Part shown: piece after piece, positions 1 to 64,000 of the stretch
How positions within the stretch are numbered: the first letter of the stretch is position 1
Layout of the letters: each line of letters opens with the position of its first letter
Translations under genes and position numbers: made by a program
Source of the DNA: an uncultured Chlamydiae bacterium
Lineage (GTDB): Bacteria > Chlamydiota > Chlamydiia > Chlamydiales > JAJFMA01
Reading direction: 5' to 3'
DNA: 64,000 bases
Assembly: GCA_963713615.1 (NCBI GenBank)
Contig: CAVQMM010000001.1
Span: 2,496,001-2,560,000, forward strand
Notes under the pieces: model-generated
Told to the model about the DNA's origin: nothing
The model's database searches: none
What the model saw: the letters and a program-made list of their open reading frames with translations, nothing else

Positions 1-511
1 TACCCTCGAACAAACCCGCCTGATCCGCAGGCATCGGGGGTGCTACATAACCCTCCGCCACTGGGATATCTTGGCATTGCTCAGCGGCGTCGATGATGGC
101 TGAAATCACGAGATTAAGGTGTGAAAAGGTCTCAGGAGGAAAAGCAGGCTGCTCGGGCTTGTCTCGTACCTGCTTGTCAATGAGGTCTGCAGTGATTCGC
201 TGCGCCTGGTCGTAGTTTTTGCCAATAATGATGTCACAGGCCACTTCGGCAGCACCTATCAGAGCCGTCTGACCCAATACCTGAAACTTGGCATCAACGA
301 TGATCCCATCTTCGAGGTCTACAAGCCAATAGAAGTGCACTTCATTGCCATCTTCGATGCTGCCATCAACACCTTCTACAAGCCTAACACCGCGGGAAGC
401 TGTGGTTTCGGGATCGAAGGTACCGGTATTACGCGGCCTGTCGATCTCCGCTTTCAGCTTGCGGCTATAGCGAGACCAGGGCGAAGACATGATCAAAGCA
501 TTCAAACTCAT
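1..511 (-). CDS. nifU: NifU/IscU-like protein (chlamydial type), runs off the left edge; cluster-binding Cys residues not visible
   Basis: Manual translation from ATG at 511: MSLNALIMSSPWSRYSRKLKAEIDRPRNTG...DGNEVHFYWLVDLEDGIIVDAKFQVLGQTALIGAAEVAC...; NifU_N-like pattern; starts 2 nt after the nifS-like stop. Confidence 0.75.
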   Translation of the reverse strand, partial: MSLNALIMSSPWSRYSRKLKAEIDRPRNTGTFDPETTASRGVRLVEGVDGSIEDGNEVHFYWLVDLEDGIIVDAKFQVLGQTALIGAAEVACDIIIGKNYDQAQRITADLIDKQVRDKPEQPAFPPETFSHLNLVISAIIDAAEQCQDIPVAEGYVAPPMPADQAGLFEG

Positions 512-513
512 AT

Positions 514-1680
514 TTACGTCAGGGTGATGTGTTCAGAAAGCTTGCGCAACCGCGTCGCCGTGGCGACAATGATCTCCACAGCTCGGTCAATTTCTTCCTC
601 GTAGGTGGCCCTAGAAAGGCTAAAGCTCAGGGTCGAATGCGCTAGGGTAGGGTTTATGCCGGAAGCCTCTAACACTAACCCAATCTGCTGGAAATTGCCG
701 CCACCCATGCTGGCAAATAGCTGCTGACGGTCTAAGGCATACAAAAATGCCTCATTGGATATACCTGGAAAGGCAATAGCCGTGCAGGCTGGCAGGCGCT
801 GCTCATCGCGGAAGAAAACCACGGCATCAGGATAACCCGCCAAAATGCCCGCCTCTAGCCGTCCACGCAACCGGGAAACCTCCGTACACATAAGATCTCG
901 ACTATCCAAAGCCTCCTGACACGCTACTCCCAAGCCTACCAAAGCGGGCATGTTGACATCGCCAGCCCGCAGACCTGCCTGCTGAGAACCACCCAACAAC
1001 AGCGGAGAAAGACGTACCCCTTCCTTAATCCACAAAGCACCACTGCCTTTTGGACCATGAAGATTATCGCCATTGAAGGTGATAAAATCCGCTCCTACAT
1101 CCGCTAAATCAAAGTACAGCTTGCCTAAAACATGCGACGCCTCTAGATGAAACAAAATTCCGCGCTCCTGACATAGCGAGGCTATCTCACCCACGGGATT
1201 GATCACGCCCGTCAAGCCATTAGCCCAGGATAAAGATAGCAAGGCTGTACGGGGAGTGATGACGTCGGCGATCGCTTGTGCCGTCACGTAGCCACCCGTG
1301 GTAACAGTAGCCATCTTGCCAACGCAACCCATCTGCTCCAGGCGTCCCACTGCCAAAATGGCTGGAGCTTCATCAATCCCTGCAGTCACAAAATGATTCT
1401 TGCCGGTCGGACGCGTCACATCGAAATAAACTGACTGGATAACCTGGTTGACCGCTTCGGTCCCTGAAGAGGTAAAAACAATCGTATCTTTCTCATGAGC
1501 TCCAAGAAGAGCATAAAGAGACCGGTAGGCTTCTTCAAGCGCTGGATAGAGCCGCTGCCCCATCTGGTGAGGCTGAGATGGCGCCCCCCAATACTCCGAG
1601 AGGTAGGAGACCATTTTGCCCACTGTCTGCTGAGAGGGACGTGTTGTTGCTGCATTGTCCAGGTAGATGGACTGAGACAT
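514..1680 (-). CDS. NifS/IscS-like class V aminotransferase-fold protein with degenerate active site
   Basis: YLDNAATT, FTSSGTEA, GPKG and SLSR motifs present; the EH, HK and GSAC catalytic motifs are replaced. Confidence 0.85.
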   Translation of the reverse strand: MSQSIYLDNAATTRPSQQTVGKMVSYLSEYWGAPSQPHQMGQRLYPALEEAYRSLYALLGAHEKDTIVFTSSGTEAVNQVIQSVYFDVTRPTGKNHFVTAGIDEAPAILAVGRLEQMGCVGKMATVTTGGYVTAQAIADVITPRTALLSLSWANGLTGVINPVGEIASLCQERGILFHLEASHVLGKLYFDLADVGADFITFNGDNLHGPKGSGALWIKEGVRLSPLLLGGSQQAGLRAGDVNMPALVGLGVACQEALDSRDLMCTEVSRLRGRLEAGILAGYPDAVVFFRDEQRLPACTAIAFPGISNEAFLYALDRQQLFASMGGGNFQQIGLVLEASGINPTLAHSTLSFSLSRATYEEEIDRAVEIIVATATRLRKLSEHITLT

Positions 1681-1694
1681 CGTTTACCGTTTCG

Positions 1695-2384
1695 CTATTT
1701 TTTTGAAGCTTCGCGCTTGACAAAGCCATTGTTGTCATAATCATACAAGATTGGCAGGCCGGTAGGAAGCTCCAAATTGACGACTTCTTCGTGGCTAAGA
1801 CCATCTAGATACATGATGATCGCTCTAAGAGAATTGCCATGCGCTGACACTAACACATTCTGATTCGCCTGTAACAATGGTACAATGTTCTCGGTGAAGT
1901 AGGGAATCGCTCGGTCAGCTGTCATTGCTAAGCTTTCCCCGTTGGGAGGGCACGTATCGTAGCTGCGTCGCCATTTCTTTACCTGGTCAGCACCAAAGCG
2001 CTCAGCTGTTTCAGCCTTATTAAGCCCTTGTAGCTCGCCATACATTCTTTCGTTGAGCTCCCAAGCACGCAGAACAGGGATGCATTCCTCTTGAGCCGCC
2101 TCGCTGTAGATCTTCGCCCACTCCTCTAGTTTGCCTTCTTCGGGATGCATGATCACAGGAATTTTACCCGATGAATGGTTCACCATCGCCAGCATCGCAG
2201 TCATTTGAGCCCGCATTAGTGTGGTGGTGACAATAACGTCAATGGGGATGTTCCTGATGATCATGCCAGCAGCCAAGGCCTCATCAATCCCTTTCTTGGA
2301 GAGTGGAACATCCACCCAACCCGTAAAGAGATTAAGCTTATTCCATTCCGATTGCCCGTGACGCAGTAGAATTAGTGTAGTCAT
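1695..2384 (-). CDS. gpmA: 2,3-bisphosphoglycerate-dependent phosphoglycerate mutase
   Basis: LLRHGQSEWN, LNERMYGELQG and AHGNSLR motifs; start moved to MTTLILLRHG (2384). Confidence 0.95.
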   Translation of the reverse strand: MTTLILLRHGQSEWNKLNLFTGWVDVPLSKKGIDEALAAGMIIRNIPIDVIVTTTLMRAQMTAMLAMVNHSSGKIPVIMHPEEGKLEEWAKIYSEAAQEECIPVLRAWELNERMYGELQGLNKAETAERFGADQVKKWRRSYDTCPPNGESLAMTADRAIPYFTENIVPLLQANQNVLVSAHGNSLRAIIMYLDGLSHEEVVNLELPTGLPILYDYDNNGFVKREASKK

Positions 2385-2528
2385 AAGATTGGCTCTCTTT
2401 GTTAGCGTTAAAGAATATCCCATGACGTCATATTTGACGATAGGAAACATCGCGGTACGCTCATTTTCGGAGAGAGAAAGAAAATTTGGTTTTTCGCTCA
2501 CTGGACCTTTTGACGGTTACAATTGAGC

Positions 2529-3782
2529 TCAACAGGGGTCGTGAATAGGTACCAATTTTCCTGATTTTCGGAAACCAAAGAAGAAATGTTGAGTAGCTAC
2601 TAAGCATAAGAACGAGCATAGCAGCATTACCCCTGTAGCGCCTACTATGGTGTAAAGAATAGCACCGAGAGCCGGAGCAAAGCACCCTCTAATTCCAACC
2701 ATTAAAACATTCGTTCCGCTAAAAACGACACTCTCTTCCTTTTGAGCAAAAACGGGTCCAGACATGTGCCAACCCAACTCGCTTCCAGCTTGCATAATTC
2801 CATATAGCAAATAGGCAGCATACAGAAATCCGATGTGGTATTGAGCTATTAACAACAGAAAAGGAAAAATTGCGGTAATGGCAGTCACGAGTCCACAAAA
2901 ATGATAGATATTTATGTTTCGAAACAGCCCCACCCAAAACGGCGAGGTGATAGCAAATGCGATTCCCTTGCAGGCTGCCAAAGCAAACAACATTTTAGTA
3001 TAAGATAGATTGAGGGTATCTACAAAAAATATAGGAAGAGCAGGCTGCATGACCATAATGCCCGAAGCGGCTAACATAAACCCCATTTGAAAATGCGCAA
3101 ACCCTATGTTCTTTCGAATCAAACGCCAGCTATCTATCCAAGGCTTCACGACTCGTTCTCGGAGGGGCATAGTGTCATTTACTTCAGGAACAACGTATCC
3201 ACATATAGAGGGTGTTGGAATCCAGTAAAGCAATATTGTCGAAAATAATCCCAAAAGCGCCGTCAGCGGGAATAGCCAACACCAAGAACATTCATACTCA
3301 TCTAGTATCATTCCTAATATGAAAGGCAATAAACCAGCTCCACAATAGTCGATGGTTGAGCCGTGAGATACTAAGCGCTCACGCCCCAATGTGGGAATGT
3401 TACATTTGATCGTTTCCATCCATGCGGGAATGACTCCCCGATAAAGAGCCATATAAAGGCCAAAAATGCCTACTATAATTTCTGGGATATCTATCCATGG
3501 AACAAACAAAAACGGTAAGTAGCGCCAAATATTCGCCCAGATTAGGTTAGGAATGATACGATTTGGGCGATTATGTATAGCTTGACTCCAATAAGGAGCA
3601 AAAAGAGCCGACATTGGCTTAAGAGCTATCATGATAGCAATCGTCCAAGGGCTAACATTCATCTCCTTATAAAAAATCACGGGCAGTAAGTTGACCAAGC
3701 CCCAAAAAGGAACCCCTAGTATCCGTGTCCACAAGAATGCGAACCGTGTGCGATGTGCTATTTGATTAGCAGAATAACTCAC
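2529..3782 (-). CDS. MFS transporter
   Basis: 417 aa with about 12 hydrophobic segments in two halves. Confidence 0.8.
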   Translation of the reverse strand: MSYSANQIAHRTRFAFLWTRILGVPFWGLVNLLPVIFYKEMNVSPWTIAIMIALKPMSALFAPYWSQAIHNRPNRIIPNLIWANIWRYLPFLFVPWIDIPEIIVGIFGLYMALYRGVIPAWMETIKCNIPTLGRERLVSHGSTIDYCGAGLLPFILGMILDEYECSWCWLFPLTALLGLFSTILLYWIPTPSICGYVVPEVNDTMPLRERVVKPWIDSWRLIRKNIGFAHFQMGFMLAASGIMVMQPALPIFFVDTLNLSYTKMLFALAACKGIAFAITSPFWVGLFRNINIYHFCGLVTAITAIFPFLLLIAQYHIGFLYAAYLLYGIMQAGSELGWHMSGPVFAQKEESVVFSGTNVLMVGIRGCFAPALGAILYTIVGATGVMLLCSFLCLVATQHFFFGFRKSGKLVPIHDPC

Positions 3783-3901
3783 TACAATACCCCAGTATTT
3801 TTAAATACACGTGACTGCAAGTATTCAAGTAAAGAATGCGAGAAAGCATGGACTTTGTGGCCAGGTGGGGTATAAGTTAACAAAATAGCTTTTTTTTAAT
3901 C

Positions 3902-4123
3902 TTAGGCTTCCTTCTCCTTCTTTTTGCGCTCCTCGTCTTCGCGAGCCTTATGGATATAGTAATAGTCATTCGTATGATCGTCGGTCATCGGATTACACAC
4001 CTGATAGCAAATACACGGCTGTCCGATTTTCGTTGTAAACGACTGTTTCAAACCCACAGTATCTTCAAGTAAAGCACATGAAGCGATCAGGGGCACTATT
4101 GCACTACTCAAACAAACTAACAT
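3902..4123 (-). CDS. Small putative lipoprotein
   Basis: GGAGG upstream of ATG; hydrophobic N-terminus ending in lipobox-like IASC; charged C-terminus. Confidence 0.55.
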   Translation of the reverse strand: MLVCLSSAIVPLIASCALLEDTVGLKQSFTTKIGQPCICYQVCNPMTDDHTNDYYYIHKAREDEERKKKEKEA

Positions 4124-4255
4124 ATTGATCCCTCCTTTTTCTGCTATTCAAGGTTAAAACTATTTAACCTCAACTCATTCACAACCAATGAGAATAAGAT
4201 ACTACGCAAAAGTCAAATTTCGGCTACTTTGCCTATTTTGTCAAGTTCAAATATC

Positions 4256-4415
4256 GGCCTTGTTCACCTTTACGGTCAGAATTTCGGTCGGACGAAAAAG
4301 GTCGGATGTCGTGGTTTGTGACGAGGGCATAGCGCCAGCTATGTCCGAGGAGCAAAACGCGACAGACGATCCTTTTGCAGTCGACCGAAAACTGACCGCA
4401 AAGGTGAATAAGGCC
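4256..4415. mobile_element. 160-bp MITE family A, copy 1
   Basis: TIR GGCCTTGTTCACCTTTACGGTCAG / CTGACCGCAAAGGTGAATAAGGCC; 8-bp direct repeat CAAATATC at 4248-4255 and 4416-4423; identical to the copies at 41653 and 59383. Confidence 0.92.
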
Positions 4416-4424
4416 CAAATATCG

Positions 4425-4615
4425 GCCTCATCCGGTTTTGTAGGATTGGACTACACTGGCAGGCGTGAGCCCAAGAAATTCATGGATATGCATGATATTT
4501 AGGACACTCCAGAGAAGCCTCCAAACAGAACAGGTTCTCTTTTCCTTTTCTCCATTAATCATGTTCTTGGCTTACGTCTACCTGTGTAGTCAAGTCCTAC
4601 AAAACCGGATAAACT
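4425..4615. mobile_element. About 190-bp MITE-like palindromic element (family B)
   Basis: Imperfect long inverted repeat ATCCGGTTTTGTAGGATTGGACTACAC... / ...GTGTAGTCAAGTCCTACAAAACCGGAT; AAATATCG at 4417-4424 and 4616-4623. Confidence 0.7.
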
Positions 4616-4639
4616 AAATATCGATTTTAAATAAACTGC

Positions 4640-4668
4640 TTGCAAAAAAAGTGCCGCATGGTTACAAT
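4640..4668 (+). promoter_or_regulatory. Sigma70/sigma66-type promoter of the purH-his operon
   Basis: TTGCAA (4640-4645), 17-bp spacer, TACAAT (4663-4668), about 40 nt upstream of the leader ATG. Confidence 0.75.
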
Positions 4669-4708
4669 GTGGATTGATCAGACAAATAGTCTGGCTTGGA
4701 GGCCCTAA

Positions 4709-4798
4709 ATGCAATCATGCAAAATCAACAGTCTTGGTTCCTTCGTTCGCACGACCCTCCAGTCTTGCAGTCATCTCCATCATCACCATCATTGCTAA
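4709..4798 (+). CDS. hisL: Histidine-operon leader peptide, 29 aa (MQSCKINSLGSFVRTTLQSCSHLHHHHHC)
   Basis: GGAGG at 4698-4702, ATG 4709, CAT CTC CAT CAT CAC CAT CAT TGC TAA; lies between the promoter and the first gene of a his operon. Confidence 0.85.
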   Translation: MQSCKINSLGSFVRTTLQSCSHLHHHHHC

Positions 4799-4905
4799 TT
4801 TTTTTTGAGAAGTAAGCCGTTTGGCTTAACTTGTCACATGGCCGTCAAGTACAAATTTTGCTGACTAGTTAGGCCTATGGGACATCACTTCTCGACCCAT
4901 TTTTG
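4799..4905 (+). promoter_or_regulatory. Putative attenuator region downstream of the His leader
   Basis: T8 directly after the leader stop; hairpin TAAGCC-GTTT-GGCTTA (4813-4828); alternative pairing GAGAAGT (4807-4813) / ACTTCTC (4887-4893); weak ATGGG/CCCAT stem (4877-4900) followed by a T run. Confidence 0.45.
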
Positions 4906-4945
4906 CGTAACTACGTATTCAACTTTTTATTATCAAGGAATTGCC

Positions 4946-6385
4946 ATGAAAAAGGCATTGCTTTCCACATCTAACAAGAACGGTCTTGCTGATTTAGCAG
5001 GAGGACTACTAAAACTGGGTTACGAGCTCCTAGCCACACGCGGAACCGCGCAATTTCTACAAGAACAAGGTTTCACAACAACCGAAGTTGCAGAATATAC
5101 AGACTACCCAGAATTACTTGGCGGCAAGGTAAAGACTCTACATCCCAAGATCTTTGGCGGTCTCCTCGCTACGCCAGAACAATATACAGAAATGCAATCC
5201 TATGGCATTTCCCCCATTGACGTCGTTGTCGTTAACCTTTACCCCGACGAGATCGATATCGGCGGTGTGGCGTTGCTACGTGCAGCAGCCAAAAATTACC
5301 GCTATGTCCTCTCCTTGTGCGAGGAAGCCGATTACCAACCGGCTTTAAACTTCTTAGCAACTCAACAGCCGGATGTGCCATTCCGAAAAAGGCTTGCCGC
5401 CAAAGCCTTTGCCTACACTGCACGTTATGATGCTAAGCTAGCTCAAAGCTTAAGTGATGAGGAATTCCCCCAGACTTTTGTGCAGGCATTCTCTAAGGCT
5501 GGTGATCTTCGCTACGGCGAAAACCCTGACCAACGCGCTGCCTTCTATATACGCGAAGGGGGTTCCCGCCCCCTTTTGCTTAAGGGTGAGGAACTCTCCT
5601 ACAATAACCTGCTCGATAGCGACGCTGCCATACGCCTCGTCAGTGGCTTCAACGAACCTACTTGCGCAGTCATCAAGCACACAAATCCCTGTGGAACGTC
5701 GTCAGCGCCTTCTTTACGCACTGCTTTCCAACAGGCCTACGATGCTGATTCCTTGTCAGCCTACGGTGGGATCATAGCCTTTAACAAACCTGTTGATGCA
5801 CAAACTGCTGCAGAACTTAAGGATAAATTCGTCGAGGTTCTGATTGCCCCAGACTACGAAGAGGGGGTCTTGGCTATGCTTCAAAACAAAAAGAAGCTGA
5901 GAATCCTCAAAGCATCTTTAGACGCCAACCCCTACACTTTCAGCGCTGTCACCAATGGTATGCTTTACCAAAGTGCATCCACCGCGGACTTCGCCACACT
6001 ATCCGTGACCTGTCCAACAGACGTTAAACCAACATCGGAACAACTTGCGGATCTGATCTTTGCCGCCAAGGTAAACCGATGCGTAAAGAGTAATGGTATT
6101 GTCTTAGCTAAAAACCAAACGACTGTTGGCATTGGAGCAGGACAGATGAGCCGTCTCGATGCCACTACACTAGCTATCCTAAAGGCTCAGGATAGGGCTC
6201 AAGGGGCGGTACTTTCCAGCGATGGCTTCTTTCCCTTCAGTGATTCCATCGAACAGGCTGCTAAAGCCGGTGTGGTGGCAATCATTCAACCGGGAGGCTC
6301 CATCCGCGATGACGATGTCATTAAGGCCTGCAACACCTATGAAATCGCCATGGTCATGACGGGCATAAGAACCTTTAAGCATTGA
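4946..6385 (+). CDS. purH: Bifunctional AICAR transformylase/IMP cyclohydrolase
   Basis: GGKVKTLHP, IDIGG, LRYGENP, KHTNPCG, GAGQMSR, SDGFFPF and QPGGSIRD motifs; AAGGA before ATG 4946. Confidence 0.95.
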   Translation: MKKALLSTSNKNGLADLAGGLLKLGYELLATRGTAQFLQEQGFTTTEVAEYTDYPELLGGKVKTLHPKIFGGLLATPEQYTEMQSYGISPIDVVVVNLYPDEIDIGGVALLRAAAKNYRYVLSLCEEADYQPALNFLATQQPDVPFRKRLAAKAFAYTARYDAKLAQSLSDEEFPQTFVQAFSKAGDLRYGENPDQRAAFYIREGGSRPLLLKGEELSYNNLLDSDAAIRLVSGFNEPTCAVIKHTNPCGTSSAPSLRTAFQQAYDADSLSAYGGIIAFNKPVDAQTAAELKDKFVEVLIAPDYEEGVLAMLQNKKKLRILKASLDANPYTFSAVTNGMLYQSASTADFATLSVTCPTDVKPTSEQLADLIFAAKVNRCVKSNGIVLAKNQTTVGIGAGQMSRLDATTLAILKAQDRAQGAVLSSDGFFPFSDSIEQAAKAGVVAIIQPGGSIRDDDVIKACNTYEIAMVMTGIRTFKH

Positions 6386-6395
6386 GGAGAACTAC

Positions 6396-6695
6396 ATGGA
6401 TATTGATTTTGAAAAAGGTGGAGGCCTGGTTCCGGCTATCATCCAGGACTGCCACACCAAAACGGTTTTGATGCTCGGCTACATGAACGCCGAAGCCCTA
6501 GCCAAAACGCAGCAAGAAGATCGAGTGTGGTTCTTTAGCCGCTCGAAAAATCGGTTGTGGTTGAAAGGAGAGACCTCAGGGAACTTCCTAATATTAAAGC
6601 GCATTTGCGTAGATTGCGACAGAGATACCTTGCTTATCGAAGCAGAGCCTGTCGGAAATGTTTGTCACTTAGATAAGGAGTCGTGTTTCTCATGA
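6396..6695 (+). CDS. hisI: Phosphoribosyl-AMP cyclohydrolase
   Basis: FFSRSKNRLWLKGETSGN, DCDRD and CH..SCF motifs. Confidence 0.95.
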   Translation: MDIDFEKGGGLVPAIIQDCHTKTVLMLGYMNAEALAKTQQEDRVWFFSRSKNRLWLKGETSGNFLILKRICVDCDRDTLLIEAEPVGNVCHLDKESCFS

Positions 6696-7537
6696 TAAAA
6701 ATAGGATTACCAAATAAGGGAAGACTCAGTGAGCAGACGCTCGAGCTTCTCAATAAGGCAGGCTTCAAGGTCCTAGCTAAGGAGCGCAAGCTCTCCGCCC
6801 GATGTCAAAACTTCGACCTGGAAGTCATCTTCGTGCGCGCCAACAATATTCCCTCTTTTATTGCCGAAGGAATAATCGATCTCGGTATCACGGGCTTAGA
6901 TCTCGTTAAGGAACAGAACGTCGATATCGAAATGCTTCTTCCCCTAGACTTCGGCACTGCAGAACTCGTGCTAGCTGCGCCTAGAGGTTTCTCCATTGAA
7001 GACTTGTATAAGCGCAAGATTAGGATTGCCACTTCATTCCCAAATCTAACACGAGCCTTTTGCCAAGCGCAAGGGATCGAAGCTGACATCATAGAAATGT
7101 CTGGAGCCGTTGAGCTCGCCCCTAAACTTGATGTTGCCGATGCGATCGTTGACCTCACCACGTCGGGAGAAACGCTGCGCATGAATGATCTGGTACAGTT
7201 AATTAGTCTACTAGAGAGCCGAGCATGCCTGTTTGCCAGTAAGTCAAGAACCTGCAACGGTGCTGTAGACAAAATTGTTACGGCGTTTCAGTCTGTTCTG
7301 CTAGCCCACGAGAAGAAATTTCTCATCGCCAATGCCCCTAAGGCCTGCTTGCCAGAGCTGGTAAACATCGCCCCCGGATTGAGTGGGCCGACCTTCACCT
7401 CTATTCTAGGTAGAGACGATCTGTGTGCTATTCAGGTGGTCATTGATGAACGCCAAACGGCTGAGATCATCGACAAACTCAAAAAGCTAGGCGCTACCGG
7501 TATTCTCGTCACTAACGTCGAACAGGTGGTGCCTTGA
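6692..7537 (+). CDS. hisG: ATP phosphoribosyltransferase, long form
   Basis: PNKGRL, DLGITG, GAVELAP and DLTTSGETL motifs plus C-terminal regulatory domain; ATGA overlap with hisI. Confidence 0.95.
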   Translation: MIKIGLPNKGRLSEQTLELLNKAGFKVLAKERKLSARCQNFDLEVIFVRANNIPSFIAEGIIDLGITGLDLVKEQNVDIEMLLPLDFGTAELVLAAPRGFSIEDLYKRKIRIATSFPNLTRAFCQAQGIEADIIEMSGAVELAPKLDVADAIVDLTTSGETLRMNDLVQLISLLESRACLFASKSRTCNGAVDKIVTAFQSVLLAHEKKFLIANAPKACLPELVNIAPGLSGPTFTSILGRDDLCAIQVVIDERQTAEIIDKLKKLGATGILVTNVEQVVP

Positions 7538-7809
7538 TGTTTGAAGATTTAGAACAACTCATTAGTCAAAGACAAGCAGAAGGCGACTCTAAATCTTACA
7601 CCCAACGCCTGCTTACGGAGGGCAACCTGGTAGAACGCAAGGTTAACGAAGAGGCCTATGAGGTCATCGAAGCCGCGTTAACAGGCAATCGAGAGCAGAT
7701 TATCTATGAGACAGGGGATCTCCTGTATCACCTGTTTGTTTTGTTGAGAAAAAATAATATTACACTCGCTGAAATAGACCAGGAACTAAAAGGACGAAGA
7801 AAATCATGA
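7537..7809 (+). CDS. hisE: Phosphoribosyl-ATP pyrophosphatase
   Basis: SYT, KVNEEAYE and ETGDLLYH motifs; TGATG overlap with hisG. Confidence 0.93.
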   Translation: MFEDLEQLISQRQAEGDSKSYTQRLLTEGNLVERKVNEEAYEVIEAALTGNREQIIYETGDLLYHLFVLLRKNNITLAEIDQELKGRRKS

Positions 7810-9047
7810 AGATTGTCAAAGCAAACGAAGTGTCGCGAAGGTCAATAGATCTTCTAGAAGCTACCAAAGTAGTGATTCCTATTATCCAAGAAGTTAGGGA
7901 CCAAGGCGATGCTGCTCTACGTAAGTATGCGCAGCAATTTGATCGCCAGCAATTGGAACAGATCGTTGTCTCCAAAGCCCGCATAGAAGAGGCCAAACGC
8001 AACATTGATAGCAAACTCCTACAGGCCCTTAACACTGCCAAAACAAATATTGCGGCCTATCACAAAGCTCAACTGCCAAAAGACTGGATGATGTCAATTG
8101 CTCCTGGGATCACTGCTGGACAGCTGATACGCCCTATTTCGAAGGTGGGGTGCTATGTCCCTGGAGGACGCTATCCTCTTGTTTCTACTATTCTCATGAC
8201 AACTATAGTGGCACGAATAGCCGGTGTGGAACAGGTCATCGTGTGTACCCCGCGAGCAGTACCAGAGATCTTGGTCGCGTGCGATCTCGCCGGTGTCGAC
8301 CTCATTTGCGAAGTGGGCGGAGCCCAAGCTATCGCTGCTATGGCATACGGCACGGAAAGTGTTCCAAAGGTTGATAAGATCGTCGGTCCGGGAAATCGCT
8401 ATGTCACTGCCGCAAAAAAAGCCGTGTATGGCGATGTAGGCATTGATTTTCTGGCCGGACCCAGCGAAGTATTAGTCATCGCTGACGACAGCAGCAACCC
8501 AACCTATATAGCCGCAGACCTCATCGCCCAAGCCGAACACGACGACGATGCTATGGCGATTCTCGTGACTCCCTCACGCGCGCTAGCAGAGAAAGTCCTG
8601 GAGGCCCTCGAAGTACAGCTTGCTTCACTCCCAACAGCACAGACAGCTAGACGTTCCTTAGAACAAAATGGCATGATTGTACTAACAGATACACTAGATG
8701 AGGCTTTTGATGTCAGTAATCGTCTGGCTCCTGAACACTTAGAAATTCTTCTGGAGAACGTCGATGTATTGGATAAGATCAAAAGCGCCGCATCAGTATT
8801 TCTCGGAATGTATTCCGCTGAGGCCCTCGGTGACTACGCCACAGGTCCAAACCACGTGCTGCCAACGGGCGGAGTAGCTGCCTGGCAGTCGGGCCTAAAC
8901 ATTTATGATTTTATTAAGCAAATTACCGTGCAACAAGTGACTCCTGAAGGAATCCTTTCAGTGGGTGGTACAGTCTCAACATTGGCGCGCCTCGAAGGTC
9001 TCGAAGGTCACGCCCGCGCAGTACAAGTGAGGATGCAATCATGTTGA
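7806..9047 (+). CDS. hisD: Histidinol dehydrogenase
   Basis: YVPGG, GGAQAIAA, GPGNRYV, AGPSE, QAEH, APEHL and GPNHVLPT motifs. Confidence 0.96.
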   Translation: MKIVKANEVSRRSIDLLEATKVVIPIIQEVRDQGDAALRKYAQQFDRQQLEQIVVSKARIEEAKRNIDSKLLQALNTAKTNIAAYHKAQLPKDWMMSIAPGITAGQLIRPISKVGCYVPGGRYPLVSTILMTTIVARIAGVEQVIVCTPRAVPEILVACDLAGVDLICEVGGAQAIAAMAYGTESVPKVDKIVGPGNRYVTAAKKAVYGDVGIDFLAGPSEVLVIADDSSNPTYIAADLIAQAEHDDDAMAILVTPSRALAEKVLEALEVQLASLPTAQTARRSLEQNGMIVLTDTLDEAFDVSNRLAPEHLEILLENVDVLDKIKSAASVFLGMYSAEALGDYATGPNHVLPTGGVAAWQSGLNIYDFIKQITVQQVTPEGILSVGGTVSTLARLEGLEGHARAVQVRMQSC

Positions 9048-11266
9048 AGCCAAAAAATGCTGTGGTCAATCTGCCTATATATGCAGCGCCACCAGAAGGA
9101 CGCATGGGCTCTCTTCGGCTAGACTTTAACGAAAACACGCAAGGCGCCAGCCCCAAGGTCCTTGCGGCCTTAAGAGCCGTAACGGCTGCCGAATGCGGTT
9201 GCTATCCGGAGTATGACGAACTCAAAAAAGCTCTAGCGCGCTATCTAGGACTAGATACTGCCATGGTTCTACCCACCAATGGTAGTGATGAAGCCATCAA
9301 AATCGTCTTCGAGACTTTCGTTAGCAAGAACGACAAGGTCATTTTACTTACTCCAACTTTTTCAATGTATGAAGTCTATGCAACCCTAGCGGAAGCTAAT
9401 CAGGTGGTTATCCCATTTGCAGAATGTGACGATTTCGCCTACCCGGTCGAGGCCATCCTCAATGCCATTGACGGTGAAACGAAACTGGTTGTCCTGGCCA
9501 CTCCGAACAACCCTACAGGCTCAACGATCGCACGCGAAGACCTTATTCGCATCATCGAAAAAAATCCCAATACGGCGATTCTCATCGATGAGGCCTATGC
9601 AGCCTTTGCCAACTCAAGCTCCACTGACCTAGCCGCTAAATATAGCAATGTGCTTGTGACACAAACGTTTTCCAAAGACTTTGGTTTAGCAGGTTTGCGC
9701 ATCGCCTATTTGGTCTCACAAGCCGCCAATGTTCATTGGCTGAAACGTGTCATCAATCCCTATAGCGTCAATAGGTTCGCCGTTGTCGCCGCCATGGCAG
9801 CTCTTGAAGACCAGGCCTTTCTTAAACAGCATGTAGAAGAGGCCATCATGGCCCGAAACTTCTTTGCTTCTAAGATGGCAGAGCTGGGCTACAAAACATA
9901 TCCCTCGCAAGCAAACTTTCTGCTGGTCAATTTTGGCAAAGATGCAGAGGCTATCCTCGATCGTCTACGTAAGAGCAATATCCTCGTTCGCAATAAAAGC
10001 GGTCTCGTCAGGATCTCTTTTGGGAGTATCCAAGAGGCGCAACAGGTTCTGGAAGCCATCTCCGCACCGAAGACGGCCCTAATCTTCGATATGGATGGCG
10101 TCTTGGTCGATGATAGCCTGTCTTACTTAGAGTGTATCAAGAAAACAGTGGAACAACTGCTAGGCCAAAGCATAGACAACGCCGTAGTCAAAGCCGCCAA
10201 AGCTGGCGGAGGCTGTAACGACGACTATGACTGCGTCGCCAAAATATTGGCCGAAAACGGTAAGGTAGTCCCTCCAGAAACCATTGCTGAACTCTTTGAC
10301 GCCTACTACGAAACCTTCAAGTTTCAAGAAACATGGCTGATCGATGAAGCGATTCTAGCTAACCTACGCACAAAATATAGCTTAGGTATATGCACAGGAC
10401 GTCCTAAACGCGATGCGGTGGATGCCCTGCAACGGTTCAGCAAAACGCATGTCTTCGACATCGTGATTACCCGAGATGACGTTGACAAAGGAAAACCTGA
10501 TCCCGAGGGTTTAAATAAAATCCGCTCAACTCTAAACGCCACCAAAGCAATCTTCATTGGGGACAACCCCGATGACGCTTTGGCAGCCGAGAGGGCGGGC
10601 TATGCCTTCATCAAAGCAACTCCCTCAACACCTACTGCATGGCTGCTGGGAGAGATCAATCGTCTCATGAACCCCACTAAACGTGAAGCTTATATAGAAA
10701 GGCGGACCAAAGAAACAGACATCATCGCCAATCTAAACATCGACGGAATGGGCCAAGCATGCATCCAGACAGGTATTGGCTTCTTTGATCACATGCTCGA
10801 CGCCTTTACAAAACACGGTGGCTTTGACCTCAAAATTACCTGTCAGGGCGACCTACACATCGATCAGCACCACACCGTCGAGGATGTCGGTATCGTCCTG
10901 GGTGAAGCTTTTGCCAAAGCCCTGGGAGATAAGCGAGGCATTGCCCGCAGTGGATATTTTGTGTTTCCGATGGATGAAAGCCTAGCTATCTGTGCCCTCG
11001 ATCTATCCAATCGTCCGCACCTCACCTGCAATATAGAGGTTGGCGCACTGCGTATTGGAGACTTTGACACGTTGAATCTGTCCAATTTTTTCTCGGGGTT
11101 CGTGAAAGGTGCGCAAGTGAACTTGCACGTTCAGGTGCCCTATGGCATGGATCCACACCACAAGGTGGAGGCTCTCTTTAAGGCCTTTGGCAAAGCCCTA
11201 AGCATGGCCTGCACCCTAGATGCAACACGCACTGGCGTAATTCCTAGTACAAAAGGACTATTATGA
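9041..11266 (+). CDS. hisC/hisB: Trifunctional fusion: histidinol-phosphate aminotransferase (HisC) + HAD-IA phosphatase + imidazoleglycerol-phosphate dehydratase (HisB)
   Basis: PNNPTG, DEAY, TFSKDFGLAGLR (HisC); FDMDGVLVD, TGR, KPDP, GDNPDD (HAD); FFDHML, DQHHTVED, PMDE, HHKVE (IGPD); single open frame. Confidence 0.92.
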   Translation: MLKPKNAVVNLPIYAAPPEGRMGSLRLDFNENTQGASPKVLAALRAVTAAECGCYPEYDELKKALARYLGLDTAMVLPTNGSDEAIKIVFETFVSKNDKVILLTPTFSMYEVYATLAEANQVVIPFAECDDFAYPVEAILNAIDGETKLVVLATPNNPTGSTIAREDLIRIIEKNPNTAILIDEAYAAFANSSSTDLAAKYSNVLVTQTFSKDFGLAGLRIAYLVSQAANVHWLKRVINPYSVNRFAVVAAMAALEDQAFLKQHVEEAIMARNFFASKMAELGYKTYPSQANFLLVNFGKDAEAILDRLRKSNILVRNKSGLVRISFGSIQEAQQVLEAISAPKTALIFDMDGVLVDDSLSYLECIKKTVEQLLGQSIDNAVVKAAKAGGGCNDDYDCVAKILAENGKVVPPETIAELFDAYYETFKFQETWLIDEAILANLRTKYSLGICTGRPKRDAVDALQRFSKTHVFDIVITRDDVDKGKPDPEGLNKIRSTLNATKAIFIGDNPDDALAAERAGYAFIKATPSTPTAWLLGEINRLMNPTKREAYIERRTKETDIIANLNIDGMGQACIQTGIGFFDHMLDAFTKHGGFDLKITCQGDLHIDQHHTVEDVGIVLGEAFAKALGDKRGIARSGYFVFPMDESLAICALDLSNRPHLTCNIEVGALRIGDFDTLNLSNFFSGFVKGAQVNLHVQVPYGMDPHHKVEALFKAFGKALSMACTLDATRTGVIPSTKGLL

Positions 11267-11838
11267 AAACTGTAATCATAGACTGCGGCGGAGGAAATCT
11301 CCGCTCTGTAAAAAATGCCCTATACTACCTAGGAATCGCCAGCGAGATCACTGGTGACAGGAACAAGATTGAAAATGCCGACCGCGTGATCTTTCCCGGC
11401 CAGGGCAACTTTGGTACGGTCATGCAGCAGCTGGATCAGGCTAACCTGAAAGAGACCTTGCGCTTTTGCGCCCTAAATAGGCCATTTTTGGGAATATGCG
11501 TAGGCATGCAGCTGCTTCTAGAAGCGAGTGAAGAAGCTCCAGGTATTCCTGGTCTAGGCATTTTCTCCGGCAAGGTAAAGAAGTTCCCTAGTACATTCAA
11601 AACCCCACAAATGGGATGGAATAAAGTAGAGTTTGCCCAATCATCAGCCTACTTCTACTTTGCTAATTCCTACTATTGCAACGTCGAAGACTCCTCAGTG
11701 GTATGCGCGACAACGCACTATGGAGTAAATTTTCCCAGTGCATTAAGGCGAGGACAGCTACTTGCCGCGCAGTTTCACCCTGAAAAATCTGGAGAAGCTG
11801 GTTTGCGGTTTCTGGAAAGCTTTGTGAGGAACACATGA
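11263..11838 (+). CDS. hisH: Imidazole glycerol phosphate synthase, glutaminase subunit
   Basis: GNLRSV, LGICVGMQ and QFHPEKS motifs. Confidence 0.95.
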   Translation: MKTVIIDCGGGNLRSVKNALYYLGIASEITGDRNKIENADRVIFPGQGNFGTVMQQLDQANLKETLRFCALNRPFLGICVGMQLLLEASEEAPGIPGLGIFSGKVKKFPSTFKTPQMGWNKVEFAQSSAYFYFANSYYCNVEDSSVVCATTHYGVNFPSALRRGQLLAAQFHPEKSGEAGLRFLESFVRNT

Positions 11839-12587
11839 TAACAAAACGCATCATCCCCTGCCTAGACGTGGATAAGGGCAGGGTCGTCAAAGGCAAGCAA
11901 TTCATAGAAATCCAGGATGCCGGCGATCCCGTCCAGCTGGCTAAGCTATATGCCAATCAAGGCGCCGATGAAGTCGTCATCTTGGACATCACAGCATCCC
12001 TGGAAGCGCGTGGCACATTCCTACATACTGTTGAGGCAGTATGCAAAAAACTGTTCGTCCCCCTCACAGTTGGTGGTGGTGTGCGAACCGTAGCTGATAT
12101 GCGCAAGCTACTCATGGCTGGAGCAGACAAGATCGCTATTAACAGCGCCGCGATTGCAGACCCAAAAATCATCAGTGAAGCGGCTGACATGTTCGGCTCA
12201 CAATGCATCGTTATTGCTATGGATGTGAAAAGAACCTCCTCGGGCTGGACAGTCTACTCCCATGGTGGCACACGCCCCACAGACCTTGACGCACTAGAAT
12301 GGGCTCTGCGCACTCAGGAACTCGGTGCGGGTGAAATTCTCCTCACCTCAATCGACCGCGATGGCACCAGAAGTGGTTATGACATTGAGCTCTTGCAGTG
12401 TGCAGTGAGTAGACTAAAAATCCCCGTCATCGCCTCTGGAGGCGTGGGGAAATGGGAAGACATCCGCGATGCCTTTCTACTTGGCAATGCTGACGCGGCC
12501 CTCATGGCCTCTATTGTACACTTTGGAGAGATGACTATCCCTCAAATAAAAACACTATTAAAAGACTCTGGAGTATCGGTAAGGTGA
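11835..12587 (+). CDS. hisF: Imidazole glycerol phosphate synthase, cyclase subunit
   Basis: KRIIPCLDV, GEILLTSIDRDG and IASGG motifs. Confidence 0.96.
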   Translation: MITKRIIPCLDVDKGRVVKGKQFIEIQDAGDPVQLAKLYANQGADEVVILDITASLEARGTFLHTVEAVCKKLFVPLTVGGGVRTVADMRKLLMAGADKIAINSAAIADPKIISEAADMFGSQCIVIAMDVKRTSSGWTVYSHGGTRPTDLDALEWALRTQELGAGEILLTSIDRDGTRSGYDIELLQCAVSRLKIPVIASGGVGKWEDIRDAFLLGNADAALMASIVHFGEMTIPQIKTLLKDSGVSVR

Positions 12588-12591
12588 TATC

Positions 12592-13302
12592 ATGATCTAT
12601 CCTAGTATTGACCTCATGAATGGAAAGGCTGTGCAGCTTGTCCAGGGAAAAAAGGAAAATAAGAAGCTTGAAATCGATGATGTCTTCGGCCTCGCAGATA
12701 AATTTTCGCAGCTTGGCCACATCAACGTGATCGATCTCGATGCAGCTTTTGGCAATGGTGACAACAGACAATTAATCCAAAGGTTAGCAGCCAAATACCC
12801 CATACGTGTTGGGGGAGGCATTCGCTCGGTTGACATTGCTAAAGCATATATCGAGGCGGGTACTGAGAAGATTATCATCGGCAGTGCTGCTTTTCAGAAG
12901 AATCGTGTCAATAGCGAATTTTTGAGTGCATTACGTGATCGTATTAAGCGTGAGCAGATTATTATTGCTCTAGACTCCTATCAGAAGGCCGTGGTCACAA
13001 AGGGCTGGACGGAGACGACAACACTGGATGCCGCGGAGATTATCAAGAGTCTCGAAGAGTATTGTGGAGAGTACCTGTACACACAAGTAGACAAAGAAGG
13101 AATGATGCAAGGCACGAACGTGGAACGCATCGTCGCATTGAAGGCTCTAACGAGTAATCAGCTTACCGCAGCTGGTGGCATTTCCACAGTAGAAGAGATC
13201 CAGGAACTATGGTCTCATGGCATCTACAGCGTACTTGGTATGGCCCTGTATACCGAGAAGCTCCCTTTTGAAACGTTGATGAAAATAAAGCATTCCAAGT
13301 AA
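12592..13302 (+). CDS. hisA: ProFAR isomerase
   Basis: IYPSIDL..GKAVQL.QG, IDLDAA and VGGGIR motifs. Confidence 0.92.
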   Translation: MIYPSIDLMNGKAVQLVQGKKENKKLEIDDVFGLADKFSQLGHINVIDLDAAFGNGDNRQLIQRLAAKYPIRVGGGIRSVDIAKAYIEAGTEKIIIGSAAFQKNRVNSEFLSALRDRIKREQIIIALDSYQKAVVTKGWTETTTLDAAEIIKSLEEYCGEYLYTQVDKEGMMQGTNVERIVALKALTSNQLTAAGGISTVEEIQELWSHGIYSVLGMALYTEKLPFETLMKIKHSK

Positions 13303-13338
13303 CAGATATATCGCATGGCTTTGGGCTATGGACAAACT

Positions 13339-13770
13339 GAGGTAATTGCAGAAGTCCGATTTTCCGAAGTCAATTTCCTGAAAATCGGATGCCGGTGAAG
13401 AGAGAGTCATTCCCTTCCCAGGCCCGAAGGGTCGATATTGCAACAGGCCATGGCATCGCCATGGTATATGCCAAAACGGTTTTAGCAGCCTGTAGGGCTG
13501 CCATAAAGCGCATGCATAAATGGTGTTTGTAAACTGGCGTCTTGTAGCACCCCTACAGGGTGCGAAATCCCTTCCTGGCATATACCATGGCGATGCCATG
13601 GCCTGTTGCAATATCGACCCTTCGGGCCTGGGAAGGGAGAAAAGCCTGTCTTTCCAGACCGGATAGTGCCATACCACTTAAGCTCTCCAGAATCGCCTTC
13701 TCACAAAAAAAAGTGATTTTTTTTTCAAAGAATCGATCCATGAGAGCCCAAATACTTCTGCAATTACCTC
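13339..13770. mobile_element. 432-bp MITE family C, copy 1
   Basis: 17-bp TIR GAGGTAATTGCAGAAGT / ACTTCTGCAATTACCTC; 4-bp duplication AACT; internal perfect 63-bp inverted repeat (13411-13473 / 13576-13638); second copy at 32392-33147. Confidence 0.88.
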
Positions 13771-13832
13771 AACTGGACTATTTGAGACGATTTCATTAGC
13801 TTTTGAGTTCTTATAGATCGAGAAACAGGCTT

Positions 13833-16800
13833 TTAATGTGTCTCTCTTAACTGGTTAACAACCGACACAAAAGTGCTAGGGATTGTTTCCGCTAAGGTGA
13901 GAATTGTCACACCGATTAGAAGGCGCATACGATCCGGAGGGCTTAAATTTTTCTCGCGACACGCATTGGCAACAACGTCTCGGCACCGAAATAACGCCTG
14001 CGTTAAGGCCAACAGATCAACAGGTGTAAAGCCTGCAAGAAGCTGCACAAACCAGGCCGCTGGTTGTTGCACGTTTAACCTCGTCCATTGCACTAGTAGC
14101 GTATCGGACACTTTTTGCCGACACTCATCATCTAACCATCTAATGATGTGTTTTTTGCAATCGTCAGTCACCTGAGCTAAGTCATCCATGGAAAGAGCTG
14201 ACTCACTGAGTGTCAAATAGGATTCCAGTATCGGTAGTATATGCCTAGAATCAGCCAAGGAGGCAAAGTGAGCCAATATTCCCACCACACGGAAGAATAG
14301 ACCTGCAAAACTTTCAGCGGATATCTTATCGCCTAAATATGTTTCCTTAAACTGCGCATTGACGGTATCACCTATCGACATCACGTTCGTCTGAAACTCA
14401 TCATTAAGAAGTCCGCACGCAAGCATGCTGCTGTCGAGATGTATGGTTCCCTCTTCCGGGATTTCAAACGCTTGAGCCAGCTGCTGTCTTAAGGCCATCA
14501 AGGGTCCATGTTCTGCTAAAAGCCTAGGGACAGGAGGGGCTCGAAATAGAAACCAATGGTTTTGCACAACCGCCTCTAATCCCAGGAGTAGCATCTGCCG
14601 AGCCTGGGATTGTACCTTCCTCTGAACCTCTTTATCTTGCTCATTCCAGGGGGTGAGTATTTCAGCCCACTCTTTTGTCTTTCGTTTGTCAGCTTCGATA
14701 TGGGAAGACTGCATGCGAAACACGTGAGCCGACAGACGGCGTTGCATTTCCAAGCTTATCTGCGGACAGGCTAGCATACTAATCCCATCTAATGGAGGGA
14801 GATCTCCGCGATTGAGAAGACGATTAACACCTTCATCCGTTACTTGACTATCGATAAGCTCGATCACACGTAGCTTCGGGAGTGTAGCCAAGAGTCCCAC
14901 CTCAGCGTCATTCACTCCGCCTGCGTCCTTCAAGTGAACCTCCTGCAGCTCTTTACAGTAGTAGACGAGTCTTTCCATACCAACATGAGTCAGCCCCTGA
15001 CACCTTCTAAGGTCTAGACTGGTAAGTCTTTGACAACCCTTTGCAAGCTTTGAAAGATCCTGGTCCGGACCAAAACGACATTCTGCACGGAGACGCACCA
15101 GGCCAGGACAGTGCTTAGCAAGTGCGACAACGTCATCTGTAAATAGACTGGTGAAATTGTCCGTCATACCTGTACTCCATAGAGCCGTCATGCTTGGGCA
15201 TGCTTCAGCAATAGGTTTTATCTTGAATCTGCCCGCTAAAGTTAGGCGCACCTGTAAGCCTACAGGACAGTTAGACAGGAAGAGAAGTTCACGAGCCGTC
15301 GGTTTAAAAGCCCGCCAAGCATATCCTGTCCTCTCTAAGCGCACATCTACAGCCTCAAAGTCAGGCCATGAAGGACGGAGCTCACTGACATCAAGGCTTG
15401 CAAAAGGAGCTTCTGTATGATGCTCCGAGAGCTTTAGGGTAACCGCCAACCGTTGCAATTTGTGCAATTTGGCGAGATACTTCCATCCTTGTCCATCCAC
15501 CAGAGGGCACTCTCCGTCTAATGTCAACTCAGTGAGTTGTGGATAACTGGTTACCAGACGGCAAATTTCCTCATTAGTGAGGGCACGACAGGCCGTCGTA
15601 TCTAGGCGCAGAGCTGGCAATTGAACAGGCAGGGCATGCGGAAGCAATCCCAAGGAGGGATTATCCGCCGGGACCACCATCTGTGCTAACTCATGCGGAT
15701 CCACTACGAATGGTTGTGGAGGAGGGACAAGGTTCTTGAGTACGACGGGCCTAATTTTCTGCGCAGCTCGTCTACAACAGGCAGCACCAACACCAGCCCC
15801 TAGGACTGTAGCAGACAATAGGGTTATCCCGACCGCTGAGGTGTCCACTACTCTGGACATTGTTGGTATAACCGAAATCACTGCATTAAGAGCTTCTCCC
15901 GTGTAACCACCAGCGGTTTCAATAGCAGCTATGGTTTGCTGATATAGCAACCCATTAGATCCAGTCATAAAATACACGACTCTCTCCAAAGCCGTCGAGG
16001 CAGTGGCTCGCGTCACACTGAAAACACTGTTAATATCGATTGATCCGATCGCACCAGCCAGCCTCTCATAGGCAACTGACCCATAGGGCACGTAAGAGAA
16101 TGCCGTTGAGGCAGCTAATACTGCGACGTCTTTCATCATGGATAAGCCACTTCTAGTTGTATCACGATAGAGATACGCCGACGTAGCTCCAATCGCACCA
16201 AACAAGGTTAGCCCCGTCCCACGGGCAATTCTAATGGCTCGATCCTTACTTATCTGATCAAACAACGCCTTACGCCAGGTGCGAGGGGGTAGAGGAGGCT
16301 GCTCAGCCCAGTATTTGAGTGTAGCTTCTTTCCATTGACCTCTTAGCTCATGCAAAATACCTTGCAACTCTGGGTGTGCAGCAACCTTAGCATGGTCCAA
16401 TTCAATGATCTTTAGGCGTCCGTCTGAAAGTATATTGATCCTGATGATTCCAGCGTATTGCTTAGACAATGTTTTCACGGAGGCTCGAAGCAGGTGGGGC
16501 ATATCCCGTTCTCTTGCGATCTGAAGAAGAATGAGCATATTGTCAGCTTGATCTGCCTGACCGATCAAATAGTTCTCAAAACGCTTTTGAAAGTGTCTAC
16601 AACCAAAATAGTCAACCGATGCCAAAAGATGTCCCACCTGCTCGACTGTCAAACCCTCCAAGCTCACCGATTCGGTTCGCATCCACTCTTGCGCGGCTTG
16701 CAGTTTTTCAACTGAAATATCTCTTAGCACAATGGCCTCATCAGGAATTTTACCCTTATCTGCCTCTACGAATCTCCCCTCTAGCATGCGGTGTAGCATA

Positions 16801-18449
16801 GTGGATCTCGCCATGCAGATAAAACGACTACAGGCGATTATAGGGTAAATGCGCATCGTTTTAAGATTAATTTCGCCACCTTCATCATCGATTGTGGCCA
16901 CGGCAAACTGATTACACCAAGTAACTAAGGCCTTTTGCCAAGGAGCTGCCTCTTCTGAAAGCGCCTCGCAGCTGGTTTTTAGGCCTTGAAAACATGCTAA
17001 CAACCTCTTGTCTTCTAAAGTCTTCGCTTTGATTAATAAGCTTTGCAACAGCAAAATTTGCTGTTCAAGACTAAGAGTTGCAACATGTTGCTCAAAAGTC
17101 TCGTCGTCTGAGTCTTCATCTATCTCTGGAAGATCGGCCAACTCGAGTTCGTTGGATAGTCTTCCCACAGTCTCGTCAAAGCTCTTACAAAAATCACCTG
17201 GAGTCACCTCTGAATCTGGTAGAGCAAAATAGACCTTTTCCTCTTCAAGAATCTGCAGTAATGTTTGGTCCCTGCCCGCAATGCGAAGGACCCATTCGGC
17301 ATCTTCCTCGCCTAGATCCCCGTTAAGATAGCTTCGTTGCAATGCTCTCAGGATAGGAGGAAGGAGCGTTCGGTACTCTTGGTTCGGGCTGGACACAATA
17401 TAGAGGAAAAAACTGAAGAGATTCAGGGACCGTTTTGTCAAATCTTTTTGAAAGTCCTGCTCAAGCATCCAGTGCCAGTTGTCATCTAAGTCAGCGCGTT
17501 GGCCGACTAAATAAGCCGCTAGCTGTTCACAGTTGTCAAGTTCAGCACGCTTCTGATCATCGGTTTTTTGGCCCCAACGCCTAGCCAACAGCTCAGGATC
17601 TAAGGTTTGAGGACTCTCAGTACTCCTTTCTTCCAGCAGTACCTTGTCGAAAAACGTTCTCTGGGACGCATCAAAAACACAAGGAAATGGCATCGGTGGC
17701 ATCTTTTGAATAGCCATTCCCCCTAAGATCTGTTGCGTCTTTTCAAGACCAGGTAAGCTAAAGAGCCGAAGTAATAAGTCTTTGCGATTTCGCAGTTCAG
17801 TAGAGAGTGGTATTTTTTGTATCTTTGCCTTAGCGCCTCTTAATAAATTCCAACCCTTTGCAACACTAAGAGCAGCTTCCGGGAGCTGCAACATCTCGCA
17901 GAAGGCTGCATCACATGCTTTCAAAATGCTCGGCATCTCTTGCTGCTTGGACAGCTCAGCAAGCTGTAACAGCGCCTCTACCTCAGCTAATGTAATGGGA
18001 GCTGGTAGGGCTTCGCCGTGCAAGAATGCGCTAATGCGCTCCATCTGTGCGTAAGAAATATCGGAAAGAGAAATAGGTTCTTCAGAGGGCTCTTCAGCAT
18101 ATTTGCTGGCTGCGACAAGCGCAGAAAATTTAGGCGATAGACAGGCCAGCATAAAGCTGTTAACCTGAAGCTCCTTCCCTTCTACGATTATTGTGAGATC
18201 TTTTTCGCACTGACCAAGATTCCGATGGCAAACTCGCGTTGCTTGTAGGATAGCCTCCATATCAACCGGAGACAGCTCACGCCCTTGTAACAGAGTCTGT
18301 ACTTCCTGTTTGATCTCACTAAGTTCCTGAAAAAGGCCTGCAACAACTGACTGTTGTGAAAGCTCTTCTATGCGCGTTACAATCGGATTTTGTTGATATA
18401 TATCATTAACACCAAAATCAATAATATTTATATTATTAAAATTATCCAT
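13833..18449 (-). CDS. Large effector-like protein: two BTB/POZ-like domains, hydrophobic segments and leucine-rich repeats
   Basis: DLTIIVEGKELQVNSFMLACLSPKF and ACSRFICMARSTMLHRML...IVLRDIS (BTB-like); CQRLTSLDLRRCQGLT-type Cys-containing LRRs; Asn/Ile-rich N-terminus. Confidence 0.75.
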   Translation of the reverse strand: MDNFNNINIIDFGVNDIYQQNPIVTRIEELSQQSVVAGLFQELSEIKQEVQTLLQGRELSPVDMEAILQATRVCHRNLGQCEKDLTIIVEGKELQVNSFMLACLSPKFSALVAASKYAEEPSEEPISLSDISYAQMERISAFLHGEALPAPITLAEVEALLQLAELSKQQEMPSILKACDAAFCEMLQLPEAALSVAKGWNLLRGAKAKIQKIPLSTELRNRKDLLLRLFSLPGLEKTQQILGGMAIQKMPPMPFPCVFDASQRTFFDKVLLEERSTESPQTLDPELLARRWGQKTDDQKRAELDNCEQLAAYLVGQRADLDDNWHWMLEQDFQKDLTKRSLNLFSFFLYIVSSPNQEYRTLLPPILRALQRSYLNGDLGEEDAEWVLRIAGRDQTLLQILEEEKVYFALPDSEVTPGDFCKSFDETVGRLSNELELADLPEIDEDSDDETFEQHVATLSLEQQILLLQSLLIKAKTLEDKRLLACFQGLKTSCEALSEEAAPWQKALVTWCNQFAVATIDDEGGEINLKTMRIYPIIACSRFICMARSTMLHRMLEGRFVEADKGKIPDEAIVLRDISVEKLQAAQEWMRTESVSLEGLTVEQVGHLLASVDYFGCRHFQKRFENYLIGQADQADNMLILLQIARERDMPHLLRASVKTLSKQYAGIIRINILSDGRLKIIELDHAKVAAHPELQGILHELRGQWKEATLKYWAEQPPLPPRTWRKALFDQISKDRAIRIARGTGLTLFGAIGATSAYLYRDTTRSGLSMMKDVAVLAASTAFSYVPYGSVAYERLAGAIGSIDINSVFSVTRATASTALERVVYFMTGSNGLLYQQTIAAIETAGGYTGEALNAVISVIPTMSRVVDTSAVGITLLSATVLGAGVGAACCRRAAQKIRPVVLKNLVPPPQPFVVDPHELAQMVVPADNPSLGLLPHALPVQLPALRLDTTACRALTNEEICRLVTSYPQLTELTLDGECPLVDGQGWKYLAKLHKLQRLAVTLKLSEHHTEAPFASLDVSELRPSWPDFEAVDVRLERTGYAWRAFKPTARELLFLSNCPVGLQVRLTLAGRFKIKPIAEACPSMTALWSTGMTDNFTSLFTDDVVALAKHCPGLVRLRAECRFGPDQDLSKLAKGCQRLTSLDLRRCQGLTHVGMERLVYYCKELQEVHLKDAGGVNDAEVGLLATLPKLRVIELIDSQVTDEGVNRLLNRGDLPPLDGISMLACPQISLEMQRRLSAHVFRMQSSHIEADKRKTKEWAEILTPWNEQDKEVQRKVQSQARQMLLLGLEAVVQNHWFLFRAPPVPRLLAEHGPLMALRQQLAQAFEIPEEGTIHLDSSMLACGLLNDEFQTNVMSIGDTVNAQFKETYLGDKISAESFAGLFFRVVGILAHFASLADSRHILPILESYLTLSESALSMDDLAQVTDDCKKHIIRWLDDECRQKVSDTLLVQWTRLNVQQPAAWFVQLLAGFTPVDLLALTQALFRCRDVVANACREKNLSPPDRMRLLIGVTILTLAETIPSTFVSVVNQLRETH

Positions 18450-18669
18450 CGTTTCTATCTCATGTTGTTAATTTAAAGTGACGATGTTATATTTCAGGTT
18501 ATATTTAAGCAAGCATAAACAAATGATAAAGTTATTGTTAAGATGTGAAAATGAGAATGACGCCTATTGAGGGAAGTGCAAACGATTGTCGATGCTTATG
18601 CATTCGGGGTCATCGACTTAATTGGCAATTTCGGTTATCTTGGTGGGTCAAATCTTCAGGGAATAATGA

Positions 18670-19383
18670 ATGAGCAAAGAACGTGACGAAAAAAGATTGA
18701 GCAAAGTCCTAGCGGCCGCAGGCATAGCGTCTCGTCGTGCCTGCGAAGAACTCATTTTTGCTGGTCGAGTGACCGTAAATGGTAAACCCGAAAAAACACC
18801 GCAAACACTGGTAGACCTCAAAACAGACAAAATTGCTGTTGACGGCGAGCCAATCCTCCGTGAGGAGCCTCTGGCCTACTACCTGCTCAATAAGCCCGCG
18901 GGTTATGTTTGTACACAGGCACGTCGAGCCAGCGAAAGGTTAGTATTGGACCTTATCGAAGACAAAAGCGAACGCCTTTTCACAGTTGGTCGTCTCGATA
19001 AGGCTACTGGTGGACTCATTATCGTTACCAATGACGGCGATTTTGCCAATCAAGTGATCCATCCCTCTTCCAATATCTCCAAAGAATATCTTGCCAAGGT
19101 AGACCTGAACGTCACTCACGAACATCTCGTGTCTATCTCCGGAGGAACATTGGTCGATGGGGCACATGTAAAACCGATTGCAGTCACCAAGGTACGTCGT
19201 AATACCCTGAAAATCGTTGTTGGCGAAGGTAAGAAACATGAGGTGCGCCTGCTGTTACAGGCCGCCGGACTAAAAGTCCACGAACTCACACGCATCCGTA
19301 TTGGCAGTTTGATCCTCGGGAAGCTAGCTGTAGGTTCCTACCGTCGAATGACGGAACGTGAACGTAAAGGTTTTTTTGCATAA
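18670..19383 (+). CDS. rluB: RsuA/RluB-family pseudouridine synthase
   Basis: S4 domain (RLSKVLA.AG.ASRR), NKPAG, VGRLD and EGKKHEVR motifs. Confidence 0.88.
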   Translation: MSKERDEKRLSKVLAAAGIASRRACEELIFAGRVTVNGKPEKTPQTLVDLKTDKIAVDGEPILREEPLAYYLLNKPAGYVCTQARRASERLVLDLIEDKSERLFTVGRLDKATGGLIIVTNDGDFANQVIHPSSNISKEYLAKVDLNVTHEHLVSISGGTLVDGAHVKPIAVTKVRRNTLKIVVGEGKKHEVRLLLQAAGLKVHELTRIRIGSLILGKLAVGSYRRMTERERKGFFA

Positions 19384-19388
19384 GCGAA

Positions 19389-19450
19389 TATACCACGCGC
19401 GGTTAGCTTTGGCGTAGTCGAATGCGCCAAAGCCAACCGCGCATGGTATA
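19389..19450. repeat. 62-bp palindrome or hairpin downstream of rluB
   Basis: TATACCACGCGCGGTTAGCTTTGGCG / CGCCAAAGCCAACCGCGCATGGTATA; no U-tract. Confidence 0.7.
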
Positions 19451-19540
19451 ATCCAAAAGAATTTTGCCGCTCTTTACATAGTATTTACAGACCTTTGATA
19501 TCCTACGCGAGCGGCACATGTTACACGATGGATAATTTCT

Positions 19541-21436
19541 ATGGCTGAACCCTATTCTGATCATCATGACGAGGTCTCTCAAGACCTACATACTGCTATC
19601 AGCAACCTCGAGCAATTTGCGTTGCTCAACGCATTTGAGCCTATTCCGCACTTCTATCACCTTGAGCTTAAAGATGGCCACATTATACCCAATGCCGTGG
19701 ACCCCTACCAAAAGCTCGTTGGCCTAGCGCGTTGTTTTGTCACTGCGCTGCTATCAGACACTGTTCGGCGCGATCATGAGCAACGCCGCGACCGCCTACA
19801 GCAAGAGATCTTGAGGGCTATCGATATTGTAAAAAACAGTTACCCGCTGCTTGATAAGCTCAAAAATGGCGATGCTGCAGAGCGTAAACTCGCCGATGCT
19901 GCGATGGCCACCATCGATCATTTCAATTCTGTTATCGAAGGAGCCCGTGATCGCCCTCCCTCTTGGGGACAACGTTTCGCACGCTTTCTCTTTCGACGCA
20001 GCGGTCTTTCCGTAGATGAACATTTAGCTCGTCAAACCATCGAACTTCCTTTGCCAGCTAGTCAACACTGTGAGTCGCCTCAGGACGTGGGTCAGGCTTG
20101 CTACAAGGTTAGTACCATGGTCCCTGGAATAGCCAGTAACGTATCCTCAAAGGTATCTTCCCTAGCTGCCCCTCAGCAAGGTCCCTTATATGTATCCCTA
20201 ATACCCTCTCATCGTGAAGTAGATGCATTTCGTGTTAAGGCAATTACTATGATTCGAAATTACGGATTCCCTTCGACCTCGCTCAGTGAAGCCTTGAAGG
20301 CTGTACGGCAGACGCCTGTGCAGAGCGCTGACACCAAAATAACTAAAGGCCTGCAAGGCGAGGCCACTATTGTGACGTTTAAGCAAACGATAGAACCCTT
20401 TCCAGGTGAAGTACTCCTATTGGAAGGTTCATTCCGACGCGATGCACACAGCAAGGTTCCCAGCATCCCAATACCCGATAGCTTCCGACTGTTTTCGCGT
20501 TCCTCACAAAGCGGCTTTCCGCACCCGATCCAACATGCGGGCTGGGGTCTCTGTGACAAACTGTTACCTCCCTGTCCCGACTACCCTGAAAAGCTCCCCT
20601 TATACCGCATGTTATGCGATCAGAAGAGGAAAATGGCGCAGGCCCTCCTGCCCAGTGGGGTATTGTTGTTTCAGGCAAAACGCTTGTTGGAAACGCAGAA
20701 GGAACTTTTTGAAGCCTATCACGACGAATTTTTAACGCTTCATCGACGTTTAGCATCAGCTATTGCCAGGGCAACGAACGCTAACACTAACAATGGTATC
20801 ATCAAAAATCTGTTCCATTTCCTAAAAGGCCAGTCAGCAGCATTGGAGCAGTTAGCACAAGCTTATTCCTGCATCTGCGATACAGCGATTGTAAAACCAT
20901 TAGAGTATCTCCAAAATAGTTGGTTGAGTGCTCGCGCATCAGGCTCGTGGACGGCCTTGACGTCCGAAAGGCGTCTGGAACTATCGCGCAGCATGTTTCT
21001 CGAAGGCGCCCAGGAGGCCCTAGAGAGGTTAAAAGCGGAAAAGCTGTTGCAGGTTCCTGAACCATTGGCGACATATATGGTCTTTTTGGGACAACTTCTG
21101 CAGAAACCAGCTTGTGAATTAGTCTTGCAGTATATGTCTGAGAAAATTGGTTTCGAGCCTCCCAAATTAAGTCCCTTTGCTCAAAGACTGCAAACCGCTA
21201 CCTTCAGACAACTCATGGCCTTTATGGTTAACCTTGAGGTCGACTTAGGCGATGATCCAGAAGAACAGCGCCTATTAGTTAAGAATCGCCTGGTCATGAC
21301 ATTGGAAGCTGATATCACTTGCTTTGAGGAACCCCTCGCCATGAATGCGAATAAAAGCGTGACCTCGCTACGCAAGGAGCTAGCCGACTATTACCATCAG
21401 CGAGCCCTAAACCCAAACAGGCGCGCCTTCGCGTAG
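19541..21436 (+). CDS. Hypothetical protein (631 aa)
   Basis: Long ORF with codon style like the neighbouring housekeeping genes; no motif recognised. Confidence 0.75.
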   Translation: MAEPYSDHHDEVSQDLHTAISNLEQFALLNAFEPIPHFYHLELKDGHIIPNAVDPYQKLVGLARCFVTALLSDTVRRDHEQRRDRLQQEILRAIDIVKNSYPLLDKLKNGDAAERKLADAAMATIDHFNSVIEGARDRPPSWGQRFARFLFRRSGLSVDEHLARQTIELPLPASQHCESPQDVGQACYKVSTMVPGIASNVSSKVSSLAAPQQGPLYVSLIPSHREVDAFRVKAITMIRNYGFPSTSLSEALKAVRQTPVQSADTKITKGLQGEATIVTFKQTIEPFPGEVLLLEGSFRRDAHSKVPSIPIPDSFRLFSRSSQSGFPHPIQHAGWGLCDKLLPPCPDYPEKLPLYRMLCDQKRKMAQALLPSGVLLFQAKRLLETQKELFEAYHDEFLTLHRRLASAIARATNANTNNGIIKNLFHFLKGQSAALEQLAQAYSCICDTAIVKPLEYLQNSWLSARASGSWTALTSERRLELSRSMFLEGAQEALERLKAEKLLQVPEPLATYMVFLGQLLQKPACELVLQYMSEKIGFEPPKLSPFAQRLQTATFRQLMAFMVNLEVDLGDDPEEQRLLVKNRLVMTLEADITCFEEPLAMNANKSVTSLRKELADYYHQRALNPNRRAFA

Positions 21437-21453
21437 CTCTTCTAACGAAGCCT

Positions 21454-21579
21454 CTATGTGGCGCAGTCATTCCATGACTGCGAGGACGCTTGCAATACAC
21501 ACCGTTACCATCATTTCACGCCTCCAAAATGGCATTAGGTGTGCGCCAACCGCAGTCATGGAATAACTGTGCCACATAG
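21454..21579. repeat. REP-like inverted doublet (GTGG type)
   Basis: CTATGTGGCGCAGTCATTCCATGACTGCG ... CGCAGTCATGGAATAACTGTGCCACATAG; same unit at 59358-59744. Confidence 0.8.
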
Positions 21580-21587
21580 GAACGCAA

Positions 21588-22197
21588 AGATTCTGCTTCA
21601 TGTTCTTCAATCGCGGCAACATTCCCGCTTGGATGGAACTTTTAAGACTTAATGTGCCGGATCCTAAGCGAAGTCGTATTTTCTCCATTGGATCGACCTT
21701 CTGCCATCTTGGCGGTGGAGGCTTTCCATTCCTAATCGGATGGTTACTAGATGATTTCACAGAAGGCTGGAGATGGATCTTCCCCGCAACAGCGCTAATG
21801 GGAATCACCGGCATCTTTTGGTACAGAGACATCAATCCAACCCTAGAAGACTACGAGAATATCCCTACCACTCCTCCCTGGACCCTGGACCAGCTAACTT
21901 CCCCCTGGAAACAAGCCTGGCAAATCATCATCCAAAGGCCAGACTTTGCCCGTTTTCAACTCGGTTTTCTCTTGGGGGGTGCAGGGCTGATGGTGATGCA
22001 ACCAGCGCTGCCAGCCTTCTTTGTGGATAGTCTTGGACTATCCCACACAGATCTAGCAGTAGCTCTGACATTATGTAAGGGCATCGGGTTTGCCCTGACA
22101 TCGCCTGTATGGGCCTCTTGGATGCATCAGGTCAACATCTATCGCTTTAGTGCCTGGGTAACCATATTGGCAGCCCTCTTTCCTGTCGGGCTCGCAG
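21588..22197 (+). pseudogene. Internal fragment of an MFS transporter paralogous to 2529-3782
   Basis: RGNIPAWME and FQLGF.LGGAG.MVMQPALP.FFVD.L.LS match the middle of the 417-aa MFS; both termini missing and replaced by repeats. Confidence 0.8.
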
Positions 22198-22245
22198 TGG
22201 ACAATATGGACAGTAATGGACATCATGGACAAAAATGGACAGATG
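22198..22245 (+). repeat. Short tandem TGGACA repeats with 9-10 bp period
   Basis: TGGACA at 22198, 22207, 22217, 22226 and 22236. Confidence 0.75.
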
Positions 22246-22439
22246 GCCAAAGCGGGCAATCATAGGAAAAAACAATAAATACATTTATAAGGACTTGGAA
22301 ATAAAAATATTTTTTTCTTTCCCCTCTCTGTCCGATCTCGGCGTCTCTGTGTTCTCTGTGTTAAAATTTCTCTAGCCGAATCCTTCTCGCCTTGCAACGA
22401 TCCTTAAGGACTCGTATGAAACCCTATATATCCACAATG

Positions 22440-22472
22440 GTGAGCTCTTCTTTGCGCCTTTGCGTTAAAAAA
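22440..22472. repeat. Single arm of the CGCAAAGGCGCAAAG repeat family
   Basis: GTGAGCTCTTCTTTGCGCCTTTGCGTTAAAAA, the same as 53081-53112. Confidence 0.75.
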
Positions 22473-22474
22473 CG

Positions 22475-24919
22475 TTACACGAACCGTCGCCGGATAGGAG
22501 CTAGCTTCAGAAATGCCTCTCGGGAGAGACCCCGCTCCAGAGCGAATCCTAGAATAGCTCTTCGAAGCTCTTGCTCTTCAAGTGTCTTTCCACTTTTGAG
22601 GTGATAAATCCGGGCAAGTAAAGGATAATCAGGCTGACGTGTATTCCTCAGATAGGCCTTCAGACTTCCCAAGCGTCCCTGACCACAGCGAGCGTACTGG
22701 ATTGCTTTGGCACAATCTTGAGCGCCTTGATGACCTAGCTTTGATAGTAATAGTAAATAGAGAATACCGACTTCCATTGCATTAGCATTGCCCACAAGAT
22801 AAGCCCCAGTGCGCTGCTCTGGTAAAGGAATGTAAATCTCCTGGACAAGCCCTAACCCATCGGTGACGCGATTATAGAAGGTTTCCGATTTTTTGAGGTT
22901 GCATAATGCTGTCACTCCAAGGTGTAGGCGCTTTGGCATGGCTATGGTATGGCAAAGAATGCCAGATCGTCCTCCAGGCATCGCACCTACATCACATCTA
23001 CATAGCTTGGTCCCATAGAATACTGCTCCTACAGCGTGTCCTGGCCATCCGGTAAACATCGCCACGATGTCACCCTTAGATACGTGAACTATCATTTGCT
23101 GAACTGTTTGATCGAGATAATCCCTCGAATGAACGATGCCATGCAGAGCTACAGATAGCACATTAACAAACCATTCTTGATTATCTTTGAGCTTTATAGT
23201 GGTTTCCGGTAGCAGTTTAGAGGCTATGTCAGGTGCTAGACCACTCCTCTGAACCTCATAATATTCCGACAGTACACATTCCATGAGTGCTAAGGTCTCG
23301 TCTTCAGTCCACGGCTTCAGTGAAATGACATCTCCATCCATATCGGAAAAGCCGTCTAAACCATAGCGATGCGCTAGCATTTTGCGTTGCAGAGCCTCGA
23401 TGCCGACGCCTTGATCGTTTTGCTTAAGTTTTTCAAGTAGTGCAGCCGCCTGTGCTTGGTCAACATGGTTCCGAATGTGCTTGTTGCGCAGCGCCAGCGT
23501 GTATGGCGTTGCACCCGCATGGTTGATCTGATTCTGAAGAAAGTCCCATGCTTCAAAGGTGCTAACAACCTCAAAAAGGCCTTCCCTACAAGCACAGTGA
23601 ACAGCAGTATCGCCTTTTTGATCTTTGGCTAAAGGATCTGCACCCTGAGCTATGAGCGTTTTGGCAAGCATAGCATCACCATGACAACAGGCAACATGCA
23701 GAGGTGTCACTCCGAGGCGATTCTGCACCCTCACGTTTGCTCCATCTAATAGGATCTGTTGTGCAGCGGAAGTCTTTCCGCCCTCACAGGCATAATGAAG
23801 AGCTGTATTGCCCAAGATATCGGGTACTTCCGTATGTGCACCTGCTTTCACAAGAGCCTTTACAAACGACGTATGTCCCTCCCGGCAGGCCAATTGCAGA
23901 GGTACAATTCCTTGTTTATTGGGTTCATCGACATTCACGCCCATGCGCTGAACTTCGCGAACTACACCCAGAAGGTCCTTGGAGCCAATCGAAGGGTTCC
24001 CCAAAGCAATACCATGCAAAAGCGTTGCTCCAGTAAGTCTATCTTTCTGTAGAGCATTGGCACCTGCCTCGATGAGGAGCTTAACAACCTCCAGGTGTCC
24101 CGATAAGCACGCCAGGAATAGTGGAGTTCGGTCTGTAGCATCCACAGCATCAGGACGTGCTCCTCTATCCAACAAGACTCGCATGGTAGCAGCGACTTTA
24201 TCTAGCGGGATATGCCTAGATCCTTCGACAATGATATGTAAGGGGGTGGATCCCGGTTTTGGAACGCCTGTGACACGATTGGGGTCTCCGCCAGCATCAA
24301 GCAGCGCTTCGACGGCATCGCTCAAACAAACACGCGCTGCGCGATGCAGTGATGAATCCCCATCAATGTTTACCTGATTGATGTCTGCACCGTGCGAAGT
24401 CAGCAGGTCAATTAGCTGCTTCACATCATCGCCCAATACATAATGTAAGGGCGTATTACCACGAGAGTCCACAGCCTGAACTTTGGCGCCTGCATCGAGA
24501 AGTTCCTGCACTATTGCTATACAGCCGGTAGCACAGGCTAAATGTAGCGCCGTCCAGCCAGCTCTTCTTTCCTTCAACACATCCAGACCAGCCCTTAGCC
24601 ACGCACGCGCCCTGTCTAGTTCACCGTTTGTGCAAGCTCTCATGAATGCACGGAAAGCATCGCCTGTCCACCCGCTTAAAGCATTGGAATCTCGCATAGC
24701 TTGGATAAAGTCCCGGCCTTCTTCAGTAACGAATAGTTCAGACGGAAAGATTCGTATCACTTTAAGGCATGCATCGCTGTGCGCACTTATCCAAGCACGA
24801 TCTGTTATTCCCTCAAGACACTCGAATAAATAGTCACCGTGTGATACTACCCATTCATGGATAACATCCTCATTTCTTGTCTCTAGAAGTGACCGAAATT
24901 GACTGCTAACTGGGCTCAT
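22475..24919 (-). CDS. Ankyrin-repeat protein with C-terminal cysteine-protease-like (AnkH-like) domain
   Basis: About 10 ankyrin repeats (GxTALHxA); C-terminal GWPGH-x14-D ... QRTGAY. Confidence 0.8.
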   Translation of the reverse strand: MSPVSSQFRSLLETRNEDVIHEWVVSHGDYLFECLEGITDRAWISAHSDACLKVIRIFPSELFVTEEGRDFIQAMRDSNALSGWTGDAFRAFMRACTNGELDRARAWLRAGLDVLKERRAGWTALHLACATGCIAIVQELLDAGAKVQAVDSRGNTPLHYVLGDDVKQLIDLLTSHGADINQVNIDGDSSLHRAARVCLSDAVEALLDAGGDPNRVTGVPKPGSTPLHIIVEGSRHIPLDKVAATMRVLLDRGARPDAVDATDRTPLFLACLSGHLEVVKLLIEAGANALQKDRLTGATLLHGIALGNPSIGSKDLLGVVREVQRMGVNVDEPNKQGIVPLQLACREGHTSFVKALVKAGAHTEVPDILGNTALHYACEGGKTSAAQQILLDGANVRVQNRLGVTPLHVACCHGDAMLAKTLIAQGADPLAKDQKGDTAVHCACREGLFEVVSTFEAWDFLQNQINHAGATPYTLALRNKHIRNHVDQAQAAALLEKLKQNDQGVGIEALQRKMLAHRYGLDGFSDMDGDVISLKPWTEDETLALMECVLSEYYEVQRSGLAPDIASKLLPETTIKLKDNQEWFVNVLSVALHGIVHSRDYLDQTVQQMIVHVSKGDIVAMFTGWPGHAVGAVFYGTKLCRCDVGAMPGGRSGILCHTIAMPKRLHLGVTALCNLKKSETFYNRVTDGLGLVQEIYIPLPEQRTGAYLVGNANAMEVGILYLLLLSKLGHQGAQDCAKAIQYARCGQGRLGSLKAYLRNTRQPDYPLLARIYHLKSGKTLEEQELRRAILGFALERGLSREAFLKLAPIRRRFV

Positions 24920-25039
24920 AATTAAATTATATCATATTATGCGGTAGGCCGGAAACTTCGATTTGGCCTGACGGCTGTAGGGGATGACAAGTCAAGCGCA
25001 TGTACTTTCAGACAGACGCCGCAAAAAAGGGACATCGAT

Positions 25040-27943
25040 ATGTCAGACGAAGCGCAGTACAAACAAAACATAGAACGCTGGGCTATCTTTCAACCACAGC
25101 CAGCTCGCGAATTGGATAAGCCCTATCAGAGAGTATTTCCTTATACAAATGCCAATGGGACGGCAAACCTCCAGACAGTCATCAATGGGGAAACGCAGTA
25201 CTTTCATTCTTTGGATAGTCCAGAGGAGGAAGCTAAAGCCTGGTTTTCGCAACTCAACCTCAGTGATATTCAAGCATTGTTCGTGTTTGGAGTTGGGCTA
25301 GGATACTACTATGATGCCGCCAAAGAATGGCTTGCCTTGGGACCAGATCAGTACCTTATCTTCGTCGAAACGGATCTAGAAGTTCTTCAGCATTTATTTC
25401 GAACGGATCGAGGTACCGAAATGCTTGCCAATCGGCAAGTCTGGATAGCTTTCAGTGACGAGCAGGGTAGCATCATGGAAGCGTTGGCAGCCTTCTTTCT
25501 CCTCAAGCATGATATCTGCTCAGCTCTAAAATTATACGAACAGACCTATCCCTCTGAATTGCATAGGATGAAGTCTCGCCTGGCTTTTCATCTACAGCGA
25601 AAAAAAGGAATAGCGTCTGAGTATCGCATCGGTGGTAAGATATTTTTCAGTAACTTCTTTAGAAACTTACTGCTCTTACCCACCTCCTACCCCGCTAGTA
25701 GTCTATTTGACAAGTTTACAGGCATACCGGCCATAATTTGTGGTGCTGGGCCGTCGCTAGCAAAAAACTTGGAAGTTCTTAAAACTCTACGTGATCGCGC
25801 CCTAATATTTGCTGGGGGCACGGCAATGAACGCTCTCAATACGATCGGCTTGTTGCCACACTTCGGCGTTGGAATTGATCCCAATACAGCACAATATACA
25901 CGTCTCATCATGAATATCGCCTACGAGTTGCCATTTTTCTATCGCAATCGCATGAATTATACAGCCTTAAATCTTGTGCAAGGCGAGCGCCTCTTTAGTA
26001 CAGGTAGTGGTGGACACGAAACAGCTCATTGGTTTGAAGAAAAACTGGGTATCGCAGGCAAGGAGCTGAACGAAGGCTATAATGTCATTGGATTTAGCTT
26101 GGCAATCGCTGAGGCGTTGGGATGCTACCCCATCATCCTTGTTGGCCTTGACCTCGCCTATAGCAATGACCTGCCTTACTGTCCAGGTATTGTCAACCAT
26201 CCCTTGCATCAAAGAAAGGACTTTTTTCGCACCAAGACCATTGAAGACGAGTTAGTTTCACATACAGACATCAATGGCAAGCCCGTCTCCACACTTTGGA
26301 AATGGATTGCTGAGGCTACTTGGTTTTCACAGTTCTCCAAACGGCATCGCGAAGCTGTTATCATTAATTCAACCGAGGGGGGGTTGGGCTTCGATGGCGT
26401 TCCCAATAAGCCTCTTCAAGATGTCTTCGATAGTATTTTAAAGAAGCAGTACGATTTTGGCGCCATGATACACGGCGAAATTCACAATTCCCCAATGCCT
26501 CCATATGTTACCTACGAGGCTATCGTCGAGCTAATGGAAGAGCTTACGAATAGTCTTATTCGCTGTATCGGTTTTTGCAATAGTGTCGTTAACGATATCC
26601 AGGCAACTCTGGATGGTTTAGATGCAGGTCAGTTGCCTGAGAAGTACCTTTTAACTCCACAAGGTCAACAGGCCTTAGAGGACCTAGAGACCGAAGATGG
26701 CTATAAGCATGTTTTAAAAGACTTTTTAACAATGCAGGTTGAGATACAGTCTCGCGAACTCAAACGTATAGAGATGGATAAAGGGATTCTCACTGAAATC
26801 GAAATAGCCCTAAGACGGGGCGTGCTTACCAAGGCGCGCTACAGCGCTTTAGTGGGCGTCTCAGAAGACAATATCCGCCTGATTCAAACAGTTCTAGCAG
26901 AACATGCCCTTTTGCTAATCTCAATGGATACCACACATCATAGTCCCGCAAAACCCTCCCAATGCCCGACGGAACACTCCTTACCCGACTCAATTCTCGA
27001 GGAAGACTACTATCCCAATGGCCACGTCAAGATGCGAAAGTATCGAAAGGAGGGCAAGCTTAACGGCTCCTCAACTTTCTTTTCGCCGGAGGGCAGAATT
27101 CTGGTCTCTAATTTCTTTTTGGATGGACTACAACAAGGCAAGACCTTCACGTACTATCTAGATGGATCTTTAGCCAGCGAACAAAGCTTTCAGGATGGTC
27201 AGTGGCATGACCAACAGAAATATTACTATAATAATGGTGTTCTAAAGACGCTCTTGCACTACGACAAGGGATTGTTAAACGGAGAGGTCGCGCTATTTTA
27301 TCCCAATGGAAGCACCAAACGCACCCTAAACTTTGTGCAAGGCAAACGCAAGGGCCTTGATCGCATCTGGAACGAGGAAGGAGTACTGATAATCGAAGCG
27401 GAGTTCGACAACGACAAAGCCTTTGGTGTCGCAAAACAATGGTACAAATACGGCATGCTCGCCAAACAGATAACCTTCGATAAGGACTCACCGAGCGTTT
27501 GGATACAACAATGGACCCCTGACGGACGTACATTGGATTCAGAGGGAATCGAAGAAAGTGACTACTTTAATGAAATAGCTAAAGGTACAGGTCGATTGAC
27601 GACCGACTTGGAGAAACTATTACATGAGGTCTCCCTACCCGCCACTCATCTTCCAGAGGAGATCACCAGGTTAAACCAAGAACTCGAACATTTAAAAGAG
27701 TTGCAACGACAGCTGATGTCGCAAAGTGGGCTAGACCCATCCAACCAAGAAGAATCGCTTTGGAAAAGCCGCTCACATCAGAAAGAAGCGCAAAGGCAGG
27801 TCATGCATATGACATCACGCCTTCAAGAGCAAATGCGGGTCTTGTCGCATACGTTGACACGAACATTGGAAAAACTGTCGAAACGTAACAGAGACGCTGA
27901 GAAAGAGAAAGAAGATACTCAGAATGAATCTAAAGAAATTTAG
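25040..27943 (+). CDS. Maf/DUF115 (MptE-like) domain fused to MORN-variant repeats and a helical tail
   Basis: GVGLGY, AIICGAGPSLAKN, ILVGLDLAY and INSTEGG motifs; YYPNG/YYLDG/YYNNG repeats. Confidence 0.8.
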   Translation: MSDEAQYKQNIERWAIFQPQPARELDKPYQRVFPYTNANGTANLQTVINGETQYFHSLDSPEEEAKAWFSQLNLSDIQALFVFGVGLGYYYDAAKEWLALGPDQYLIFVETDLEVLQHLFRTDRGTEMLANRQVWIAFSDEQGSIMEALAAFFLLKHDICSALKLYEQTYPSELHRMKSRLAFHLQRKKGIASEYRIGGKIFFSNFFRNLLLLPTSYPASSLFDKFTGIPAIICGAGPSLAKNLEVLKTLRDRALIFAGGTAMNALNTIGLLPHFGVGIDPNTAQYTRLIMNIAYELPFFYRNRMNYTALNLVQGERLFSTGSGGHETAHWFEEKLGIAGKELNEGYNVIGFSLAIAEALGCYPIILVGLDLAYSNDLPYCPGIVNHPLHQRKDFFRTKTIEDELVSHTDINGKPVSTLWKWIAEATWFSQFSKRHREAVIINSTEGGLGFDGVPNKPLQDVFDSILKKQYDFGAMIHGEIHNSPMPPYVTYEAIVELMEELTNSLIRCIGFCNSVVNDIQATLDGLDAGQLPEKYLLTPQGQQALEDLETEDGYKHVLKDFLTMQVEIQSRELKRIEMDKGILTEIEIALRRGVLTKARYSALVGVSEDNIRLIQTVLAEHALLLISMDTTHHSPAKPSQCPTEHSLPDSILEEDYYPNGHVKMRKYRKEGKLNGSSTFFSPEGRILVSNFFLDGLQQGKTFTYYLDGSLASEQSFQDGQWHDQQKYYYNNGVLKTLLHYDKGLLNGEVALFYPNGSTKRTLNFVQGKRKGLDRIWNEEGVLIIEAEFDNDKAFGVAKQWYKYGMLAKQITFDKDSPSVWIQQWTPDGRTLDSEGIEESDYFNEIAKGTGRLTTDLEKLLHEVSLPATHLPEEITRLNQELEHLKELQRQLMSQSGLDPSNQEESLWKSRSHQKEAQRQVMHMTSRLQEQMRVLSHTLTRTLEKLSKRNRDAEKEKEDTQNESKEI

Positions 27944-28698
27944 GCCGCTTTTGGTATAGACGTCAGTTGCTCTATGTCACTATCAAACAGATGCCATTCG
28001 ACAATTTGCATCTGGTCTACCGCATCATTCGAAAAGCGATAAGTAGAACTGTGGTTCTCATAACTTTCCTGCTCTCCGATAGCCCCTGCCAGAGAGATGA
28101 AACGTTCCTTCATCTTCATATAGAGGTATACCGTTAGACTCTCAATATTTCGAAAGGCAGCATCAAATTCCGCTTGCTCGTCACCACTAAAAATCAAAAA
28201 AGACCAACGCAGTCTTAAAAAAACGTAATTGATGAGGAGCCTGGTTGTTCTCCCATGGTCATCAATAAAAGGATCCAATTGGTGATAGGCATAGATTTTA
28301 CTACAGATATTTTTTAAATTTGACACGCTAAAATAGTGATAATTATCAGAATCGATGATTGCCTGAATTTTTTTTAATATTTCATTCAATCTTAATGGCA
28401 AAGCAGAGCGTTGTCCGAGTTCCTGTTGTTCTTCTGCGGTTGCCTTACGAAATCCTTGACTTTGTCTTCTCTTTCCCTTTAATAGATAGTACCAATCTTG
28501 TAACCGGTTTAAATTGATTTCAGATTGTTCGTTTGCCGATCCAAGCATCTCAATAAAGGCAAGAAAATGTCCTTGTTTTTTTGCAGATTTCCCTTTTTTG
28601 ACGATTTCATAAATCACAGCAGGTGCATTTGCCAACGCATCGCTTCCATTCAAAAATTTAAGTACAATTTCTTCACCTATTTTAATATACATATCCAA
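27940..28698 (-). CDS. Fic-like protein with degenerate motif (pseudo-Fic)
   Basis: LDPFIDDHGRTTRLLINY versus canonical HPFxDGNGRxxR. Confidence 0.72.
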   Translation of the reverse strand: MDMYIKIGEEIVLKFLNGSDALANAPAVIYEIVKKGKSAKKQGHFLAFIEMLGSANEQSEINLNRLQDWYYLLKGKRRQSQGFRKATAEEQQELGQRSALPLRLNEILKKIQAIIDSDNYHYFSVSNLKNICSKIYAYHQLDPFIDDHGRTTRLLINYVFLRLRWSFLIFSGDEQAEFDAAFRNIESLTVYLYMKMKERFISLAGAIGEQESYENHSSTYRFSNDAVDQMQIVEWHLFDSDIEQLTSIPKAA

Positions 28699-28707
28699 TC
28701 ACCATTT

Positions 28708-29892
28708 TTAGGATGGGGGCATTAGACCTAGTAATCTATAGGAGTTTTCAACGCCTTCCATGATGTGAATAACTAGGTCGTTGGGATTACTCCCCCTTCT
28801 ATCGTTTAGGCTTGGAGAGAGTCCTCCAAAAACAGCTGGTTGAACATGACTCGCATGGGTACATGGCAGAAGCCCCCCTTTCACCAAGGCATAGTCCATG
28901 ACTAATCTCGCTGTCCGGCCATTGCCATCACAAAATGGATGTATGCTCACAGCCCACGAATAGGCTTTTGCAGCTATTTCAACCGTTGCACCCCTATCTC
29001 CCTGATTTTCATTGGTAGCTGCGTCTAACCAAGTCAGTAATTCCGTTAATTCCGCTGTGACATGGCTACCCGACAGGTATTCCATTCCCGGACCTGCACT
29101 GACATTGATGCCCTGCCCACGCAGTTCCCCTGGCCTTTTTTTGGGTTCAGAGACCATAACCTGATGCATTTCCTTTAAGAGATCAATTGTAAGAGGAAGA
29201 CCTGCCTTAACACTTCCCACCAACATGACATCAGCCTTTTTGAAATGCTGGCCCTCTACCCTTCCCTTGAGTCCTCCTTGCTTTACGCTTGTCGATAGAC
29301 CGCTTCTTTGCGTCAAGAAATCAATAAATTCATCACTGTAACGATTGATAGAAGTATAATCGGCAGGAGGTAATTTTTCTGCTCTGTCACAAACATCCTT
29401 TCTCACAGCCTCGGTCGGAGCTCGTTGGATTAAATTTTGAAAATTGGCTAACCTCTCCTCATCTCGAACCACCATTAAAGCCATGGTCTCGACGTGTTCC
29501 TGCAGCTCATCTGCATCGCCCGTATCAATGTATTTTTGAGCGTGCAGTACCAAAAGGCTAACAAATTTCTGCTCTAGGGGCGCATAACTATCGTGCAACT
29601 GACTCATGTCCCTTGTGAATTCAGTATTAAGATGTAAATAATTAACCAACGTATCAACTTTAACTAAAATCGTCTTCGTTCTCCCAGATGGTGTTTTCAC
29701 CTTTATCGGAACACTCTTTTTTAAGATGTTTCGTGCATCTTCTTCAGAATATGGGTCATCTTTCTTTGTTAGGGAGATAAATAGGCTTTTTACTAGGCCT
29801 TGTTTTTTCTCCATTTTGGGAGGAGATTGTTGATACAGCTTTGAAATGTAATCTAAGTCAGACGAATGTGATTTATTAGCACCATCCAACAT
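28708..29892 (-). CDS. Fic-domain protein with intact catalytic motif
   Basis: PGELR and IHPFCDGNGRTARL motifs; about 220-aa N-terminal extension. Confidence 0.9.
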   Translation of the reverse strand: MLDGANKSHSSDLDYISKLYQQSPPKMEKKQGLVKSLFISLTKKDDPYSEEDARNILKKSVPIKVKTPSGRTKTILVKVDTLVNYLHLNTEFTRDMSQLHDSYAPLEQKFVSLLVLHAQKYIDTGDADELQEHVETMALMVVRDEERLANFQNLIQRAPTEAVRKDVCDRAEKLPPADYTSINRYSDEFIDFLTQRSGLSTSVKQGGLKGRVEGQHFKKADVMLVGSVKAGLPLTIDLLKEMHQVMVSEPKKRPGELRGQGINVSAGPGMEYLSGSHVTAELTELLTWLDAATNENQGDRGATVEIAAKAYSWAVSIHPFCDGNGRTARLVMDYALVKGGLLPCTHASHVQPAVFGGLSPSLNDRRGSNPNDLVIHIMEGVENSYRLLGLMPPS

Positions 29893-29995
29893 AAAACCTC
29901 AAACAATCAATAAAACAACATAATTTATTATACGCATTAAACTAATTATTTTAAAACGTATAATATTCAATTTGTTTAATATTTACTCATCGGAG

Positions 29996-30260
29996 TTTTC
30001 ACCGCCGAGGCGCCGAGACACCAATAGGAGAGAGAGGAAGAGGAAAGAATGTTCAGTTACTACCGACTCTGGACAAAATCCAGTCTAAGGGCTTTACCAA
30101 AACGCTAACCCCTCAAGAGGCCCTTGGGCAGAATTTTGCCCAAGGACACACAAACGGCACATTCTCTCCTAATCCTCTCTCTTCTATCTCGGCGTCTCGG
30201 CGGTAAAAATCCTAAAAAAGCCCCACGAACTTCCACACGCCTCGGCGGTGAACATTCCTA
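29996..30260. repeat. Composite palindromic element (CCGCCGAG family) with an inner TGT...ACA module at 30050-30161
   Basis: TTTTCACCGCCGAGGCGCCGAGA / TCTCGGCGTCTCGGCGGTAAAA arms; shares modules with 41316-41618. Confidence 0.75.
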
Positions 30261-30333
30261 ATTCTCTTAGTTTAACGCATGTGGGCTAGGACACGGACAC
30301 GTGGGGAAGGGGAGCAGAGTGGGGAGAATTATG

Positions 30334-31302
30334 TCACAAAATACAGTCATAATAGTGATCTGGAGATGGCCGCTGCCGAGGTGGTGGAAGGCTACAGACT
30401 GGCTGCGCGTAGGGACAGCGTGTTCTGAATGGACATCCACTTGGTGGATTAATTGGAGATGGGATTTCTCCCTTAAGAATAGCCCTCTGAGTCTTTTGCG
30501 CCGGATGATTTTTGGGAACGGCTGATAGCAAAGCCTGCGTGTATGGATGACGTGGATTGGCAAAAAGCTGATCTGCCGGAGCGCTCTCCATCACCTTGCC
30601 CAAATACATCACCACGACATGGTCGCAGATATGCCTAACAACGGATAGATCGTGCGCGATGAACAAGTAGCTCAGACCTAGCCTTCGTTGGAGATTCACC
30701 AAGAGATTTAAGATTTGCCCCTGCACCGATATATCTAGAGCAGATACAGCCTCATCACAAATAACCAGTTTGGGTTCCAAGGAGATAGCCCGACCTATAC
30801 AAATACGCTGTAGCTGTCCCCCCGAAAATTCATGTGGGTAGCGCACCATAGCGTCAGGAGATAACCCAACCTGATCAAGGATATAAGCTACCCGATCACG
30901 CAATTCCGTAGAGTTAGTGATCCCACCGTGATAAACCAACCCCTCGCCGATGCTTGTTCCTATGCTTTTACGAGGATTAAGCGATACCTGTGGATCCTGA
31001 AAAATCATCTGCATCTGCCGCCGAAGGGGCTTCAGCTGCTTAACTGGCATAGTACTGATATCCTGGCCCTCAAAAATGATCTGACCGGCGGTGGGTTCTA
31101 ACAGACGAATACATGTTCGAGCCACCGTGCTCTTGCCGCAACCGGATTCTCCGACCAATCCGACTATCTGACCAGAAGGCACCTCAAAGTTGATGTCATC
31201 GACCGCCTTAACCCATCCTACGGTGTGACGAATCACCCCTGATATAATAGGGAAGTGTTTTTTTAAACCTCGCACTTCCAGCAACGGCGTTTGGTCAACC
31301 AT
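30334..31302 (-). CDS. oppF: Oligo/dipeptide ABC transporter ATP-binding protein
   Basis: GESGCGKST, FSGGQLQR and DEAVSALD motifs; C-terminal Cys cluster. Confidence 0.9.
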   Translation of the reverse strand: MVDQTPLLEVRGLKKHFPIISGVIRHTVGWVKAVDDINFEVPSGQIVGLVGESGCGKSTVARTCIRLLEPTAGQIIFEGQDISTMPVKQLKPLRRQMQMIFQDPQVSLNPRKSIGTSIGEGLVYHGGITNSTELRDRVAYILDQVGLSPDAMVRYPHEFSGGQLQRICIGRAISLEPKLVICDEAVSALDISVQGQILNLLVNLQRRLGLSYLFIAHDLSVVRHICDHVVVMYLGKVMESAPADQLFANPRHPYTQALLSAVPKNHPAQKTQRAILKGEIPSPINPPSGCPFRTRCPYAQPVCSLPPPRQRPSPDHYYDCIL

Positions 31303-32308
31303 GGCTAGGCTCCTTGGCCATTGCAGGATCCAAGAGCCAGCAATTTGCCACATGATTTATGCCAGGGCCTGCAAAGGTTGGGACAGACCCATGACGGCAC
31401 ATATCCATGACATAGGGACAGCGGGGATGAAAGCGACACCCCTCGGGATAATGCTTAAGCTGCGGCACAGTGCCTTTAATAGGTTTTAGAGATCCTTTAG
31501 CCGTTTCTAGAGTAGGTCGCGAAGCAAACAATCCTTGAGTGTAGGGATGTGAACAAGCATCAAACAACGTCATTACGTCGGCACGTTCGATGGCCTGTGA
31601 AGCATACATGACAATGACTTCATCGGCCATTTCAGCTACCACACCCATATCATGGGTGATCAGTAACAGCGCCATCCCCCGTTCCCTCTGCAGGTTCCTA
31701 ATTAGATCCAGCACCTGAGCTTGAACGGTGACGTCGAGAGCCGTGGTGGGCTCATCAGCAATCAGAATATCTGGCTGACACATTAAGGCCATAGCTATCA
31801 TGACTCGCTGTCGCATTCCACCAGATAGCTGATGCGGGTAGTCGTTGACACGGTCTGCTGGCGAAGAAATACCTACGGAAGCAAGAGCCTCGATGGCTCT
31901 GGCTAGGGCATCATCACCAAAAAGGCCAAGGTGAAGTTCAGCGACTTCCATGAGTTGATAGCCAATGGTATAAACTGGGTTTAGTGCGCTAGTGGGATCC
32001 TGGAAGATCATCGCTATACGCATACCGCGAATGTGGCGCATGTGTCGTTCGGAAAGGCTTAGAAGGTTTTGGCCTCGATAAAGCACTTCGCCCTCCGAAG
32101 GTAAAGCTGGAGGATGAGGAAGGATACGCATGATCGAGAGAGCACTCATGGATTTGCCACAGCCCGATTCTCCAACAACGGCCAAGGTCTTACCAGCATA
32201 GAGATCAAAGGAAAGCCCATCGACAACTTTGTAAGTGGAGTCTCCGATCTGCAGACGTGTGGTCAGTCCGCGAACCTGTAGAATTGGCTGTGCATCCGAC
32301 TTATTCAT
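31295..32308 (-). CDS. oppD: Oligo/dipeptide ABC transporter ATP-binding protein
   Basis: GESGCGKS, LSGGMRQR and DEPTTALD motifs. Confidence 0.92.
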   Translation of the reverse strand: MNKSDAQPILQVRGLTTRLQIGDSTYKVVDGLSFDLYAGKTLAVVGESGCGKSMSALSIMRILPHPPALPSEGEVLYRGQNLLSLSERHMRHIRGMRIAMIFQDPTSALNPVYTIGYQLMEVAELHLGLFGDDALARAIEALASVGISSPADRVNDYPHQLSGGMRQRVMIAMALMCQPDILIADEPTTALDVTVQAQVLDLIRNLQRERGMALLLITHDMGVVAEMADEVIVMYASQAIERADVMTLFDACSHPYTQGLFASRPTLETAKGSLKPIKGTVPQLKHYPEGCRFHPRCPYVMDMCRHGSVPTFAGPGINHVANCWLLDPAMAKEPSHG

Positions 32309-32342
32309 AGGCTGCTCACCATAGGATTTTTAGCACAAAGAC

Positions 32343-33214
32343 GCAACCGTTCGTGTCGTTTTTAGGATTAAAGGGACGAAAAGGACATAAAGAGGTAATT
32401 GCAAAAGTCCGATTTTCCGAAGTCAATTTCCTGAAACTCGACGGCCGGCGAAGAGAGAGTCATTCCCTTCCCAGGCCCGAAGGGTCGATATTGCAACAGG
32501 CCATGGCATCGCCACATAGGCCTCAACCTAAGCCTAACAATCGTATCTCGGCGCGCAGCGCTTTGGAGTGCGGTCGCTTGCGACCGCTTTGGGTTCCTTG
32601 CGACGGTCGTGTGCAACGGCATCACTATAATTCCCTAAGGGTAAAATAGTTAGTACATGCAGCCTTCGACGAATCCATACAATGCCGTTTAGCATTGCCG
32701 TCGCAACGAAAAGTGGTCGCAAGCGACCGCTCTCCAAAGCGCTGCGCGCCGAGATACGATTGTGAAGTCCTAAGTCATTGAGATATAAGCTCAAAAGACC
32801 TGTTAGGTTGAGGCCTATGTGGCATCGCCATGGTATAAGCCAAAACGGTTTTAGCAGCCTGTAGGGCTGCCATAAAGCGCATGCATAAATGGTGTTTGTA
32901 AACTGGCGTCTTGCAGCAGTCCTTCAGACTGCGAAATCCCTTCCTGGCATATACCATGGCGATGCCATGGCCTGTTGCAATATCGACCCTTCGGGCCTGG
33001 GAAGGGAGAAAAGCCTGTCTTTCCAGACTGGATAGTGCCATACCACTTAAGCTCTCTAGAACTCTAGAATCGCCTTCTCACAAAAAAAGGTAACCTTTTT
33101 TCCCGAGAATCGATTCTCAAGGGCTCAAATAATTTTGCAATCACCTCCTTATGTCCTTTTCGTCCCTTTGGTCCCTTCGTCCATTTACTCCTGAAAGTTA
33201 AACGAACCGTTGCC
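32343..33214. mobile_element. Nested composite of four palindromic elements
   Basis: Outer arms GCAACCGTTCGT..GGACGAAAAGGACATAA / TTATGTCCTTTTCGTCC..ACGAACCGTTGC enclose family C copy 2 (32392-33147). That copy encloses a CAT-ended element (32515-32819), which encloses a REP-like doublet (32537-32763). Confidence 0.82.
32515..32819. mobile_element. 305-bp MITE with CAT...ATG ends (IS4-like) inserted in family C
   Basis: 17-bp TIR CATAGGCCTCAACCTAA / TTAGGTTGAGGCCTATG; duplication TGGCATCGCCA at 32504-32514 and 32820-32830; empty site present in the copy at 13451-13461. Confidence 0.85.
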
Positions 33215-33267
33215 ATAATGGGTGAGGTTGTCATACTCTTAGGCTTAGTAATGCATATGGTGTTGAC

Positions 33268-33942
33268 ATGTTGACGATCCTCAATCTCTTTGGACGCTCT
33301 CCCTTCACTCTTTTGAAAACTCACATGGAAAAGGTTTCTTTCTGTGTGCATCAAGTGGTGCTGCTATTTCAGGCACTGCAAGAGCAAGACTATGAAAGAG
33401 TGGAGAAGATCGCGCATCACATTTCCGAGGCCGAGCATCTTGCTGATATCACCAAAAATGATATTAGAGACCATTTGCCCAAAAGCTTGTTTATGCCTAT
33501 TGACCGAAATCAAATTCTGGAGATTCTGCGGATCCAGGATAAAATCGCCGATCAGGCAGAGGACATTGCTGTATTAGCGACGTTGAAACCCCTCGAGCTG
33601 CCCAGTTCATTAAAGGAACTTTTCGATGCTTTCCTTAAAAAGAATGTTGAAGCTTTTGAGGGCGTCCACAACATCATCAAGGAGCTTCATGAGCTCCTGG
33701 AATCTTCCTTTGGGGGCATCGAAGCCGACAAGGTCCGTGGCATGGTTAATGCTGTGGCCTATAAGGAGCATGAGGTTGATGTGCTGCAAAGAAAGCTCTT
33801 AAAAGGGCTATTTTCGCTGGAGGATGAGTTGCCATACAGCTCATTCCACCTATGGCTGCGACTTTTTGAGGCTACAGCGGCTCTCTCCAATCTTTCGGAG
33901 ACTCTCGCCAATCGCATGCGTATGACCCTAGAAATGAAATAA
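33268..33942 (+). CDS. DUF47/TIGR00153 putative phosphate transport regulator
   Basis: FGRSPF, EHLAD and LFMPIDR motifs; directly upstream of a PiT gene. Confidence 0.88.
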   Translation: MLTILNLFGRSPFTLLKTHMEKVSFCVHQVVLLFQALQEQDYERVEKIAHHISEAEHLADITKNDIRDHLPKSLFMPIDRNQILEILRIQDKIADQAEDIAVLATLKPLELPSSLKELFDAFLKKNVEAFEGVHNIIKELHELLESSFGGIEADKVRGMVNAVAYKEHEVDVLQRKLLKGLFSLEDELPYSSFHLWLRLFEATAALSNLSETLANRMRMTLEMK

Positions 33943-33972
33943 CTCACCGACATTGGAGAATAGAAGCAACAC

Positions 33973-35391
33973 ATGCCAAGCGAAGTGATCCTTCTTGCAG
34001 CCGTGCTGTTAGCCGGCTTGTACATGGCCTGGAATATTGGCGCCAACGATGTAGCTAATGCTATAGGTACTTCCGTGGGTTCGGGGGCTTTAACATTGCG
34101 TCAAGCAGTCGTCCTTGCAGCGATCATGGAGTTCGCCGGAGCATTCCTATTTGGTTCGCACGTCTCCGAGACCATTCAAACAGGTATCATTCAGGTTGAG
34201 GACTTCGCCCACAATCCCTACCTACTTGTCTATGGGATGCTGTCGGCACTGATTGCCGCGGGGGTTTGGCTGCAGATCGCCTCCTACTATGGCTGGCCGG
34301 TATCAACCACTCACTCTATCGTAGGTGCTATTGTCGGTTTTGGCCTTGTCGCCGGTGGTGTGGAGATGGTCCAATGGAACCATGTAGTGTCGATTGTCAG
34401 CAGTTGGGTCATCAGTCCTCTATTAGGCGGCTTACTCTCCTACACCATATTCACTTTTATACGCCGCAAGATCTTCTATGATCGCCATCCGCTAGAAGCT
34501 GCTAAAAGAATTACACCGTTCCTGGTGTTTTTCTCTATGTCTATCATGTCCATGTTGATTCTTTTTCATGGCCTAGAAGGCCGCGATATGGGCTTTTGGG
34601 AGGCTTTTGGACTTAGCTTGGCCATTGGAGCGGTCACCGGCGAGGCTAGTCGCTGGCTTACCAAGCGTATAAAATCGGCCACATCACATCACAAAACCTC
34701 TCCAGCCTATGGTCCTGAAGTCGCTTTGGAACTAGACAAGGCAAAAAAACATCTCACACGTGTTCAAGATACCTCAAGCGGTGAGTTGCAGTATTATGTA
34801 TCCTTGATGGTTGAAGAGGTTGAAAATATCTCCACAAGCCTAAAGCAAGATGCTCAGGTTGAGTCAGACAATTCGGAATACACAGCCATAGAGAAGATCT
34901 TTACCTATCTGCAAATGGTCACCGCTGCTTTGATGGCTTTTGCACATGGGGCTAACGATGTCGCTAATGCGATTGGCCCAGTGGCGGCGTCTTTGGCTAT
35001 CTTAGCTGAAGGAAATGTCGGTTTTGGAACCACCCTGCCTACTTGGCTGTTGTGCTTGGGCGGTCTTGGTATTGTTGCAGGCTTAGCCACATGGGGATGG
35101 CGTGTCATCGAAACAATTGGCAAAAAAATCACAGAGTTGACACCTACGCGAGGATTCTGCGCTGAACTAGCTGCTGCAACAACGGTAGTCGTGGCTTCTC
35201 GTCTGGGTATGCCCATTTCGACGACACATACTCTCGTAGGTGCTGTATTGGGAATTGCCTTAGCGCGTGGTATTGGCGCCCTGAACCTCGCAACCACCCG
35301 CGATATTGTCCTATCATGGCTCGTTACTGTCCCAGCCGGAGCTGCTATCGCCGCGTCAGTATTCGCTACTCTACGTTTCTTCTTCGCTTAA
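33973..35391 (+). CDS. pit: Inorganic phosphate transporter, PiT family
   Basis: Two GANDVANA signatures; PVSTTH and PISTTH. Confidence 0.93.
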   Translation: MPSEVILLAAVLLAGLYMAWNIGANDVANAIGTSVGSGALTLRQAVVLAAIMEFAGAFLFGSHVSETIQTGIIQVEDFAHNPYLLVYGMLSALIAAGVWLQIASYYGWPVSTTHSIVGAIVGFGLVAGGVEMVQWNHVVSIVSSWVISPLLGGLLSYTIFTFIRRKIFYDRHPLEAAKRITPFLVFFSMSIMSMLILFHGLEGRDMGFWEAFGLSLAIGAVTGEASRWLTKRIKSATSHHKTSPAYGPEVALELDKAKKHLTRVQDTSSGELQYYVSLMVEEVENISTSLKQDAQVESDNSEYTAIEKIFTYLQMVTAALMAFAHGANDVANAIGPVAASLAILAEGNVGFGTTLPTWLLCLGGLGIVAGLATWGWRVIETIGKKITELTPTRGFCAELAAATTVVVASRLGMPISTTHTLVGAVLGIALARGIGALNLATTRDIVLSWLVTVPAGAAIAASVFATLRFFFA

Positions 35392-35444
35392 GCATCGCCA
35401 TGGATCAGATTCGGATTTAGAGCGTAGCAGCGGTTCGTGTCGTT

Positions 35445-35615
35445 TTTAGGAGTAACACGGATGCACACGGATTTAGGAGGATAGGACTTGAAAAAAAGAT
35501 TGAATAGCAAAGATCGCTCATCTCTTACCTAAAACCATTTTTATTGTTTTTAACGTAACGAACCACACTCCCATCCTATCCTCCTAAATCCGTGTGCATC
35601 CGTGTTACTCCTAAA
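35445..35615. repeat. Perfect 42-bp inverted repeat element between convergent pit and oppC
   Basis: 35445-35486 and 35574-35615 (TTTAGGAGTAACACGGATGCACACGGAT...); preceded by GTTCGTGTCGTTTTTAGGA as at 32349. Confidence 0.85.
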
Positions 35616-35630
35616 TCCTAAACGGTGGCT

Positions 35631-37256
35631 CTAGGTGTGTCGGTGGAGGCGGGGATCGATAGAATCGCGTAATGCATCCCCCACAAGGGCTATAGCGACT
35701 AGCAATGCTGTCAGCAGGATTGCTGGCGGCCAAAGAAGATAGCTTTCGCCGGGAAAGGCTCTGCGTCCTTCGTCCATGAGCACACCCCATGAGCAAGACC
35801 CCTCCTCTCCTAAACCTAGAAAGGATAGGCCTGCCTCGGTGCTTATAGCGCCCATCACTGCAAATGGCAAAAGGGTAAGTAACGGTGGAATAGCGTTGGG
35901 CAAAATATGCCGGTAGATGATGTAGGAGTCATCAAACCCTTGAGCCAAGCATGCCTCAACATAGGGAAGATTGCGCTGTTTAAAGAATTCCCCTCTGATG
36001 TAACGACTAAAACCCGTCCAACCAAAAAAGCCTATAATCGCAATGACCAAGAAGATAGATTTGCTTTGAGTCACCGCTACAACGAGCAAGAGCATAAAAA
36101 AGGTTGGCATAGCCTCCCAAATCTCTAATAATCGACATACGACGATGTCCAAGGTGCCTGCATAATAGCCTGCTAGACAGCCCACCGGAATCCCTATTAA
36201 GAGCCCCAACGCCACCGCACAGATGCCCACTACGATAGAGATCCGCACGCCAAAGACCAGAGCCGCGGAGAGGTCCTTGCGATCAGTACGCGTCAATTCC
36301 CACCATGGAACAAACTGATTGAGTGCTTGTGCACCGCCGGCATCGTCCTCCCAATGAAAGGGCCGAAATAATGGCATCACCATGACAGAGATCTTGGCGT
36401 TCTGATCTACCAACCAACGGTCGCGATCACGAAGATATTGAAGTTCCTCGTTAGCATGGTGGTCGTTGGGATCCGCCTTAAGGGCCGTGGTAAGACGCTC
36501 AATTTTATCGGCTTGGTTGTCCTTTTCAGCCTCCCACAGAGTCGGTAAAGCCGTTAAACGTCTGAGCACCTCTGGGCTAGTATCGGCCAGAATGGCTTTT
36601 TCCAGAGCTTTGTCGGATGGAATCTCTGAGGATGGGGTTCCGCTAACAAGAAGTTGATTTTTCTTATCACGCAGGGCCTCTTCAAGGTAACTATGGAGCG
36701 CCTGCTTGGCGTAGGCTTGCTGATAGGGCATCAGGCGTTGATTCTCTTCCTTTTCTAGTCGATAGCGAAGGAGCAGATTAAGCTTAGCATAGGCATTCAT
36801 GTGATCAAGCTCAAATTGCCAAGAGTGGCCTGATGTCGAAAGATCGTGCAAGCGAGCTTTGAGAAGGTCGGTATCAGCCGCCGGATCATGAGGTTCTCGA
36901 AAGGCAATGAAGAGAAATAGGACAGTATGAAGAACCAAGACCGCAGGGAGGGCTATACGACGCCAATAAGGACGAAGGTAGAGACAGGCAATGAAAAGGG
37001 GTAGAGTGAACATCAGAAGATTAAAAAATAGGTCCAGGCGTGTGGTAAAAAAGCCTCTATAGAATAGATAGCGGAACAGTGGAAAGAAAATTTGTCCATC
37101 ACAAACAACACACAATGGCTTACTCGACGCAATAAACGGAGCGTAAATTCCAACGATAACAAAACAGGCCAAGACGAATAAGGCGGCCATTCCCAAATGC
37201 CGACGGCCAAATTGCCTTGCAGTGGTACGCCAGAAGGAGTCATCGTTATCATTCAT
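35631..37256 (-). CDS. oppC: Oligopeptide ABC transporter permease with large extramembrane insert
   Basis: RHILPNA, EAGLSFLGLG and LVGDALRD motifs. Confidence 0.9.
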   Translation of the reverse strand: MNDNDDSFWRTTARQFGRRHLGMAALFVLACFVIVGIYAPFIASSKPLCVVCDGQIFFPLFRYLFYRGFFTTRLDLFFNLLMFTLPLFIACLYLRPYWRRIALPAVLVLHTVLFLFIAFREPHDPAADTDLLKARLHDLSTSGHSWQFELDHMNAYAKLNLLLRYRLEKEENQRLMPYQQAYAKQALHSYLEEALRDKKNQLLVSGTPSSEIPSDKALEKAILADTSPEVLRRLTALPTLWEAEKDNQADKIERLTTALKADPNDHHANEELQYLRDRDRWLVDQNAKISVMVMPLFRPFHWEDDAGGAQALNQFVPWWELTRTDRKDLSAALVFGVRISIVVGICAVALGLLIGIPVGCLAGYYAGTLDIVVCRLLEIWEAMPTFFMLLLVVAVTQSKSIFLVIAIIGFFGWTGFSRYIRGEFFKQRNLPYVEACLAQGFDDSYIIYRHILPNAIPPLLTLLPFAVMGAISTEAGLSFLGLGEEGSCSWGVLMDEGRRAFPGESYLLWPPAILLTALLVAIALVGDALRDSIDPRLHRHT

Positions 37257-37262
37257 TAAACA

Positions 37263-38764
37263 CTACTCCAAGGTCACGCGAGGATCTAAAAGGGTATAAG
37301 CCAAATCCGCCATGAGATACCCGACTAATGTCAGCAAAGACCCCGCCAAAGCTGAAAACATGATGACGTTATAGTCCCAATTCACAACGGCATCATAGAA
37401 GAATTTGCCAAAGCCGTTGATTTCGAAAAGTGTTTCGACAATCAAGGAGCCTCCTAGGATAACCCCCAGCGATCCCGCGATCGATGTCACGATGGTGACA
37501 GCAGCATTGCGCCCCACGTGTTTCTCCATGACTGCCAGCGGAGGAACGCCTTTAGCGCGGGCTGTCCTGACATAGTCTTGGCGTAGCACCTCTAGCACAG
37601 CAGTGCGTGACAGCCGAGTCTGCGCGGCCAATCCACCATAGGTAATAGCTACAACGGGCAGAAAAATATGTTGCAGGACATCCCAAAAGCGTTGCCAAGA
37701 GGTCATCTGGTTATAAATGACGTCCTTACTAGTAAAGCCGCTATAGGGGATGGGAATATCTGTGAAGGGAAAATGACCATTCAAAGCGACTTTTTCAATA
37801 AGAAAAGGGGCGACAACGAATACTGGCGTGGCGTAAAGAATGAGAAACACCACGTTAAAGCCGTAATCAGGCCACCTATTTTGCTGGCTCGCCATCAGGA
37901 AGCCGAACAGCAAGCACAAAACAAATGTGATTAACATGGGCAGGACGGAGAGAGTCAGAGAATATTTGAAACGCCGCGTGACCTCGCTAATAACCGTTTT
38001 GTTGTCATCATTACGCAGAGTGCCGAAATCGAGAGTCAATACTCTGGTCATGTAACGACAGAAACGCGTATCAACGATCAGCATACACCATTTTTGTAAG
38101 GTCGTTGGGTTAAATTCATAGATCACCTTATTGGCATCGTACCATTTGTGCATGGCAGTAACTTTCTCTTTCACTTGTGCCGAAGAATCTTCAGGCGCCA
38201 GCACCAATGAGCGTAATAAACCATTGTCCTTGTCAATTTTCTGGTTCATGACACGTTGCTCAGAAGTAATGGAGGGGCCGACAACAGCCTGCCGCGTGCC
38301 ACCGCGTGAGAAGAAGTGCGAGGCCATTTGTCTGATGGCGATGTCTTCGTGACTATCTTCCATGATGAATAAAAGGTGCTGCATGACAAAGCGCGCTTGG
38401 TCGCCCATGTACAGCCTGAGGGCATCGTAGTCTTTAACGCGCATCTCCTCGGTATCTGAAGGGTTGTAGCGATGGTGAACTAGCTCCCATAGTGTTTGAT
38501 GCACTTCTTGCCGGGTCGTCCAGGGCCAGGTGTTAAGGATAATGGGTAAGGTCAGACCAAAATGCTCACGCATTTGCAGATAGCGTTCATCAGAACCAAA
38601 AGCCATGCTACGGTCAGCTCGACGAGCCGCTTCCCCCCGGCGGAAACTTCAGTAATCGTCGTGGGCTCACCTGGCGCAAGATTGATGATTACAAAGTTTA
38701 CCAAGACAATACCAAACAACGTCAAAGGCAGTAGTAGCAGACGTCGGATGATATAGTTCAGCAT
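37263..38764 (-). pseudogene. oppB: Oligopeptide ABC permease split by a 1-nt frameshift at a G6 run (pseudogene, phase variant or sequencing error)
   Basis: N-terminus MLNYIIRRLLL...APGEP (38552-38764) and the remainder with DYVRTARAKG/DPRV (37263-38606) are in different frames; one extra G at 38633-38638 joins them. Confidence 0.8.
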
Positions 38765-38770
38765 GGTACC

Positions 38771-40891
38771 CTAATGTTTCAGCCAAAAGACATTTGCCTG
38801 CGGCTGAGCGACATCAGCTCCAGGAACAAGATCTTTGCGATCGGTAGGAAGAAAAACATTCTGAACATAGTCTCGGTAGATGAATATGGCTTTGGGTGTA
38901 TACATGAACGTATAAGGCGCTTCCTGGTGCATGATAGCATCAAAACGATGGTAGAGATCGATGCGTTTCTCTGGGCCGTATTCGTACTGAAGGGTGTCAA
39001 TAATCTTGTCTACTTCGCGATTAGCAAATCCAATGGAATTCGATGATCCTTTTTCATGAGCTCCAGAAGAGTACCACAGCTGCTTGGGTTCTTCTGGGGG
39101 TGATCCCTGCTCCCACGCCAGAAAGATAGCATCAAAGCTTTTGTCATCAAAGGCAGCGCTGAGGTCTGCGACATCGACACCATGAAGGTCGCAAACAATT
39201 CCCACCTCTTTTACCGCCTGAGCGATGTATTCACTAATGGCCTTCGCTGTGGGGCTCTTGACATAGTAGGTCAGAGTGAAACGAAAAGGCACAGACTTTC
39301 CATCAACAGTTTTATCGATAACACCAGTACCTTTGGTGTCATTCCAGCCCTCCTCGCTTAGCAGGCGACGCGCCTCCTCAGGGTCATAGGGCCATGGAGT
39401 GATGCTTGCATCGTAGTCCTTGGAATACCTGTAGAAGGGTCCATTGATTTCAACACCTTGCCCATTCAGATACTGCTTAATGATACGGTTGCGGTCGATG
39501 GCCATGGTGAGGGCTCTGCGCACCTTGGCGCTCTGAAACTGTACCTTAGCTTCATTCCAACCAATATAGGAAAAACTCCGGTCGACAAAGTCCAATCTCT
39601 TAACAGCCATCCCTTGTTGGGCCGCTTGCTGTTTGTAGGTGGGCGATTCTAAAAACTGTTGATATTCTAGAAGTTCGTCAGGTCTTAAATCATAGGAATC
39701 TAATTTGCCAGCCTTGAACTCTTGCCAAACAGCCTCTGGCGTTTCCTTAAACTGCACTTCCATGCCTTCTGATAAGGCTGCATAAGGTAAATAGTATTCA
39801 GGGTTGCGTCTGAAGGAGATCTCCCGTTCCGTCATGCCAGTAAAAATCCAAGGACCGCAGCTTACGATGATGTTGCGAGCCCAGTGATCGTTGAAATTCT
39901 GCGCCCAGGCCGAATTCTTCCTGTATGTTTCAGGGTCTTTATCGTCTGTGACAATTTTTGTGCCGTCAGCAAAATATTGGTAGACAAAAGAGGCCAAGGG
40001 AGTGAGGTTGCCGGTCCAGGACTTGGCGATGTACTTGATTTTGTTCTCTACCTTGCCGCCGGCTGATGTGACCTTATCCGTTTTCCAACGCACAACGAAG
40101 GTCAGTTTATCGATTACACGGAATTCCTCGATGTCGCCAAGGTAGTTGCGTAAAGATACAGCTCCGGGTTGCTGTACCCAAGGGTTCATCACCGCGTCGA
40201 AGTAGAACTTGAAGTCATCAGCGATCACCTGATGTTTCTTTTGAAAATGTGGTGCTAGCTTGATGTCTGGGGGGAGGAGGGCTGGGTCGAGAGGTTGCCA
40301 AAAGACGTTATCCCGCAAATGCACCCAAAGCTCTGATCGACCTTGACTATCTTTACGTTCCTCAAGCTTTAAGGCCATGTCAGGAGCCATCGTTTCATAA
40401 ATACCAAAGTGCATCGTGGAAACCGCAACACTGCACTGACCTACCCACGTGGCGACATTGCTCCAATTACTGAATGGATGCAGATTATTGGGAACACCAA
40501 CGGTGGCGGCACGACGAATACCAGTGGGTTTAAAATTAGGACCCAACATCTTAGGTAAAGTGACTTGGTAGAAGGGATCGGACGTTAGCAAGTTCGGATA
40601 GGCGTCTTCAGTCTGTGCTGCTATATCCTTAGGCTGTGTTTGAAGTGCTTGGCCATTGTTGACCTGATGAGACTGCTGCTGCACAAGGGTGCTCAGAACA
40701 TCATCGCGAATCTTCTCTGTGTCAGCACGCAGTTGAGTGATGTCATTGTGCAATTCTGTCAGAGATGAGCGTACTTCCTGGATATCTTCTTCGATCAGGA
40801 CAGATGACCAGTAAAGCATAGCCATAAAAGCGAATAAACCTAAGGCAAGAACGTAGCGAAGAATGTATAAGCCGATGGGCTCCTTGTTCAT
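38771..40891 (-). CDS. oppA: Oligopeptide ABC transporter substrate-binding protein
   Basis: Family-5 SBP motifs (GPW, VRRALTMAIDR, YDPEEARRLL); N-terminal TM plus coiled coil. Confidence 0.9.
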   Translation of the reverse strand: MNKEPIGLYILRYVLALGLFAFMAMLYWSSVLIEEDIQEVRSSLTELHNDITQLRADTEKIRDDVLSTLVQQQSHQVNNGQALQTQPKDIAAQTEDAYPNLLTSDPFYQVTLPKMLGPNFKPTGIRRAATVGVPNNLHPFSNWSNVATWVGQCSVAVSTMHFGIYETMAPDMALKLEERKDSQGRSELWVHLRDNVFWQPLDPALLPPDIKLAPHFQKKHQVIADDFKFYFDAVMNPWVQQPGAVSLRNYLGDIEEFRVIDKLTFVVRWKTDKVTSAGGKVENKIKYIAKSWTGNLTPLASFVYQYFADGTKIVTDDKDPETYRKNSAWAQNFNDHWARNIIVSCGPWIFTGMTEREISFRRNPEYYLPYAALSEGMEVQFKETPEAVWQEFKAGKLDSYDLRPDELLEYQQFLESPTYKQQAAQQGMAVKRLDFVDRSFSYIGWNEAKVQFQSAKVRRALTMAIDRNRIIKQYLNGQGVEINGPFYRYSKDYDASITPWPYDPEEARRLLSEEGWNDTKGTGVIDKTVDGKSVPFRFTLTYYVKSPTAKAISEYIAQAVKEVGIVCDLHGVDVADLSAAFDDKSFDAIFLAWEQGSPPEEPKQLWYSSGAHEKGSSNSIGFANREVDKIIDTLQYEYGPEKRIDLYHRFDAIMHQEAPYTFMYTPKAIFIYRDYVQNVFLPTDRKDLVPGADVAQPQANVFWLKH

Positions 40892-40986
40892 GAAAACCTC
40901 GTCATACTTAAATTTTCAATGTAAGGAAATGCCCCTCTTTTGGAAAGAAAAATGGACGAGCCCAGATTGAGACGAAAATGGGATCT

Positions 40987-41250
40987 GGGGGCGCTCATAC
41001 CGCAATGCACACAGGGGCTAATACGGCGCGCTAAAATGGACCTTAACAGGAGATGCAGACGTACACATCAACCTAACAAGAAAACAGATTTTGCATCCCA
41101 TTAATTTTTTTAAAATAGGGTTAACCCTATGATTCTGAAGATGATAAGGAATGATCCTACCTATCCTGCCGCGCAGCGATCCTGTATATCCTGTAAAAGT
41201 CCATTTTGGCACAGCATATTAGCCCGGCGTGCATCCCGGTATGAGCCCCC
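40987..41250. repeat. Imperfect long inverted-repeat element upstream of oppA
   Basis: GCTCATACCG..ATGCAC..GGGCTAATA..AAAATGGAC arm mirrored by GTCCATTTT..TATTAGCCC..GTGCAT..CGGTATGAGC. Confidence 0.65.
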
Positions 41251-41315
41251 ATCACCACCCCCAGTTCTTCACGGCTTTAGGCTGCATCTAGCTTCTCAAA
41301 GGACACGCTCATTGC

Positions 41316-41618
41316 GCTTTTTTAGGATTTTTACCGCCGAGACACCGAGATAGGAGAGAGAGAGGATTAGAAGAGAATGTGCCGTTTGTGTGTCTTTGGG
41401 CAAAATTCTGCCCAAGGACACACAAACCGCACAGGTACTCAATCTAACTTTTTTGAGGACCTGTTCATTTACTACCGACTGTGGACAAAGTCCTGTCTAA
41501 GGGCACTACAGAATCGTATTCCTGCGGGAACCCTTAGACTGGATTTTGTCCAGAGTCGGTAGTAAATGAACATTCTCTCCTCTCTTTCCTATCTCGGCGG
41601 TGAAAATCCTAAAAAAGC
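41316..41618. repeat. Composite palindromic element (CCGCCGAG family) with two inner TGT...ACA modules
   Basis: Outer arms GCTTTTTTAGGATTTTTACCGCCGAGA / TCTCGGCGGTGAAAATCCTAAAAAAGC; inner palindromes at 41378-41433 and 41462-41572. Confidence 0.78.
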
Positions 41619-41652
41619 CCCACGAACTTCTACGCGTGAGTGGTATAACTCA

Positions 41653-41812
41653 GGCCTTGTTCACCTTTACGGTCAGAATTTCGGTCGGACGAAAAAGGTC
41701 GGATGTCGTGGTTTGTGACGAGGGCATAGCGCCAGCTATGTCCGAGGAGCAAAACGCGACAGACGATCCTTTTGCAGTCGACCGAAAACTGACCGCAAAG
41801 GTGAATAAGGCC
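41653..41812. mobile_element. 160-bp MITE family A, copy 2
   Basis: Identical to 4256-4415; 8-bp duplication ATAACTCA at 41645-41652 and 41813-41820. Confidence 0.92.
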
Positions 41813-41817
41813 ATAAC

Positions 41818-42510
41818 TCAAAAAAGAGCAATATGGTAACGGGGATCGGCGGTGGGATTAAAGACAAGATGCGAGATGATTTGGAGCTCGGCCATGCCTC
41901 GACAAAGGGCTACTATACCTACGATAATGCCTGCAACACCCAATAATGTGTTGTAATAAGGCCGAAGCCTTATCAACCACTGCGTCGCATGCATTGCTAG
42001 GATGAGCGAAGGCGATGTTAGCAACGCAAAAGCGGCTCCATTGAATAGGCCTACCCATGGATCGCCCTCTAGAGCACATGCCGAGTATACGATTACAGTC
42101 TGACCACAAGGCAACAAAATGGTAGCCAGCCCGAAGAGGAATGTGGGCCAAGCTTTGTCCTTCAACATCAGCAAAGCGATGGTGTTGTTAAAACGCGACA
42201 TCAGCCTAGACAGCCAGGGCAATTGCAATCGACGCCATCCCAAAAGGCTGGATAATCCTACAAACAAAATGATGGCGCCGAAGATAAAACTCGTCATAGC
42301 AGCAACATGAAAGCGATTCAGGACAGCGTGCAAGACGGCTCCAAAAAAGCCGGCTACGCCCCCTGCAATAGCGAAAGATAGCAACCGCCCACCAAAATAC
42401 CACCAGCGGAAGCGATGATGAGCAATCATGGCGACTAGAGGGCCACACATGCCAAGGCAGTGCAGATTTCCGAATAGATAGAGTGGTAGCATGGTTAGAA
42501 ATAAGGACAT
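41818..42510 (-). CDS. DsbD_2/TauE-like membrane protein (heavy-metal or cytochrome biogenesis type)
   Basis: HCLGMCGP and LLPCG motifs; multiple TM segments; start moved to MSLFLTML. Confidence 0.8.
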   Translation of the reverse strand: MSLFLTMLPLYLFGNLHCLGMCGPLVAMIAHHRFRWWYFGGRLLSFAIAGGVAGFFGAVLHAVLNRFHVAAMTSFIFGAIILFVGLSSLLGWRRLQLPWLSRLMSRFNNTIALLMLKDKAWPTFLFGLATILLPCGQTVIVYSACALEGDPWVGLFNGAAFALLTSPSLILAMHATQWLIRLRPYYNTLLGVAGIIVGIVALCRGMAELQIISHLVFNPTADPRYHIALF

Positions 42511-42514
42511 AGGG

Positions 42515-42700
42515 TCAATGCCCGCCTTGTACTTGTATTGAGTTACGTAAGTGGTGAATTTGGGCAGCATCGATTCCTGAAGAACCGCTGTTGTGTGTCT
42601 TTGCAATGTAAATGAGCGCTACACCAAAGAGACACCCACAAACGACCACAACCACCAACAGGTAGGGCGAAGCAGTCACTCGCAATAACCAATCAAACAT
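42515..42700 (-). CDS. Small single-TM membrane protein (61 aa)
   Basis: GGAGG upstream of ATG 42700; hydrophobic YLLVVVVVCGCLFGVALIYI; ends 4 nt before the DsbD_2 gene. Confidence 0.55.
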   Translation of the reverse strand: MFDWLLRVTASPYLLVVVVVCGCLFGVALIYIAKTHNSGSSGIDAAQIHHLRNSIQVQGGH

Positions 42701-42838
42701 AGGCAGACCTCCAGCAGTAATAAGCACTGTAACGTAATACTGCAAATTTTAGGAACCTATTTAATGCAATATGAAAGCAGTGACAAAAATCGATGAATTG
42801 CCTTATAAGTTATAAATTATAACTAATTTTGGTACGAT

Positions 42839-45265
42839 ATGCAAAGTTCACAAAGCATACAAAAAGAAGTCTTAACTAATTATTTGAATGTTGCAGGTTT
42901 TGACGTAAAAGTTACAACCACGCATTTCAATGGCCTTCCCAAAGATAGCGTCTATCTAGATAAAATTCTTAACATCATTGCCCGTCTGACTAATCAATTC
43001 GGAGATGGTATTGCCAAAATAAATTTTAATGGGGACGTGATCAGTTATTTTAATAAAAATTCACACGACAACTACGTGAACAACGGTTTATATGAACTGA
43101 GTGATGTTTATCCATTTTCCTGTGATTTTTTATTTTCTACCTATACCGATCTAGACAGTTTATCTAATAGTCAAATTTCAGATTGCCCGCTATTAGCTGA
43201 TGTCTTTGAGATACTGCGATGTGATGAACACTCCTCAAAAGTCACCCTAGAAACTTTACATTATTTTATTGCATCCTTTAAAAAACAGAGTGATAATTTA
43301 AAATTAAAACTAATTAACGTATTGAAAATCCTAGCCGAACGGGATGCTCTTGAGTGGATGGCTTGTCTATCTCTTATGCTTGATCTGGGAATCCTGCACG
43401 AAAATGATCGTTGGAATCTCCGCAGTTGGTCAATGCTAGCTGATTTGCAAGACATAAGCCAACTCATCGACAATCTATCGAGGATTGACGTTAATGCAAA
43501 AGATTGCCAGGGCTACACTCTGCTAATGAGTTCGATTGCTAAAGAAAATACTCAACTTGCTCTGCGTCTATTAGATATTTCGAATATTCATGCTAGACAT
43601 GGTAACCTGTTTGCTTTGCATATAGCTTGCCTTGTGGAGAACATCGAAATCGTCGAGGCACTTCTAGCAAAAGGAGGTATAGGGGTTAATGATCTTAAAC
43701 AATGCCTGGTGACAGCCATATTGAACGGAAGGGTGGATATTGTAAAAAAGATCCTAGCAACGGATCAAATTGAAGATCTCAGCCAACCCATAGATGGCGA
43801 AACGCCAATTAAATTAGCTGTTGATTGTGGATATGTGGAGATAATTAGGGTGCTGGTCGCCAATCCATCAGTAAGAAACAAAATAGATGAAAAATTCATT
43901 CGCCATTCTATTAGCAAAAAAAACGCCCTTATTCTCAAAGAAATACATTCAGTTTTCCCTATAGAAAAAGATCTCTTCGTTGAGAGTCTTTTGAATAATC
44001 CCACTCTAATAGCCTCTCCACTTATAGGGTTTTTAAAATCTTTTTTCCCAAATGTCTATAAAAACTGGAATCGTGATTACCCAAACTCACCTTTGGATCT
44101 TGGATTACTCTTCAGCGAGATTCTGACCAATCCACGTCTCATCGCAAGCGACTACACAACCAATTTAAAAGACTTTTTTTACGAAGACTATGACAGATGG
44201 ATTGTCGACCACCCGCAACTACAGATTGCACGCCTGATTTACGAAGAGGAAATGATTAAAGCTAATGAAGTATTTAATAGTTACCTAGCAAGCAGCAATG
44301 TTAAACTAGATTTTTTGATTCGAACCGATATCAGACCTTTGATTATTAAAAATTCACAGGCGATTATTAAATGGTTGTCATCTCAAGACTTTGACAGCTT
44401 ATCTGTTACACAACTTCAAATCCTATTAGGGGTCTTGCATCCCGCCTATCATCAATATCTATCGTCTACTGGTGGCCTTGCTCCAAAGGGGCTTAACATC
44501 ATCACTTCCTATTTGAGCGCTAAGCCAGAGCCCTCCCTCCCAGAAGAGAGCGTCTCAGTTTGCCCGGATCAGTTGTCTTTTGGAGCAAAACTGCAGGAAC
44601 TATCTGAAAATCCGCATATCAAGACTGGGTATAGCCATTATTTTTACGTAGCCGATATTGAGAAACATCAACCAGGTGTAGCTTGGAATTTCACCACGCA
44701 TTTCACTCCGCTCTATTTTCACAAGCTGGACGACGGCTGGCATATTGTGATCACAGACAGCAAAGGCGTAAATGAGCATACCGACAATTTAATGGCTACA
44801 ATCGACATCGCTAAGAAAACGCTTAAAAATTTTGATGTGAGTCATTGTTATCTGAGCACACTAAAACGACAGCGGGCTAAGGTTAGTGCAGGTTGTGACA
44901 CATTTTGCACAATTGACCTGTCCTATTTTTACCGACATGGCGTTAGTTTTTTGAATAAATTAAAGGATTTAAATCAATATAATCAAACTAAGTTTAATTT
45001 TACATATCTGCCGCCTGAATTGATGAAGACGACTCAGAGCATTAGTGAAATCAATAAGTATTTACTAAAGTATCCTGACTCCTCTATGGAAAGAAGGAAA
45101 GAAAAAGGTAGGGAAACTCTGGCAGCTAACCTTGAGCGTCATTCCGTGAAAAATGAAGAGGGAAAACTCCAGAATGCTCTAGTGGAACAACGTTTAGTCA
45201 AATTCCATAGGATGATCCTTAAGGTCCTCTTGGATGAGTTGAGTGTAGGCCCTAGCCCTTCGTAG
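42839..45265 (+). CDS. Ankyrin-repeat protein with C-terminal YopJ/CE-clan-like domain
   Basis: Ankyrin repeats (GYTLLM, ALHIAC, GETPIKLA); HFTP...ITDS...RQ....GC, LPPELMKTTQS and ETL motifs; AT-rich. Confidence 0.75.
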   Translation: MQSSQSIQKEVLTNYLNVAGFDVKVTTTHFNGLPKDSVYLDKILNIIARLTNQFGDGIAKINFNGDVISYFNKNSHDNYVNNGLYELSDVYPFSCDFLFSTYTDLDSLSNSQISDCPLLADVFEILRCDEHSSKVTLETLHYFIASFKKQSDNLKLKLINVLKILAERDALEWMACLSLMLDLGILHENDRWNLRSWSMLADLQDISQLIDNLSRIDVNAKDCQGYTLLMSSIAKENTQLALRLLDISNIHARHGNLFALHIACLVENIEIVEALLAKGGIGVNDLKQCLVTAILNGRVDIVKKILATDQIEDLSQPIDGETPIKLAVDCGYVEIIRVLVANPSVRNKIDEKFIRHSISKKNALILKEIHSVFPIEKDLFVESLLNNPTLIASPLIGFLKSFFPNVYKNWNRDYPNSPLDLGLLFSEILTNPRLIASDYTTNLKDFFYEDYDRWIVDHPQLQIARLIYEEEMIKANEVFNSYLASSNVKLDFLIRTDIRPLIIKNSQAIIKWLSSQDFDSLSVTQLQILLGVLHPAYHQYLSSTGGLAPKGLNIITSYLSAKPEPSLPEESVSVCPDQLSFGAKLQELSENPHIKTGYSHYFYVADIEKHQPGVAWNFTTHFTPLYFHKLDDGWHIVITDSKGVNEHTDNLMATIDIAKKTLKNFDVSHCYLSTLKRQRAKVSAGCDTFCTIDLSYFYRHGVSFLNKLKDLNQYNQTKFNFTYLPPELMKTTQSISEINKYLLKYPDSSMERRKEKGRETLAANLERHSVKNEEGKLQNALVEQRLVKFHRMILKVLLDELSVGPSPS

Positions 45266-45307
45266 GAGACGTATGCGTGTAGGATTTTCGACCACACAAG
45301 AAGTGAC

Positions 45308-46447
45308 TTAGCGACGGTTGTGGCGCTCCGATAGAATGCTCTCCATCAGCGTTAGGTAGGATACAAAACGCATGGGTGAGATACCCCCTTCATCCACTGC
45401 TGCTTTTACAGCACAGTTCTCTTCATGGGTATGCGTGCAGTCAGTAAAACCACAGCCCTGTCCCAGCGCATGAATCTCCTCAAAATACTGCTCTACCTCG
45501 TCAACATCTAAATCCCAGATACCAAAACTTTTAATACCCGGAGTATCCACGCACCATCCCCCAAAGCTTAGTGGGATCAGCGTCGTTGAGGTTGTGGTGT
45601 GCGATCCCTTTCGTGTGCGCGCCACCGTTTCACCAATGCGCAGATCAAGCCCCGTCATGGCATTAATCAGAGAGGATTTTCCAACTCCCGACTGACCCGA
45701 AAATACCGATGATCTGTCACGCATGTGGTCGCGCAGTTGGTCAAGGCCTTCTCCGGTGGTCGCGCTAACAGAGACGATGGGAATACCCGCTTGGGCATAA
45801 GCCTTTAGGCATTCTTCATAAAGCCATTTCTGGTCCTCTACTGTAGTATCAGCCCCCTCTAAGAGTTCGATTTTGTTAATGACAATCACAGGATTCATGC
45901 CGCCTTTGCAGGTAGCAATAATGTATCTATCGATAAGGGCAGCCTTGAGGGGAGGATCGACCACCGATACGGTAATCAGCACTTGATCGATGTTTGTAGC
46001 AATCACCTGTTCCTTACGCCGCGATAGATTATCGGCACGGGAAAGAATGGTCTCACGCGGCTCCACAGCAGCAATAGCTCCCTCACCAGGTGTGATTTCT
46101 TCAAACCAGACATAGTCTCCGACAGCAACAAGATTTTTCTGCATGGTCTTTTCTTTTTTGAGAACCCCACGTAGCTCACAAATCCATTGTTGATCTTTAT
46201 CGAAGATGACAATCCCTTGTGACATGATGGAGATCACTCTAGCACGTCGTAGGCCCTGCTGAGCTAATGCTGCTGCATCAAATAGCTCTTGGTGTTTACC
46301 TTGATCTGTTTTTTTGTATTTGGAACGATCGCGAGCTTCTACGCGTTTGCGCTCCTGGCGTCCTTCCTTACGCCTTTCACCGAGATAGTGCTCCTCGATG
46401 GGACAACCCGCCCAGCGCTTGCCTTTGTATCCCTTTTCCTTAGTCAT
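45308..46447 (-). CDS. rsgA: Ribosome small subunit-dependent GTPase A
   Basis: NKIEL, GQSGVGKSSLIN, DTPG and C-x4-C-x-H-x5-C zinc finger. Confidence 0.94.
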   Translation of the reverse strand: MTKEKGYKGKRWAGCPIEEHYLGERRKEGRQERKRVEARDRSKYKKTDQGKHQELFDAAALAQQGLRRARVISIMSQGIVIFDKDQQWICELRGVLKKEKTMQKNLVAVGDYVWFEEITPGEGAIAAVEPRETILSRADNLSRRKEQVIATNIDQVLITVSVVDPPLKAALIDRYIIATCKGGMNPVIVINKIELLEGADTTVEDQKWLYEECLKAYAQAGIPIVSVSATTGEGLDQLRDHMRDRSSVFSGQSGVGKSSLINAMTGLDLRIGETVARTRKGSHTTTSTTLIPLSFGGWCVDTPGIKSFGIWDLDVDEVEQYFEEIHALGQGCGFTDCTHTHEENCAVKAAVDEGGISPMRFVSYLTLMESILSERHNRR

Positions 46448-47307
46448 CACTTCCACCTACTGGCATAGTCGTGAACAAACTGTTCAAAAGTATGTGGGCG
46501 TCTTCCAAGTAATTTCTCTACGTCGTCCGAGATATGAGCGGCCTGACCATTGCGCATTTCACGAAAGAGCTGGACCATCTCCCCGATAGATTTCTCCGAC
46601 CATTGCAACTTCTGTAGCGTTTCAATATAACTTTCTTCAGAAACGGGCCTGTAGATCACCTTACGACCTGCCTTATGTGTGATGACTTCGGCAACTTCAT
46701 GATGATTGAGATCTTCACTGCCAGTAAGTACCAAGCCCTTCGCTTCATAACCCTCATTGGACAGAAGGACTGTAGCTGCCACGTCGGCAATATCTCGAAC
46801 ATCGATAAAACTGATTCTGGAATCTGCGGCGGGAAAGAAGATCTCTCCGCGAGACATAATATCATCATGATAATAAGTGAGGAAATTCTGCATAAACCAA
46901 TTGGGTCTAAGCAAGGTCCAGGGGATATCTTGCTCCCGAACATAGATATCAGTTCTCGCACTGACAAACGAATCTCCTCGAGTAGCAGCCCCTAAGCCTG
47001 TGACCGCCACAACATGCTCTATACCTGACTTGCGAGCGGCGTGGAGTAGTTGCTTCACGGCTTCGACCGGTTGTGGTGAGGGCGGGGCTATGATAAACAG
47101 TTTTTGATGTCCTTGGAGAGTACTTTCAAAGAGATCGGCATGCTGATAGTCAAAGGGTATCGCAACCCCTGCCATCCACCCCTGGAGTGCCTTGGGCTGA
47201 CGTACTCCTAAACTGATATCTGCCCCACGGTTATGCAACAGCTGGGCAACCTGGCTCCCAACCGTTCCTGTCGCTCCGATCAAAAAAATGCGTTTTTGTT
47301 TAGACAT
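46447..47307 (-). CDS. NmrA-like atypical SDR oxidoreductase
   Basis: GATGTVG, LRPNWFMQN and IDVRDIA motifs. Confidence 0.88.
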   Translation of the reverse strand: MSKQKRIFLIGATGTVGSQVAQLLHNRGADISLGVRQPKALQGWMAGVAIPFDYQHADLFESTLQGHQKLFIIAPPSPQPVEAVKQLLHAARKSGIEHVVAVTGLGAATRGDSFVSARTDIYVREQDIPWTLLRPNWFMQNFLTYYHDDIMSRGEIFFPAADSRISFIDVRDIADVAATVLLSNEGYEAKGLVLTGSEDLNHHEVAEVITHKAGRKVIYRPVSEESYIETLQKLQWSEKSIGEMVQLFREMRNGQAAHISDDVEKLLGRRPHTFEQFVHDYASRWK

Positions 47308-48055
47308 GATCCGTCCTACCTAATACATAGATTAATATTGCACCAGCAATGCTTACGTTTAGAGAATCCATCGCTCCAGACATGGGTATTGTCACTGCTT
47401 TACAGTGTGCTCTAGAAGTATCTGAGGGGCCTTTGGCTTCGTTGCCTAGCACCAGCAGCACTCCCTCCTCCCAGGATACATGTTCGACAGGCAAGCCATC
47501 CAGATCCGCGACAAAAGGCACCCAATGTCTTTGAGAAATCAGACTCTGCAGTGTAGTCCAGTTTCCTTTTGCTAAAGGAATACGAAAAGTGGCTCCCATG
47601 GCAGCTCGAAGAGCTTTATCATTGTATGGATCGCAGCAGCCATCCAGAAAATAAACGCCTTGCCATCCTAAGGCCAAGGCAGTGCGTATCAGCGTACCGA
47701 CATTTCCAGGATCGCTAACGCCATCCAAAGCTACCACACGGGTAGCACCCTCAAGAGTAGACCAAGCAGGTTTTTCGACCTCTGCGACAATACCATCAGG
47801 AGTAACGACACCGGCGATTTTTTGTAGAATAGCCTCATTTGCCACGATGACTTCAGCGGCCCTGATACCTGGGGGCACCAGCGACTGGTCGGCAGCGACC
47901 ACTAAGCGTAGCTCTCTGGTAGCACTTAGCTCAAGAAGCATCTTGCGCCCCTGTACCAAGACACTATTGTTCAGCTCGCGATAGGCAGAGTCGTCTCGCA
48001 GGCTAACAAGATGCTTCACAACAGGGTGTGTGAGGCTAGAGATGACACGATCCAT
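47300..48055 (-). CDS. TrmH/SpoU-family RNA methyltransferase
   Basis: DPGNVGTLIR, GNEAKG and IPM...DSLNVS motifs. Confidence 0.9.
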   Translation of the reverse strand: MDRVISSLTHPVVKHLVSLRDDSAYRELNNSVLVQGRKMLLELSATRELRLVVAADQSLVPPGIRAAEVIVANEAILQKIAGVVTPDGIVAEVEKPAWSTLEGATRVVALDGVSDPGNVGTLIRTALALGWQGVYFLDGCCDPYNDKALRAAMGATFRIPLAKGNWTTLQSLISQRHWVPFVADLDGLPVEHVSWEEGVLLVLGNEAKGPSDTSRAHCKAVTIPMSGAMDSLNVSIAGAILIYVLGRTDHV

Positions 48056-49317
48056 CAGCCCCCCTCCCTAGCCCACAAAATCGACCGTTTCAACAAAAGC
48101 ATGACAGCATCAGGATCGCTAATTTGTTCGCTTATGGCAATGCGTTCAGCCTCTTTGAGAAGCAGACCCATCTGTTTTCCTGGTTGGATGCCATTACGTT
48201 CAAGGTGATGGGCAGTGACGACAGGACGCCGTTCGCGCAAACGTGTGATATCCCCCGCCATGTCATTCTGCGCACTTTGATGTAAGTCCAGGCACCCTTG
48301 ACGTAGATCTCGGGGAAGAGTTGCTGCAAAGGTGCGCAGACATAAGTCTGTACGATCATCAGCATATAAGTATACCCACTCAGGACTCGGCTTAATGCTG
48401 CTATTAAGAACACCACGAAACATCTGGTAGGCATGCAGACACCACCCGGCTAGCTGGACATCTTTATTAGGGCCGCGAAGGTCTTGGCAAATGGCTTCGA
48501 AGTCTTTAGCAGTACCCTCGGGAAATAGTTGCATCAGACATAGGATGGCAGGACACGGGTGTGGAAAATCTTTGAGGGCACGCGTACGCGTGACAATTTC
48601 TTCCAGGGGCAATCCAACCAGTTGTGGAAAAATGACTTGAAGCAAACCCAGTTCATGCATCGTCACTAAGGCACGCCCCACACCAGGATGATTGGCTATC
48701 TTGTTGAATTCTTGCCACACTCGCTCTTTAGCAACCGGAGGAAACAGCGCTGTTGCATGTACGGCGATGGCATCGCGAGTGCTTCTTTCCAGTGAAAAAT
48801 GAAAGCGCGCCATGATACGTATGCCGCGGACCATACGGAGACGATCCTCTTTGAAGCGCTCATGCGGATCGCCAATGGCGCGGACAAGGTTGCGTTTGAG
48901 GTCTTCATGACCACCGACGTAATCAAGAATCTGCTGGGTCAAGGGATCGTAAAACATGCCATTGATGGTAAAATCCCGACGTTGAGCATCTTCTTCTGGA
49001 CTGGAGAATTCGATCGCTTCAGGCCGACGACCATAAAGGTATAGGCCATCTTTTCGAAAGGTGGCTACTTCGAAGGGAGTGTCGTCAACGATCACCATGA
49101 TGACACCAAAAGAAGCGCCTACCTGAACAGTATGTGGGAAGAGGCTCGTGACAACTTCTGGCGCGGCTGACGTAGCAATATCGATATCTGGCGAGAGCTC
49201 CTGCAGAAGATAGTCGCGCACCCATCCACCTGCAAAGTAGGCCACATGCCCTGCATCGCGCAGAGTACGTACAATCTGAACTGCTTTATCATATGTTGTT
49301 CCCATAATAACAGACAT
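48055..49317 (-). CDS. Class II tRNA nucleotidyltransferase (CCA-adding/PcnB family)
   Basis: GGWVRD..DIDIAT, EVATFR, RRDFTING and EDRLR motifs; poly(A)-polymerase GRRF signature absent. Confidence 0.88.
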   Translation of the reverse strand: MSVIMGTTYDKAVQIVRTLRDAGHVAYFAGGWVRDYLLQELSPDIDIATSAAPEVVTSLFPHTVQVGASFGVIMVIVDDTPFEVATFRKDGLYLYGRRPEAIEFSSPEEDAQRRDFTINGMFYDPLTQQILDYVGGHEDLKRNLVRAIGDPHERFKEDRLRMVRGIRIMARFHFSLERSTRDAIAVHATALFPPVAKERVWQEFNKIANHPGVGRALVTMHELGLLQVIFPQLVGLPLEEIVTRTRALKDFPHPCPAILCLMQLFPEGTAKDFEAICQDLRGPNKDVQLAGWCLHAYQMFRGVLNSSIKPSPEWVYLYADDRTDLCLRTFAATLPRDLRQGCLDLHQSAQNDMAGDITRLRERRPVVTAHHLERNGIQPGKQMGLLLKEAERIAISEQISDPDAVMLLLKRSILWAREGG

Positions 49318-49418
49318 TGTACTCGAACAGTGAAATAGGAGGAAGAAGAGCAGTGACCCATGGGCATAGTGTTACTTTCGGATATTGGCGACGCAGTCGG
49401 TTGGGGCTCCAAAGCGCG

Positions 49419-51053
49419 TTATTTATACGGCACTATGAGGTCAGATACAATCACAAAACCGCGATCGGCCATCCATTCAACTGAGTTAAAAAAATCAACG
49501 TTACACCCCACAATATCAATCCATTCCAATGTAGATTGATATTTCGTTAAACTGGTGTGGTCACCCCACTTGGAACAGTTACGTAGATTCAGATGTGTCA
49601 ATTGAAGTCCGTTTCCGGAAGAAAATTCTTTCAAACGCCAACTATCACTAAAATCAATGCGACGCAAACTTGGCAAATTGCGTGCACCCCCAGTAAAGGT
49701 AGAATCTAAGCGACATCGCGCCATCGTCAGTTCCTCCAACAATGGAAACTCACGAGACCAAAGAAGAAGGTCGGTTTCCTCTGCAAAACCAGAAAGGTTA
49801 AGGTGTGTGACGTAAGGGGCAATCAGATCCAATAGCCAGCATAACTGATATGGCGTCAAGCCCGCGATATCCAAGTGATCATAGTGCGTGATCCGATGGG
49901 CAGCGATTGCAAAAAAGGTCTTCAGCCATGTTTGAGACCTTTGAACGGCCGCCGGATCAATATTGCTATTCAGTTTTGATTTTAATCCTTTGAAACCATT
50001 CTTTAAGATTTTTCCTATGCTACGCTTGGGCTGCTTTTTTGGATTGGAATTAACTAGGGGTGGTAAATTCTTCAGATGCTGTGGCAACTGCGCAACCAAT
50101 AGATCACAACAGATCTCTGGCGTTAAATCCGATGACGTCGGGTGACCAGACAACACGCCAAAAAGCTCTTCACTAGAAGTCATGGCATAGTGAAGCATCT
50201 CCTGAGTCCGCTTTAGTCCCCGTGCTAACAGGTCATCAATACATTCCTCAGGAACACTAGCAAGGACTTGCGCACACTGCTCTAGGCTCGAAATATTTTG
50301 AGTGAACAGTTTGACGCAGCAGTTTTTGAAATATGACATCTGAGGTAATTGATCTGTTGGATCATACTTCATGGCAGAGATGTAGTGATCCAACGCTGTA
50401 GTCGCATCTAAATTAGAAAACAGTTCGGCCAAGTAAGTCTTGTGAACCAACTCTCTCACCACAGATTCCTGGCTGGGTCTTAGTTGCAACATCTGGTACG
50501 GCATGATCATGGCCAATTTGGAAGGACTGTTTTCTAATAGCAAAGATACAGCGATTAGGGAAACTTGAACTGATACGCGGACCAAAGGTCTTGATAAGGC
50601 AATATCCCAGTTTTCAGTAATCTGTGAGCCACTCCATGCCTGATGCAGAACCTGGCCTTCACCCACAGAAGATTCAAAAACAGCTTTAAAATGTTCACTC
50701 ATTTTTGATAGTTCTAGGGAATTCGCTAAAATTGTCTGATCCTCATCTTGACCTTCAATCTCGACATCTTTTGGTCTATAGTTCTTGAAAACATCTGATA
50801 AAACAACTTGTTCAATCGCTAAGCGTTCCGATGGCATGATATGCCAGGCTCGCTGCGCTGCTATAAGCATCTTTCGAGTGTAATTGCCGTCAATGATATT
50901 TTCATCATTGAGGGCTTTGAGAGCCTCGAGCACGACGTTTACTTGCTCGTATGTTAATATTTCCTGCGTCAAACAGGCCTGTGCAGCAGCCTCAACAACT
51001 TCAGATGTCAGCAACTTGGGTTCTTGAACGTAAATAATGTTATCCATTGACAT
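49419..51053 (-). CDS. BTB-like plus LRR effector-like protein, paralog 1
   Basis: KDVEI...ANSLELSKMSEHFKAVF (BTB-like); VTHLNLS/LRRIDFS/LTHLNL LRRs; clear paralog of 51179-52828. Confidence 0.75.
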   Translation of the reverse strand: MSMDNIIYVQEPKLLTSEVVEAAAQACLTQEILTYEQVNVVLEALKALNDENIIDGNYTRKMLIAAQRAWHIMPSERLAIEQVVLSDVFKNYRPKDVEIEGQDEDQTILANSLELSKMSEHFKAVFESSVGEGQVLHQAWSGSQITENWDIALSRPLVRVSVQVSLIAVSLLLENSPSKLAMIMPYQMLQLRPSQESVVRELVHKTYLAELFSNLDATTALDHYISAMKYDPTDQLPQMSYFKNCCVKLFTQNISSLEQCAQVLASVPEECIDDLLARGLKRTQEMLHYAMTSSEELFGVLSGHPTSSDLTPEICCDLLVAQLPQHLKNLPPLVNSNPKKQPKRSIGKILKNGFKGLKSKLNSNIDPAAVQRSQTWLKTFFAIAAHRITHYDHLDIAGLTPYQLCWLLDLIAPYVTHLNLSGFAEETDLLLWSREFPLLEELTMARCRLDSTFTGGARNLPSLRRIDFSDSWRLKEFSSGNGLQLTHLNLRNCSKWGDHTSLTKYQSTLEWIDIVGCNVDFFNSVEWMADRGFVIVSDLIVPYK

Positions 51054-51178
51054 CTACCATTTTTCAATATTTTTCATTCTAAACATGAATTAAAAACAGA
51101 ATATAATAATATTGAATTAACAACAATAGAAAAAAATCAATAAAACGTTTATAACATTTTTTTTTAACACAAACCATG

Positions 51179-52828
51179 TCAGCCCACTTTTAGTACATTG
51201 TCGCTGGAGTGATATACAATCACTAAACTGGAATTAACCATCCAATTAACACTCTTAAGAAAATCAGGGTTACACCCCACAACATCAAGCCATTGCAATG
51301 TCGATCTATTCGCCTCTAAACTGGCGTGGTCACCCCAATTGGCACAGTTGCGTACATTCAGGTGCGTAAGTTGAAGTCCCTTTCCTATAACAAATGCTTT
51401 CAAACGGGGACTATCACTAAAATCAATACGACGCAGACTTGGCAATGGCTTTGAGTTGCCAATAAATGTTAAATCTAAGGAACATCCCGCCATCGTCAGC
51501 TCCTCTAACTTGGGAAAATCACGTGACCACAGAGGGATATCGTCCTCCTCTGCAAAACCGGAAAGGTTAAGATGTGTGACATAAGGGGCAATAGTATCCA
51601 ACAGCCAAATTAGCTGATATAGCTCCAAACCTCTGATATCCAAGTGATCATAGCGCGTGATTTGACTAGCGACAAGGTCGAAGTTCAGTAGCCAGATTTG
51701 AGCCCTGTTAACTGCCGCGGGATCCACGGGGTTGTTATTCACCTTATGGTCCTTAAATACCTTCGTAACACCCTTCTTTAACAACTTGAATAGGCCAGCC
51801 TTTTTCTTCCCTTCCCTAGCTCCTGGGGAATTAATCGGAGCCTCAAAATACTTCAGATTACCTGGCAAGCGCTCAATTAATAAGTCACCACAAATCTGAT
51901 GTGTTAAAACCGACGATGTTTTATCACCTCTCAAGATAGCAAAAAGCTCCTCGCTGGGCATCATGGCATACCTAAGCATGTCCTGAGTCCGCTTTAGCCC
52001 ACGCGCTAACAGGTTTTTGATACAGTCCTCAGGAACATCATCGAGAATTTGTGTACACTCCTCTAGGCTCGAAATCTTTTGAGTTAATAGTTTAACACAG
52101 CGGTCTTTGAAATGAGACATGTAAGGTGATCGATCTGTCGGATCATATTTCATCGCCCTGATGTAGTGGTCCAAGGCTGTCGTCTCATTCAAATTAGAAG
52201 ACAGTTCGGCTAAGAACATCTTGTCAATAGAATCTCTAACTGCTGATTCCTGACTGGGCCTTAAATGCAATAGTTCGTAAGTGATCTTTTTGTCCACGCT
52301 AGAAGCCTTATTTTCTAATAGGACCTCTACAGCGACTAGAGAAGCCTGAACTGTCACATGGACAAAAGGTTTTGATAAGACAATATTCCAGTCTTCAGCT
52401 ATGCTTGAGCCACTCCATGCATGATGCAGTGTCTGGCCTTCATCCATGGATGATGTAAAAACATTTTGAAAATAATCACTCATTTTTGAAAGCTCTAGGG
52501 AATTCGCTAAAATTGTCTCATTCCCACCTTGACTTGCAATTTCGACATCTTTTGGTCTATAGTCCCTGAAGGCATCCGATAACACAACTTGTTCAATCGC
52601 CAGGCGTTCGATTGGCATGATATGCCAAGCTCGCTGCGCCGCTACAAGCATCCTTTGAGTGTAATTACGATCAACGATATTTTCAGAGCTGTGCACTTTG
52701 AGAGCCTCAAGCACCACGGTTACTTGCTCGGGCGTTAATGCTTCTTGCGTCAGGCATGCCTGTATGGCAGCTTCAACAACTTCACGATTCAGCAGCTTTG
52801 ATTCTTGAACACAAATTATTTGATCCAC
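51179..52828 (-). CDS. BTB-like plus LRR effector-like protein, paralog 2
   Basis: Colinear and similar along the full length to 49419-51053. Confidence 0.75.
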   Translation of the reverse strand: MDQIICVQESKLLNREVVEAAIQACLTQEALTPEQVTVVLEALKVHSSENIVDRNYTQRMLVAAQRAWHIMPIERLAIEQVVLSDAFRDYRPKDVEIASQGGNETILANSLELSKMSDYFQNVFTSSMDEGQTLHHAWSGSSIAEDWNIVLSKPFVHVTVQASLVAVEVLLENKASSVDKKITYELLHLRPSQESAVRDSIDKMFLAELSSNLNETTALDHYIRAMKYDPTDRSPYMSHFKDRCVKLLTQKISSLEECTQILDDVPEDCIKNLLARGLKRTQDMLRYAMMPSEELFAILRGDKTSSVLTHQICGDLLIERLPGNLKYFEAPINSPGAREGKKKAGLFKLLKKGVTKVFKDHKVNNNPVDPAAVNRAQIWLLNFDLVASQITRYDHLDIRGLELYQLIWLLDTIAPYVTHLNLSGFAEEDDIPLWSRDFPKLEELTMAGCSLDLTFIGNSKPLPSLRRIDFSDSPRLKAFVIGKGLQLTHLNVRNCANWGDHASLEANRSTLQWLDVVGCNPDFLKSVNWMVNSSLVIVYHSSDNVLKVG

Positions 52829-52939
52829 TGTATATACCGCCTATCAATAGATGTTTTTCTATAAGATGAATTAAAGACACTCTAACATAACAATAAATTA
52901 AGTTCAATAAAAAATTGTCAATAAATGGTTTTTGTCAAC

Positions 52940-53112
52940 TTTTTAACGCAAAGGCGCAAAGGAGAGCTCACGTTAGTATTTCACAACACTTATGATTTAT
53001 AAGTGCCTCCTATTTTTTAAAAAATTAAATAGAAAATTGAGAGCAAGCGTTCCAGCTGGAAAGCTTGATGAATCGCGAGCGTGAGCTCTTCTTTGCGCCT
53101 TTGCGTTAAAAA
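52940..53112. repeat. Inverted-repeat element (CGCAAAGGCGCAAAG family) with AT-rich core
   Basis: Arms at 52940-52972 and 53080-53112. Confidence 0.8.
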
Positions 53113-53205
53113 TTGACACAATCGCCATTGCAGAAGTCGGCAGGGAAGGCATTCTCTTCCCATAACTCGCAGCAAAAAATGTCAAAGTCTGGTAACATTG
53201 GCGCC

Positions 53206-55014
53206 ATGGTTGCAAAAATACGCGTATTGACAGATGAGACGATCAATAAAATCGCTGCTGGCGAGGTCATCGAAAACTCGGCTTCGGTGGTAAAAGAGTT
53301 GGTCGAAAACAGTCTCGATGCTGGTTCCACCGAAATTCACATCGAAATCAAGGGCGGGGGCAGGCAATTGATTCGTGTTACGGATAATGGGTGTGGGATG
53401 GGCAACGACGATGCCCTGCTATGCTTAGAGCGCCATGCTACCTCAAAGATTCGCGAAGCCGAAGACATCGAAGAGGCGGGCACGTTAGGCTTCCGTGGTG
53501 AAGCAATTCCTTCTATTGCTTCCATCTCGAAGTTTACTTTGCTTACCTGTCCTCATGACGAGGGGGCTTTGGGGACCATGGTCATTATCGAAGGTGGCCG
53601 CATCTTAAAATGTTGTCCTGCCGCACGATCTCCAGGAACCACGATCGAAGTCAAAGGTCTGTTTTATAATGTACCTGTGCGTCGCAAATTTCAGAGATCG
53701 CCAGCACACGATACCAATGAAGTTCTCAAAACCATTGGAAACCTGGCGCTAGCACACCCTGGCATTTCCTTTGAGTTGATCACTGAGCAAGAATCCCTTC
53801 TCCGAGCCCATGCGTCCCAGGAACAATCTCCTTTAGCGCAGCTGAGTGATCGCATCGTGAGCGTTTTAGGGCGTGAATTTGTTAACCAATGCACTCGTGT
53901 GGAATTCAGCCAAGATGGGTTGTCGCTTGTAGGTTTCATTGGATTACCTACTTCGTCCCGTCCCAATCGAACTGGTCAATATCTTTTCATCAATGGCCGC
54001 GCTGTAGTGGCTCCTTTGATTTCTTTTATTGTTCGCGATGCCTATGGCACGGCATTGCCGGCGAATAGGCATCCCTTGTTCGTTTTGCATCTGACGATTC
54101 CTGGAGAGCTTGTAGACGTCAATGTGCATCCGCAAAAACGCGAGGTACGGCTACGCCAGAATGAGCAGCTAAAGCAACTCATTCTTGGAGGTATAGGCAA
54201 AGCCTTGCAGGAGGCTAGTGGCTTTGCAGCACCTCTACCACCTGTAGGATCATCTGCGCCGCGGCCTTTTTTACATGCATATGAGTCGACTCCGCTGCCT
54301 TGGGAGGCACCAACGCATACTTTAGAGCCATTAATTCGCGAAACTCTAGCTACAGCCCCTGTATTTGAGTTGCCTTCAGAGCCAGCACAGCCAACTCTTT
54401 TTCAGCCTAAGATGTCACCTCCCAAGATTTTGGCTACCATTCGAGGTTTCGTCCTTTTGGATCCTCTCACATGCCCACAGGTATCCAGCGACATAGCGAC
54501 ATTGGTCATCCTTGATCAACGCGCCGCTCATCAACGAATCCTATTTGAACGCCTACGCAATGCCCGTACAATGGGTCCAGAAGCCCCCGTTCAGCAATTG
54601 CTGATTCCAGAGACGCTGGAGCTGACAACTATTGAAGCAGCGTGCTTGCGTGAGATGCTCCCGCACCTGCGTTTCTTAGGCTTGGATATCGACGAATTCG
54701 GCCAGAACACGTTCTTGGTACGTGCCGTGCCAGCAGAGTTCGATGCCTCTGATGTTCCCAGCGTGCTGAGCGATCTTGTGGAACAGTTAAGAGAATTTAA
54801 TAGCGATGCCATTAAGCATCAGGCAGGCGACCGTAAGCTCTCGATGGCAGCGAATCGCTTAGCAATCAATCGCAATCGCCATCTTAACGCTATTGAAGCA
54901 CAGCATCTGGTAGAACAGCTCTTTCAGTGTGAGATGCCTCTCCAATGCCCTCAAGGACGCCCCACCATTATTGGGATTGGAGAAAAAGAACTTTCTAAGC
55001 AGTTTCAATCCTGA
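53206..55014 (+). CDS. mutL: DNA mismatch repair protein MutL
   Basis: IAAGEVIE, GFRGEA, DVNVHPQK, DQRAAHQR and CPQGRP motifs. Confidence 0.96.
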   Translation: MVAKIRVLTDETINKIAAGEVIENSASVVKELVENSLDAGSTEIHIEIKGGGRQLIRVTDNGCGMGNDDALLCLERHATSKIREAEDIEEAGTLGFRGEAIPSIASISKFTLLTCPHDEGALGTMVIIEGGRILKCCPAARSPGTTIEVKGLFYNVPVRRKFQRSPAHDTNEVLKTIGNLALAHPGISFELITEQESLLRAHASQEQSPLAQLSDRIVSVLGREFVNQCTRVEFSQDGLSLVGFIGLPTSSRPNRTGQYLFINGRAVVAPLISFIVRDAYGTALPANRHPLFVLHLTIPGELVDVNVHPQKREVRLRQNEQLKQLILGGIGKALQEASGFAAPLPPVGSSAPRPFLHAYESTPLPWEAPTHTLEPLIRETLATAPVFELPSEPAQPTLFQPKMSPPKILATIRGFVLLDPLTCPQVSSDIATLVILDQRAAHQRILFERLRNARTMGPEAPVQQLLIPETLELTTIEAACLREMLPHLRFLGLDIDEFGQNTFLVRAVPAEFDASDVPSVLSDLVEQLREFNSDAIKHQAGDRKLSMAANRLAINRNRHLNAIEAQHLVEQLFQCEMPLQCPQGRPTIIGIGEKELSKQFQS

Positions 55015-55074
55015 GAAGGTGTTTACCAAGTTGGAGTCAGCACAATTCGAATTCTTTTCACCCTCGGAGGCCCT

Positions 55075-56154
55075 ATGTCCCTATCAGTACGCCTGAAAAA
55101 CCTTCAGAACATACTCCAAAAAGCCCCCAACGATGCTATCCTATTCGAAGACCCCATCAGCCTACTCTACCTAACCGGCTTACATCTTTCGTCGGGAAAG
55201 CTGCTGGTGACACGTCGCCAGGCATGCTTGATCGTAGACGGTCGCTATATCGAAGGGGCTCAACAGCAATCACTCTATCCGGTTCAACTACATAGCGACG
55301 ACGCATTTGCCACTGTGCTTAAAGAGTTTAACGTATCCGAACTGGGCTTCGCCCAGGAAAATACTAGCTACAAACGCTACCTGGAGCTAGTCGAAGCTGG
55401 CCCAAAAGCCGGAATCAGCTTAAAAGGCGTGGAGAACCCACTCAAGCAGCTTAGGATGATCAAAGACTCCGAAGAGCTCGACCTGCTACGCGAGGCCGCT
55501 CACCTGGGTTCACGCGGATACGACCTGCTCTGCGACCTGCTAGAAGAGGGTGTAAGGGAGCAAGACCTCGCCCAAGATCTGCAGCTTTTTTGGATCCGTC
55601 AAGGAGGCCAACAATTGGCCTTTGAACCGATTATCGCTTTTGGAGCCTCTACATCGCGTCCGCATTACCGCGCTGGTAAGCAACGCCTCGTCAAGGGACA
55701 ACCCGTCCTGATCGACATCGGCGTAACGCTAAACTCCTACCATTCCGATATGACCCGTGTGGTCTTCTTTGGCGAGCCGGCGCCGAAAATGCTCGAAATT
55801 TACAACATTGTTTTGGAAGCTCAACAAGCAGCTCTGGACCTATGTCGTCCAGGAACACGCGTCGGAGCCCTGGATGATGCTGCCCGCAGCCTCATTACCA
55901 AAGAGGGCTATGGGGAAATCTTTTCGCATAGCCTGGGACATGGCATCGGCCTGGAAGTCCATGAAATCCCAACCCTTCGCAACAAACCTCCCCATGAAAG
56001 CCAAGAGTTATTACCCGGCATGGTCATCACCATTGAGCCAGGTATCTACCTACCCGGTGTCGGCGGGGTGCGCATTGAAGATACGATTATCATCACAGAT
56101 AGCGGCTTTGAGGACTTGACGCAGCGCTCTAAAGAAATCAGAATTATTGAATAA
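55075..56154 (+). CDS. pepP: Xaa-Pro aminopeptidase (M24)
   Basis: SDMTR, HSLGHGIGLEVHE, TIEPG and GVRIED motifs. Confidence 0.9.
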   Translation: MSLSVRLKNLQNILQKAPNDAILFEDPISLLYLTGLHLSSGKLLVTRRQACLIVDGRYIEGAQQQSLYPVQLHSDDAFATVLKEFNVSELGFAQENTSYKRYLELVEAGPKAGISLKGVENPLKQLRMIKDSEELDLLREAAHLGSRGYDLLCDLLEEGVREQDLAQDLQLFWIRQGGQQLAFEPIIAFGASTSRPHYRAGKQRLVKGQPVLIDIGVTLNSYHSDMTRVVFFGEPAPKMLEIYNIVLEAQQAALDLCRPGTRVGALDDAARSLITKEGYGEIFSHSLGHGIGLEVHEIPTLRNKPPHESQELLPGMVITIEPGIYLPGVGGVRIEDTIIITDSGFEDLTQRSKEIRIIE

Positions 56155-56181
56155 TTACCGATAATACGTTATTATAGTTGC

Positions 56182-57945
56182 ATGTTAAGCTTCCGTCAAA
56201 AGATATTTATTAGCCACCTGGTTCTTTTCTTAGTTTTTATCGCATTGATGTTTCCCTTTGCGGCTAAGACGGTCAAAAACCTGGTCTATCGCTCCATGCA
56301 GATGCGCTCACAGGAGCTTATCACGAAAATTCAGTCAGCGCCTAACAACGCTGAGTTGGTACGTCGAGTAAAGGATCAGAAGGGACAGACCTTCTTTCGC
56401 GTAGGGATCATCACTGATGAGCAAAAAAACCTCTACGACACTGCGGCTAAGCGACTGCTGGGACCACGCTTCACCCAGGAGTATGTTGTAGACTATCCAG
56501 AAGTCCTGCAAGCCTTTCAGACAGGCACAGGATACAACGAAGATTACTCGGATATTCTGAGTCAAAAGTACATCTATTTGGCGACAGCTTTTGATTTCCA
56601 CGGCAAAACATATGTGCTTCGCAGTGCCTTTCCCTACAAATATGTCACGGACCTTACGCGTGATTTTGAGCTAGGCTTTCTGATTCTGTCCAGTGTTGTG
56701 CTACTAGCCTTCAGCACCATGATGTGGCTGATCATCCATCGCCTGAGTATGCCAATCCAGCAGATCATCACCGACATCACGCCTTACCAGGAAGGCAAGA
56801 CACCGACTATTCCCGAAATCAAAGTTCGCAACCCACGTTCTGCCGATGACTTCGCACGTCTCGCCATGACTCTCAATAGCCTTTCAGCGCGTATTCAGAG
56901 TCACATCGATACGATCACCTACGAGCGTGATGAAAAAGAAGCCATTCTAGAATCCCTGATCGAAGGGGTTATCGCCATTGATGGGGATATGACGATTACT
57001 TATGCCAATGACATGGCGTTGCGACTACTGAACCATCCAGATGTTGACGTATTGGGTGCGGACTTTGCCATTCTAGAGCATCCACACTTCCTAGAGCTCT
57101 TGATTAAGTGCCAACAGGTACGTCAAGTCATCACTGAAATGTTCACCACCAAGCTTAATGGACGTAAAGTCTTCCTGCATGTTGTAGCAGCGCCTAATCG
57201 CCGAGATGGTGCTGTATTAGTCCTTCAGGACCATTCCAGCCACTACCGCATGTTGGAGATGCGCAAGGACTTCGTGGCTAATGCATCCCATGAATTGAAA
57301 ACGCCGATTACTGTTATCCGTGGTTTTGCCGAAACATTGCATGATCATCCCGAGCTTCCTAAAGATACTGTCGTCGAGGTGACTGGCAAAATCGTCAATA
57401 GCTGTCTCAAAATGACGCGTTTGATCAAAGACTTGCTGACGCTTGCTGACATCGAGAACATGCCTGAGAGCAACCTAATGGAATGTGATCTCGAAGATCT
57501 AGCTGATCACTGCCGTACACTAGTATTAGACGCCCACCCCACTGCGGAAATAACCATCACGAATATTAACAACAAACCCATGACGATCACAGCGGATCCT
57601 CATCTGATGGAGATGGCGCTGACAAATTTGATGGAAAATGCCGCGAAGTACTCCAATCCTCCGGCCATCATTGCAGTCACCCTGACGCATCTTGGCGATT
57701 CGATCAAAGTCGCTGTAAAGGATAAAGGCATTGGCATTCCTCCCGCTGACGTTGAACACATCTTTGTACGCTTTTATACTGTCGATAAAGCGCGTTCACG
57801 CAAGATGGGCGGCTCAGGGCTGGGGCTTTCCATTGTTCAGAACATCATTGAAAAGCATTTTGGCCGCATTACCGTCGAGTCTGTGGTTAATGAAGGCTCT
57901 ATCTTCACCATTGTCCTACCTACGCGAATGGAAAAAATGCTTTAA
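56182..57945 (+). CDS. Sensor histidine kinase (PhoR/WalK-like; 2 TM, HAMP, PAS, HisKA, HATPase)
   Basis: FVANASHELKTP, NAAKY, DKGIGI and GGSGLGLSIV motifs. Confidence 0.92.
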   Translation: MLSFRQKIFISHLVLFLVFIALMFPFAAKTVKNLVYRSMQMRSQELITKIQSAPNNAELVRRVKDQKGQTFFRVGIITDEQKNLYDTAAKRLLGPRFTQEYVVDYPEVLQAFQTGTGYNEDYSDILSQKYIYLATAFDFHGKTYVLRSAFPYKYVTDLTRDFELGFLILSSVVLLAFSTMMWLIIHRLSMPIQQIITDITPYQEGKTPTIPEIKVRNPRSADDFARLAMTLNSLSARIQSHIDTITYERDEKEAILESLIEGVIAIDGDMTITYANDMALRLLNHPDVDVLGADFAILEHPHFLELLIKCQQVRQVITEMFTTKLNGRKVFLHVVAAPNRRDGAVLVLQDHSSHYRMLEMRKDFVANASHELKTPITVIRGFAETLHDHPELPKDTVVEVTGKIVNSCLKMTRLIKDLLTLADIENMPESNLMECDLEDLADHCRTLVLDAHPTAEITITNINNKPMTITADPHLMEMALTNLMENAAKYSNPPAIIAVTLTHLGDSIKVAVKDKGIGIPPADVEHIFVRFYTVDKARSRKMGGSGLGLSIVQNIIEKHFGRITVESVVNEGSIFTIVLPTRMEKML

Positions 57946-57953
57946 GCTATGGT

Positions 57954-59195
57954 TTAAACAGGGAAAAAAATCTCTGTCTGGTTTGGCTCATGGACAATCT
58001 TAAATTTCCCTTCAATCGTACCGCCACTACAGGTTTTTTTTCCTGTAAAACGGAAGCCCATCAGGAAACGACCTTCAAAGATAGATCCATCGCTTAATGT
58101 TGCTCGTCCTTCTCCATGGGGTAGAATCAATCCAAGGTGCGAGGTAAAAGGCCCCTCATAAACAAACGCCCCATCCTCACGCTCGAGCTTTCCATTTGAC
58201 AGAATTCCGTTCTTCCATGTCCCTTCGAATTTCCAACCGGTGTAAGTCCATGTGCCCTCACCATCAAGTTCAAAATCGGTGTTGAAATCTCCCTTATAAA
58301 GGGATAGGTGCTCCCTAAAAGGTACTTCTCTTTCCAACAGCTTCCCCTCACACCATTTACCGGTAACTCTTGTTTGATCCTCTATATTACCTTTTTTCCA
58401 TAGAGTACTGACCACTTGGTTCTGCCCATTTTCTTTGACCAGGGTACCCATTCCATCAAAATGCCCCAGCTTAAAGGATCCAGTATAAACATAGTCGGCT
58501 CCGGTCAATACCCCTTCACCATGAGGTAATAAGTCTACATCGAATTCTCCCTCATATTTTTCGATAAAGTCTGGAAAATCTATTTTTCTCGTACCTTTTG
58601 CCAAATCACCCTCGCACCATTCTCCGTGCCAGGTGATGGAACCCTTGGTCAGAGTCCCTCGGCCATGATATTGGCCCTCTTTCCTGTCTCCAAGATAGCA
58701 AACGCTAGGGGATGACTGTTCTAATGGCTTTGACTTTGTTGTTATTGGCCTTGCTATGACTTGATTAGAGCTGACCATGCATGAAATGCCTTGCTGATTA
58801 AGCCCGGAACCGGCCAACTTCAGAGTTTTTACTGGCAACTTAAAGCCCTCAGCCTCCGTCTGAGCCATGCGTTTTGAGGGTAGCAATCTAGGTGGCACTG
58901 ACGGCGTCAGGTCGGGGGCGTATTGATTGTTATTGTTGTTATTTTCTCTAGTATAAAGTCCGATGTTCTCAACATAGCTAGACACTTGTTTGTGAACCGT
59001 GCTTCGCGTCAAATCGATCAAAACCGTCTCTGTATGGGTCGAACGGACCCTATCTATGATCGGGGGAAGGTGACTGCTAGCAATTTGAACAGTCTGTGTT
59101 GCTGCTGGTGTTACTTTGTTAAGTTGGTTTGAAACAAATTGGATCGATTTTTGCAGTTCATTTAAATATTCATTAATATTTACTGGCTTATCCAT
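57954..59195 (-). CDS. MORN-repeat protein with low-complexity N-terminus
   Basis: YxG...HGxG repeats (YEGEF..PHGEG, YTGSF..FDGMG). Confidence 0.82.
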   Translation of the reverse strand: MDKPVNINEYLNELQKSIQFVSNQLNKVTPAATQTVQIASSHLPPIIDRVRSTHTETVLIDLTRSTVHKQVSSYVENIGLYTRENNNNNNQYAPDLTPSVPPRLLPSKRMAQTEAEGFKLPVKTLKLAGSGLNQQGISCMVSSNQVIARPITTKSKPLEQSSPSVCYLGDRKEGQYHGRGTLTKGSITWHGEWCEGDLAKGTRKIDFPDFIEKYEGEFDVDLLPHGEGVLTGADYVYTGSFKLGHFDGMGTLVKENGQNQVVSTLWKKGNIEDQTRVTGKWCEGKLLEREVPFREHLSLYKGDFNTDFELDGEGTWTYTGWKFEGTWKNGILSNGKLEREDGAFVYEGPFTSHLGLILPHGEGRATLSDGSIFEGRFLMGFRFTGKKTCSGGTIEGKFKIVHEPNQTEIFFPV

Positions 59196-59247
59196 TAACC
59201 ATTTCCTATTTTATAATTAATTATCAACTCACTATAAATCCTAACCC

Positions 59248-59276
59248 AGCATATAGCATTATACTTAATAAATCAA
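59248..59276 (-). promoter_or_regulatory. Sigma70-type promoter for the MORN gene
   Basis: Minus-strand TTGATT, 17-bp spacer, TATGCT. Confidence 0.5.
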
Positions 59277-59357
59277 CAGAGTATTTTTTTGTAACTACTA
59301 GATAAGAAATTAATAGCTTGTATGACTTTTGTCCATAGAAAAACTAGATCTGTGGAT

Positions 59358-59744
59358 CTGTGGCGCAGTCATTCCATGACTGGGCCTTGTTCACCTTTAC
59401 GGTCAGAATTTCGGTCGGACGAAAAAGGTCGGATGTCGTGGTTTGTGACGAGGGCATAGCGCCAGCTATGTCCGAGGAGCAAAACGCGACAGACGATCCT
59501 TTTGCAGTCGACCGAAAACTGACCGCAAAGGTGAATAAGGCCCATGACTGCGAGGAGGGTTGAAACAGATGCCGTTTGTATCACATGGGAGGTTGTTTTG
59601 CACGTCTTCACGGGGGATTGTTCCTCGAGGGTTGTGGGGGTAAAGGTCCGTCCGCAGTCATGGAATGACTGCGCCACAGGGGATTGTTCCTCGAAGGTGG
59701 TGGGGGTAAAGCTCCATCCACAGTCATGGAATGTGTGCGCCACA
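59358..59744. repeat. REP-like cluster (GTGG type) with a 66-bp tandem duplication, interrupted by MITE A
   Basis: GTGGCGCAGTCATTCCATGACTGCG arm split by the MITE; inverted arms at 59653-59679 and about 59719-59744; tandem units at 59609-59674 and 59675-59740. Confidence 0.8.
59383..59542. mobile_element. 160-bp MITE family A, copy 3
   Basis: Identical to copies 1 and 2; 8-bp duplication CATGACTG at 59375-59382 and 59543-59550. Confidence 0.92.
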
Positions 59745-59805
59745 AAAACGCCCCCAATTCTTCACAAAAATCGAATAGAATCACGCGCAGTCAGCTAGAT
59801 GCAGA

Positions 59806-60921
59806 TCACTCTTGCTCCATCTGGTATTCAGGGTTATTATCATAATTTTTAATTTCAATTATTCGCTTAACGTCTGTACCGATAAATGTTAATCGTCCAT
59901 ACATATATGTCTCGGACAGTACTGTTGTTTGAATGGACTTTATTGTATGAATTAAATGTCCACTAATATTGTAAATTTTTCGTTCCAAGACACATTCAAA
60001 CGTACGCACCCTTTTTACTGAAGGCGCTTGCATAGGTATATTATGATTTTGTATTGACGCCAAAATATTATTGTCATTTAAAGTGTGAACGATGTTTTGT
60101 ACACGAGGTAACATTAAGTTAGGCTCCGCAACGATCGAACCATTAAACTCATGGCGTATGATATTTGCATGATCTGTATCTATCGAAGTTTCCACATTAA
60201 CAGTCCGATTGCCTGGCAAAGCGACACCCTCCCGATCTGATGGTTCGGAAGGTATTTGGTGTCTCTGAGCCTCTGTCGGGGAGTTATTGTTTTCAGCAAA
60301 GCTGACTTGGGATGGACTTGTGTGAACAGGCCCACTCATGAGAGACCCATGGATATTATTGCTGCTCTCCAAAATGTAGACATCCTCCTGAAGGACTCCA
60401 CTGTCATAGGTGACTTGGGAGACTTGGCCCGTCACGTCCACACGCAGTCCGGAGCCGTGAGGCAGCCCCTGGCGTGAGAAAGGCCCCTGATACAAGGTGT
60501 AATCTTTCAAAATATGCCATGTGTTGCCTGTAGGATATGTATGGTTAGGTAGGACGCTAAATGTTCCACCATTGCAAGTCCATTTACCTGGGCCACAGGG
60601 GATCCCATCCCTAAAGACACCATCATATTTAGGTCCGGCGAACAAGTGCATCGAGCCGTAGCCGTTAAGAGAAGGATCTCCTTTATAAGCTCCCAGGCCT
60701 GGAAAAAATCTCATTATTGGTTCATAGATAGGACTCGGGGTCAAATTCATCGTAGTAGATGCTGCAAACAAGGGACTTGTAGAGTTTGAATTTGCACTCA
60801 GCGTAGTATTAGCAAGCTGAATCACGCGCTCATCATCATATCTGGGTTGCGGCTGCGAATTAGAAGGTGGGTTAACTACGTTCTTCTGACCCAGTCCATT
60901 TAAACCAGTAAAATCCATCAC
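59806..60921 (-). CDS. Hypothetical protein with degenerate MORN repeats
   Basis: YDGVFRDGIPCGPG and YQGPF..LPHGSG motifs; Ser/Thr/Asn-rich N-terminus. Confidence 0.68.
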   Translation of the reverse strand: MMDFTGLNGLGQKNVVNPPSNSQPQPRYDDERVIQLANTTLSANSNSTSPLFAASTTMNLTPSPIYEPIMRFFPGLGAYKGDPSLNGYGSMHLFAGPKYDGVFRDGIPCGPGKWTCNGGTFSVLPNHTYPTGNTWHILKDYTLYQGPFSRQGLPHGSGLRVDVTGQVSQVTYDSGVLQEDVYILESSNNIHGSLMSGPVHTSPSQVSFAENNNSPTEAQRHQIPSEPSDREGVALPGNRTVNVETSIDTDHANIIRHEFNGSIVAEPNLMLPRVQNIVHTLNDNNILASIQNHNIPMQAPSVKRVRTFECVLERKIYNISGHLIHTIKSIQTTVLSETYMYGRLTFIGTDVKRIIEIKNYDNNPEYQMEQE

Positions 60922-60971
60922 TTAGTCCTTAAACTTAAAAATTAATTCGCACGCTTAAATTTCTCAGGAAT

Positions 60972-61000
60972 ACTTTACATAGAGATAACAATATATTCAA
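60972..61000 (-). promoter_or_regulatory. Possible sigma70-type promoter
   Basis: Minus-strand TTGAAT, 17-bp spacer, TAAAGT. Confidence 0.4.
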
Positions 61001-61222
61001 GGTGAACGTTCTATTGAGCCTCTTTTACTTCGTTGCCAATTACTTCATGTGTTTAATGATATCACGATCGGTCACAAGAGACTGCATTACCAATATTGGC
61101 GAATAGTCCTGCACACGCAAATGGAAAAAATGTTATAGATTAAGGCGTTTTGCGATCGTTGAATCCCGGGCGCTTTCACTTAGGCCCAAATTCAAATTTA
61201 TGACCGAGTGTGGTATAGCATC

Positions 61223-62212
61223 ATGGCAGTGGATGTCCGAGAGATCACCGAGCAGGTTAAGCGCAACAATCAAGGGTTATTGAAAGCTAAGGCTGCGATG
61301 GCACAGGTCATCGTCGGGCAAGAAATTCTTTTAGATCGTATGATGATGTCCCTTCTTACCGATGGTCATCTGCTTCTAGAAGGCCTTCCAGGCTTAGCCA
61401 AAACGTTAGCCATTACAACCTTGGCAAAGGTGATTAGCTGCGACCATAAGCGTATCCAATTTACTCCGGATTTACTGCCTGCAGACCTCATCGGCACCTC
61501 CATCTATAATCCAAAAGATGGCTCCTTTAGCATCAAAAAGGGCCCTATCTTCACCAATATTGTATTGGCTGATGAAATCAATAGAGCCCCCGGAAAGGTG
61601 CAGTCAGCATTGCTAGAGGTGATGCAGGAGCGGCAGGTAACCATCGGCGGCGAGACCTTCCGCACGGGTAAAATCTACCTTGTTATCGCCACTCAGAACC
61701 CCATCGAACAGGAAGGCACCTACCCTTTACCAGAAGCGCAAACAGATCGCTTTATGATGAAGGTGAAGCTCGATTATCCCAGCATCGACGAGGAAAAAGA
61801 AATTCTGCGCCGTTGGGCACACATCGGCGTCATTCCAGAAGCTTCGCCGGTACTATCACCTCAGGAAATCCTTAAGGCTCGCGAAATAGTCAATCAGGTT
61901 TATGTCGACGACAAAGTGATCGACTACATCCTTAGCATTGTCTTCTGCACTCGTGAGCCAAGCCAGTTCGGCGCTAATATTGAGGGGTTGTTGGAGTTTG
62001 GAGCCTCACCGCGCGCCAGTATGGCTCTCAAAATGTGTGGTCAAGCCCGTGCATTTCTTTCAAATCGTGGCTTTGTGACACCACACGATGTGAAAAGCAT
62101 CTGCCATGATGTCCTCCGTCATCGTGTAAGGCTATCTTATGAAGCCGAGGCCGAAGAGCTGAGTGCAGATGATGTCATCGATCGCGTCTTAGATGCCATT
62201 CCTGTTCCCTAA
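61223..62212 (+). CDS. moxR: MoxR-family AAA+ ATPase
   Basis: LEGLPGLAKT, QFTPDLLPAD, DEINRA and ATQNPIE motifs. Confidence 0.94.
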   Translation: MAVDVREITEQVKRNNQGLLKAKAAMAQVIVGQEILLDRMMMSLLTDGHLLLEGLPGLAKTLAITTLAKVISCDHKRIQFTPDLLPADLIGTSIYNPKDGSFSIKKGPIFTNIVLADEINRAPGKVQSALLEVMQERQVTIGGETFRTGKIYLVIATQNPIEQEGTYPLPEAQTDRFMMKVKLDYPSIDEEKEILRRWAHIGVIPEASPVLSPQEILKAREIVNQVYVDDKVIDYILSIVFCTREPSQFGANIEGLLEFGASPRASMALKMCGQARAFLSNRGFVTPHDVKSICHDVLRHRVRLSYEAEAEELSADDVIDRVLDAIPVP

Positions 62213-62236
62213 CCCCAACGGAAGGCAATCGCGACG

Positions 62237-63127
62237 ATGGCAAAGCCCTCCACGTTATCTAAAGAGGCTCTGAAGGACATTCGGCGCGTGCAGATACGCA
62301 CGAAGCACCTCGTCAATACTCTCATGGCTGGAGCCTATCGCTCAGCCTTCCGTGGGCAAGGCATGGAGTTTGCTGAAGTACGTGCCTATCAGCCTGGGGA
62401 CGATGTTCGCAACATCGATTGGAACGTCACGGCGCGTATGAATGTTCCCTACATTAAACGATTCGAGGAGGAACGTCAGCTAACGGTGATGCTGATGGTT
62501 GATGTCTCAGCATCGTCAGCTTTTGGAAGTGGCAGAAGGGCCAAAGAAGCTCTCATGGCCGAAATTGGCTCTATTTTGGCTTTCAGTGCTATTGAAAACA
62601 ATGACCGCATAGGCTTAATCCTGTTTTCATCAGAAGCCGAGCTCTATCTGCGACCACAGCGAGGCCCTCGACATGCCCTGCGCATCGTCCGAGAATTAAT
62701 GGCCTATGAGCCCAAAAAGCGTGGTACAGATATTAGGGCTGCGTTGTCTTTCTTAGGGCGCGTGCAAAAACGATCCTGCATTGTTTTTTTGCTCGGCGAC
62801 TTTCTCAGCAGCAACTTTCAGCATGCCCTTAGGGTAGCTTCTAAACGCTACGACCTCATCGCCATACGTGTTCGGGACCCACGTGAAATCAAACTGCCAT
62901 CACTACGACTGCTCAAACTGAGAGATCTTGAAACGCAGACGGATTTGCTCGTCGACACCTCGGACAAGAAAGTACAAAGTTATTTTAAGAAGCAGGTCGA
63001 AGAGCGTGCGACGAGGCAATCACGCATGATGCAGGGTTTAGGTGTTGGTTTCATCGATATCAAGAGCGATGAACCCTATACTACGGCAATTAAAAAGTTC
63101 TTCGAATCACGCCAGAGGCACAGGTAA
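62237..63127 (+). CDS. DUF58 (vWA-like) protein
   Basis: EFAEVRAYQPGDDVRNIDWNVTAR and DVSAS motifs; follows moxR. Confidence 0.92.
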   Translation: MAKPSTLSKEALKDIRRVQIRTKHLVNTLMAGAYRSAFRGQGMEFAEVRAYQPGDDVRNIDWNVTARMNVPYIKRFEEERQLTVMLMVDVSASSAFGSGRRAKEALMAEIGSILAFSAIENNDRIGLILFSSEAELYLRPQRGPRHALRIVRELMAYEPKKRGTDIRAALSFLGRVQKRSCIVFLLGDFLSSNFQHALRVASKRYDLIAIRVRDPREIKLPSLRLLKLRDLETQTDLLVDTSDKKVQSYFKKQVEERATRQSRMMQGLGVGFIDIKSDEPYTTAIKKFFESRQRHR

Positions 63128-63130
63128 TCC

Positions 63131-64000
63131 ATGCGGCACTTGTTTCTCGGCATCCTGTTGCTACATGCATCTCTGCTTTCAGCAGCATGGGAACGGCACA
63201 ATGGCCAAGGATTTGCTGCCAAGGCTACAGCTTCTGCAGCTACCCTGTTATTAACCGAGACTCTAAATGTAGCAGTCACCTTGAAATCGCCTACTGGCTA
63301 TACTGTAGATCCACAAAATCTTACCAGCAACCTCTTAAATTACGGCGAAAGCCCTCTTGACTCCTTCAAATTGATAAGCCAAGATAGTCAAACAACGACA
63401 TTGGATGGCATCACAACCACAACACTTACCTTTAAACTAGACCCTCTTATTGCGGGCCCAGCATACTTGACCTTTCGTGACATCACCTTTAAACCTACCT
63501 CGGCCAGTCTGGTGCCGATCACGCTTACTTCAGGAACCCTTAAGGTTAATGTCACAACCACTGATGAAGGAGATGCATTACAAGTTGCTGATGTATTGCC
63601 GCTAGAAAACAAACCTATTCTGGCAATCGACCCTGAAAACGAGGAGGAATTGGCACAGCAAGATGCTGAGCAACCGAGCCATAATAGGCAGATCTTTCTG
63701 GAGCGAGCTTTTCCTTGGCACTATCTTGTGCTGTTTCCTTTAGCAATCGTACTGATAGTAGGTGCGGCGAGACTAGTATTGCGTTTAGCCCGCGAGCTAA
63801 GGACAGTCCAAAAACCACCCACTCCACAGGCAACAGCGAGCAAGAAGCTTCGTACACTAGCCAAGAGTGATCTGATAGCCAAAACAGACTTTGCGGAATT
63901 CTATGTACAGCTCACCCAGATTCTAAGGGACTTCATCGCTGCGCAGTATGAGCTGGCCGCGCCAGAGATGACTACCGAGGAGTTCATGCAGGCAATGATC
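63131..64000 (+). CDS. Bat-operon-type membrane protein, runs off the right edge
   Basis: Manual translation open to the edge: signal peptide MRHLFLGILLLHASLLSA, one TM (WHYLVLFPLAIVLIVG), FY..L..ILR and EMTTEEF; follows moxR-DUF58. Confidence 0.75.
   Translation, partial: MRHLFLGILLLHASLLSAAWERHNGQGFAAKATASAATLLLTETLNVAVTLKSPTGYTVDPQNLTSNLLNYGESPLDSFKLISQDSQTTTLDGITTTTLTFKLDPLIAGPAYLTFRDITFKPTSASLVPITLTSGTLKVNVTTTDEGDALQVADVLPLENKPILAIDPENEEELAQQDAEQPSHNRQIFLERAFPWHYLVLFPLAIVLIVGAARLVLRLARELRTVQKPPTPQATASKKLRTLAKSDLIAKTDFAEFYVQLTQILRDFIAAQYELAAPEMTTEEFMQAMI

Follow-up and report, generated by a model that had tools for sequence, protein, structure and literature searches.

The window, the whole 64,000-nucleotide stretch of chlamydial DNA analysed here, carries a histidine biosynthesis operon headed by purH, and between a sigma-70-type promoter and purH lies a short open reading frame (ORF) that closes with a run of His codons (Table 1). 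The order of the his genes is the same in 4/4 relatives whose operons are fully covered. In the window hisC, a HAD phosphatase and hisB are joined in a triple fusion (9041-11266, 741 aa), an arrangement that P0002-P0004 share. Six other proteins align to almost the full length of the fusion at 44-63% identity, while hisB is a separate gene in four related chlamydial operons. In the relative G451 (locus L106) hisG and hisE seem split across frames, reflecting either sequencing error or operon decay. Beyond the operon, on the reverse strand (13833-18449), the window encodes a 1538-aa protein with BTB/POZ domains and apparent leucine-rich repeats, which is eukaryote-like and of environmental-chlamydial type.

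HisFH releases AICAR, and PurH converts AICAR to IMP. Searches of the genome, which is 99% complete, detected neither purM nor purC and gave only sub-cut-off matches for purF; purH is thus read as the AICAR-disposal enzyme of the histidine pathway, of which it is likely a part, recycling the by-product to IMP. The sequence-only reading of this DNA had seen here a purine gene placed under histidine control, a description that does not survive the gene content of the genome. Similarly purM is missing in 3/5 relatives checked, and the other two keep a second purH that has no leader. None of the 80 HisD loci from other phyla, which are 41-55% identical, has purH within the flanks examined. The purH-first operon illustrates how the histidine pathway can operate without de novo purine synthesis.

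Table 1. Elements of the His leader and the purH-his operon, and three further leaders of the same genome. Positions are those of the window unless a contig is given.
Feature	Position	Strand	Basis and remarks
Sigma-70-type promoter TTGCAA-17-TACAAT	4640..4668 (TTGCAA 4640-4645; TACAAT 4663-4668)	+	Sequence
Small 5' hairpin, upstream of leader ribosome-binding site	4678..4694	+	Predicted
Leader Shine-Dalgarno (SD) GGAGG	4698..4702	+	Sequence; relatives likewise purine-rich and SD-like here
His leader ORF, 29 codons, MQSCKINSLGSFVRTTLQSCSHLHHHHHC-TAA	4709..4798	+	Sequence; 29-46-codon counterparts in seven other leaders
Control codons His-Leu-His5, one Cys codon, TAA	4772..4798 (six His codons 4772-4792)	+	Sequence
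C-rich, G-poor, YC-rich segment in ORF: candidate Rho loading (rut) site	4736..4795	+	Composition; putative function
T8 directly past leader stop; possible pause element	4799..4806	+	Sequence; U-rich stretch also follows stop in relatives
Hairpin H, -13.7 kcal/mol, not followed by a U tract	4806..4836	+	Predicted; likely pause hairpin or rut-free boundary
Weak hairpin ATGGG/CCCAT + UUUU, -3.5 kcal/mol	4877..4904	+	Predicted; not conserved in relatives
purH Shine-Dalgarno AAGGA + start codon	4935..4948	+	7/7 aligned homologues start MKKA
purH, sole copy found in genome	4946..6385	+	
hisI, hisG, hisE, hisD, hisC-HAD-hisB fusion, hisH, hisF, hisA	6396..13302	+	
Trp-Trp leader, 41 codons	G000:C1:1016773-1016898 (L125 474-599)		Overlaps end of trpR-like gene; 96 nt before trpD
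Arg-ended leader, 35 codons	G000:C1:1774327-1774434 (L126 428-535)		Promoter TTGACA-18-TATAAT; before amino-acid ABC transporter (artJ) + argG
Thr-rich leader, 30 codons	G000:C1:1773870-1773778	-	149 nt before thrA-like gene; divergent from Arg operon

The promoter, the leader Shine-Dalgarno, the ORF and the T8 tract all lie where the sequence-only reading had placed them. By itself the promoter match could be a chance hit (1 found vs 1.6 expected); a TAYAAT box is positioned 37-46 nt before the leader ATG in 7/7 aligned leaders, a similar box is present in the leader of locus L121, and transcription would start near 4675. A counterpart of the small 5' hairpin is predicted in 8/8 leaders at -5.0 to -10.2 kcal/mol, with differing sequences, in folds of the native leaders. 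The Shine-Dalgarno and the conservation of the ORF suggest that it is translated. The spacer, which had been put at about 140 nt, is present and measures 147 nt from the leader stop to the purH ATG. The leader had also been described as C-rich and G-poor, a description that fits the ORF's 3' half (C 0.38, G 0.15) but not the spacer (C 0.20, G 0.18).

A tail of this kind is rare in the genome, where at least five His in the last 12 residues occur in 33 of 362,564 stop-to-stop segments and five-codon His runs at 8 places. Among 745 intergenic SD-led short ORFs the leader ORF ranks first for tail His, with six in its last ten residues and three in the next-ranking ORFs. The leader itself is single-copy (BLAST). 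An assembly error is unlikely because a contig of the public run X4, which may be the window's own source, is identical to 4631-4886 with no differing letter. The single RNA run holds only contigs that fall within purH and hisE-hisD, outside the leader. Pfam gave no match for the four leader peptides tested, and the folding of the whole leader is not clearly special (z -1.67). Just 5' of the promoter, at ~4240-4620, lie repeated elements (170 and 57 genome BLAST matches for two stretches tested), and the 104-aa ORF at 4188-4502 is unlikely to be a real gene. An in-frame upstream ATG at 4877 (4877-4945) would extend PurH by 23 residues, with three His in the first eight codons, and was not seen in relatives. 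This ATG was rejected as a regulated purH start, since the change on stalling amounts to only 0.8 kcal/mol and the homologues begin at MKKA.

The search for His-rich upstream ORFs before the his operons of related genomes, which had been proposed as a check, found them in seven further leaders, and this conservation settles that the leader is real. The set comprises the leaders of the window, G271, G393, G119, G286, G408, G451 and L121, locus L117 being left out as a duplicate of G286, and five of the eight are close kin, which leaves approximately four independent lineages. The layout of promoter, 29-46-codon ORF, His run and hairpin just past the stop is displayed by 8/8 of these distinct purH-his leaders. 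Each SD-led ORF holds 4-8 His codons, ends 90-147 nt before purH and is closed in 8/8 cases by the His run, a Ser or Cys codon and TAA. Across lineages the leader peptides have in common only the His run and Ser/Phe/Ile/Leu-rich, pyrimidine-rich codons, not the peptide sequence, and no conserved arrest-peptide motif binding a ligand was found among the aligned leader peptides. A short His-rich ORF was found at 0/17 chlamydial purH loci of the other type. The proposal of a His-sensing leader thus gains comparative support from the conserved His-run ORF, and anatomy and conservation together make His sensing by a stalled ribosome very likely.

The operon occurs in few genomes. HisD was found in 5/401 genomes of the phylum sample, and three genomes of the same genus are not among the five. 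Family searches with purH added two purH-his operons, and a metagenome motif scan yielded seven loci, comprising one new leader, one duplicate and five purH genes for which the covered sequence shows neither a leader nor his genes. An order-wide search with HisG (399 genomes scored; G044 unscored) returned no further genome. The metagenome loci L118 and L122, with no his genes in their covered sequence, carry a close purH homologue whose ~150 nt upstream are GC-rich and possibly structured, with no His leader and no Rfam match; in L118 hisI is absent from the ~100 nt available downstream of purH.

The His leader does not display the architecture of a classical attenuator. Rfam models of the His leader (His_leader, RF00514), the ZTP riboswitch and the T-box gave no match (the window searched to E 10 and 10 loci at gathering score). 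The best hairpin followed by a U tract reaches only -3.5 kcal/mol in the window, and the seven other leaders have either none or one of -4.2 to -12.5 kcal/mol with 2-4 GC pairs, whereas the same script detects hairpins with U tracts of -13.0 to -26.1 kcal/mol and 4-11 GC pairs in 9/9 non-chlamydial His leaders. The earlier observation that a strong GC stem with a U-tract terminator is missing is thereby borne out. Strong-terminator His leaders were observed in Calditrichaceae, an Actinomycetota bin and two Acidobacteriaceae genomes (L028, L040, L048 and L080).

Hairpin H begins 6-12 nt past the stop in 8/8 leaders. In folds of the first 50 nt its stability spans -8.5 to -13.7 kcal/mol, the window leader providing the most stable value and the seven others ranging from -8.5 to -13.3 kcal/mol, and its sequence differs between lineages. 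This stability is matched by at most 5/300 shuffles in seven leaders (5/300 in the window) and by 20/300 in G119. A U-rich tail is positioned directly behind H only in G271, where the modelled H could terminate by itself. H sits where an antiterminator would, without a strong partner. The competing pairings that the sequence-only reading had noted in the spacer are indeed predicted in the window, where the loop of the 4877-4904 hairpin (4887-4893) can pair alternatively with 4807-4813, but they are weak and not conserved. Covering stretches of the window leader changes its predicted fold, and the change is not conserved in relatives.

The 3' part of the leader ORF has an unusual composition. 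Rut sites are unstructured stretches with more C than G (PMC9426467, PMC12360218), and rut-likeness is here a matter of composition and predicted folding, assessed by rules from E. coli and Bordetella. Over its final 60 nt the ORF shows a C-G excess of 14-21 and 15-22 YC, which places these segments in the top 0.5% of background windows in 8/8 leaders on a score that was defined after viewing these leaders and to which the His codons, G-free by nature, contribute. In the window the segment 4736-4795 has C-G = 14 and 17 YC and is matched by 0.28% of genome windows. The nine non-chlamydial control His leaders contain 2-9 YC in their last 60 nt, and in the eight chlamydial leaders the 60 nt past the stop have a C-G of -5 to +4. 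Self-folding of the last 60 nt is predicted at 0 to -0.3 kcal/mol in 7/8 leaders, the exception being the window at -6.0 kcal/mol, whose leader, judged by this folding and by its G content (0.15), resembles a rut site less than the other seven do.

The bias is not confined to the His codons, since silent positions are pyrimidine-rich too. In the last 20 codons of the eight leaders 66/78 four-fold silent positions are pyrimidines and two are G; earlier in the same ORFs 31/65 are pyrimidines and 12 are G, and the background is 53-58% pyrimidine. Counting one leader per lineage gives 33/37 pyrimidines, and the window contributes 8/9. This pyrimidine bias at silent sites shows that selection acts on the RNA. 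The gene for Rho is present in this genome and in 5/5 relatives, and Rho polarity in chlamydiae has a precedent in PMC7755916.

In an out-of-sample check, ranking the 745 short ORFs by this same score places a Trp leader second, an Arg leader eighth and the His leader ninth; the rank-7 ORF, located before a sulfate-binding gene, looks repeat-derived and was set aside. Downstream of the Trp leader, trpD is followed by four ORFs resembling trpC, trpF, trpB and trpA. Counterparts of this leader occur in G001, G046, G047, G056 and G339 and are absent in G177 and G012, and Trp-Trp leaders are present in 6/8 trpR-trpD loci (among 30 trpD loci fetched; 71 genomes matched, G044 unscored). In the Trp leaders 48/64 silent sites are pyrimidines, the C excess within the ORF is weak (C-G of 0-8 in relatives) and the Trp codons form a small GC hairpin. 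The G046 leader and the C. felis peptide printed in PMC3937554 differ at a single residue; G046 is one of the genomes marked as belonging to the same order, and the match supports reading the window's source as a Chlamydiales relative.

Arg leaders precede 6/6 artJ-argG loci, those of the window genome and five others, a count that excludes three further argG loci of other gene context and the unscored genome G044. Their silent positions are pyrimidines in 48/55 cases, a hairpin with U tract stronger than -7 kcal/mol is found in only one of the six, and in 5/6 the Arg run touches the stop codon. With the run touching the stop, the position of the ribosome barely differs between fed and starved cells, which leaves no room for a positional switch; where the control codons touch the stop, the difference between the two states is ribosome dwell time. 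The Thr-rich leader has another design, with its Thr run in mid-ORF, strong hairpins, no obvious U tract and a C-G of 2, so that not all leaders of the genome are of the C-rich type. Elsewhere in this genome the filter retained no leader near pheA, the search for leuA was negative and two ilvB-like matches fell below the cut-off.

Taken together, the conserved leader is likely a His-sensing attenuator in which termination by Rho would depend on how long the ribosome dwells and not on a hairpin switch, and loading of Rho inside the vacated ORF is, with modest confidence, the favoured OFF step. A Rho-type mechanism, which the sequence-only reading had raised as one option, gains comparative support from these data. 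When little tRNA-His is charged, the ribosome would stall on the His run, as expected from known hisL biology. The last 60 nt of the ORF, including the His codons, would constitute an unstructured C-rich loading site, and the stalled ribosome would cover its 3' part and keep Rho from RNA polymerase. The RNA past the stop being folded and C-poor, the operon would then be transcribed during the stall. When histidine is plentiful the ribosome would terminate and leave, allowing Rho to load and to stop the polymerase, which may pause at H or in the U-rich spacer. For several relatives, pairing between the vacated His/stop segment and the purH start is predicted as a second lock, which would give Rho more time to act.

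A more tentative proposal, possible rather than probable, is that these leaders represent an "occupancy" class of attenuators in Chlamydiota, in which the control codons are placed against the stop and inside a Rho loading site selected down to its silent positions. As parts of this one proposal, and equally tentative, a single ribosome would both gauge charged tRNA and mask the terminator; the CAU/CAC run would serve as sensor, as Rho-binding repeat and, in some lineages, as anti-start strand; and the Arg and Trp operons would share the design, which would explain why chlamydial trpL peptides show no recognisable attenuator hairpins.

The predicted pairing with the purH start also suits translational attenuation, in which the vacated His/stop segment would pair with the purH Shine-Dalgarno and AUG, H would bring the two together, a stalled ribosome would free the start site and Rho would act only as later polarity. 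Stalling is predicted to lower the opening energy of the purH start by 2.8-8.4 kcal/mol in 5/7 relatives (G393, G286, G408, G451 and L121), and in four of these five leaders 0/25 shuffles reach such a change. A perfect 10-bp duplex connects the His/stop segment with the purH start in G408, a compensatory C-G/U-A pair distinguishes G393 from L121 in the same duplex register, and the layout is that of mycobacterial Ms5788A (10.1101/834739). However, no start-site switch is predicted in the window (-0.01) or in G119, and the change in G271 is only 0.7. The window duplex, at only -5.2, is weaker than 87% of those at 600 other SD-bearing starts, and only G408 clearly beats unrelated starts (1.3%). 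The switch is also missing from 6/6 Arg leaders and 4/6 Trp leaders, and translational attenuation offers no explanation for the silent-site bias in the codons that precede the His run. It is considered an unlikely account of the leader as a whole, and the predicted pairing between control codons and start is read as a second lock in some lineages. A classical positional switch acting through a weak, perhaps NusA-assisted, intrinsic terminator appears more doubtful still. Here H or the 4807-4813:4887-4893 pairing would be the antiterminator, a ribosome at the stop would melt it, and 4877-4904 or 4820-4863 would terminate. The start of H, 6-12 nt past the stop, can be reached by a terminating ribosome in 8/8 leaders, and the predicted fold of the window leader shifts with the stretch that is covered. 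Yet the terminator candidates have only -3.5 and -4.5 kcal/mol, against -13 to -26 kcal/mol in the nine control leaders, no equivalent terminator recurs in relatives at a corresponding position or with a similar sequence, a ribosome footprint extending 10-13 nt beyond the stop spares the upper stem of H, and the sibling Arg leaders allow no such switch.

Least probable of all are a peptide that is itself the effector, as a metal-binding His tail or an arrest peptide, a control of mRNA decay, and a functionless leftover. In their favour, metal binding is a known property of His tails, nucleases might attack a bare C/U-rich 5' region, and the operon is patchy, with hisD in 5/401 genomes and hisG and hisE looking frameshifted in G451. 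Against these possibilities, the lineages share no peptide beyond the His run and its pyrimidine-rich codons, the leader is tied to his operons, the codons in the sibling leaders, Trp or Arg, are those of the amino acid concerned, and the silent-site bias shows that the RNA is under selection. The pyrimidine richness could instead serve pairing of the segment preceding the His run with the leader's own Shine-Dalgarno, which is seen in minimum-energy folds; this pairing beats shuffles at the 5% level in only 1-2/8 leaders and is not supported. Frameshifting or read-through into purH was rejected, as the spacers fall in all three frames and every shifted frame stops 10-71 nt past the leader stop in 8/8 leaders.

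Chlamydiae encode few transcription factors and draw on the amino acids of their hosts. In one genome a conserved type of leader that lacks a terminator and bears a measurable rut-like signature recurs for His, Arg and Trp, and offers one testable mechanism for all three. If true, this mechanism would join charged-tRNA sensing and Rho masking, which are usually kept apart, and terminator-based screens would miss leaders of this type. The literature search, in which coverage of subscription journals was thin and supplements lay outside, found no chlamydial His leader and no purH-his operon, in agreement with the sequence-only reading, which knew of no described His leader in Chlamydiota. PMC4833913 and PMC13236596 contribute nothing on this leader. 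Attenuator surveys reportedly published by Vitreschak et al. in 2004 and Lopatovskaya et al. in 2010 could bear on the novelty of the chlamydial His leader.

Among known systems, terminator-bearing His leaders have been reported from proteobacteria and predicted for Firmicutes (PMC9413887 and PMC2965389), and the available portion of PMC9413887 contains no mention of chlamydiae. Like enterobacterial hisL (RF00514) and the Firmicutes candidates, the chlamydial leader is a short ORF with tandem His codons located before a his operon, and it would likewise sense charged tRNA-His. Unlike hisL, it matches no Rfam model and lacks a GC-rich terminator followed by a U tract, its operon is headed by purH, its ORF is longer (29-46 codons) with a selected C-rich 3' half, and its His run lies one codon from the stop.

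Actinobacterial Cys-run leaders, for which a role of Rho is proposed, weakly, in PMC1262725, resemble the chlamydial leader in that the ORF closes with its control codons, the spacer measures ~100 nt and a terminator is missing. Pairing between control codons and the Shine-Dalgarno, a further likeness, is here predicted in 5/7 relatives; for Ms5788A translational control is shown (10.1101/834739). The Cys-run leaders are leaderless and GC-rich, form a very stable duplex and concern another amino acid and another phylum, and the window is without such pairing. The chlamydial trpL belongs to the same bacterial order, displays tandem control codons near the stop and has its counterpart in the trpR-leader-trpD arrangement of the window genome. 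It is represented by the C. felis peptide (PMC3937554) and by the unvalidated C. trachomatis TrpL (PMC7755916), and the sections of these sources at hand report no attenuator structure and state the function of chlamydial trpL-like ORFs as an outstanding question. Unlike the His codons, for which this is impossible, the Trp codons of trpL form a small GC hairpin.

Masking of Rho by a ribosome on an upstream ORF has been shown for tnaC, speFL and cruR, all of them ligand-arrest systems (PMC9426467, PMC12360218). As in Bordetella cruR and E. coli tnaC and speFL, the ribosome held at the end of the upstream ORF is proposed to shield an unstructured site with more C than G from Rho, and in cruR the rut site lies inside the ORF and is shielded by the stalled ribosome (PMC9426467), as proposed for the chlamydial His leader. 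In contrast to these systems, which rely on an arrest peptide and a small-molecule ligand, the stall would here result from a shortage of charged tRNA at ordinary codons. These control codons would themselves contribute to the loading site, and the operon that follows is a biosynthetic one. His leaders and the masking of Rho by upstream ORFs are each already known, and what appears to be new here is a terminator-less, rut-like His leader. This leader very likely senses like hisL and probably has an OFF step like that of cruR, and by defining features it is a member of neither family.

Follow-up and report, generated by a model that had tools for sequence, protein, structure and literature searches.

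Capped phosphatases of the HAD superfamily acting on histidinol phosphate have been described in archaea. nmHisN (Nmar_1556) of Nitrosopumilus maritimus, encoded between hisC and hisB, was shown by assay to be a histidinol-phosphatase, and toHisN of Thermococcus onnurineus has likewise been assayed, as cited in the same work (PMC10804674). In both, one helical cap follows motif I of the HAD core, built of nine and seven helices, respectively. nmHisN is a stand-alone monomer with a kcat/KM of ~1e4 per M per s, and the D25A change lowered this value from 10,822 to 49 (PMC10804674). Arg occupies the Asp25 position in cluster II and in deltaproteobacteria, and the Arg version is considered just a "likely" histidinol-phosphatase (PMC10804674). 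A different solution is found in the bifunctional HisB of E. coli (HisNB; NF003937; PMC1963479), in which a HAD phosphatase also precedes the IGP dehydratase (IGPD); this HisB-N moiety is GmhB-like (HAD-IIIA), with other caps, and HisC is not part of the chain. Fungal HIS4 (hisIED), HIS7 (hisHF) and the heptafunctional protein of Acanthamoeba also join several his steps in one chain through recurrent fusions (PMC1963479, PMC6029752), although they lack HisC, phosphatase and IGPD. In a 2007 survey of his fusions no hisC fusion is listed, and the term is absent from its text (PMC1963479). In the openly accessible articles searched here, neither a HisC-HAD-IGPD protein nor a chlamydial his operon is described; subscription papers and supplements could mention either.

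The window analysed here, a 64,000-nucleotide stretch of DNA from an uncultured Chlamydiae bacterium, contains a his operon with the following features:

4709-4798, + strand: leader ORF of 29 codons, candidate histidine sensor
4946-6385, + strand: purH (AICAR transformylase/IMP cyclohydrolase), first gene of the operon
6396-6695, + strand: hisI
6692-7537, + strand: hisG
7534-7809, + strand: hisE
7806-9047, + strand: hisD
9041-11266, + strand: hisC-hisN-hisB triple fusion gene (hisN putative), 741 aa, 81.0 kDa
9041-10063, + strand: HisC histidinol-phosphate aminotransferase domain, aa 1-341 (TIGR01141, PDB HisC matches)
10064-10669, + strand: C1-capped HAD phosphatase domain, aa 342-543, TIGR01548-like, of the nmHisN/toHisN type
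10124-10225, + strand: cap residues on the archaeal histidinol-phosphatase fingerprint (Y362, L363, I366, V383, K387, D395)
10648-10669, + strand: purine-rich stretch lying 12 nt upstream of the Met543 codon (in-frame ATG)
10670-11263, + strand: IGP dehydratase (HisB) domain, aa 544-741
11263-11838, + strand: hisH
11835-12587, + strand: hisF
12592-13302, + strand: hisA

The start of the fusion gene overlaps the hisD stop, and its own stop overlaps the start of hisH. Translation of positions 9041-11266 (+) gave 741 residues with a lone stop at the end. Pfam detected Aminotran_1_2 at residues 26-340 (E 3e-57), HAD_2 at 347-524 (E 3e-22) and IGPD at 577-720 (E 1e-61), and inspection of the sequence revealed intact catalytic motif sets in all three domains. 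A preliminary description of this DNA had proposed a single 741-aa frame with HisC, HAD and IGPD, and both the frame and the approximate domain boundaries given there were confirmed by these analyses, which place HisC up to ~10063, HAD at ~10064-10669 and IGPD at ~10670-11263. The parts are known enzyme types; the arrangement is rare, recurs and is one for which no description was found. It is likely that one polypeptide, through its aminotransferase, capped HAD phosphatase and IGPD domains, carries out steps 6, 7 and 8 of histidine synthesis, in a predicted 24-subunit particle. The IGPD domain (Mn) would convert IGP into imidazole-acetol phosphate, the HisC domain (PLP) would transaminate the latter to histidinol phosphate, and the HAD domain (Mg, with Asp350 as nucleophile) would release histidinol, available to the neighbouring HisD.

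The HisC domain scored 279.6 bits on the NCBIfam hisC model TIGR01141 (cut-off 276.55, a thin margin). Its residues K212 (the PLP lysine), D183, Y186, R220, R324 and Y55, which we take to form the HisC active site, are nearly invariant in alignment A4, and both these residues and the location in a his operon agree with a HisC. The IGPD domain exceeded two HisB cut-offs (NF002111 and NF002114) and retains H584, the DxHHxxE metal motifs (PMC6029752) at 608-614 and 704-710, R636, R658 and the C-terminal S736/K738. The only HisC-level and IGPD matches of the whole genome fall in the window.

A full-length structure model showed three well-folded domains (mean pLDDT 91.5, pTM 0.61), the lowest inner pLDDT blocks (73-76) being located at the HAD-IGPD junction. 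The ATG of Met543 lies at this junction, at the position where split relatives begin hisB, and together with the purine-rich stretch upstream it is possibly a relic of the hisB start or an internal start. In the latter case the gene would yield, besides the full-length protein, a free IGPD, and mixed 24-mers formed from both would carry fewer of the bulky arms. The in-frame ATG, the purine-rich stretch 12 nt upstream of it and the low-confidence junction blocks are consistent with this; the long spacing between stretch and ATG, and the lack of an equivalent Met in P0002-P0004, the three triple fusions nearest to the query, make it unlikely.

The single full-length product is the preferred reading, and its middle domain is very likely a histidinol-phosphatase, as judged from family membership. 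The four HAD motifs and the cap announced in the preliminary description were located: D350/D352, T452, K485 and D508/D512 are present, and the AlphaFold model of the domain (pLDDT 90) contains four helices inserted between motifs I and II, that is, a C1 cap smaller than those of nmHisN and toHisN, with capped HAD phosphatases as Foldseek matches. By residue spacing and by the alignment of PDB 6IAH, through which the link to nmHisN and toHisN runs, the domain matches three of the four fingerprint residues of these enzymes (Y362, K387 and D395), and I366 and V383 occupy the accessory hydrophobic positions (Ile28 and Ile52 of nmHisN). The spacing of these residues agrees with that of Y24/I28 and I52/K56/E64 in nmHisN. 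6IAH, the phosphatase Tt82 of Thermococcus thioreducens, was the top match when the PDB was searched with the family profile (E 6e-26; next 4e-17), and its Y-D-R-D, the toHisN fingerprint, aligns onto Y362-L363-K387-D395. The entry, whose deposited name does not refer to the histidine pathway, is an archaeal protein of 240 aa that stands alone; it is presumably orthologous to toHisN and reportedly a broad-specificity phosphatase. The best NCBIfam model over the whole domain length was TIGR01548 (HAD-SF-IA-hyp1), of hypothetical function in NCBIfam 20, on which the domain scored 76.3 bits, below the cut-off of 140.2, whereas stand-alone relatives at 41-42% identity (P0133 and P0137) exceed it. 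An Atlas search retrieved HAD clusters only, one of them named TIGR01548. The Phytophthora member of this family (P28624) is, we assume, a HAD-IGPD fusion.

Genomic context points in the same direction. When metagenomes were searched with the HAD alignment (A1) alone, all 80 loci retrieved adjoined a his gene, nearly all of them in the order hisC-HAD-hisB, and no other phosphatase candidate is present inside the operon, as had been noted. The GmhB-like HAD-IIIA type can be set apart, the domain reaching 30 bits on TIGR01656 (cut-off 84; the other model of this type is TIGR01261) and the fusion protein 240 bits on the HisNB model NF003937 (cut-off 443). This agrees with the earlier statement that E. 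coli HisB uses a different, GmhB-like HAD and lacks HisC. The preliminary description had also held that the fusion itself identifies the HAD domain as the histidinol-phosphatase. The assignment stands; its basis is the HAD family (his loci in 80 of 80 cases, cap residues) and not the fusion, which is not the first to identify such a HAD because archaeal ones between hisC and hisB had already been assayed (PMC10804674).

The fourth fingerprint position, Asp25 in nmHisN, is occupied by Leu363, and the domain is therefore classified as homologous to nmHisN and working alike, not as a full-fingerprint member. Arg is found at this position in 207 of 232 family relatives. This Leu might mean that the HAD copy is weak or lacks specificity for histidinol phosphate and is mostly a spacer, with a SuhB-like protein or GmhB taking over step 8. 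The C-terminal end of the HAD domain is also shorter than in stand-alone members, and both GmhB and a SuhB-like protein are encoded elsewhere in the genome. GmhB is present too in two of three congeners without IGPD, the SuhB-like IMPase, at 166 bits, lies far under the 275-bit cut-off for HisN, and a search of the genome for PHP HisJ returned none above cut-off. Against a degenerate copy, the four catalytic motifs and three cap residues are retained, and Leu, Met or Ile occurs at the same position in 14 others of the 232, including L008, where the gene lies within a his operon. Tyr, Lys/Arg and Asp/Glu occupy the three other cap positions in 222 of the 232. The domain shows no rate acceleration: its branch in the tree is not long, and it is conserved with respect to the triple relatives as well as HisC is (57-59% vs 56-63% identity). 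A weak or unspecific copy serving mostly as a spacer is thus improbable.

As a probable histidinol-phosphatase joined to HisC and IGPD, the HAD domain has counterparts elsewhere. The preliminary description had asked how the architecture is distributed, and the triple proved recurrent and rare, with the three domains in 15 of 120 homologues among the matches listed (query included); the independent proteins have 727-766 aa and 44-63% identity. Three chlamydiae possess a HisC-HAD fusion and a separate hisB overlapping by 16-19 nt, and in L008 hisC, HAD and hisB are all separate genes. Relatives thus show every stage: three genes, HisC-HAD with an overlapping hisB, and the triple. L008 had been returned as a full-length triple by the whole-protein genome scan, which was dominated by stand-alone IGPD matches, and was rejected as such. 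The domain order in the fusion is the gene order, not the reaction order, and the fusion probably originated by a small-step join of abutting or overlapping genes in the order hisC-HAD-hisB.

In quick LG+G4 trees, built on subsets of 112, 51, 31 and 51 rows, the triple was found in distant lineages, suggesting that it probably arose more than once. A second AU test gave p 0.003, which is weaker than it appears because the group was chosen after the tree had been inspected. In a Micrarchaeota sample the HAD was present in 14 of 201 genomes, once within an 846-aa frame. The composition of the fusion gene (GC 0.49, GC3 0.52) gave no sign of recent transfer when set beside the ORF means (GC 0.475, sd 0.03; GC3 0.468, sd 0.05). 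The neighbours of the MFS gene that flanks the operon on its left differ from one congener to the next (three compared), and no empty insertion site was demonstrated there.

HisC is a dimer. All known IGPDs are 24-mers with the N-terminal sheet facing outward (PMC6029752, PMC10978614). Since the active sites of IGPD need the 432 24-mer to form and HisC acts as a dimer, the active form would be a core of IGPD from which 24 HAD arms point outward, bearing 12 HisC dimers, with a mass of 1.94 MDa. Arms on an IGPD oligomer have a precedent, since HisNB also has an N-terminal HAD. The very large channelling assembly suggested earlier can be accepted in part: the 24-mer is a sound inference from the 432 symmetry of IGPD, which leads one to expect a large assembly, whereas channelling is unsupported, close relatives keeping hisB separate. 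More tentatively, and on balance doubtfully, the protein may be a symmetry-matched cage, with an octahedral IGPD core and 24 HAD-HisC arms whose 12 HisC dimers sit on the two-fold edges. The result would be a closed particle of 1.9 MDa that performs all three steps (or a self-assembling lattice, if pairing takes place between particles). On this view bacteria, archaea and probably protists would have evolved it on several occasions, and obligately intracellular chlamydiae would have received it within an operon that is regulated by histidine and has its own AICAR-recycling gene.

Selection for channelling between the three active sites of a giant assembly could be suspected from the joining of three consecutive steps, the recurrence of the triple across distant lineages and the very short linkers in the query's clade. 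Nevertheless, the phosphatase sits between the two enzymes that exchange the first intermediate, linkers among triples range from a few to more than 100 residues, and hisB is separate in the sister chlamydiae. Non-consecutive or skipped combinations also exist, namely HisG-HisC-HAD among the listed homologues and HisC-IGPD without HAD (39 of 150). Moreover, his metabolons are unconfirmed and channelling may not raise the steady-state rate (review, PMC10138114). Such selection therefore seems a poor explanation; the likely advantage of the triple would be that it holds the dosage at 1:1:1 and keeps expression compact in an operon acquired by transfer, with intermediates most likely diffusing freely.

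The sequence across the two junctions, where stops had been named as a possible objection, was compared with contigs of other runs. One contig bridged junction 1 (9949-10099) with zero differences. At junction 2 a contig over 10545-10695 likewise showed zero differences; by a 31-base rule it bridges as far as 10664, and the former start codon of hisB lies three bases further on. A second contig covers 10668-10818. Eight runs were compared, four of which gave little or just IGPD-motif cross-matches, and run X7 gave nothing. As the source sample may itself be among these runs, the homologues are stronger evidence than the contigs. An assembly or base-calling error that erased stops between separate genes is effectively refuted, since contigs agree across both junction regions and fourteen other proteins from several sources, among the matches listed, share the architecture, even though hisB lies in another frame in the closest genome-anchored relatives.

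Although this is an arrangement of known enzymes and his genes often fuse, the triple gene provides a bacterial test case for a HAD family proven so far in archaea only, including its non-Asp25 variants. Among the gaps still left by automated pathway annotation, histidinol-phosphatase is the most frequent, missing in 42 of 208 prototroph genomes (GapMind 2026, PMC13759103). One soluble gene is predicted to complement hisC, hisN and hisB defects. How an obligate dimer can be tethered to an obligate 24-mer is a question of symmetry that cryo-EM could answer, and the fused and split sister versions form a natural pair for channelling tests.

The source organism is among the few chlamydiae with a complete histidine pathway: a his operon was found in 4 of 300 genomes of the phylum, accompanied by purH and a His-rich leader. 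The leader resembles the enterobacterial hisL attenuator in being a His-rich ORF before the operon; it differs in that positions 4709-4798 had no Rfam match, no terminator-like site was found at the leader and no consensus hairpin follows the His codons across the four sequences. A frame-shift model for the leader was ruled out: in all four loci, every shifted frame is interrupted between the His codons and purH. Six of the last eight sense codons of the leader ORF encode His, followed by the stop and a T run, and this layout is the same in the three other chlamydial loci (four of four in all).

The histidine region of the window was annotated as follows:

4709-4806, + strand, His-rich leader ORF upstream of purH, followed by a stop and a T run
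4946-13302, operon purH-hisI-hisG-hisE-hisD-[fusion]-hisH-hisF-hisA, its genes overlapping or nearly abutting
4946-6385, + strand, purH, first gene of the operon
9041-11266, + strand, fusion gene; HisC domain (residues 1-341), HAD domain (342-543) and IGP dehydratase (IGPD) domain (544-741), assigned by Pfam and NCBIfam

Translation of the fusion gene gave 741 residues without internal stops. Together with the domain assignments and the existence of homologues of the same architecture, this bears out the preliminary description of a single frame joining HisC, HAD and IGPD. Both junctions were checked with contigs from public runs, which may have the same source as the assembly, and these agreed without difference over 9949-10099, 10059-10209, 10545-10695 and 10668-10818. 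The in-frame ATG at Met543 is not conserved, and it may be a relic of a hisB start. An AlphaFold model of the full-length protein contained three well-folded domains (pLDDT 91.5), and its pTM of 0.61 is consistent with an inter-domain placement that is not fixed. Judged from its sequence, this is a putative trifunctional HisC-HisN-HisB protein, genuine, rare and recurrent, and built from known enzyme types.

In the homologue search, restricted to proteins of 407-1297 aa, all three domains were present in 15 of the 120 proteins among the matches listed, the query included. Addition of three cluster members gave 18 triple fusions of 123 among the matches listed, with 94 HisC-HAD and 11 HisC-IGPD proteins. 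Among the top 150 representatives at 50% identity were 7 triple, 91 HisC-HAD, 39 HisC-IGPD and 3 HAD-IGPD proteins (one of these three is probably a triple whose HisC match was weak), plus 9 with HisC only and 1 with IGPD only. Other combinations were HisG-HisC-HAD triples of ~760 aa (P0039, P0041, P0051, P0085 and others, one named Woesearchaeota), four-domain HisD-HisC-HAD-IGPD proteins (P0097, P0113, P0265) and HisA-HisI-HisE fusions (loci L096, L097, L100, L114); two HAD-family genes lay close together in some his loci (L095, L096, L097). The HisC-HAD-IGPD triple is apparently undescribed so far: the literature search found no account of it, including in the available text of PMC1963479, PMC10138114, PMC8305728, PMC2705460 and PMC6214176, nor in that of PMC9413887, PMC13759103, PMC11317633 and PMC8242063. 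PMC1963479 lists five his fusions, and the term hisC is absent from its available text.

The question here is whether the HAD domain is the histidinol-phosphatase, as had been proposed from the fusion itself. Motifs I-IV and the helical C1 cap are present; the best NCBIfam model, TIGR01548, scored below cut-off, and stand-alone relatives scored above it. In metagenomes, a HAD-only alignment recovered 80 loci, all with a his gene beside the HAD gene, mostly as hisC-HAD-hisB; 7 were HisC-HAD fusions (read from the table) and none was triple. According to Kinateder et al. 2024 (PMC10804674), the capped HAD encoded between hisC and hisB in Nitrosopumilus (nmHisN) is a specific histidinol-phosphatase with the fingerprint Y24, D25, K56, E64; its Thermococcus onnurineus counterpart (toHisN) has Y-D-R-D, Arg occupies position 25 in euryarchaeal and deltaproteobacterial clusters, and D25A lowers nmHisN efficiency ~220-fold. 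Among 232 aligned family sequences these columns held Tyr in 223, Arg in 207, Lys/Arg in 232 and Asp/Glu in 231. The fusion keeps Y362, K387 and D395, whereas Leu363 replaces Asp25 of nmHisN, and this is the main point against the proposed role. The HAD sequence is not drifting, which counts for that role, and hydrophobic residues at the Leu363 position also occur in other operon-linked members. On its motifs, cap, context and three fingerprint residues, the domain is very likely the histidinol-phosphatase, with the fourth residue as a caveat. The top PDB match of the family profile was Thermococcus 6IAH, whose Y-D-R-D falls on the fingerprint columns. This is the phosphatase Tt82, carrying the toHisN fingerprint, so that a crystal structure of a toHisN-type enzyme may already exist under another name. 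A chlamydial stand-alone member, P0124 (L093:7657-8331 (-), genome G185), has degenerate motif I and cap residues; its gene is not part of a his operon, and its genome lacks IGPD, so it is possibly an orphan or repurposed copy.

As alternative phosphatases, a PHP-type enzyme was not found over cut-off in the genome, and a SuhB-like IMPase fell far under the HisN cut-off. GmhB is encoded, and also occurs in two of three congeners lacking IGPD. Searching the genome's ORFs with each fusion domain gave no second HisC-level or IGPD match. The frame upstream of gmhB (L177:1399-2193 (-), at ~693,000 of G000 C1 in the host genome) contains a near-exact tandem repeat of ~35 codons, either a local duplication or an assembly artefact.

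If the HAD domain is the phosphatase, the operon would have a gene for every pathway step. No purF was found over cut-off in the genome, and purA and PRPP synthetase (prs) are present; therefore, the likely role of purH is to recycle AICAR coming from the HisFH reaction, and such a purH likely travels with the his operon. It is the first gene at all four chlamydial loci. Before it, at the same four loci (window, L090, L091, L092), lies a leader ORF, 29-43 codons long, whose last part holds a run of 4-7 His codons. This arrangement of His run, stop and T run suggests that the operon is regulated by histidine. The leader had no Rfam match, no terminator hairpin conserved across the four loci and no shifted frame extending to purH; its 3' half is pyrimidine-rich and G-poor. 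Rho is present in the genome, and the leader may sense histidine in a Rho-dependent or another non-classical way.

The host is a member of the chlamydiae, with a genome of 3.97 Mb that is 99% complete. A protein encoded by a genome of the same order falls in a cluster with one labelled 'Chlamydiae bacterium', and a sub-cut-off OmcB-like match in the host was missing from 14 controls. Including the host, IGPD was detected in 4/300 phylum genomes and, over cut-off, in 3/400 order genomes (search controls, 14/14 positive), and the fusion as query matched none of six family members. The complete pathway was seen in G000 (the host), G092, G259 and G275, i.e. 4 of 300 chlamydial genomes searched, in three families. 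The latter three belong to two other families and share this operon, again led by purH, but with a HisC-HAD double fusion; their hisB lies in another frame, overlapping the HisC-HAD end by 16-19 nt. This patchy presence suggests horizontal acquisition of the operon, and composition gave no sign that it was recent.

In trees of HAD, HisC+HAD and IGPD, the fusion clustered with the triples P0002-P0004, beside the chlamydial double fusions, with P0005-P0007 just outside. The whole group was nested in HisC-HAD proteins, the named ones being Woesearchaeota and Nanoarchaeota. Other triples lay far from these: one from Micrarchaeia, a group of GC-rich ones, and long proteins with an added HisD that look eukaryotic. 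A single clade of all triples was rejected (p-AU 2e-95), as was one of the fusion with P0002-P0007 (p-AU 0.003; group picked after the tree was seen), which indicates, on these topologies, either repeated origins of the triple or a single origin followed by many splits. For the fusion's clade, two gains equalled one gain plus a re-split in length.

The active site of HisC is completed by the partner subunit. In the proposed sequence, IGPD would produce imidazole-acetol phosphate, HisC histidinol phosphate and HAD histidinol. According to PMC6029752 and PMC10978614, IGPD active sites require a 432 24-mer with the N-terminal sheet facing outward. By analogy, 24 chains of 81 kDa would form a 1.94 MDa particle that could carry 12 HisC dimers, as many as the two-fold edges of an octahedral particle. 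The channelling suggested earlier found no support, because domain order mirrors gene order, many other combinations exist, linkers vary and hisB is separate in sister operons.

Directly after the operon, 13833-18449 (-) encodes a protein of 1538 aa that has a BTB/POZ domain and, towards its C-terminus, a part resembling leucine-rich repeats; its sequence makes it a candidate for a chlamydial effector of eukaryote-like type. The 631-aa ORF at 19541-21436 (+) had no Pfam match. Paralogous MFS transporter genes lie on both sides of the region (21600-22265 (+) and 2529-3782 (-)); the open frame of the second paralogue is just 232 aa and corresponds to residues 110-312 of the first, so this gene may be broken.
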